Below, in pieces: positions 1 through 29,470 of a stretch of DNA of 29,470 bases. The translations under genes and the position numbers were made by a program. The notes beneath the pieces were generated by a model, which searched no databases, had not been told where the DNA came from, and saw nothing but the letters and a program-made list of their open reading frames with translations. Each line of letters starts with the position of its first letter. Position 1 is the stretch's first letter. This DNA is from Silvanigrellaceae bacterium (lineage in GTDB: Bacteria > Bdellovibrionota_B > Oligoflexia > Silvanigrellales > Silvanigrellaceae). The stretch lies in contig JBMSQQ010000043.1 in NCBI GenBank assembly GCA_049423385.1, forward strand, positions 1-29,470, written 5' to 3'.

Positions 1-82
1 GCAAATTTTACCGTTCTGCGGCAGAGTGGAAGTGCGAATGATTTCGCGTTGGAAAAGCCACCCCACAGCCGAGGAGTCAGCC

Positions 83-1057
83 ATGGCGTCAGCCTCAAAG
101 CCCAAGCGTTCAGGGGCCGCTGCAAAACAGCCGGTCCGTCCATCCAAGCCATCCACGCCGGGATTGAAACTCAAGCCGGTCGAGGCGCCCAAAACATCAC
201 GAATCATTGCCATTTGCAATCAAAAAGGTGGTTGCGGGAAAACCACCTCGGTCATCAACATCGCAGCAACTCTCGCAGCCATGAATCAACGAGTTTTGGT
301 GATCGACCTGGATTCCCAGTGCAACGCCACCCAAGGTCTGGGCCTGGAGCTCGAGGAACTCGAGGAGTCGATTTGCGACGTCCTGTTGGATCCCAAGGCA
401 CACTCGCTTGCGGATGTGATTGTTGAGTCGCCGTACTCCAACCTGCATGTCGCACCAGGCTCGATTGAACTCTCCGAGTACGAGAGCCGGGCCGCCACCG
501 AAATTGGACGTGAGAACAGGCTGAAGAAGGCAATTGCCCAGGTCAGGTCCCACTATGACTACATCCTGATCGACACTCCTCCGTCGCTCGGCCTGCTTTC
601 TGTCAATGCACTCAATGCCGCCAGCGAAGTTCAAATTGCCATGCAGTCTCATCCGTTTGCTCTCGATGGTCTGCACTTGCTGTTGGAAACAATTGAACTC
701 GTCCAGGAAGAACTCAATCCCGAATTGAAGATTACCGGCGTGGTTGTCACCATGTATGACCACCGCACAAAAATCTCACGCGAGATTGTCGATGAGGTTT
801 GCTCGATTGCATCCCTCAAGGGGCGCGTGCACAAGACGGTCATCCGTCAGAACGTCAAGCTCACCGAGGCGTCGCGCTTGCGCAAGCCTGTGATGTATTA
901 CGACGCACAGTGCACCGGTACTGAGGACTATGTGCAGATTTCCAAAGAAATTGCCGCTCAAGCAAGACAACCCATCGCGACGCCCAAACCAGCCAGTAAA
1001 GCTTCCGCGGTGAAGGCCACCCATTCAAAATCGAACTCCAAATCCTCAAGAGCATAA
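83..1057 (+). CDS. parA: ParA/Soj-family ATPase (324 aa) with basic low-complexity N- and C-terminal tails
   Basis: Deviant Walker A NQKGGCGKTT, A' DLDSQCN, Walker B ILIDTPP, and TMYDHRT. ATG at 83 follows SD GAGGAG (71-76), so the track start at 26 is probably too far upstream. Confidence 0.93.
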   Translation: MASASKPKRSGAAAKQPVRPSKPSTPGLKLKPVEAPKTSRIIAICNQKGGCGKTTSVINIAATLAAMNQRVLVIDLDSQCNATQGLGLELEELEESICDVLLDPKAHSLADVIVESPYSNLHVAPGSIELSEYESRAATEIGRENRLKKAIAQVRSHYDYILIDTPPSLGLLSVNALNAASEVQIAMQSHPFALDGLHLLLETIELVQEELNPELKITGVVVTMYDHRTKISREIVDEVCSIASLKGRVHKTVIRQNVKLTEASRLRKPVMYYDAQCTGTEDYVQISKEIAAQARQPIATPKPASKASAVKATHSKSNSKSSRA

Positions 1058-1068
1058 GGAACGCAAGC

Positions 1069-2097
1069 ATGACAAAACCAAAGAAACCATTGCGCGGACT
1101 GTTTGCCAGCACTGAAGCACCTGCTCCAACCCCATCGCGCCCTGCGATTCCTGTCCCGCCGTCGCGCAAGGAACGTCCGTCATTTCCTTCGACACCCCAA
1201 AAGCCGAAGACTCCACCCGAGCGTCTCGCTCCGCCACCACGGATCAAAACTCCGGCACCGATGATGATTATGGAACAAGCCGAGCCAGCGCCCGTGACCA
1301 TCATCGAAACGGTGCAACCTGTTGTGGTGCCCGTCATCGCCTCTCCTGAAAACAAGATCATGAGCATTCAATACAACTTCGACTCCATGCGCGACACCCG
1401 CGATTCCTGGCAGGAATTGGACTACGCGCATTTCCTCCGCAAACTCGACGCTGTGCAAACAGAAGCTTTCATCCTGAAGGGCAAGCTGCTTTCTGAAGCC
1501 AAAATTCGGTTTTTCGAAACGAACAAGGTCGGCTGGGCCGAGTTTTGTGAAATGAAACTCGACATGAACTACACGACCGCGAACCAGTACATCCGAGTGG
1601 CGACTGAATTTGATGTGACGTCACATCAACATCCTGATTTCGGCTTTGAACACTTCAAGGCCCTGCTCCCCCTCTCGATCGAGCAACGCAGTGATTTTCT
1701 CAACTCCAACGGCCCAGTGAGCGTGAAGCTCATTCGCCAGCGGGTCCGCGAAATCATCACAGCCCGTCCTTCAGACATTTCTGGGGCGACAACCACAAAA
1801 CCACTCAAGCAATCGCTGCGTTTCATCAAGATGCTCGAAGCGATCAAAGCTGAAGTGCTCACTCATGGCGAATCCTTCCAGGGCTTGACCCAACCCCAGC
1901 GATGGCAAGTCACGGCCGCCTGTCAGAACATTGCGGCACACCTGAACCACCTGGCACAGGTTCTGAGTTCAGATCCAATACAAGGCAGAGCGCTGCCAGG
2001 TGCAACATCCAGGGCTGGCGCTTTTGCAACAGCGGACGGAGTCGCTACAATGCAAGACGCCAGCACAATCCTGGAGCCCATCGGAAACTCAAACTGA
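1069..2097 (+). CDS. ParA-associated hypothetical protein (342 aa): basic N-terminal peptide, Pro-rich linker, DUF3102-like HTH region, C-terminal helical domain
   Basis: Starts 11 nt after the parA stop; the SD TAAGGA overlaps that stop. FILKGKLLSEAK...WAEFCEMKLDMNYTTANQYIRVA resembles DUF3102-type HTH domains (recall). No ParB GxRRxxA CTPase motif. Confidence 0.75.
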   Translation: MTKPKKPLRGLFASTEAPAPTPSRPAIPVPPSRKERPSFPSTPQKPKTPPERLAPPPRIKTPAPMMIMEQAEPAPVTIIETVQPVVVPVIASPENKIMSIQYNFDSMRDTRDSWQELDYAHFLRKLDAVQTEAFILKGKLLSEAKIRFFETNKVGWAEFCEMKLDMNYTTANQYIRVATEFDVTSHQHPDFGFEHFKALLPLSIEQRSDFLNSNGPVSVKLIRQRVREIITARPSDISGATTTKPLKQSLRFIKMLEAIKAEVLTHGESFQGLTQPQRWQVTAACQNIAAHLNHLAQVLSSDPIQGRALPGATSRAGAFATADGVATMQDASTILEPIGNSN

Positions 2098-2111
2098 ACA
2101 AGAGGACACCC

Positions 2112-3245
2112 ATGCTTCGCCGCACTCAATTGAACAATTCGAGCGTGGCTGGCGGAGGAAAGAGAAAATGGCAAGGCCTGATGGCCTTGCTTTTTTTTGT
2201 AGGAATCCATGCCAGCGCTCAAGCACAATCAAAAGCTACCGAAGCGTCCACCCCAAATAATCAGGTTCAATGCCGATTCATTCCACTGAATATCGGCAGC
2301 AAGAACAACCCGGATCCCTCAAGTGCAGCCTTCGCGAGTGCGCTTGAAGACTTCGAGCAATCCTTTTTGCTTGGCGACTCGGAGCTTTTTTCGTCAGTGG
2401 TGAGCCAGGCTCTCTTGAAGAAAAAGGAAGACGCAAAAAAGATTTTCGATGGCACCTTGCTTGAGTATGATCTCAGACGCGTGAAACTTCAGCGAAATTG
2501 GATGTGGGACATCCAATTGGGAACCACTCCGGAGCCCGGGCGGCTTGTTCCATGTGGTGAACTGGAAATTCAGCCCGTTTATGGACCATTGCATCAATAC
2601 GCAGTCCAGTACTCGGCGTTCAGCGGTTCAAATCAAACCCGACTTCTCGTTTTGTTTGCCGATCTTCCTGCGGGCAGCGAGTCGAGTAAAAAGGGAACGG
2701 CACAAAGGCCGGGATTGGTCCATTTGCAGGTGCAGCGTTGGACATACGACGGCCGCACCCCGGACCGGCTTCTTCTTGAGGCCAGAAAGGTTGCCAGTGG
2801 CGGAGATTCGGTCGCAGGTTTTCTGCTCGCAGAGGCATCGGCCAGAGTTCTGGAGATCAACCCCTATGTTGTTTCAGCGCAGTTGAAGGAAGCTCGCGAT
2901 CTTGCAACTCGCTTTGCCAACGGTATTGATTCCGCTCAAAGCAAAATGTTCGACAGCGCATTGCCCATTGCAGACTGGAAGCCAGAAAAACTGGTTCCCG
3001 TTTTCCGCGATGGTTCCCTCGCCGTTGGGCTGAAAATCCGGATGCAGAAAGAAATCGCCCTCAATGACCAAACGTCGAAGTGCATGGAAAGCGTCAAGAG
3101 GCTGTTTCCCAAGGGCACCGCCTGGAGAACATCTTTCTCGGGCGTTGAATGCATGACCTACGCCATCAACGAAGACGCCTCAAAGCCTCCGAAGGGAGGG
3201 AGCCAGTTTTTTCCGTGGAAGCAATTGGAAAAGAGTGATCACTGA
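2112..3245 (+). CDS. Exported hypothetical protein (377 aa)
   Basis: SD AGAGGA (2101-2106) precedes ATG 2112, which is 14 nt after the upstream stop. Basic N-region, hydrophobic LMALLFFVGI and AQA cleavage site. Four Cys in the mature region. Confidence 0.75.
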   Translation: MLRRTQLNNSSVAGGGKRKWQGLMALLFFVGIHASAQAQSKATEASTPNNQVQCRFIPLNIGSKNNPDPSSAAFASALEDFEQSFLLGDSELFSSVVSQALLKKKEDAKKIFDGTLLEYDLRRVKLQRNWMWDIQLGTTPEPGRLVPCGELEIQPVYGPLHQYAVQYSAFSGSNQTRLLVLFADLPAGSESSKKGTAQRPGLVHLQVQRWTYDGRTPDRLLLEARKVASGGDSVAGFLLAEASARVLEINPYVVSAQLKEARDLATRFANGIDSAQSKMFDSALPIADWKPEKLVPVFRDGSLAVGLKIRMQKEIALNDQTSKCMESVKRLFPKGTAWRTSFSGVECMTYAINEDASKPPKGGSQFFPWKQLEKSDH

Positions 3246-4141
3246 AAGCCAGTGGTCGCAAGACCCTGGCTGCCTTCTTCCTCGCGCCGAACGTTGGCAA
3301 AAGCTCCGTCGGCAAGAACCCTCACATCGCGCGGCGCTTTTGGATGATCCATGACGAACTGGAATTCCTTGATCGCATCTGCATATCGACGCAATCCGAA
3401 GTGATAAACAAGGCCAAGGTTGTAGTGTGCAAGAAAGTCCGTGGGTTCGATTGAGATAATCTTTTTGTATGAATCAACCGACAGTGCATGCTTTCGGGAT
3501 GCATGGGCAGCCTCGGCCACCATGTGCAAAAATCGGGTGTTCCTGGGCTCAAGGGATTCAGCCTGACGGAACATGTCGAGGGCTTCCAGGAAAGCTCCTT
3601 GCCTCATTGCAACCAATCCAAGATTCGCCCGTGCCGCTGCTCCAACGGTGCCTGCAGAAGATGCTGCGACAGTCAGTCGGCGACGAGCCGCAAGGGGATC
3701 ACCCATCAACAAGGAAGATATGCCCAACAGCAACTGATCGTCTGCTGAAAGATTGCGCCGCACTCGTTTGCTTTTGGAAAGTTCAACGTATCCCTGGACC
3801 TGCTCCGGACGACCTTCAACCAATGCTTCAACAGCGAGAACTCTCAGTTCCGCAGCATCAGCTGCAGTTTCGGAATTGAGCCTGTGCCGAGCCAATCTGG
3901 CCCGCTTGCTGATGTTGGCCAATTGGGCCGCTGGAAGATAAAAATCGCGTCTGAGGTTGTTTTGAAGAAGAGACTCGCTCGATTGCTCTTCAACAGTCCG
4001 AAGAGTTGCATCTCGTTCTTCCAGATTTTTGTCGAAGGATGCAGCCGTGAAGGTGCCATCCTGGAAGCCGCTTGGGTCGACCTGGGTTGACGTGCAGGCA
4101 CCAACGATAAAAAGCAATGCTGTGTATTTCAGTGGTCTCAT
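3239..4141 (-). CDS. TPR-repeat lipoprotein (300 aa)
   Basis: MRPLKYTALLFIVGA-C lipobox; SD GGGAG upstream of ATG 4141. TPR motifs ARANLGLVAMRQGAFLEALDMFRQAESLEP and AHYNLGLVY...YADAIKEFQ. Confidence 0.85.
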   Translation of the reverse strand: MRPLKYTALLFIVGACTSTQVDPSGFQDGTFTAASFDKNLEERDATLRTVEEQSSESLLQNNLRRDFYLPAAQLANISKRARLARHRLNSETAADAAELRVLAVEALVEGRPEQVQGYVELSKSKRVRRNLSADDQLLLGISSLLMGDPLAARRRLTVAASSAGTVGAAARANLGLVAMRQGAFLEALDMFRQAESLEPRNTRFLHMVAEAAHASRKHALSVDSYKKIISIEPTDFLAHYNLGLVYHFGLRRYADAIKEFQFVMDHPKAPRDVRVLADGAFANVRREEEGSQGLATTGFQ

Positions 4142-4268
4142 GGACTGCTCCCAAGTGCTCGCCCGTCTTTCGTTCAGACGATGGCTTCGCTCGCCAACAG
4201 AGCAAAAGGAATGCCATTCAAAAAACAAGTCTTTTCGCAGACTTGAATTTAAATACTGGATAAAACCT

Positions 4269-4292
4269 GGTCACTTTCCCGTCAGGGTGACC
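4269..4292. promoter_or_regulatory. Inverted repeat GGTCAC-N12-GTGACC in a divergent intergenic region; possible operator or hairpin
   Basis: GGTCAC at 4269-4274 and GTGACC at 4287-4292, with AT-rich flanks, between the divergent TPR-lipoprotein and tcdA genes. Confidence 0.3.
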
Positions 4293-4377
4293 AATAAATA
4301 TACGAATTTCAGGGATTGAGATGCGGAAATTCTTCGGGTATGCGCGGTGGAGGCCGCAGCTTCCGGAGGGCAATCCC

Positions 4378-5259
4378 ATGGCATTCAAAAATCATAGATT
4401 CAGCCGACTTGAACTCCTTGTCGGACGCGAGGGTATCAACCGCTTTCGCGGAAAACACGTCGTCATCTTTGGAATCGGTGGAGTTGGAAGCTTTGTTGCC
4501 GAAGGACTCGCCAGGTCAGCGATTGGAAAAATCACACTCATCGATCATGACGAAGTCTGCGTGACGAACGTCAACCGTCAGCTCCATGCTTTCACCGACA
4601 CCGTTGGTCGCAAAAAAGTGGAATTGATGGCCGAGCGAATTCGAAAAATCAATCCCCTACTCGAAGTCAATGCCATTGCCGAACACCATCATCCAGACAA
4701 AGGCAATCTGCTCCTCGAGGAAGCTGCACGCCTCGCAAACCAGCCAGTGGACCTTGTGATGGACTGCATCGACACACTGATCCCGAAAGTTGATTTGCTT
4801 GAGCGCTGCGCGAACCAGAACATACCCGTCATCAGTTCAATGGGCGCTGCAAGCCGCCTTGACCCTTCAAAGATTCAGATTGCCGACATCTCGGAAACGC
4901 AAGTGGATCCTTTTGCAAAGCAGGTCCGAACCAAACTTCGTGAACGTGGAATCACACAGGGAATCCAAACAGTTTTCAGCACCGAGGTTCCTATAGATCC
5001 CGAACAGGCTGTGCCTGGAACGGAATGGACCTGCATCTGCCCGACCATTGAAAAGCAATTCGGTGCATGCCAACACAAGCGAGTCATGCTGGGCACAATT
5101 TCATATATGCCAGCGATGTTTGGCTTATGGATGGTGAGTGCAGCTACCCGACACTGGCTTGAAGGTGTCAACCTTGAACAACGCGACACTTTTCATCACA
5201 CGCCGACCTTCGAAGAAATGCAACGCGCAATGATGTTGGGAGCTGGCAAGCAGGAATGA
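4378..5259 (+). CDS. tcdA: tRNA threonylcarbamoyladenosine dehydratase (ThiF/E1-like family), 293 aa
   Basis: RFSRLELLVG, GIGGVGS nucleotide-binding loop, DHDEVCVTNVNRQ, DCID, SSMGAASRLDP, DPFAKQVRTKLR, VFSTE and GTISYMPAMFG. SD GGAGGG (4365-4370) precedes ATG 4378. Confidence 0.92.
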   Translation: MAFKNHRFSRLELLVGREGINRFRGKHVVIFGIGGVGSFVAEGLARSAIGKITLIDHDEVCVTNVNRQLHAFTDTVGRKKVELMAERIRKINPLLEVNAIAEHHHPDKGNLLLEEAARLANQPVDLVMDCIDTLIPKVDLLERCANQNIPVISSMGAASRLDPSKIQIADISETQVDPFAKQVRTKLRERGITQGIQTVFSTEVPIDPEQAVPGTEWTCICPTIEKQFGACQHKRVMLGTISYMPAMFGLWMVSAATRHWLEGVNLEQRDTFHHTPTFEEMQRAMMLGAGKQE

Positions 5260-5310
5260 AAACGAGTGGCCGTGACCACTCGTTTCGGTTTCGCTTCACC
5301 GGCGAAAACA
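5260..5310. terminator. Tandem hairpins; probable bidirectional intrinsic terminator between convergent tcdA and the RRM gene
   Basis: Perfect 10-bp stem AAACGAGTGG (5260-5269)/CCACTCGTTT (5276-5285) with a 6-nt loop. Second 8-bp stem GTTTTCGC (5288-5295)/GCGAAAAC (5303-5310). Confidence 0.8.
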
Positions 5311-5613
5311 TCAGAAACGCATTCCGCCTTCCGGTCTCTGCGCTCGAATTCTGGATGAATCGAATTCCCTGGGACGCGCTTCGTTCACCGTGAGTGGTCT
5401 TCCCATGAACGTCCTCCCGTTCAAGTGAAGAGCAGCGCGAGTTGCCTCATCCTCGCTCCCCATTTCAACAAAAGCGAAGCCCTTGCTTCTGCCAGTCTCG
5501 CGATCAATCACAACCCTCGCACTCATGACGGTTCCATGCTCACTGAAGACACTGAACAAATCATGGTCAGTGCTGCTGAAAGGCAAATTACCAACGTACA
5601 ATTTTCGACCCAT
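5311..5613 (-). CDS. RNA-recognition-motif (RRM) RNA-binding protein (100 aa)
   Basis: RNP2 KLYVGNL, RNP1 KGFAFVEM, and GRPLTVNEARPRE. Strong SD GGAGGAG before ATG 5613. Confidence 0.95.
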   Translation of the reverse strand: MGRKLYVGNLPFSSTDHDLFSVFSEHGTVMSARVVIDRETGRSKGFAFVEMGSEDEATRAALHLNGRTFMGRPLTVNEARPREFDSSRIRAQRPEGGMRF

Positions 5614-5767
5614 GAAAATCCTCCTCCAATCCCCTGGAACAGTTGGCACGTGCTTTTCGCACGAACCCCGGAATCAAACTTCCGGTCGGATGAGATTGGC
5701 ATAGAGTCTTCTGGCTGTATTCGCGAAATTGGTATGTTGATGAAAGGTTCGGAATCAATCTTACCGA

Positions 5768-6379
5768 TCAGTCCACGATGTCCTCGGTCAATTTCTTTCT
5801 GATGTCGACAACGAGCGATTTCAACGAGTCCCCGAGCTCATCCACAGGCGAGTTGCGGACTGTCTCGCCGATCGGCGCCTTCAAAGGCAAGGTGTCAGAT
5901 AATTGACGCATCGACTTTGCGATCGCAATCGAACGGCGAATCGCGATGTGGAAAGCATCGAGCTCGAATGGTTTTCGAACGACATCCACGACCACAACGT
6001 GTGGAAAAGAGTTGATCTGAATATCGGCATGTTCTTCACCTTCGGTGAGAACGACCGGAACATGACGCCAATGGGCGGCAATCTTCTTGAGAAAATCAGC
6101 GTTGCTTTTTTTCGCCGGCGCCGCATCGGCAATCACCACCTGGATTGTCTTTTGCTTGAGATGCGTCAGAGCATCGGCAACACTGCGGGCCGCATGAACG
6201 TGGGAAAAATATCGATTGAGATGAATTTTGACGAATCGAAGAACCTCGTCAGATTCATCAACCACCAAAACATTGCTGTCCCGATCATATACCTTTGTGG
6301 GAGGGCGACTCATGGGCGGGATCGACTGAAAACCGCTCCCCCGCGGTCCCGGGTCCATATGCTGGCGCCTAGAAATCAT
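5768..6379 (-). CDS. Atypical response-regulator receiver-domain protein (203 aa) with a short C-terminal helical extension
   Basis: VLVVDE, VVIAD (phosphoacceptor position), PVVLT and RKPF motifs. ATG 6379 lies 2 nt after the upstream stop, with SD GGGGAG. Confidence 0.8.
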   Translation of the reverse strand: MISRRQHMDPGPRGSGFQSIPPMSRPPTKVYDRDSNVLVVDESDEVLRFVKIHLNRYFSHVHAARSVADALTHLKQKTIQVVIADAAPAKKSNADFLKKIAAHWRHVPVVLTEGEEHADIQINSFPHVVVVDVVRKPFELDAFHIAIRRSIAIAKSMRQLSDTLPLKAPIGETVRNSPVDELGDSLKSLVVDIRKKLTEDIVD

Positions 6380-6381
6380 GT

Positions 6382-7476
6382 TCACTCCCCTTGGGCTCTT
6401 AACATCAACCGCTCCGCCTGTGGCCGAAAGACATCGCCGGCCGTGGAACCAGACATATAGTCCAGTGCGTCCCTGCGGGCACTCAAAAGGTCTCCATCGA
6501 GAGCGGAAATCTCTCCCGAAAGCAAAAACCACACTCTCTCGGAAGGCCAATCCCTGCGACCACGCTCAAGCACACGCCGAGCGCTCTCGGTATCTTTACG
6601 ACCGATCAGGCATCGTCCCCAATTATAGGATACAGCAACATCACTGAAATCCTTCAGATAGAGTCGCTCAAGAAGATCGCATCCGCGTGTCAAATTTTTT
6701 TCAGTCAAAAACAACAATGCGGATTCCAACAGCAGACCCGGATGATCGGAATGCTCGACGAGTGAAAGACTGATTGCTGCTCTTGCATCCTCCAGTCGCC
6801 CATCAAGACGAAGACACTTTGCCTGCATGGCATAAAGTTCCTGGCGGAACTCAAATGGCTCCCACTGCAACCCGGAGGATGCCATTTTAGCACAGAGGTT
6901 GAAACTTGAGACGTCTGCCAGGAGACCTGCAAAAACCAGTGCTGTCCTGGAATTCAATTTGCGTGATGCAACGGCGTCATAGACCTCAAGTGCGCTTCGC
7001 ATCCTTCCGTTTCTGACAAATGCAACCCCACGCGCTTCGCCAATCCGCGTGCAAGTGTCATCGAATGACTCAGCGTCCCCAAGACAATCATTCCAGAATC
7101 CGTGAGTCTCCGACAAAACGTCATTCCAGCGCTCTCCGCTGAGCAGCATTTCAAGCGCGAAGATCAAATTCGACTCATCGTTTGACTGACTCCCCGGAGA
7201 GCCTTCCGCGAGCTTCCTTTTTTCTGAACGTGGGCTCTTTTGATCGGTTGCTGAAATCTGCGCGCCCGATCCAACCAAACGCTCAAGACGCGAAGACAAA
7301 GAAGATCTCGACTCGTATCTCTTCGAAATCTTCTTTTCGCTCGGCTCCTTGACCTCAACCGTCAGGGCTGGAGCAGGAACCACCTTTTCCTGTTCAACAG
7401 TTGTCTTGCAACCATTGCAAAAAACACCCGCGGCAACCCAAACAAAAAGCAAACAATATCGTGCAACAAGTATCAT
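6382..7476 (-). CDS. TPR-repeat probable lipoprotein (364 aa); candidate GltE/AglT-like
   Basis: Hydrophobic N-terminus ending in VFCNG-C. C-terminal TPR-like helices (AVSYNWGRCLIGRKDTESARRVLERGRRDWP). TGATG overlap with the upstream stop. Confidence 0.75.
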   Translation of the reverse strand: MILVARYCLLFVWVAAGVFCNGCKTTVEQEKVVPAPALTVEVKEPSEKKISKRYESRSSLSSRLERLVGSGAQISATDQKSPRSEKRKLAEGSPGSQSNDESNLIFALEMLLSGERWNDVLSETHGFWNDCLGDAESFDDTCTRIGEARGVAFVRNGRMRSALEVYDAVASRKLNSRTALVFAGLLADVSSFNLCAKMASSGLQWEPFEFRQELYAMQAKCLRLDGRLEDARAAISLSLVEHSDHPGLLLESALLFLTEKNLTRGCDLLERLYLKDFSDVAVSYNWGRCLIGRKDTESARRVLERGRRDWPSERVWFLLSGEISALDGDLLSARRDALDYMSGSTAGDVFRPQAERLMLRAQGE

Positions 7477-10400
7477 CAATGTTTGCCTCCCGGTGGCAGC
7501 AATTCGCCGAGCCCAACACCGAGAAGACTTCTGCTCCTTTCAACAAAAGGATTGTCCTCCGGCGAGCGCATGGCATCCAAGGAGCGCAGACCACCCTTCA
7601 ACGACATGATACGTGAATGAACAGCGTTCAATTTTCCGTCAAATCGAACCGCTGTTTTCAAATCCGCTTCAAAAAGACGAGACGCTGACTCCCGCAATCG
7701 GCTTACGTACAGACCAAAGTTGACAACAACCTCGTCGATGCATTTTGCAGAATTATAATTCGCTGGGTGTGAGCGCTCTCCCGTCAAACGACACAACTTG
7801 ACCATCGTGTCGAAATTCCTGGATACAGTGCTCAGTGAAGAGTCGAACGAAGCAGCATCCGAACTCCGGGAGGCACGGTCGCTTTCGCTCGACAAGAGCA
7901 TTTTCCACCTGCGGCTTGTCGAGTCCAAAAGCCCAACGAGAAGTCTATTGGTTTGAGGATGGCCTGGGACAAAAACTCCCTGACCTTTCTGAAGCACAAC
8001 AAGAGACTCTTCCAGCACTGCGAACAATCGTGAATATTTCCCCGATTCACCAAACGCAGCCCAGAATGGCAAGCTCTGCTCGACAAGGTCGCCTGCAATC
8101 ACCCAGGGATTCCGCGTCCTGCTTTTTCCTTTCCCGGGACCAACAGAAGCCTTCACCCACTCATTGAGATCAAGCGCAAGTATTGAGGCAACTGAAAAAT
8201 TGCCGGTGGCAAAGGCTCTGGTCGCCCAATCCAGCAGATGCGGATGCGTCGCCGCCGCATCACCCGACAAGGAAGCAACCTTTGTCAAAATTGTTCTTGC
8301 CGAGATCACTTCCGGCCACATTTTGAGTTCAGCAAAGATATCGCCTGCTCTCATGACTCCAGACTTTGCCGATCTGATCAAATCAGACCTTCCAGATTCC
8401 AACGCGGGGCCAGCAGCACCCAACCATGACTCGGCAGCACTCAAGAACCGACCTGTGCGGTTGTATGCTTCCCCAAGCGCATGCCGGACAGAGAACATGT
8501 CATGGGCAGAATACCCCGATGAACTGCTGATTCGCGCGCCTGTCGCCACACAAAGCACGTCGAGTCCGGCCAAACACGATTGCAAAGCAGCATCAACCCG
8601 CAGATCGCGGCCTGTCGCAGAGTCAGGAGAAAACCTGTCCGCACCTTCGATCAAGACCTGTACAGCCTCGAATATCCTTCCAGAATTTCGGAGTGCCAGT
8701 GACTTGCGGACGAGGTGGTATGCCATCACAGACTCAAACTTGAATCGAAGTCCGGAATCTGGCGCCGAGGACGCACTCAAGCGGTTCATAACCAACCAGG
8801 CTGCGGTCTCGATCTGGGCCGACACCTTTGGCTGAACCAGGATTCTCATGAGCGATGCCAATAGACTTTCGCGCTCGAACTGAAAAATCTCGGAGCTCGA
8901 ATCCTGGCTCAAAAGCAAGGAAACGGCGATCTTCTCGGCGTCGTTGAAGCGCTGTCTTTCAATGGCATCATTGACAGACTCCAATGCAAACTTTCTGATT
9001 TCAGAATCGTCACCATGCAGTTCCAGACTGTTGTGCACCAACGCCACGAGTGCAGACCAAGTTGAACCGTCGAATGAGGATCGACGTAATGCAGATCTGA
9101 ACATTTCAAGCCTGCTGAGTGTCACAGCTGTCTTTTGCTTGTCGGAATCGGAACAATTTTTGAACCAGGAGTAAACACGCTCTGCCAGGGGCTCAAATGC
9201 AGACGCTGCAAGAATCCGATGCGAAAGTACAAACGCAGGCAATTCAGAACACACTTCGGAACTTTCGGAATAAAGCGCTTCCGTCACTTTATAAATCGAC
9301 TGGATAGTACTTGAACTCATCGATGCAGGATTCTGAGTGGCCTTCGAAGACAAGGCTGCTCGGGCCCATTCACGCAAGAGCTTTCTTCTTCTGCCGTCGA
9401 GGGCAGAGTCCATCGATATTTCCTTTGCAATCGATGCTTGCGGCTGAAGTGAAAGAACCGCGCGAATTCGAAATTCATCCATCGCCTCGATTGCGCCGTC
9501 CTGCTCGTAAACTTCCATGGCTGTCGAGAAGAAATCCATACCGGATGAACCTCTGGAGAGCACGGGCTCAAGTGACTCAATCCATCTGATTGCTGTTTTC
9601 GCGGCATCTTTTTGTACCGCATATTTGAGTGAACGGATGAGTCCGACAGTCACCCATGCCGATCGCTGTGCCTCCTGTATCCAAAACGACGGTACAAAAT
9701 TGGGAGCTGTTTCACTCAACGAAACCGCCAACATCACACTCAATTCAGTTCGGACGGCGGTCGACAATGCACGTTCGTCGAAATCCAATGTTGAAGCGAG
9801 CTTCTCAAGACGAACGAGAGTCTCCTGGTATTTCATCAACCTGAAGGACACCCAGGCCATCCTGATTGCCAACAGCGATCCAGGAAAAACTTTCACCGAA
9901 GCCTTGTTCAAGGCAAAGCACTCTGCAGACTTCGAGTACATCTCCTCGGCCGCCCCGAATTCGGCATTGAAGAATTCGCCATCACCGGCAAGGGCAAAAG
10001 CCAGGCAGCGTTCATGTGTATTCTCAAAGGCATCCATTTGGGCAAGCTCAAAAACCTTTGAGCCAAATCGCCTGGCATCGGCAATTTCCTTGTCTGCAAG
10101 AAGTGTCGACAAGTACACGAGGCTCACTCTCAGAGCCGATCGACTTGCAGGAGCAAGTGACTGTGCATGCCGGACGGCTGTCTTCAAATACTCCCGCCGC
10201 TCTTTCCCGGAAACACCTCTTGCAAGAAACAGTGCAGACTGAACGCTGGTTTCATCCGGTGTAACGCTCTTGTACAATTCAGTCAGGCGAGTTTTGATGC
10301 CAATCGACATTTCGCTTGAGTCCCGCGACAGTTTGTCGATTCTCGAGTTGATTGGAACGAGGGACTGCGCGGATTCCGTCAATATCAAATTCATCAATTC

Positions 10401-10586
10401 GCCGGACCAGGCGTCATAATTATCCCGCAGCAAAGACCATGCGATGTCTTCCGAAAGATTCTTTTCCAGGACTGCTGCCCGGGCCGAGTCCGCGCAAAAG
10501 ACGAGAAATAACACAATCATCATGCATTTCGCGGTCAATTTTTTAATCATGGAACGGATGAATTTCGACCTGGTGATCCATTTCAT
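7476..10586 (-). CDS. Large exported alpha-solenoid/TPR-like protein (1036 aa); candidate GltD/AgmU-like
   Basis: Signal peptide (MMIVLFLVFCADSARA), SD GGAGG and ATGA overlap with the upstream gene. Helical-repeat character, including the segment AGDGEFF...AIRMAWVSFRLMKY...VRTELSVMLAVSLSE. Confidence 0.75.
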   Translation of the reverse strand: MKWITRSKFIRSMIKKLTAKCMMIVLFLVFCADSARAAVLEKNLSEDIAWSLLRDNYDAWSGELMNLILTESAQSLVPINSRIDKLSRDSSEMSIGIKTRLTELYKSVTPDETSVQSALFLARGVSGKERREYLKTAVRHAQSLAPASRSALRVSLVYLSTLLADKEIADARRFGSKVFELAQMDAFENTHERCLAFALAGDGEFFNAEFGAAEEMYSKSAECFALNKASVKVFPGSLLAIRMAWVSFRLMKYQETLVRLEKLASTLDFDERALSTAVRTELSVMLAVSLSETAPNFVPSFWIQEAQRSAWVTVGLIRSLKYAVQKDAAKTAIRWIESLEPVLSRGSSGMDFFSTAMEVYEQDGAIEAMDEFRIRAVLSLQPQASIAKEISMDSALDGRRRKLLREWARAALSSKATQNPASMSSSTIQSIYKVTEALYSESSEVCSELPAFVLSHRILAASAFEPLAERVYSWFKNCSDSDKQKTAVTLSRLEMFRSALRRSSFDGSTWSALVALVHNSLELHGDDSEIRKFALESVNDAIERQRFNDAEKIAVSLLLSQDSSSEIFQFERESLLASLMRILVQPKVSAQIETAAWLVMNRLSASSAPDSGLRFKFESVMAYHLVRKSLALRNSGRIFEAVQVLIEGADRFSPDSATGRDLRVDAALQSCLAGLDVLCVATGARISSSSGYSAHDMFSVRHALGEAYNRTGRFLSAAESWLGAAGPALESGRSDLIRSAKSGVMRAGDIFAELKMWPEVISARTILTKVASLSGDAAATHPHLLDWATRAFATGNFSVASILALDLNEWVKASVGPGKGKSRTRNPWVIAGDLVEQSLPFWAAFGESGKYSRLFAVLEESLVVLQKGQGVFVPGHPQTNRLLVGLLDSTSRRWKMLLSSESDRASRSSDAASFDSSLSTVSRNFDTMVKLCRLTGERSHPANYNSAKCIDEVVVNFGLYVSRLRESASRLFEADLKTAVRFDGKLNAVHSRIMSLKGGLRSLDAMRSPEDNPFVERSRSLLGVGLGELLPPGGKH

Positions 10587-12502
10587 CGGCCGGACCTCCA
10601 TTCGAGATTTTCACTTCGGATTCTTCGCGCATCGTTGATTCTGTCGCGGGTCCATTCGGCCGCCGACTTCTCCTTCAGGGTCCTGATCCTGATTTCTTCG
10701 TTGGCAATCTGCTCAGCAAGTTCAAGTGAACGTTCTTGTTTGTAGAGTTCAACATCCACGCTACCCAAAAGCTTGAGCAGCTGCGGCCGTATCAATTTTC
10801 CTGTCGTCTTCATGAACTGATCCAGATCGCTACGGATGCTGGAGCTGCTGGCGTTGACTTCAGCGAACGCCTTCGCCAATTTCCTTGCCTCTGCAAGCTT
10901 CCTGGAAAAAACCTCGTCTGATTCAAATTTCAATCTTTCGAGAAGACGAGCTGACTCCTGGAAATAGAGACCAGCCTGTGTGCTTTGGAAGCTTGGCTTG
11001 GACAAGCCCGCCAGTACTTTCTGAACATCGTCGAGCGCTTTTCCCACCCTGAAGATTCTCTCCTTGAGGGAGGAATGCTGCGTTGTCGTATGGGGGACAA
11101 GATTCATGGAAGCGGAGACAAAATCCATGAGAAGCTGTCGTTTTTCACGGCTCAAGGCAGCAATTTCTGCTTGATAATCCAAGCCCGGAGAAGCGTCGTT
11201 CCGGATCAGATCCACAGCTGCACTTCGGGCATTCAAGGTCCTCAGGGCTCCTTCGATCGTCGCAAGATTTCTTTTCATCAAGAGCGATCGTCGTGTGCTT
11301 TCCCCGGCACCAAGACGATGCAATCCTCTCCCCAGCTTTGACTGCATTCCAACAAATCGCTCAGAGACAAGCTGCAGTACCTTCTTGTCTTCCTCGGCAG
11401 ACAATTGCTCTGCCATCTGCGATATCAGCCGCTCCACCGAGGCAACAAGCTCCATCAAAATGGAGTCATTTCTGGCGAGCAATGGATCGTCATCAAATGC
11501 GAGAAGCTGCTCAAGTCTATCCTCGCGACCTAGCCAGGAGTCGAGCACCAACCGGATACCGTCGCTGCGCATCAGCAACTCCGTTTTTTGGGAGACCGAA
11601 AGAATGGCTCCAAGAGCAGTTTGCCATTCCCGGCTATCGACCTGATGCTGCTGACAGATAGACTCAATTCTTCGAAGAAGATCGAGGCTGATGTTCGATT
11701 GTTGGACTTTTAATCTGAGGTCTTCGATTTCATCCCTGTCCTGGCGGAGTATCCATCGTTGCCTTCGTGATTCTGCAATGGCTTGCTCACTGCCTTTTTC
11801 GACACCTTGTTTTCCCGGATGCATCTTCAGAACAATCGCATCGATTGAAGAGGAAATATAGGTCGTTTGTGGATCTCCAGCCATTGGAAATTGTGATTTC
11901 GCAGGTCCATTTTTCCCGGCTTTTGATGATTTCAGTGCCCTCAAACCTCTTTCAAAAAGCTCGATTCTTGCAAACTTCCAATCGGCAGAATCAATTCCTT
12001 TTCCAAGGGAGATGCGCGCCTTTTCAATCATTCGGCCTGCCTGCTCTGTTTCTCCGAGGAGCACAAAAACCGACGCCGCACGCAACCAGGCCGACCATGA
12101 ATATGAGGTTTCCGAGTTCTCTGCGAGGGCCGTGTAGACTCTGAATCTGGACTTGATTTCTTCAGCCTTTTGATTGTTTTTGTCTGATACACCGGGTGCA
12201 ACGAACTTGAAAAGAAAGCTGCATGACTCGAATTGATCGTAATCTGGATTTGCAATTCTAAGGCACTGATCGATTGTTCCTCTCAGTCTTGTGTCTTCTG
12301 AAATGTCCAAAGCAGGTGTCCATGAAACAGGCATCGACTGAAGGGAATGGAGATGTTGAACAAAGCCCCGCGCGTTCGACCACTCCAGATTGTTGAAGTT
12401 GTGCTCCTCAGCGTTGGCGCTTCTTCCTGTGGATAAAAGTGAGAAGACGAGACAGATTCTGGTCATTCTTGCTGAAGTCTTTTTTTTCGAGTTCAGAATC
12501 AC
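10583..12502 (-). CDS. Exported helical/coiled-coil protein (639 aa); candidate GltC-like
   Basis: GTG start with SD AGGAG and GTGA overlap. Signal peptide ending SANA. One TPR-like segment and a long coiled-coil-like C-terminal half. Confidence 0.72.
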   Translation of the reverse strand: MILNSKKKTSARMTRICLVFSLLSTGRSANAEEHNFNNLEWSNARGFVQHLHSLQSMPVSWTPALDISEDTRLRGTIDQCLRIANPDYDQFESCSFLFKFVAPGVSDKNNQKAEEIKSRFRVYTALAENSETSYSWSAWLRAASVFVLLGETEQAGRMIEKARISLGKGIDSADWKFARIELFERGLRALKSSKAGKNGPAKSQFPMAGDPQTTYISSSIDAIVLKMHPGKQGVEKGSEQAIAESRRQRWILRQDRDEIEDLRLKVQQSNISLDLLRRIESICQQHQVDSREWQTALGAILSVSQKTELLMRSDGIRLVLDSWLGREDRLEQLLAFDDDPLLARNDSILMELVASVERLISQMAEQLSAEEDKKVLQLVSERFVGMQSKLGRGLHRLGAGESTRRSLLMKRNLATIEGALRTLNARSAAVDLIRNDASPGLDYQAEIAALSREKRQLLMDFVSASMNLVPHTTTQHSSLKERIFRVGKALDDVQKVLAGLSKPSFQSTQAGLYFQESARLLERLKFESDEVFSRKLAEARKLAKAFAEVNASSSSIRSDLDQFMKTTGKLIRPQLLKLLGSVDVELYKQERSLELAEQIANEEIRIRTLKEKSAAEWTRDRINDARRIRSENLEWRSGR

Positions 12503-13206
12503 CTCGTCTCCTTTCTGAACTCATCTATAATCAGAGGCCTTTCCGGCTTTTTATTCTCTGGCGCTTTTGGTGCGCTCGAAACTTCGCCTTTTGTTTCATC
12601 CATGATCGTGACTGTTTGAACCTGTGAGTTTCCACCACTCGCCTGGATATTGATTTCGAAAATCCTGTCGATTGCCTTCCACGCAGCCTTGCTGCCGGCA
12701 AAGAATCTCCCGCCATAGGGAGAAACCTGGAATTGGAGTCGGACTTGATGCTTGCCTTCTGGAATGCGTCCAACGAAAAGAGGAAGTGGATTATTCTCAC
12801 TGACGATCAGCGCACTTTGAGTGTAGACAAAGGGACGTCCATCCATCGCCATCCGGATGTGACTCACAACCAACTTGTCGGTTTTGTTTTCATCTGGTGA
12901 AGTCGCGCTGAACGGCTTCAATTCAAGACGGTAATCCACAGTGGATTTGTCTTCGACGCCAAGGACTGAACGCTGCGTCGTGTCGATTCTTTTTTCCAGC
13001 TCTCGAATTTTCGCCTCGAGAGTGTTGGATCTCTCGACCAATTGGCGAATTTCCGTGGGTGTAGAATCTACAGTGGATTCAACTGAAAGCTCCGCTGCGT
13101 AAGCTTGAACGGGCAGGCAAAAAACGCAAACGCCGAAAGTGGGAACAAAAAATTCCACCACCTTCTGCAAATGTGATTGAGGGCAGAATACAGCGTTCTT
13201 TTTCAT
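12499..13206 (-). CDS. Exported protein with an N-terminal coiled coil and a beta-rich domain (235 aa)
   Basis: Signal-like VCVFCLPVQAYA, heptad segment EIRQLVERSNTLEAKIRELEKRID, then beta-rich MDGRPF...LFVGRIPEGKHQVRLQF. Start uncertain (ATG 13206, weak SD). Confidence 0.7.
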   Translation of the reverse strand: MKKNAVFCPQSHLQKVVEFFVPTFGVCVFCLPVQAYAAELSVESTVDSTPTEIRQLVERSNTLEAKIRELEKRIDTTQRSVLGVEDKSTVDYRLELKPFSATSPDENKTDKLVVSHIRMAMDGRPFVYTQSALIVSENNPLPLFVGRIPEGKHQVRLQFQVSPYGGRFFAGSKAAWKAIDRIFEINIQASGGNSQVQTVTIMDETKGEVSSAPKAPENKKPERPLIIDEFRKETR

Positions 13207-13298
13207 TGCGGTCTCGTCCCGACTGGAGTTGAAACACTTCTCCCCACTCGAGCTTCGCACGGACCGACAGAACACCCATCAGCAGATCTTTCCCAGCA

Positions 13299-14396
13299 CT
13301 AGAGGAATTTGACCCGCCCAAAAGAAGGATTTTCGTATCTCTGACCAAAATCACTTATCATTTCATGAAGTTCTATAACGGACTTGGCTTTTGTGGTCAT
13401 TTTCCAAAACGCATGACCAAATTGATACCATCGTGCCCCGGTTGCCGCGAAAAACCTGAATTTTTCGAGACAATAATCCTCCTGAGGGAAATGTTTCGCC
13501 ATGAGGCCAAGCAACATCAGGCACGCGCGAATGTACTCACGGCCTTCTTCTTCACTGGACCATGGACAGCGATCGCCTTCACGGTTGGGGGGGCTTTCCT
13601 GGTATCCCAGTCGCTCGGCAATTTGCCACATAATCCATGGTCGAGCAGTCGCCGCGCGCGCAATCATTGCGCCGTCTGCCTTGTAGTCACTCAATAGAGC
13701 AAGTGCATCATCTGCGGTTTGAATATCGCCGTTGCCAACCACCGGGATTGATCTTTCACGGGCGACCTGGCTGACCAAATCCCAATTGGCCGTTCCCTTG
13801 TGCTGCTGAGCCCTCGGACGAGGATGAATTGTAATCCAGTCTGCACCCGCTTTTTCGAGGGCCTCCGTGAATTCGAGAAGGTAGGGCAAAGTTTCATTCT
13901 CACCCTGGCCGCCTCTCAATTTCACGCTCACGGGTCTGTCGGTATGTCGTTTGGTCGCAATGACAACCGATGCAGCGTAGTCCTTGTCGCCCATCAACCG
14001 AACACCCCAGTTGTGTCGCAACGTGTGCGACACGGGACACCCCATATTGATATCAAAGCCCCAGGGTTTCACAGTCATCAGTTTTTCAACACTCGGCGCG
14101 ATGTATTTTTCTTCATTCCCGAGCAACTGAGGTATAAAAAACTGCTCAGACTCAGCTGTCTTCAATTCATTCGTGGTCGACAATTTTTCATCGGGCAACC
14201 GACGCGTGGACAACATTTCGGTGAATCTGAGGACATTCAATCCACGCGGCGTGTAGGCACGGATCAATTCGCGAAAAGCCACATTTGAAAGTCCCACCAT
14301 GGGGGCCACGAGGAAGGGAAAATCGATTCCCAATCGATTGAGCCGGCTTTCAGGAAATCGGCAAGCGTGAATCGGCCGGCCATTGTTTTTGTCCAT
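13299..14396 (-). CDS. dus: tRNA-dihydrouridine synthase (Dus family), 365 aa
   Basis: VAPMVG, FTEM, PQLLG, DINMGCP (catalytic Cys), VSVKLR, ITIHPR, GNGDI and MIARAATARPW. ATG 14396 is 13 nt after the omp85 stop. Subfamily (B or C) not resolved. Confidence 0.92.
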   Translation of the reverse strand: MDKNNGRPIHACRFPESRLNRLGIDFPFLVAPMVGLSNVAFRELIRAYTPRGLNVLRFTEMLSTRRLPDEKLSTTNELKTAESEQFFIPQLLGNEEKYIAPSVEKLMTVKPWGFDINMGCPVSHTLRHNWGVRLMGDKDYAASVVIATKRHTDRPVSVKLRGGQGENETLPYLLEFTEALEKAGADWITIHPRPRAQQHKGTANWDLVSQVARERSIPVVGNGDIQTADDALALLSDYKADGAMIARAATARPWIMWQIAERLGYQESPPNREGDRCPWSSEEEGREYIRACLMLLGLMAKHFPQEDYCLEKFRFFAATGARWYQFGHAFWKMTTKAKSVIELHEMISDFGQRYENPSFGRVKFL

Positions 14397-14409
14397 GAGT
14401 CTATTCCAG

Positions 14410-17400
14410 TCAGAAATTGGCGCCAATCCCGATGTGATAAGCGCCAGGGACCGGGAATAGCCCAAACAAACGGGAAGTGGAACGTCTTTTTACACAAGCT
14501 GGAGCCTCGCTGGTCCCTGCAACATCCGATGGGTTGATGCATTTTTCGTTCCGGCCTGCATCTTGCGGTTCGTGCAGGGGAAAGCCGACGTCGACGTTGA
14601 TTGATGCGAAATTCGAAATGATGTACCTGATCCCGGCACCCGCGGAAAAGTAGCTGTTGATGCTATAATCCTTGAAGAAATCCCGACTGAGAAGATTGAT
14701 TGAACCGTCGCCGACGACGCTCGCGGCCTTGAGAGCACACTGATCTTCCGAACCAGGGTCGAGATAATCTCCTTCCCCTTTGAGGCGCGTCTGCAAGGTT
14801 TGAAGCTCGGTTCCGGTGAAGAATGCGGCACCGGAGTCAAGGAAACCCGCAAATCCAAGACTTTCACCCAACCACGGTGAACGCAATCGGACCTCGCTCT
14901 TTGCATAGAGGACGTTTGTGGCGCCAATGGGTTTCACAGTTGGCTGACACTGGAGTGAAGGATTGCCTTGAGGAGGAACAAAATTGAGCCACAGCAAGGG
15001 TCCAGGAGTGACTGTGCTGCTCGCCTCGGGGAAACCCCGAACAGTCGATCGACCTGCGAGAGTCGCCCGCCGCGAACTGGGAGCGGTCACCGCGACTGCC
15101 TGCGCATTTACAACATCCGAAACCTTGATTCCGCCCAAATTGATCGCACCTGAAAGCCGTCGATAAATGGGAAAGAAAAATCCTGTGTCCACGCTGTATC
15201 GGTCATATCGAACGTCTGACAACAATCCAAATCTCGCATGATTGGAAACCACATCGAACGTCATCCCATTCACAGGCCATTCCACATTGTCTCTTGAGTC
15301 GAACGATGCTGCCAAAAGAAACTCGCGAATCTTCACAGTTGGCCTGTCGAGAGCCTCCAAAGGCTTCAGGTCTTCGCCGAATGCTTTCGACCACTCGTGA
15401 ATCACCCGCGACTGAACAGTCCATGACCTTCCGGCGAACTGGGGACGCCAAGCGAAACCCGTGTCAAGCGTTTCAAAATATCGATCGGAAAGTGACTGGG
15501 CTGAAACTTCCAGTCCCGAAACAATACTCCAGTCCAGTGGAGACACATAACTGCCAAAACGAATCAATGGCTCCATGAGACCAATAGTCACTTTCCGACC
15601 CATGATTCTCTGGTTTGAAAAGACAGAGCTCTGCAATTTTTCCTGGCTCAATGCGAGGGCAGATGTGAATCTCAATCCATCCGCGGAAAGGTTGTTCTTT
15701 GCAAAATCTACATTGAAGCGATATCCGCTGCGTGTTCCATAACTGGGACTGAGTCCAAGTGAATAACTTCTTTTGGCTGTGAGTCGGATCACAAGATCAA
15801 GAACAGAATCGCGTCGCTCAAGTGCCTCTGCAGATATTGGCTCGATGATGACTGTATCAAACAGATCGTGCTTCAAAATTCTCGCACGACACTGTTCGAG
15901 TCCGTCGGGTGAAAAAATGTCACCCGTTCTGAGTCCACTTTCAATGATGATTCGCTCCTGCTTTCCAAAACTGTCACCTTCCGCATAGATCTTGCCAATC
16001 CGAACCAATGGACCGGGATTCAAGTCAACTGTCACCTGAATGGGTCTCACCAAGCCAACGGGCGGCAAGCTTTTTGTCACGACTTGAATTGATGCGTATG
16101 CGTAGCCTGCATTCATCAGTTCCAGCCGAACCTCATCCTCAAGGTTCCTTAGAATTTGGGCGTTCAGCGGCTGACCCGGCTGAAGAGTTTTTTCCTGAAA
16201 ACTTTTGGTCAAATTGAAGTCAACCGGCCGACCAAGAATTGTCACGTCGCGAAGAACCGAACGGTAGCCAGCCTTGACCTCAAAGACCAATTTGACACTG
16301 CGACCATCGGGAGAAAATTGCGCAACGGGATCGGCAACAGCCGCCTCGGCAAAGCCCTCGTCCAGATACAGACCCACCAGCTTGTCGCGATAACGCGGCA
16401 GCGAATCTTCAACAAATGGAACGGATCCTTCCAAAACCCCCGGAATCAAATCAAGCCGCTCAACAACCTCCTGACGAGGCAACGGTAGTTCGCCAATAAA
16501 CTGTGTATCACTGATCACAATCAGCGGGCCTGTTTGAACAAAAAAGCGAACAACAGTGTCTCCGTTTGGATCAGTGACACGAACGGGCCCGGTGACCACA
16601 GCAGTCGCAAAGCCCCGGTTGAAAAATTCACGCCTGACTTCTGCGCGCAACTCTTCGTCAGAAAGATTGAGCACATCGTACGCGGAGATTTTCTCCCTGA
16701 ACTCGGAAACAACATCTGTGACAATACCTGTTTGTCGATTCAAGACCTCGATGCGTGTCTTTGGCCCTCTGACATACCGAATCTTGAGAGAAGCTCGTTG
16801 GCGATCGGCAGAGATGCTCAACGACAACAGGCTCAGATGACTGTCGAAATAGCCATCGGCCAACAACCTGCTCTTTTGCCGCTCGAGCACTTCTTCAAGC
16901 GCTGCCTTGTCACAAAGTGAACCCAGTTCAATTGGTGTTGTAAAGTAATCGAAAAAGCTCTCGTCCGGCTCTGTTTTTATCTCCGCAATCCGACAAGGTG
17001 TCTCCAACGAAACTGGAAACACGACCTTGAGTTCACCACCAAGCCCCGCCACTGCCTCTGGTGAATCAACCCGTGCCATCAAATAACCACGCTCAGCCAA
17101 CTTGCTGCGGATGGCCTCGCGATCACGCTCTGCCTCTTCCACAATGAAGGGTAGGCCGACTTTTGTCTTCAGCGCAACGCGCACCTGACGAATCTGTGCG
17201 GAATTGAGTCCACGGAAAGCAACTTCACCCACTCTAGGCAAGCGGTTCGCGGTGACCTGGAGAACACCTCCGCCATCCTGGGAAACCCTTGATACAACAA
17301 TATTCTGGAGTCCGAGACGTTCAAAAAGAACGTGAATGATTGCATTTGAAATGTCTGATGCCGGCAGTTCGTTGAGGATCGCGAGAAGATCCGAAGGTGG

Positions 17401-17577
17401 ATCCCACGAGGTTCCATCCAAAATGAATTGAACCCGGGGTCGAGAGTCAATCTCATTTTTTTCATATGCATCTGCTGCAGATGCACTGAAAGAGCACACA
17501 GACATCAGGATCACTGCGGCAAGACAACGAATTATTCCGATAATATTTCGACCGACACTTGTCTCTCGCCCCAGCAA
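14410..17577 (-). CDS. Omp85-family outer-membrane protein (BamA/TamA type) with many POTRA domains (1055 aa)
   Basis: Signal peptide (SASA). Repeated POTRA hallmarks (ERGYLMARV, ADGYFDS, NRGFATAVV, DEGFAEAAV, NAGYAYASI, HDLFDTV). Barrel motifs VRGF and FLDSG, C-terminal beta-signal YHIGIGANF. TTG start with SD GGAGG. Confidence 0.9.
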   Translation of the reverse strand: MLGRETSVGRNIIGIIRCLAAVILMSVCSFSASAADAYEKNEIDSRPRVQFILDGTSWDPPSDLLAILNELPASDISNAIIHVLFERLGLQNIVVSRVSQDGGGVLQVTANRLPRVGEVAFRGLNSAQIRQVRVALKTKVGLPFIVEEAERDREAIRSKLAERGYLMARVDSPEAVAGLGGELKVVFPVSLETPCRIAEIKTEPDESFFDYFTTPIELGSLCDKAALEEVLERQKSRLLADGYFDSHLSLLSLSISADRQRASLKIRYVRGPKTRIEVLNRQTGIVTDVVSEFREKISAYDVLNLSDEELRAEVRREFFNRGFATAVVTGPVRVTDPNGDTVVRFFVQTGPLIVISDTQFIGELPLPRQEVVERLDLIPGVLEGSVPFVEDSLPRYRDKLVGLYLDEGFAEAAVADPVAQFSPDGRSVKLVFEVKAGYRSVLRDVTILGRPVDFNLTKSFQEKTLQPGQPLNAQILRNLEDEVRLELMNAGYAYASIQVVTKSLPPVGLVRPIQVTVDLNPGPLVRIGKIYAEGDSFGKQERIIIESGLRTGDIFSPDGLEQCRARILKHDLFDTVIIEPISAEALERRDSVLDLVIRLTAKRSYSLGLSPSYGTRSGYRFNVDFAKNNLSADGLRFTSALALSQEKLQSSVFSNQRIMGRKVTIGLMEPLIRFGSYVSPLDWSIVSGLEVSAQSLSDRYFETLDTGFAWRPQFAGRSWTVQSRVIHEWSKAFGEDLKPLEALDRPTVKIREFLLAASFDSRDNVEWPVNGMTFDVVSNHARFGLLSDVRYDRYSVDTGFFFPIYRRLSGAINLGGIKVSDVVNAQAVAVTAPSSRRATLAGRSTVRGFPEASSTVTPGPLLWLNFVPPQGNPSLQCQPTVKPIGATNVLYAKSEVRLRSPWLGESLGFAGFLDSGAAFFTGTELQTLQTRLKGEGDYLDPGSEDQCALKAASVVGDGSINLLSRDFFKDYSINSYFSAGAGIRYIISNFASINVDVGFPLHEPQDAGRNEKCINPSDVAGTSEAPACVKRRSTSRLFGLFPVPGAYHIGIGANF

Positions 17578-17579
17578 AC

Positions 17580-20500
17580 CTATTTTCCTCCAAATTGGAA
17601 TTTGAGCCCACCCGAAATTTCGGAATAGGAACCAATCTGCGAGGAACGGCGGTCGAATCCGCCCACCATGTTGACACTCTCGTTTATAAATATTGTTCCT
17701 GTGAGTGACTGCCGACTCGGCTCATAGTCAAGTCCGAGATTGAATTTCTCGCCCAGATCACGACTCGCCCTTGCTCGCCAACTGCTTTGCCCGCCATCCA
17801 GGATTGGTTGCAACTCAAAGCGATCGACAAAACCTCTCGTGATTTTTGAAACGGCTTGACTCAATGGATCATCAAAAAGCCCGACAACCTGATTTGCGAG
17901 TGCCTGGGTCACAGCGGTTTGCGTGGTTTCTCCGGGGCCACGGCCGGTTGAAATCATGCGTATCAATGCAGGGCGCGTCAGCGGATTTCCATCCGGTCCC
18001 GTCGACGGATCGCTCCATATATTGAGACGCGGCTTGGAAAGCGGTCCCTCTGCGCCGACAAATACGTTGTATTTTTCAATTTTGGCCGTCATTTGTGCGT
18101 CTATCTTTGGCTCAATTTTGACGATATTGTCGAAAACAGCCTCCGCCCGGGTCACATCGAATCTTGTTTTCAAGAGATTGAGCACTCCGTTGTCAAGCCG
18201 AACCTGACCAGACAAAATCGGCTCAACATCGCTTCCTGAAAGTCGAACAGCCGATGACAGTCTGCCCCGAAGGCAATTGCTTTGAATTGTGAAACTGTTG
18301 TCAGCCTCAATTCCAACATTCAAAAGCACACCGGGAGTGACTTGTTTCACAAGGGTACTTTCGCCCCCTCCTTTTCCGGACCTGATGAATTCCTGGCAGG
18401 TTGCATCGCGATAAGCGCGCCCCTTTGCAATCCGGATTTCGCCACCCACAGTGTACGGACGTCCAGACCCCGTGATTTCAACTTGCCCGTCGAGGGTCGT
18501 CTCAACTGTTTCAAACACTTCCTGAGGCCAGCGGAACTGTGCCGATCGCATATTCGCTCTCAGCGCCAAGGCCGGCTCACCTGCATTTTTTTCGTGCTCG
18601 GTTGCAAGATCAATTGTTCCAATCAAATCCACCTGCCCACTGCCCTTGCTTCCAGTCAGGGAGGGAATCTCAATCCTTGAGTCATCAAACACAATTTTTC
18701 CGTTCAGTCCGGTAATGGGTGGAGCAAAGTATTTTCCAGCGACAGAAACATTCTCCAGTTTCGCCTCGCCTCGCAACGTCGTTCCATCAGCGGACTTCTC
18801 CACCTCTCCGTTGACCACGATTGAACCGGTTGAAGTTGAAATCAGGTCAGAGACCTGGGCAAGAATTTCAGACTCAAGTTTTGCTTCAAGCATGCTGGTG
18901 TAAAAGCCGGTTTCCAACGCATACCGACCCTGAGTCTTGACAGTGCCCGCAGGCCCCATGACCAGCAGTCTCGAACTGGACAATTCGCCATCGGAAAGTA
19001 CTATCTGTACTGGATTGCTGAGGTTGAAATTCGACTTTCCGACTTGAATCCTGAGCTTGCTGACCTTACCGCTCCCATCGATTCGTGACAGGATTTTACG
19101 GAAATCGCCAAGAACCTTCTTGAAGCCTGGCGCGGTCACACTCATGTCTGATGAAATTTCGCCAGTCACCTTTACTGCGCCGTTGCCTTTCGCAAGAGCG
19201 GGAATGTACTTGAAGAGCTCAAACGAACGCAGGCTCATAAAAAGTTGAGTTGAGCGTTCAAACGAATGGTCAAGAATCATTCGCGCCTGAACTTGATCGA
19301 ACAGTCCCGAGGCGGTGACGTTGAGTGGTCCTCCGCCATGCGATGATGCGCTCCACAAAATCGACCCGAGGGAATTGTTGGCCCACTTGAACCGGTCGAT
19401 TCGACCAGATGACGAAAGTTCCCAGTCACGGACTCCACCTTGAATCGAGCCGCGCAAATCCAACAAGCCGGAAACAGCCTCACCATCTTCGCCTTTGAAT
19501 TGAAACGGCACTGATTGAACATCGGCCCGAACCGAAAGAGATTTCTGCGAGATGCTTTCAATTTCAAATATCGCTTTGGAAGCGGGAAGTTCAGATGACA
19601 TTGCTGATCGATTCGCATTGCCGGAAAATCCGATCATTCCAATCTCAAGGTTCTGTGTGTAAAGCCGACTTCCAGAACACCATCCTTGTTGGCAAAGCAA
19701 ACTTGCCTTCACATCCGATGCCTTGAATTGAGGATTCGACAGGTTGCGGATGGCAAACGCGAGCTGAAAATCCGATCGCAGGATATCGCGCAAACTTCCG
19801 TCCATTTGAAAATTTGAGACAGTCAGTTGGCCACGGGTGTTCTTTGAAAGCTGCCTTCCCTGCTCGCCAAAGACCTTAAGCAAATCCTCGACCTTGCCAT
19901 CAAACCTGGCGTCGACTGAAATTTTCCTGCTTTCAAAGCCAATCGACATGCGGCGAGAGGTAACGCTCGGCCTTTGCTCATCGCCTTCCAGCCAAGCCTC
20001 GGCATGCTGAGATGTGAAACCATTCCTGTCGAGACTAATCTGAGCTGCCAAGCGTGGAATTGCCAATCCAAAAACCGATGCGTCGTTCAACTGGACATCC
20101 GCCCTGAACGTGACTGGCTTGCTCTTCGAAGACTCGATGGAGCCGCTGAAGTTCATCTCGCCGTCTATGGGCTCACGCACGAAATAGGACACCAGTGATG
20201 CAGGAGCAGATTGAACGTGAAAGCGAAAGCTTCTGCTCGATTCAAGATAATTGATCAGTCCCTTGGCCAGTGAGACATCGGTTGGCCTCTCGAGTTCCTC
20301 TTGCCCGCATTGTGCTGATGATCCGGAAAAAGTCATATGCCTTGAATCGCTGTCGATGCGGAGATTGACTTCACAATTGGGCAGCGGAAATCGATTGGGC
20401 TCAAAATTCGGGACCAGCATTTTTGAAACAGACACCAAGCCTGATATCACGAGAGTGAAGCGCTTTTCTGCCGGAGCATGCATCAAACCACTCACAATCA

Positions 20501-21716
20501 ATTCACGAGAATCCATGTTGAAATTGATGACCGCAGTGGGAATCCCCAATCCGGCCATCATTTCCATGAATGGCCACTGTTTCACACGAAGAGTGTTGAA
20601 GTACGGCATTGAATCGCGAAGATTGTACTCACCTGAGCCCTCAATCGTCGCTCCATCCGGAGTCCTGAAGGTTGCATTTTTGTAACCAATCTTGAGATCC
20701 ACGTACTGAATTTCCGCATTGCCTGAATAAATGTCATAACCAGCCAGATTCAGATTGCTCCAGGACATTTGCCCATGCACTGCGGGTAAAAGGCTTGAAT
20801 GTGAATTTTTGCTTTCTTGCGAGCCTTCCGGATTGAGAAAGACACTTGCCTTGAATCGTCCGCGACCATCGAGTCCCGTGAGCGCGAACCATGGTGTGGA
20901 ATCGGACTCTCCATCGAGTTTCATATTGTAGTTTTTGATCTTGAAGTTGTCGCCAAATTGAACCTGACCCGACATCAACCAATTGCCAAGCCCACCACGG
21001 ACGTCCAGACGTTCAATACGTGCAATGCCTTCACTGTTCATTTCTGAATTGATTTCGATTGACTCAAGGGAAACCTGTTTTGAACAAGGGTCATCACTGG
21101 ACAAGCAAAATGAAGCCTTTCCGAGCTCGGCAATGATGGTCAGCCCAGAGTCGGACGTATTACCTCCAAATTTTGCAAAAACACTTCTGACAATGGCTTC
21201 GTTTTTGAATCCCGAATGCAATTCAAAGATGCGGCCATTCTTGAATTCTATCTGTCGTCCGAGATATACTTGGGCAATTCTCATGATTTCGGAAATGCGC
21301 AGTGCCTGCCGTGTTGATTTTTCTTCGTTCTTGAATCGGCCAAGTAGTCCGAGATCAAGTTTCCAACCATCCACCGAGATAAATTTGAGGGAAGGCAGCC
21401 AATTGCTGTTCAGATTCCAGGGGTCAAAACCAATGACAAATCCCTCAATCTCAGCCAGCTCATTCTTTTCGATCCCGGTTTCAGAAACCTTGATGCCCGA
21501 AATTGTCAATTTTGTTTCGAGAAAATTAAGTGCAATTGGGCCAATGCTGGCTTCCATGCCAAATGACTCGAGGTAGGTGTTCGCCTGCCTTCGAAACCAG
21601 TCATGAACAAATGCATTGTTTAAAATCAGATATGCGATGGCATTTGCGGAAATAAAAATTGTCACGAGAAGAAAGATCAACCTTCGCAATGTTCGCCAAA
21701 GCTGTTCCATGCTCAT
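17580..21716 (-). CDS. tamB: TamB/AsmA-like translocation and assembly module protein (1378 aa)
   Basis: Single N-terminal TM anchor, long beta-rich body, and a DUF490-like C-terminus (RFDVTRAEAVF...EPKIDAQMTAKIEKYNVFVGAEGPLSKPRLNIWSDP...GGLKFQF). Immediately upstream of the omp85 gene. Confidence 0.88.
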   Translation of the reverse strand: MSMEQLWRTLRRLIFLLVTIFISANAIAYLILNNAFVHDWFRRQANTYLESFGMEASIGPIALNFLETKLTISGIKVSETGIEKNELAEIEGFVIGFDPWNLNSNWLPSLKFISVDGWKLDLGLLGRFKNEEKSTRQALRISEIMRIAQVYLGRQIEFKNGRIFELHSGFKNEAIVRSVFAKFGGNTSDSGLTIIAELGKASFCLSSDDPCSKQVSLESIEINSEMNSEGIARIERLDVRGGLGNWLMSGQVQFGDNFKIKNYNMKLDGESDSTPWFALTGLDGRGRFKASVFLNPEGSQESKNSHSSLLPAVHGQMSWSNLNLAGYDIYSGNAEIQYVDLKIGYKNATFRTPDGATIEGSGEYNLRDSMPYFNTLRVKQWPFMEMMAGLGIPTAVINFNMDSRELIVSGLMHAPAEKRFTLVISGLVSVSKMLVPNFEPNRFPLPNCEVNLRIDSDSRHMTFSGSSAQCGQEELERPTDVSLAKGLINYLESSRSFRFHVQSAPASLVSYFVREPIDGEMNFSGSIESSKSKPVTFRADVQLNDASVFGLAIPRLAAQISLDRNGFTSQHAEAWLEGDEQRPSVTSRRMSIGFESRKISVDARFDGKVEDLLKVFGEQGRQLSKNTRGQLTVSNFQMDGSLRDILRSDFQLAFAIRNLSNPQFKASDVKASLLCQQGWCSGSRLYTQNLEIGMIGFSGNANRSAMSSELPASKAIFEIESISQKSLSVRADVQSVPFQFKGEDGEAVSGLLDLRGSIQGGVRDWELSSSGRIDRFKWANNSLGSILWSASSHGGGPLNVTASGLFDQVQARMILDHSFERSTQLFMSLRSFELFKYIPALAKGNGAVKVTGEISSDMSVTAPGFKKVLGDFRKILSRIDGSGKVSKLRIQVGKSNFNLSNPVQIVLSDGELSSSRLLVMGPAGTVKTQGRYALETGFYTSMLEAKLESEILAQVSDLISTSTGSIVVNGEVEKSADGTTLRGEAKLENVSVAGKYFAPPITGLNGKIVFDDSRIEIPSLTGSKGSGQVDLIGTIDLATEHEKNAGEPALALRANMRSAQFRWPQEVFETVETTLDGQVEITGSGRPYTVGGEIRIAKGRAYRDATCQEFIRSGKGGGESTLVKQVTPGVLLNVGIEADNSFTIQSNCLRGRLSSAVRLSGSDVEPILSGQVRLDNGVLNLLKTRFDVTRAEAVFDNIVKIEPKIDAQMTAKIEKYNVFVGAEGPLSKPRLNIWSDPSTGPDGNPLTRPALIRMISTGRGPGETTQTAVTQALANQVVGLFDDPLSQAVSKITRGFVDRFELQPILDGGQSSWRARASRDLGEKFNLGLDYEPSRQSLTGTIFINESVNMVGGFDRRSSQIGSYSEISGGLKFQFGGK

Positions 21717-22660
21717 GCTTCTCCACGTTGCGAACGTTGCATGAACAATCGATCAAACAACTTATCACCACCTGAATCGTCCCGAAATTCATTGATGATC
21801 TTGAGAAGCGTCAACAAGGCCTCGGTTTTTCTGTTTTCGGAAACAAGCTGCATGGTCATGAGCAGATTAACAAATGCAACCAATCCAAAAGTATTGTGAC
21901 TGAATCCAGTCGAAAATTTCATCCAATCGGGATCAAATCCACAACGGTTGATATATTCCTCAAAAAGATTGGAGGAACCTGCGTCCACGGCCGATTGAGT
22001 ACCCTGTTGCCGGTGCGGCAAGACCTCAACTTCGGCAATAGCCGGAGCATCGCTTGGCTCCCCCGCCTCAATCGGATCAACAGAGTAGACGTCCGAAAAT
22101 CCAATCTGCTGTGCATTGACTTCTTCGTTTGGTTCTTGCCCTGAATGAATTGCCGCAGTCTGCAGCTGTTCCAGACCATTCAATTCCAGTTCCATTTGAG
22201 TCTGGTTTTCGAGAATATCGTCTCTCCCTGCATCCAGTGAGGCATTTGCATCGTTGGCAGAAACGGTGGTTCTTGTTGAATGGAGTTCGGTGGGTTGGGA
22301 ATTGGCGTCAATGAGTCCAACCGGCGAAGGTGACACGGCAGTTGCTTGAGTAGCGGTTGCAAGAATTTCCGCGACTGTCTGCTCGGCAGCCCATCTTCCG
22401 CGACGCTTGAAGATTTCTTTTGCATACCGAAGCGCGGAATTTTCGCGGGGGGCAAGGAGCAATGCAAGGCGGAGCATCTGGAGCGCGAGCACGGGTTGTG
22501 CTCGAAGAATGACCGAAGAACACTCCGTCAAGAGGCCTGCCTGCTCCGATGGATTGTTCATGGTTCTACAAATACACACAATTCCTGCAACGAGATCACT
22601 TCGCCCAGGATTTTCCTCCAAGCTTGCAAGAACTTGTTTCCATTGGCCAGACAACCGCAT
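21713..22660 (-). CDS. Hypothetical cytoplasmic protein (315 aa): TPR-like N-terminus, acidic linker, small C-terminal helical domain
   Basis: ATGA overlap with tamB; G-rich SD-like run upstream; no signal peptide; LALQMLRLALLLAPRENSALRYAKEIF is TPR-like. Confidence 0.7.
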   Translation of the reverse strand: MRLSGQWKQVLASLEENPGRSDLVAGIVCICRTMNNPSEQAGLLTECSSVILRAQPVLALQMLRLALLLAPRENSALRYAKEIFKRRGRWAAEQTVAEILATATQATAVSPSPVGLIDANSQPTELHSTRTTVSANDANASLDAGRDDILENQTQMELELNGLEQLQTAAIHSGQEPNEEVNAQQIGFSDVYSVDPIEAGEPSDAPAIAEVEVLPHRQQGTQSAVDAGSSNLFEEYINRCGFDPDWMKFSTGFSHNTFGLVAFVNLLMTMQLVSENRKTEALLTLLKIINEFRDDSGGDKLFDRLFMQRSQRGEA

Positions 22661-22719
22661 TCCCCCCAGGATTTCATTTTATCACCCCCCACTGGAACAG
22701 AGCTGCCCAGCGCAAAATT

Positions 22720-22748
22720 TTGACCTGTATGTCGGGGTTTGCTAAGAA
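22720..22748 (+). promoter_or_regulatory. Putative sigma70 promoter for accD-folC-lptD
   Basis: TTGACC (22720-22725), 17-nt spacer, TAAGAA (22743-22748) with an extended -10 TG; 29 nt upstream of the accD ATG. Confidence 0.5.
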
Positions 22749-22777
22749 ACACCCCACTTTGAAACGGAGGATGACTC

Positions 22778-23644
22778 ATGGGATGGCTGTCTCGCGAACC
22801 CGCACGATTGCAGGAATCATCAGAGAAAAAGGCGATCCCCAGTGGAGTCTGGGAGAAATGTTCATCCTGCAATGAAATTGTACTCACAACAGATTTTGAG
22901 GAAAATCACCGCGTCTGTCCAAGTTGCGGCTTTCATGCGCGCATGCCGGGCGAAGAGCGGGTTGAGCTGCTGATCGATCGCGAGTCATTTTACGAGTGGG
23001 ACCACGACCTTTCGAGCTCGGATCCGCTCGAATTCAACGATGGTCGTTCCTACCATGACCGTCTCAAGAACCTCTGGAAAAAAACTCGGCGCTACGATGC
23101 AATCATCACGGGTGCCGGGCTCCTCGATGGACGTGCGGTGGCCCTGGGCGTGCTCGACTTCACATGGATGGGCGGAAGCATGGGGACGGTTGTCGGTGAA
23201 CGCATCAGACGCTTGTTCGCGCGAGCCCGTGCGCATCGAATGCCCGTGATCATGGTCAGCTCCAGTGGCGGAGCCCGGATGCACGAGGGCCTTTTGTCGT
23301 TGATGCAGATGGCGAAAACCTGCGCCGCCGTTGGGCAACATCGCGATGCCGGATTGCCGTTTATTTCCGTCATGTGTGACCCAACAACTGGCGGCGTGGC
23401 TGCGAGCTACGCAATGTTGGGTGATGTGAACCTTGCCGAACCCAAGGCGACCATTGGCTTTGCCGGACGCCGCGTGATTGAAACCACGATTCGGCAAAAA
23501 CTCCCCGACGACTTTCAGACTGCGGAGTTCCTGTTGAACCATGGAATGGTCGATCGCATCGTCAAACGGGCTGAAATGAAGGATATGATTGCGCGAACTC
23601 TCGCCATCCTTTGCCCGTCACAGGATCTCACCAATCCTCAATGA
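22778..23644 (+). CDS. accD: Acetyl-CoA carboxylase carboxyltransferase beta subunit (288 aa)
   Basis: WEKCSSC...VCPSC zinc ribbon, MGGSMG, SGGARMHEG, DPTTGGVAAS, IGFAGRRVIE and FQTAEFLLNHG. SD GGAGG. Confidence 0.97.
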   Translation: MGWLSREPARLQESSEKKAIPSGVWEKCSSCNEIVLTTDFEENHRVCPSCGFHARMPGEERVELLIDRESFYEWDHDLSSSDPLEFNDGRSYHDRLKNLWKKTRRYDAIITGAGLLDGRAVALGVLDFTWMGGSMGTVVGERIRRLFARARAHRMPVIMVSSSGGARMHEGLLSLMQMAKTCAAVGQHRDAGLPFISVMCDPTTGGVAASYAMLGDVNLAEPKATIGFAGRRVIETTIRQKLPDDFQTAEFLLNHGMVDRIVKRAEMKDMIARTLAILCPSQDLTNPQ

Positions 23645-24939
23645 CCGCTGAAAAGCCAGATCTTTCTTCATTCGAATCGACAATCCATTCGATGTTCTCT
23701 CGCGTGAGAGGGCACATCGAGCCTGGTGCCCATCGCATGTTGCGTCTTGTGCCGGAAGAAATTCTTTCCAAACTCACAAACATTCCGACCATTCTTGTCG
23801 GTGGGACCAACGGCAAAGGCACGACCTGTGCACTTCTTGAAAAATCAATTCGCGATGCCGGCTACAGCACAGCGTTGTACACCTCCCCACATTTGGTATC
23901 GCCAACCGAACGTATCCGTCTCGACGGTCATCCCATCTCCAGAAGCGACTTTTTTGAAACTGCCCGAAAAGTTTTCACAGATGCTCAAGCGAATCTGACG
24001 GATGCCACATTTTTTGAACTTGTCACCGCAACTGCATTGCACATGGTCGCAAACAGAAATCCGGATGCGTTTGTGTGTGAGGTCGGACTTGGCGGTCGCT
24101 TCGATTCAACCAACGTTTTGACACCCACTGTGAGTATTCTGACGAGTATTGGACTGGACCACACAGAATGGTTGGGCGATACCGAGGAAAAAATTGGATT
24201 CGAAAAAATTTTCATCTCGAGGCGCAACAGAAAAATATTTATCGGCAACGTCTCGGTGGAAGCACGACAAGGTATCGAACGTGGCCTTGAAATCACCGGC
24301 GGAATTCCACAATTCGTGACCGCCCCAGAACGAGCCGACATCCCGCGCGACATTCCAATTCAGGCCTTTGGCATTTGCGGCGAGGTTCTGAATCACCTTG
24401 GCAAGATGACTCGCGTCCATGTGTTGCCAGACCAGCTTCAAAAAGCTGCTCTGGCAATGCAATGGCCCGGTCGATTGGACTTGCGCGCAGTCAATGGAAC
24501 TCCAATTCTGCTGGACGGCGCCCACAATTCACACGGATTGAAGTTTTTTCTCGATGAGAGCCAGGCAAGGCCAAAAATCAAATTGTTGCCGAAGCCTTGG
24601 TTTGTCGTTTTCGCAAGCCTTCAGGACAAGGATTGGAAAAATTGCCTTCAACTGCTCATTCCCCATGCAAAAAACTGCGTACTGACCCAAACTCAGAGCA
24701 CCAGGGCGGTATCGGTGAACGAATTGTTGAAATATACTGAGTCAATTGCTGCGAGCGACCGCTGCCTTACGATTGAGACTTCTGCCGAAGCCCTCGACCA
24801 TGCGCTGTCTCTCGCATCGAAGGCGAACGGCACACTTGTGGTTTTGGGCTCGCTGACTCTCGTGGGCGAAGCACTTGAACATTTTGACTTGCCAGTTTTC
24901 ACCGAATTTGAATCCGGAGTCAGATGCAACAGCGGTTGA
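23641..24939 (+). CDS. folC: Bifunctional dihydrofolate/folylpolyglutamate synthase (432 aa)
   Basis: GTNGKGTT P-loop, YTSPHL, EVGLGGRFDSTN, IGLDHTEWLG, WPGR, DGAHN and GSL. ATGA overlap with accD. Confidence 0.93.
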   Translation: MTAEKPDLSSFESTIHSMFSRVRGHIEPGAHRMLRLVPEEILSKLTNIPTILVGGTNGKGTTCALLEKSIRDAGYSTALYTSPHLVSPTERIRLDGHPISRSDFFETARKVFTDAQANLTDATFFELVTATALHMVANRNPDAFVCEVGLGGRFDSTNVLTPTVSILTSIGLDHTEWLGDTEEKIGFEKIFISRRNRKIFIGNVSVEARQGIERGLEITGGIPQFVTAPERADIPRDIPIQAFGICGEVLNHLGKMTRVHVLPDQLQKAALAMQWPGRLDLRAVNGTPILLDGAHNSHGLKFFLDESQARPKIKLLPKPWFVVFASLQDKDWKNCLQLLIPHAKNCVLTQTQSTRAVSVNELLKYTESIAASDRCLTIETSAEALDHALSLASKANGTLVVLGSLTLVGEALEHFDLPVFTEFESGVRCNSG

Positions 24940-27920
24940 AAAAATTCAGGACATTCAGACCAACGCAAGTGTGGAGCATCATGCTGCTTGCGGTTTCACT
25001 GACTTCACGTCAGGGACAATCCCAAGGTCTGTCCGACTCACAGTCGACCATTTATTATGATGCTGATGAAATCAATCTGGACAAGGAAACAGGCAATCTC
25101 AAGGCAAAGGGAAACGCTTTTATTTTGCTCGGAAATGTCTTCGTCAGCGCAGACAACGTGGAATACAACAAGAAACTGCGAACCATGACCGCTGAAGGGG
25201 GAGTCCGGGTCGTTCGCAGTCGGGAACGCATCAGCGCCTCCCGCGTCTTGATCAACGAAGAAACCAATGAAGCCAGGATGGATGACGTCGAAATCTTCGC
25301 CGACCCGCTCGACACCGAAGCCAAGGTCAACGAAGAGGTGCTCGGTATTTCAAGTGCGGAAATGGCTTTCGAAGTGGCGCGACAGGAACGCGCAAAAGAA
25401 ATCTTGAAGGAACTGGGCGAAATACGATCGCAATTTGCAAATATCCACGACTCAAGAAATGGCGAAAGCAAACGCAAGGCAAGCCGCCTGCATTCGCGTT
25501 ATGCTCAGCTTCTCGAAAGGCTTGTCCGAACCCGTTATCAACCATCCGATGTCTTGCGGAATCTTCCCGAAGATGCGCGAAGAAGGATTGAGAACAGACG
25601 CGAAGCCGTCCGGTCGTTTGCCAGCAAGGATCCTGAATTGGCGCGAAAAATCGCTGGCCTTCAAAGAGTTCCTGGATATTTGAATCTGCAGGCGCATCGT
25701 GTTTTTCAAAATTCCAACCAGAACATGGACGTTGAAAACGCATCCCTCACAACTTGCAGATGCTCACCTGGTGACAAACCCGCATGGGGATTGAGCGCAT
25801 CACGTGCACTTGTTGAACCCAACGAATACATCACGCTCTACGGAACAACACTGGAAGTGGCAAAATTTCCATTGATGTACAGTCCCTGGTTCAAGATGCC
25901 CATCAAGACAAAGCGACAATCTGGTTTTTTGCTGCCGTCTTTTTATCTTAGCCGGGGAGGAGATGCCGCGAGCTTTCCCTACTATTTGACGTTGGGCGAA
26001 AATGCTGATTCCACAATGACCTTCACTTATTTCAGTAAACGTGGTCCACGTTTGGAAAGTGAGTTGAGAACCGCTTTGTCCGAGGAGAGCAGAACCACAC
26101 TCCGTGGCGAAGTTCTTCGTCAGAAAGGTCCTGTCGCTGGAATCACCGACAAGGAAGTGATCAACCGGTGGGCATGGGGTGCTCAAACCAACGCTCCCAT
26201 TTCCAGCCGGACATCGCTGAAGATTGATTATGAGAAAATGAGCGACCAGAGGTATTTCTCAGACCTCACAAAAGAACCAGGCACGACCCAGGACCTTTTC
26301 ACTCCTCAAGTCATCGTCAAAAGATTTTTGCAACAAGATGCCACCATCGAACATTCGGGAGAATCTTTTTTTGTTGGTGTCAGCGCCAACAAGCCGGAAG
26401 ACGTTTTTGCAGATTCGAACAGAAATGTTCCAAGCCGTGCGCCGCGCATCGACTTTTCAATTTTCCCCAGAAATATTGCAGAAACCAAGATTGCCTGGGA
26501 AGGGCTGGGCTCATTCGAAAAAATCTCGGACCGCTCACCGGGGGCTACAGAACAATTGCCAGGACCTCTCGATGGTTCGCGAAGCATGGTGAAGGTCAGA
26601 AGCAATTACCCAATGCCATTCAATCCTTATGCAAACATACGCATTGGTGGAGAAGCAGTTCATATCAACTATCAAACACAAAGATCCAAGGGAGAGGTGA
26701 ACTTTGCACAAGCCGAGGTCAATGTCGACACACCTCTATATGCAAATCTTTTCTCGCTGCAAACAGACAATCAACTGGAGTGGCGCGCGCGACACAACTT
26801 GAAACCGTTTGTCTCACTCAAATGGATTCCAGACGTGAAGCGTACCGGGAAATTTCCAGACATCTATTCCACTTTTTATGCAACCGACAACGTTGCCCGC
26901 AGGCAGCTCCTGGAGTTCGGTTTCAGCACCGACATTCAGTTGTTCAAAGATGAATTTAAACAATATGAGCGAACCGACGTGCAAAGTTCCAATACTGGAA
27001 AGCCACCATCCCCGCCTGCGAACGAAGCAGTCCTTTTTTCTTTGATGAAGCTTCCTGTACCGAACAATCCGAATGAAGCCGGCCAGGTGATTTACACGAT
27101 GGCAACTCAACGAAAACCGGAAGGGTTGTTTGATCAGTGGGCCACAAACGAACTGAATCAATATGTCAGAGAAGTGAATGTCACATCTGGCAAACAAGGC
27201 GTATCTTTTGTCGCTGCACAACCCGTGAGCTGGCGACGCGACACAATTGTGAACTCAACACCCGTCGCACTGTCGATGTCCAGCAGCTACAATTTTGAAG
27301 CCGTGCGCACGGCAGATGAGCAGAACAGAAATCTTCAGCCAGGTCAGACTCCTGTCAGTGCTGACCCCTGGGGCGACGTGTCCGGTTCATTGAGCCTGTC
27401 TGTGCAGCCTCTGCTTCCCCTCGCAGGAACAGTTTCCCGGGTTTGGCAACCGGCCTGGCGCATCTTCAAGTCCCAGTCTTCATCGCTCGATATTTCAAGT
27501 CCAATTGGATTGAACGCAAGTTTTGTTCAGTCCACGAACCGTTCGGAGGCTGTCGACGGGAATGGTGTGAAAACCTATCCCGAGGAACAATTGTGGGGCA
27601 TAGACTCTTCATACCAGCCAAAATCGTGGCTCAAATTTCAGTTCCAGTATCGCAAAAACATCAAACCCCAGCCCGCATCATCGAGCGAGTTTGAATATAG
27701 CAGCCTGCAGAAGATCACTTTTCTCGGAATCCAGGATTGCGTCGATATCACGCTCCAGCGATTCAAGGACAGAGAAATTCAGGAACGAATGGCGACATGG
27801 ACGCTGGGATTGAATTTGAATTTTCTGGGACAGCAGCGTCAAATCGAATCGCTTGGCAAAGTCGTCGATCGAGCCATCAAGAGTCAGCTCAACAAAGGTC
27901 AAAACCTCAGCCCTCAATAA
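24924..27920 (+). CDS. lptD: LPS-assembly outer-membrane protein LptD with large insertions (998 aa)
   Basis: OstA-like N-terminus (YDADEINLD...AKGNA...SADNVEYN...AEGGV), ASLTTC...PAW, P.MYSPW...KRQSGFLLP, PYYLTL, SKRG, SDQRYFSD, and a C-terminal QDC followed by beta-strands. Confidence 0.88.
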   Translation: MQQRLKKFRTFRPTQVWSIMLLAVSLTSRQGQSQGLSDSQSTIYYDADEINLDKETGNLKAKGNAFILLGNVFVSADNVEYNKKLRTMTAEGGVRVVRSRERISASRVLINEETNEARMDDVEIFADPLDTEAKVNEEVLGISSAEMAFEVARQERAKEILKELGEIRSQFANIHDSRNGESKRKASRLHSRYAQLLERLVRTRYQPSDVLRNLPEDARRRIENRREAVRSFASKDPELARKIAGLQRVPGYLNLQAHRVFQNSNQNMDVENASLTTCRCSPGDKPAWGLSASRALVEPNEYITLYGTTLEVAKFPLMYSPWFKMPIKTKRQSGFLLPSFYLSRGGDAASFPYYLTLGENADSTMTFTYFSKRGPRLESELRTALSEESRTTLRGEVLRQKGPVAGITDKEVINRWAWGAQTNAPISSRTSLKIDYEKMSDQRYFSDLTKEPGTTQDLFTPQVIVKRFLQQDATIEHSGESFFVGVSANKPEDVFADSNRNVPSRAPRIDFSIFPRNIAETKIAWEGLGSFEKISDRSPGATEQLPGPLDGSRSMVKVRSNYPMPFNPYANIRIGGEAVHINYQTQRSKGEVNFAQAEVNVDTPLYANLFSLQTDNQLEWRARHNLKPFVSLKWIPDVKRTGKFPDIYSTFYATDNVARRQLLEFGFSTDIQLFKDEFKQYERTDVQSSNTGKPPSPPANEAVLFSLMKLPVPNNPNEAGQVIYTMATQRKPEGLFDQWATNELNQYVREVNVTSGKQGVSFVAAQPVSWRRDTIVNSTPVALSMSSSYNFEAVRTADEQNRNLQPGQTPVSADPWGDVSGSLSLSVQPLLPLAGTVSRVWQPAWRIFKSQSSSLDISSPIGLNASFVQSTNRSEAVDGNGVKTYPEEQLWGIDSSYQPKSWLKFQFQYRKNIKPQPASSSEFEYSSLQKITFLGIQDCVDITLQRFKDREIQERMATWTLGLNLNFLGQQRQIESLGKVVDRAIKSQLNKGQNLSPQ

Positions 27921-29241
27921 GCTGAACGTCTGCTCCCATTGCTTGAAGCTTTGGCACGAGGTGATCGTACTTTCTTTGCAACTCCTGAACATTGGACAAT
28001 CGGGTCTCGCCATCGGCGACAAGTCCTGCCACGACAAGACACATCCCCGCGCGGATGTCGGTGGGCAACTTGAACTGCCCACCACGCAATGGTGTTGGTC
28101 CTTGAATGATCGCAGAATGTACGAAATTCCGGTTTTTGAATCTGCAGGGCGCCTCGCCGAGACAGCAGGAGAAAAGTGAAATATTCGCGCCCATTTGATT
28201 TAAAAAATGGGTATAACTCAAGCGATCTTCGAAAATGGTTTCGTGAAGCACGCTCGTGCCTTCGGCCTGGGTGAACAGCACCATGAATGGTTGCTGCCAG
28301 TCGGTCATGAATCCGGGATGAACTTCAACTTCAATGTGTGAAGACTTCAAACGACCCGTTTTCGGCGCACTTACGTACACGCCTTCCGAATTGACCCTGA
28401 ATTCTGCACCCATCCGCTGAATGTAATTCAAAAAACTGTAAACCGGATCATGAGGAAGCTTCTCAATCAGAACGTCGCCGCCCGTGGCCAGAGCTGCGAC
28501 AGCAAACGATACCGCCTGATTTCTGTCAGGCATGATCCTCAATTCGCAGCCACGGAGTTTTTTGACTCCCTGAATGACGAAAGTACGGTTGGCATTGACC
28601 ACGATGTCCGCTCCCATTTTTTGGAGCATCTTCACGAGTTCAATGATTTCCGGCTCGATTGCGGCATTCTCGATGATGGTTCTTCCACGGGCAAGCACGG
28701 AGGTGATGATCAAATTTTCCGTTGTCATTACGCTTGGAAAAGGAAGCACGACATGCGCGCCATGCAAACCCTCTTCGCCGACACTCATTTGATAGTGGCC
28801 GTCTTCAACCACTACTGTGGCGCCCATCTCCTGCAAACCACGAATATGAAAATCGACAGGTCGTTTGCCAATCTTGTCTCCACCCAATGTTGCAGCCATG
28901 TTCACCTTCTTGAACCTGTGCAGCAAAGGCCCGGCAGCGAGAATGGCAATACGATTGCGTTCGCACAAAGTGCGGGAGAGCTCATGTTTGTCGATGGTTT
29001 TTGCCGTGAGCCGGACTGTCTTTTCGTCCAGGTATTCAACCTGTCCACCCAGTGCGGCGAACAAATCCTCCACCATGCGCCGTTCATTGACTTCAGGGGC
29101 ACCCTTGATGAGCACAGGTTCATCGGTCAGCATTGCTGCCATGATGCATTTCGTGACCTGGTTGGAGCTGCCTGCAATCGCGACGCGACCGCCCGAGAGG
29201 CGGCGACCGCCGTTGATTTTGATGATTGGCTCTTTGCTCAC
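27907..29241 (-). CDS. murA: UDP-N-acetylglucosamine 1-carboxyvinyltransferase, Asp115 type (444 aa)
   Basis: GGDKIGKRPVDFH, LPFPSVMTTEN, NAAIEPEI, PDRNQA, HPGFMTDWQQP, ETIFEDR and DIRAG. GTG start at 29241 with SD AAGGAG. Confidence 0.95.
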   Translation of the reverse strand: MSKEPIIKINGGRRLSGGRVAIAGSSNQVTKCIMAAMLTDEPVLIKGAPEVNERRMVEDLFAALGGQVEYLDEKTVRLTAKTIDKHELSRTLCERNRIAILAAGPLLHRFKKVNMAATLGGDKIGKRPVDFHIRGLQEMGATVVVEDGHYQMSVGEEGLHGAHVVLPFPSVMTTENLIITSVLARGRTIIENAAIEPEIIELVKMLQKMGADIVVNANRTFVIQGVKKLRGCELRIMPDRNQAVSFAVAALATGGDVLIEKLPHDPVYSFLNYIQRMGAEFRVNSEGVYVSAPKTGRLKSSHIEVEVHPGFMTDWQQPFMVLFTQAEGTSVLHETIFEDRLSYTHFLNQMGANISLFSCCLGEAPCRFKNRNFVHSAIIQGPTPLRGGQFKLPTDIRAGMCLVVAGLVADGETRLSNVQELQRKYDHLVPKLQAMGADVQLIEG

Positions 29242-29270
29242 GATTGTATGACTCCTTGAACACGCTTCTC

Positions 29271-29287
29271 GGCAAGCATATTGCCAA
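29271..29287 (-). promoter_or_regulatory. Putative sigma54-type (-24/-12) promoter or palindromic operator upstream of murA
   Basis: The minus strand reads TTGGCAATATGCTTGC (GG-N10-GC with TGGCA and TTGC), ending 14 nt upstream of the murA SD. The site also forms the inverted repeat GGCAA-N5-TTGCC. Confidence 0.4.
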
Positions 29288-29390
29288 ACATCGCGGTAAT
29301 ACAAGAAATGCCTTTGAAGTGCCAAGACGATGTCGTGCTTGTTGAAGCGAAAATGACTTGCAGGTGGAAAAGAAGAATCTCCAGAAAAAA

Positions 29391-29467
29391 TGGTGGGTGC
29401 TTAGGGACTCGAACCCCAGACCCTCGCCTTGTAAGGGCGACGCTCTAACCAACTGAGCTAAGCACCC
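29391..29467 (-). tRNA. tRNA-Val (anticodon TAC), CCA encoded
   Basis: GGGTGCTTAGCTCAGTTGGTTAGAGCGTCGCCCTTACAAGGCGAGGGTCTGGGGTTCGAGTCCCTAAGCACCCACCA (77 nt) folds as a cloverleaf: acceptor GGGTGCT/AGCACCC, anticodon stem TCGCC/GGCGA with loop CTTACAA, T-loop TTCGAGT. Confidence 0.98.
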
Positions 29468-29470
29468 TGG

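Follow-up and report, generated by a model that had tools for sequence, protein, structure and literature searches.

The closest described systems are the Agl-Glt and Nfs machineries of M. xanthus. In the account of Luciano et al. (2011, PMC3169522) and in a structural model (PMC11761067), the Agl-Glt core has a 500-700-aa protein of helical or TPR type, then a TPR protein of about 1000-1200 aa and then a TPR lipoprotein of about 350-450 aa, an arrangement that is also found at the locus described here. GltD is presented as the central pillar, with GltE bound at GltD's C-terminal domain (PMC11761067). The Nfs system is described as using the AglRQS motor in trans (PMC3858216), and it is listed as retaining barrels, NfsF, the TonB-like NfsG and NfsH (PMC3169522; PMC3858216). 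Two other M. xanthus paralog clusters, G4 and G5, are reported to have no effect on motility (PMC3169522). In addition, a lytic transglycosylase is reported to link Glt complexes to peptidoglycan, and the same source describes AgmT as homologous to an E. coli lytic transglycosylase (PMC11444678).

The window considered here is a stretch of 29,470 nucleotides from a Silvanigrellaceae bacterium (contig JBMSQQ010000043.1, called C43 below). It contains five adjacent genes, X, H, S, T and RR, that a first-pass annotation had read as a highly diverged Glt/Nfs-like module. We predict, with a probability of roughly 0.7, that the five genes are a fast-evolving Silvanigrellaceae copy of an undescribed module that occurs across the Oligoflexia. 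The identity and ancestry of the module itself, as judged from sequence comparisons, are quite probable.

Table 1. Positions in the window of the five module genes and of the three genes upstream of them
Feature	Position	Strand	Product and start	Remark
X gene	12499..13206	(-)	235 aa, ATG start	
H gene	10583..12502	(-)	639 aa, GTG start	
S gene	7476..10586	(-)	1036 aa, ATG start	
T gene	6382..7476	(-)	364 aa, ATG start	
RR gene	5768..6379	(-)	203 aa, ATG start	
TamB-like	17580..21716	(-)		context, upstream, Pfam
Omp85 with POTRA repeats	14410..17577	(-)	1055 aa	context, upstream, Pfam
Dus	13299..14465	(-)		context, directly upstream of X, Pfam

Open reading frame analysis of the window confirmed that the five genes are tightly coupled on the minus strand (Table 1), with a 4-nt GTGA overlap between X and H, a 4-nt ATGA overlap between H and S, a 1-nt overlap (TGATG) between S and T, and a 2-nt gap between T and RR. 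Upstream of H, S, T and RR there are purine-rich, Shine-Dalgarno-like stretches. Longer alternative starts are possible (258, 1041, 365 and 260 aa), and the starts of the first-pass annotation are preferred because the ortholog lengths agree with them; for example, the receiver has 205 aa in all nine other loci of the genus. The prediction of four exported proteins and one receiver protein also holds. Signal peptides of X, H and S and a lipobox in T (..GVFCNGC|K..) were predicted by eye from the sequence, and RR matches Pfam Response_reg (PF00072) at 37.9 bits, the cut-off being 30.2.

The gene arrangement is not due to chance, because the order X-H-S-T-RR recurs in all 10 genus loci examined; X is present in all nine loci that reach that far. 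Lengths in the genus range from 639 to 649 aa for H, 1030 to 1050 aa for S and 361 to 374 aa for T. Outside of the Silvanigrellaceae, the order SLT-X-C'-D'-E'-RR occurs in 18 of 22 loci; in the other four, the RR gene has moved in one and is absent from another, one ends at a contig edge and one is partly detected. The first module gene in 21 of these 22 loci encodes an SLT-domain enzyme (Pfam SLT, 72.8-85.3 bits). The window has X, D', E' and a receiver with the motif F-KIHLN--FS in module order; the SLT gene is missing from the operon and C' is weakly homologous. The SLT ortholog is on contig C9, where it adjoins an M17 peptidase gene, and in the Silvanigrellaceae the TamB, Omp85 and Dus genes stand in its place. 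In comparisons between the window proteins and module proteins of a different type, which served as controls, hhalign gave E-values of 0.016-0.2.

The locus is not a degenerate nfs-type cluster, but a separate conserved lineage with its own SLT enzyme, X and receiver, and the size classes that had been used as an argument for Glt/Nfs are on their own no evidence. The broader proposal of a highly diverged Glt paralog stands for D' and E', through the profile chains described below, and is not supported for X or for H as a GltC.

Two canonical Glt clusters are present on other contigs of the same genome, C5 and C53, and a genome search, as had been suggested, finds there what the window lacks (motor genes and gltG on C5, barrels on both). 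The cluster on C5 has the order AglR-AglQ-AglS-barrel-GltC-GltD-GltE-GltG. Its motor genes encode one MotA_ExbB and two ExbD proteins, its barrel exceeds the TIGR04565 cut-off (70.6 bits) and its GltC matches NF033756 at 155.6 bits (E 1.3e-45). The GltD-like protein is a 1073-aa TPR protein, the GltE-like protein is a 380-aa TPR lipoprotein, and a protein with FHA and TonB_C domains resembles GltG, the domains of which are given in Table 1 of PMC3169522. The cluster on C53 has the order MlaEFD-barrel-GltC-GltD-GltE-CglF-like, with scores of 80 bits for the barrel, 69.6-78 bits for the GltC-like protein and 40.5 bits for the CglF-like protein, and TPR proteins of 1170 and 352 aa. Both cluster types occur repeatedly in the class, with counts of 15 and 7 among the 22 loci surveyed.

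As the first-pass annotation had noted, the window has no motor, gltG, gltF or barrel gene. The TIGR04565 barrels of this genome are on C53, C5 and C18 only, none of the nine MotA_ExbB matches in the genome is on C43, and FHA and TonB_C domains are absent from the 12 window proteins scanned and from 15 proteins at the module loci of two relatives. None of the window proteins matches a curated Glt model. The module resembles the C5 and C53 clusters in its C-D-E order and size classes, and each of the three sets is conserved class-wide; matches to the GltC, CglF and OMP_myx_plus models are obtained with the C5 and C53 sets but not with the module.

The S protein has no Pfam or NCBIfam match, and its family has 20 representatives in 1.84 billion; it is found in all 12 other genomes of the genus. 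Atlas language-model features score it as TPR-like (0.93, the ten best families all being TPR), and together with its homology these features predict a TPR-like solenoid. The suggestion that S is GltD-like is supported by a chain of hhalign profile comparisons. S matches the D' proteins of other Silvanigrellaceae genera (four loci, used as bridge profiles) at E 6.5e-20 over 721 colinear columns, these match the class-wide D' at 2.4e-34, and the class-wide D' matches the canonical GltD-like families of C5 (1.9e-33, 860 columns) and of C53 (4.7e-39, 905 columns). S also matches the class-wide D' at 3.7e-9 over 634 colinear columns. A direct comparison with the GltD-like family of C5 gives only 7.1e-5 over 166 columns, and full-length GltD-type homology of S is reached solely via the intermediate profiles. 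The GltD-like and GltE-like reference proteins come from the same phylum and not from M. xanthus; there was no GltD model among the NCBIfam scan results. Judged by these profiles, S is clearly a hyper-diverged D' paralog of the GltD-like TPR "pillar" proteins.

Directly after this GltD-type gene the window has T, a predicted GltE-type TPR lipoprotein (Pfam TPR_14, 29.8 bits) with profile-level homology, and here too the first assignment, GltE-like, is upheld by a chain. T matches E' of other Silvanigrellaceae genera at E 4.8e-20 over 250 columns, these match the class-wide E' at 2.8e-19, and the latter matches the two canonical GltE-like families at 4.8e-20 and 3.3e-28, as compared with only 1e-3 and 6.8e-5 for D-type and C-type proteins. 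Without the bridge, T matches the class-wide E' at 3e-5 and the GltE-like protein of C5 at 8.2e-6. The NCBIfam equivalog NF033758 has no match to T at E<=1, and its 12 matches in this genome include none from the window. The E' proteins of the relatives score 51.7-54.5 bits with this model, which has a cut-off of 225 bits, and the E proteins of the canonical clusters themselves are also far under it (35-42 bits). On this profile evidence T is clearly assigned as E', a TPR lipoprotein paralog of GltE-like proteins.

As far as profile comparisons go, H, which occupies the C' position, is the weakest link of the module assignment. It belongs to no Pfam or NCBIfam family and has only three matches in 5.8 billion clusters. 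The AF2 model (mean pLDDT 75.4) is all helix, in agreement with the initial description of the protein as helical, the N-terminal half having TPR-like helices and residues 509-636 forming a single C-terminal helix of 128 residues; a fold search with the model gave no match at E<=0.001. H matches the class-wide C' at E 1.3e-4 over 403 columns, and C' of other Silvanigrellaceae genera at 0.25. A relationship to GltC, as first suggested, is not detectable: hhalign gives 0.13 and 0.37 against the two GltC-like families, and NF033756 has no match to the window, not even at E<=10. Neither H nor the class-wide C' has the GltC-specific C-terminal domain (E 0.12-0.47 for their C-terminal halves, of which 0.19-0.47 for the class-wide C'), whereas in a control the C-terminal domains of the two GltC types match each other at 1.2e-17. 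What the class-wide C' shares with GltC is limited to TPRs, in an N-terminal stretch (E 1.3e-12, three to four orders beyond the TPR background).

The X protein, which has a predicted signal peptide, forms a long helix at 49-81 and, at 89-201, an Ig/transthyretin-like beta-sandwich in an AF2 model with a mean pLDDT of 76, which agrees with the earlier "coiled-coil/beta" description. Its closest fold matches are generic beta-sandwiches (Z 6.2; Foldseek E >= 7e-3), and it matches the class-wide X at E 1.7e-11 over 145 columns. A GltA/B barrel was considered as a candidate identity and ruled out, because hhalign gives only E 0.08-0.43 against the Glt barrel families and the model is a soluble beta-sandwich plus helix; X is not a Glt component. 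By this model X is a new helix plus beta-sandwich subunit; it belongs to no known family and is the module's signature part.

X is also predicted to contact H. The X-H complex model has an ipSAE of 0.74 and the best control 0.00; among solved complexes 116 of 157, and among mismatched pairs two of 215, come up to a value of 0.74, counts that are only roughly valid here because the alignments were our own. The runs agree in at least 64% of contacts, with a partner pLDDT of at least 63. This model supports the binding of X to H.

The RR protein is a cytoplasmic receiver with a single domain, extended by 35 residues at the N-terminus and by 55 at the C-terminus, and it matches the class-wide receiver at E 2.6e-23. 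All 20 aligned sequences share Asp41, Asp85 and the Lys136-Pro-Phe motif, and the Thr has been kept, so that the phospho-acceptor pocket is predicted to be intact. The same alignment shows that the RMPxxDG loop after the acceptor Asp is replaced in the genus, where identity of the receiver is 82-94%. The alpha-1 motif, F-KIHLN--FS, is specific to this receiver family; X and the receiver are parts specific to the module. A receiver-motif scan of 185,579 species genomes gave 101 relatives, of which 80 were kept. Most of these have Oligoflexia-type titles (Silvanigrellaceae, Oligoflexales, Oligoflexus tunisiensis Shr3, Pseudobacteriovorax), and the rest have broad or evidently mislabelled MAG titles, e.g., Pseudomonadota, Deltaproteobacteria, Betaproteobacteria, Polynucleobacter and Bdellovibrio.

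How such a module might work can be proposed only tentatively, and we doubt that the following scheme is right as a whole. The four exported proteins would form a periplasmic scaffold in which D' is a long TPR pillar, anchored to a membrane by the lipoprotein E' in the way that GltE is modelled on GltD. C' would be a long helical stalk and X its cap, a contact that the complex model backs. The dedicated lytic transglycosylase of the relatives suggests an assembly that is inserted through, or acts on, peptidoglycan. As it lacks both a motor and a TonB-like linker of its own, the module would be either static or driven in trans by another MotA/ExbB-type stator, which would parallel the driving of Nfs by AglRQS. 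Through the cytoplasmic receiver, assembly or activity would be coupled to a kinase. A point against the scheme is that the module encodes no inner-membrane protein by which the receiver could reach the periplasmic parts.

Unlike M. xanthus Agl-Glt, the module is without AglRQS, GltG/GltJ, the GltA/B/H barrels and GltF, its C' does not have the GltC-specific domain and the curated Glt models are not reached; it adds X, the receiver and, in the relatives, the SLT lytic transglycosylase. This enzyme, like AgmT and the dedicated lytic transglycosylases of envelope-spanning machines, fits a complex that crosses or binds peptidoglycan. AgmT belongs to the MltG/YceG type and is not known to be linked to the glt clusters, whereas the module enzyme is SLT/MltD-like and operon-encoded, although out of the operon in the family of the window. 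Nfs and G4/G5 are likewise paralog sets that derive from Glt, have no motor of their own and are specialised for non-motility tasks, and Nfs, as described in PMC3858216, is an example of a motor-less set that can be driven in trans; unlike the module, it is reported to keep its barrels, NfsF, NfsG and NfsH.

For the Silvanigrellaceae, the genes upstream of the module raise the idea of another role, in which it would work with the TamB-like/Omp85 pair in outer-membrane protein or lipid assembly and not in force transmission. The TamB-Omp85-Dus block (13299..21716) has the same direction as the module, and the order is the same in genera g1 and g8, the co-directional set TamB-Omp85-Dus-X-C'-D'-E' being kept in two genera with about 33% Omp85 identity. 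The Dus-X spacing is 92 nt only, without a promoter-like site, the window Omp85 and the main BamA are different proteins (contig C7 carries a better Omp85), and D' and C' of the relatives match BamD and YbgF TPR models below threshold. However, in other families TamB, Omp85 and Dus homologs are missing from the neighbourhood of all 22 loci of the module, Silvanigrellaceae locus L145 carries another upstream gene, a gene for an unrelated tRNA enzyme, Dus, intervenes, and synteny within one family may be mere inheritance. We therefore consider this role unlikely.

A low probability also attaches to the idea that the module is the periplasmic part of a true Glt/Nfs machine (for gliding, surface transport or predation) whose motor and linker are supplied in trans. 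D' and E' are Glt paralogs, the genome has nine MotA/ExbB-family loci from which a motor could come, and AglRQS is described as borrowed by Nfs in M. xanthus (PMC3858216). Nevertheless, Nfs has its own TonB-like NfsG and barrels and the module has neither, the M. xanthus clusters G4 and G5 are reported to leave motility unaffected (PMC3169522), and genus g8 keeps the module (with the receiver missing at its locus), yet the GltC model has no match in any of 13 g8 genomes.

In the Silvanigrellaceae the rate of evolution of the module's exported proteins is about double that of the canonical Glt paralogs. Those of the window are 21-47% identical to their counterparts in three compared genus genomes, and for the same genome pairs the identity is 52-82% for canonical GltC, GltD and GltE and 82-85% for the receiver; the closest genome pair available has 61% protein identity. 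This rate, the absence of SLT from the operon and the failure of Pfam to recognise TPR motifs in H and S would fit a remnant that is drifting under relaxed constraint after SLT loss and no longer forms a working complex. Such decay is quite improbable, since in all 10 genus loci the four frames are uninterrupted and vary little in length, the start/stop overlaps are preserved in the window, invariant columns persist (dozens in S, about 25 in H) and the X-H complex model passes its controls. Moreover, the module is also the fastest of the three sets in a genus that has kept SLT, where genomes G088 and G087 share 35, 41 and 51% identity in X, C' and D', and 79 and 75% in type-1 GltC and GltD.

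That the module is unrelated to Glt and resembles it only through its TPRs is very improbable: unrelated TPR families here do reach hhalign E-values of 2e-7, 2e-8 and, at best, 6.4e-9, the GltE-model matches of the relatives' E' rank under generic TPR models and the C'-GltC link is within a few orders of this background without the GltC-specific domain, but D' is colinear with GltD-like proteins over 860-905 of about 1040 columns at E-values 24 or more orders past the background, E' picks E-type over D-type and C-type proteins, and the C-D-E order with a lipoprotein E is common to both.

In conclusion, the class-wide SLT-X-C'-D'-E'-receiver module, of which these five genes are probably the Silvanigrellaceae copy, would be a previously undescribed system of the Oligoflexia, that is, a Glt-like scaffold without motor genes of its own.

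The five genes X, H, S, T and RR are part of a long run of minus-strand genes in the window. The first-pass annotation had described them as tightly coupled, and both the coordinates and the junction sequences confirm this: X/H and H/S overlap by 4 nt (GTGA and ATGA), S/T overlap by 1 nt (TGATG), and T and RR are separated by 2 nt. Purine-rich ribosome-binding stretches precede H, S, T and RR. Pfam and NCBIfam found no family in H or S, and Pfam reported only weak coiled-coil noise in X; the NCBIfam scan of the window proteins added nothing to the Pfam matches. Directly adjoining X upstream on the same strand are genes for Dus, an Omp85 protein with POTRA repeats, a TamB-like protein and a 315-aa protein without a family, which may be a member of the TamB-like operon.

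Features of the window and of related loci on other contigs of the same genome (G000)
Feature	Location	Strand	Product and matches
447-aa open frame	window 1902-3245	+	no Pfam or NCBIfam family
RR	window 5768-6379	-	203 aa; Pfam receiver domain, 37.9 bits
T	window 6382-7476	-	364 aa; lipobox read by eye; Pfam TPR_14, 29.8 bits
S	window 7476-10586	-	1036 aa; signal-peptide-like start, read by eye
H	window 10583-12502	-	639 aa; signal-peptide-like start, read by eye
X	window 12499-13206	-	235 aa; signal-peptide-like start, read by eye
Dus	window 13299-14465	-	
Omp85	window 14410-17577	-	1055 aa
TamB-like	window 17580-21716	-	PF04357, 84.8 bits
315-aa open frame	window 21713-22660	-	no Pfam or NCBIfam family; overlaps TamB-like start by 4 nt
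Second Omp85	G000:C7:15696-16655		815 aa; PF01103, 136.6 bits (61 for the window's Omp85)
C5 cluster	G000:C5 (L071 5782-16174)		MotA/ExbB (AglR-like) and two ExbD; barrel OMP_myx_plus (TIGR04565, 70.6 bits, above cut-off); GltC-like (NF033756, 155.6 bits, E 1.3e-45, under the equivalog cut-off of 450); TPR protein, 1073 aa; TPR lipoprotein, 380 aa; FHA+TonB_C protein (GltG-like), 659 aa; M23 peptidase next after the cluster
C53 cluster	G000:C53 (L070 6980-17620)		MlaE, MlaF, MlaD, then barrel, 80 bits; GltC-like, 78 bits; TPR proteins, 1170 and 352 aa; CglF-like, 140 aa (NF033764, 40.5 bits)

Relatives of these proteins are few. A word-indexed search of 5.8 billion clusters gave 6 matches to S, and a profile built from them found 20 representatives among 1.84 billion in an exhaustive search. 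H had 3 matches in a sequence search and the X profile had 16, every one a "hypothetical protein" or unnamed, and none of these sequence searches with S, H or the X profile returned a named relative. Across 131 species genomes of the phylum, the S profile matched every one of the 12 other genomes in the window's genus; outside the genus its matches number just three, all very weak and lying in open frames of 1024-1052 aa. The order X-H-S-T-RR is identical in the 10 genus loci examined (X was reached in nine).

The divergence of the window's exported proteins is striking. Compared with three genomes of the genus, identities are 41-46% for X, 21-34% for H, 31-37% for S and 41-47% for T versus 82-85% for the receiver; in the same genome pairs, canonical GltC-, GltD- and GltE-like proteins are 52-77%, 60-82% and 62-69% identical, respectively. 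Even the two most similar S proteins of the genus share no more than 61% identity, and so synonymous sites are saturated, which bears on any dN/dS estimate.

The three weak S-profile matches outside the genus led to loci with a clear gene pattern: an SLT-domain lytic transglycosylase (416-436 aa), an X-like protein (235-259 aa), two TPR proteins that we call C' (736-760 aa) and D' (1018-1044 aa), a TPR lipoprotein, E' (388-393 aa), and a receiver (191 aa; present in one of the two full module loci first examined). C', D' and E' occupy the positions of H, S and T. A profile of three D' proteins has a match in 114 of the 131 phylum genomes, a count that includes matches to paralogs. With 20 further loci added, 22 were examined in all, and 18 of these have the six genes SLT-X-C'-D'-E'-receiver in order. 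The other four comprise one with the receiver on the other side, one where it is absent, one truncated at the end of its contig and one that BLAST detects only in part.

When the two peptide motifs conserved in the receiver were used as a pattern against 185,579 species genomes, 101 relatives were returned, 80 of which were kept. Most of these bear Oligoflexia-type titles: Silvanigrellaceae, Silvanigrellales, Oligoflexales, Oligoflexus (among them O. tunisiensis Shr3, a cultured strain) and Pseudobacteriovorax. The remainder are filed under broad or clearly misassigned MAG labels, for example Pseudomonadota, Deltaproteobacteria, Betaproteobacteria, Polynucleobacter or Bdellovibrio. Diverged copies can escape such a scan, and this taxonomic range is therefore a lower bound. 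In the literature searched for Silvanigrella, Oligoflexia, Oligoflexus and Pseudobacteriovorax we found no account of Glt-like clusters in Oligoflexia; the papers found on the GltD/GltE/GltC "core complex" were on M. xanthus only, and no description of the SLT-X-C'-D'-E'-receiver module was found in the literature searched.

Judged by their alignments, the window genes are a copy of this module. When genus-level alignments were compared with class-wide family alignments by hhalign, X matched its counterpart at E 1.7e-11 (145 columns), S matched D' at 3.7e-9 (634 columns, colinear), RR matched the receiver at 2.6e-23 (153 columns), T matched E' at 3e-5 (101 columns) and H matched C' at 1.3e-4 (403 columns), versus 0.016-0.2 for wrong-partner controls. 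Four loci from other Silvanigrellaceae genera serve as a bridge, and the receiver, found in three of them, is 56-57% identical to the window's. Their D' aligns with S at 6.5e-20 (721 columns) and with class-wide D' at 2.4e-34 (875 columns), and their E' with T at 4.8e-20 and with class-wide E' at 2.8e-19. The bridge C' reaches class-wide C' at 4.5e-12 but H at merely 0.25; therefore, H stands in the C' position and its homology to C' is tentative. The SLT gene is gone from the operon in the window's family, and its best ortholog in the window's genome is on contig C9 beside an M17 peptidase.

Two canonical Glt-like clusters are present elsewhere in the same genome, on contigs C5 and C53; an NCBIfam scan of C53 identified the GltC and CglF models. 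The first-pass annotation had noted that gltG and the aglRQS motor genes were absent from the window and proposed a search of the genome, and C5 indeed encodes both an FHA+TonB_C protein and MotA/ExbB and ExbD proteins. FHA+TonB_C is the domain pair that Luciano et al. 2011 (PMC3169522) assign to GltG in their Table 1, and in the terms used there the C5 gene set is the "core complex" plus a barrel. Clusters of the C5 and C53 types recur across the class (15/22 and 7/22 loci examined, respectively). The GltC model has a match in 112 of the 131 phylum genomes at E<=1e-5, and the open frames listed are mostly about 450-610 aa, none being as long as the 730-880-aa C' proteins. The NCBIfam models CglB and TraA have no match in the window's genome.

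Class-wide D' aligns with GltD-like families at E 1.9e-33 over 860 and 4.7e-39 over 905 colinear columns, and E' with GltE-like families at 4.8e-20 and 3.3e-28. The best value between differing TPR families of the data set is 6.4e-9 (C' versus GltE-like), followed by 2e-8 (C' versus E') and 2e-7 (D' versus C'). The D' and E' values are far beyond this background, and therefore these proteins are genuine paralogs of GltD-like and GltE-like proteins, where the references are proteins of the same phylum called Glt by their cluster partners rather than by sequence comparison with M. xanthus. The match of C' to GltC-like proteins is confined to the N-terminal TPR part (1.3e-12 and 8.8e-12); its C-terminal half gave nothing (0.19-0.47) against the GltC-specific C-terminal domain, which two true GltC types share at 1.2e-17. 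The first interpretation is thus partly supported: GltD-like and GltE-like hold through a chain of profiles, and GltC-like does not. Comparison of X with the barrels and with the CglF-like protein was negative (0.08-0.8). Together with SLT and the receiver, X marks out a separate lineage. The curated models miss the window entirely: NF033756 (GltC) has no match there at E<=10, and NF033758 has none on T at E<=1.

In the AF2 model of X (mean pLDDT 76, from a 31-sequence alignment), an eight-strand beta-sandwich comes after a helix of 33 residues, and the fold matches are generic Ig/transthyretin-like ones (Foldseek E at least 7.4e-3; VIA Z at most 6.2, rmsd 3.0-4.1 over 84-117 residues). The model of H (12 sequences, mean pLDDT 75.4) is helical throughout, with short helices resembling repeats in its N-terminal half, longer ones mid-protein and one uninterrupted 128-residue C-terminal helix (509-636) estimated at about 19 nm, which, if real, would be roughly periplasm-wide. 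The fold search with H gave no meaningful match (best Foldseek E 6.6e-3; TM-scores 0.10-0.16 among the ten best matches), and neither protein could be assigned a fold. Atlas features for H score 0.85 at best, short of the required 0.9, and the Atlas model of this protein is itself poor (pLDDT 0.43).

Complex prediction supports binding of X to H, with an ipSAE of 0.74 in three runs versus 0.00 for the best control. Of 157 solved complexes, 116 attain this mark, as do 2 of 215 mismatched pairs; these counts are only a rough reference because our own alignments were used. Contact agreement between the runs was at least 64% and partner pLDDT at least 63. In the model, the X helix and one edge of the sandwich lie against H residues 247-325 and 402-467. 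Interface conservation was set aside as support, since invariant columns are not clearly enriched (H 5/25 versus about 3 expected; X 2/4 versus about 1.5).

As read from its sequence, the cytoplasmic receiver retains the phospho-acceptor residues: the acceptor Asp, the Thr and the Lys-Pro-Phe motif are kept. Its alpha-1 motif, F-KIHLN--FS, does not vary between the window's genus and the most distant relatives. In the receiver alignment, the window's genus has AAPAKKSNA where an RMPxxDG loop usually follows the acceptor Asp, and DESDE for the acidic pocket DDD; the rest of the family keeps canonical residues at both.

The order TamB-Omp85-Dus-X-C'-D'-E' is also found in a second Silvanigrellaceae genus, g8, with no receiver at that locus (L215 G125:C1 and L216 G119:C1). 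The g8 genomes are complete, and the genus has the module yet 0 of 13 give a GltC-model match; therefore, the module is independent of the canonical Glt clusters. The window's Omp85 is unusually long, has four POTRA matches and scores 135.5 bits against the BamA model, under the 297 cut-off. A better-scoring Omp85 is encoded on contig C7, and so the window's TamB/Omp85 pair looks like TAM rather than housekeeping BamA. This adjacency could mean that in Silvanigrellaceae the module has a role in outer-membrane assembly. However, inherited synteny would explain it equally well; TamB, Omp85 and Dus are near the module in 0 of the 22 loci from other families.

On contig C53, the MlaE-MlaF-MlaD transporter is directly upstream of the barrel-GltC-GltD-GltE-CglF-like cluster, and its MlaD (514 aa) has a long coiled-coil region. 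A second genome of the genus (L129) also has MlaD with the cluster. Here a lipid-transport ABC system is joined to a Glt-like set.

With the ancestry and composition of the module established, we infer an arrangement in which its four exported proteins would form a periplasmic scaffold. D' would be the pillar, and the lipoprotein E' might sit on its C-terminal part by analogy with GltD-GltE, as in the AlphaFold model of PMC11761067. C' would be a long helical stalk with X as its cap. Because the relatives' operons encode an SLT enzyme, the scaffold may be inserted through peptidoglycan or act on it. Other envelope-spanning machines have dedicated lytic transglycosylases. For Glt, the parallel described in PMC11444678 is AgmT. 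The module has neither a motor nor a TonB-like linker and would therefore be static or driven in trans, as PMC3858216 describes for Nfs, which is driven by AglRQS; the genome has nine MotA/ExbB loci.

Taken jointly, these results may be read as follows, although we give the whole only about one chance in four. Oligoflexia would hold a third, hitherto unrecognised Glt-derived envelope machine that has lost the motor, the TonB-like linker and the barrels and has gained a lytic transglycosylase, the helix plus beta-sandwich subunit X and a phospho-receiver. It would be a signal-controlled periplasmic scaffold acting on or through peptidoglycan, and in Silvanigrellaceae it would have been placed under the TAM operon and be evolving unusually fast. 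Such evolution would fit an outer-envelope role under diversifying pressure, as might be exerted by contact with phage, prey or predators.

A textbook example of one envelope machine put to several uses is the Glt-like "core complex", which serves in gliding and also in spore-coat assembly. Several paralog sets, the M. xanthus sets G4 and G5 among them (PMC3169522), have no assigned function. The module represents a further route of specialisation: it keeps the GltD/GltE pair, drops the motor, TonB-like linker, barrels and GltC-specific domain, and gains a lytic transglycosylase, a new subunit and a receiver. It also indicates that size classes and gene order can reveal real, very remote homology that curated models miss. 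Since Oligoflexus tunisiensis Shr3 and Pseudobacteriovorax, which can be cultured, carry the module, the functions of a motor-less GltD/GltE scaffold are directly testable.
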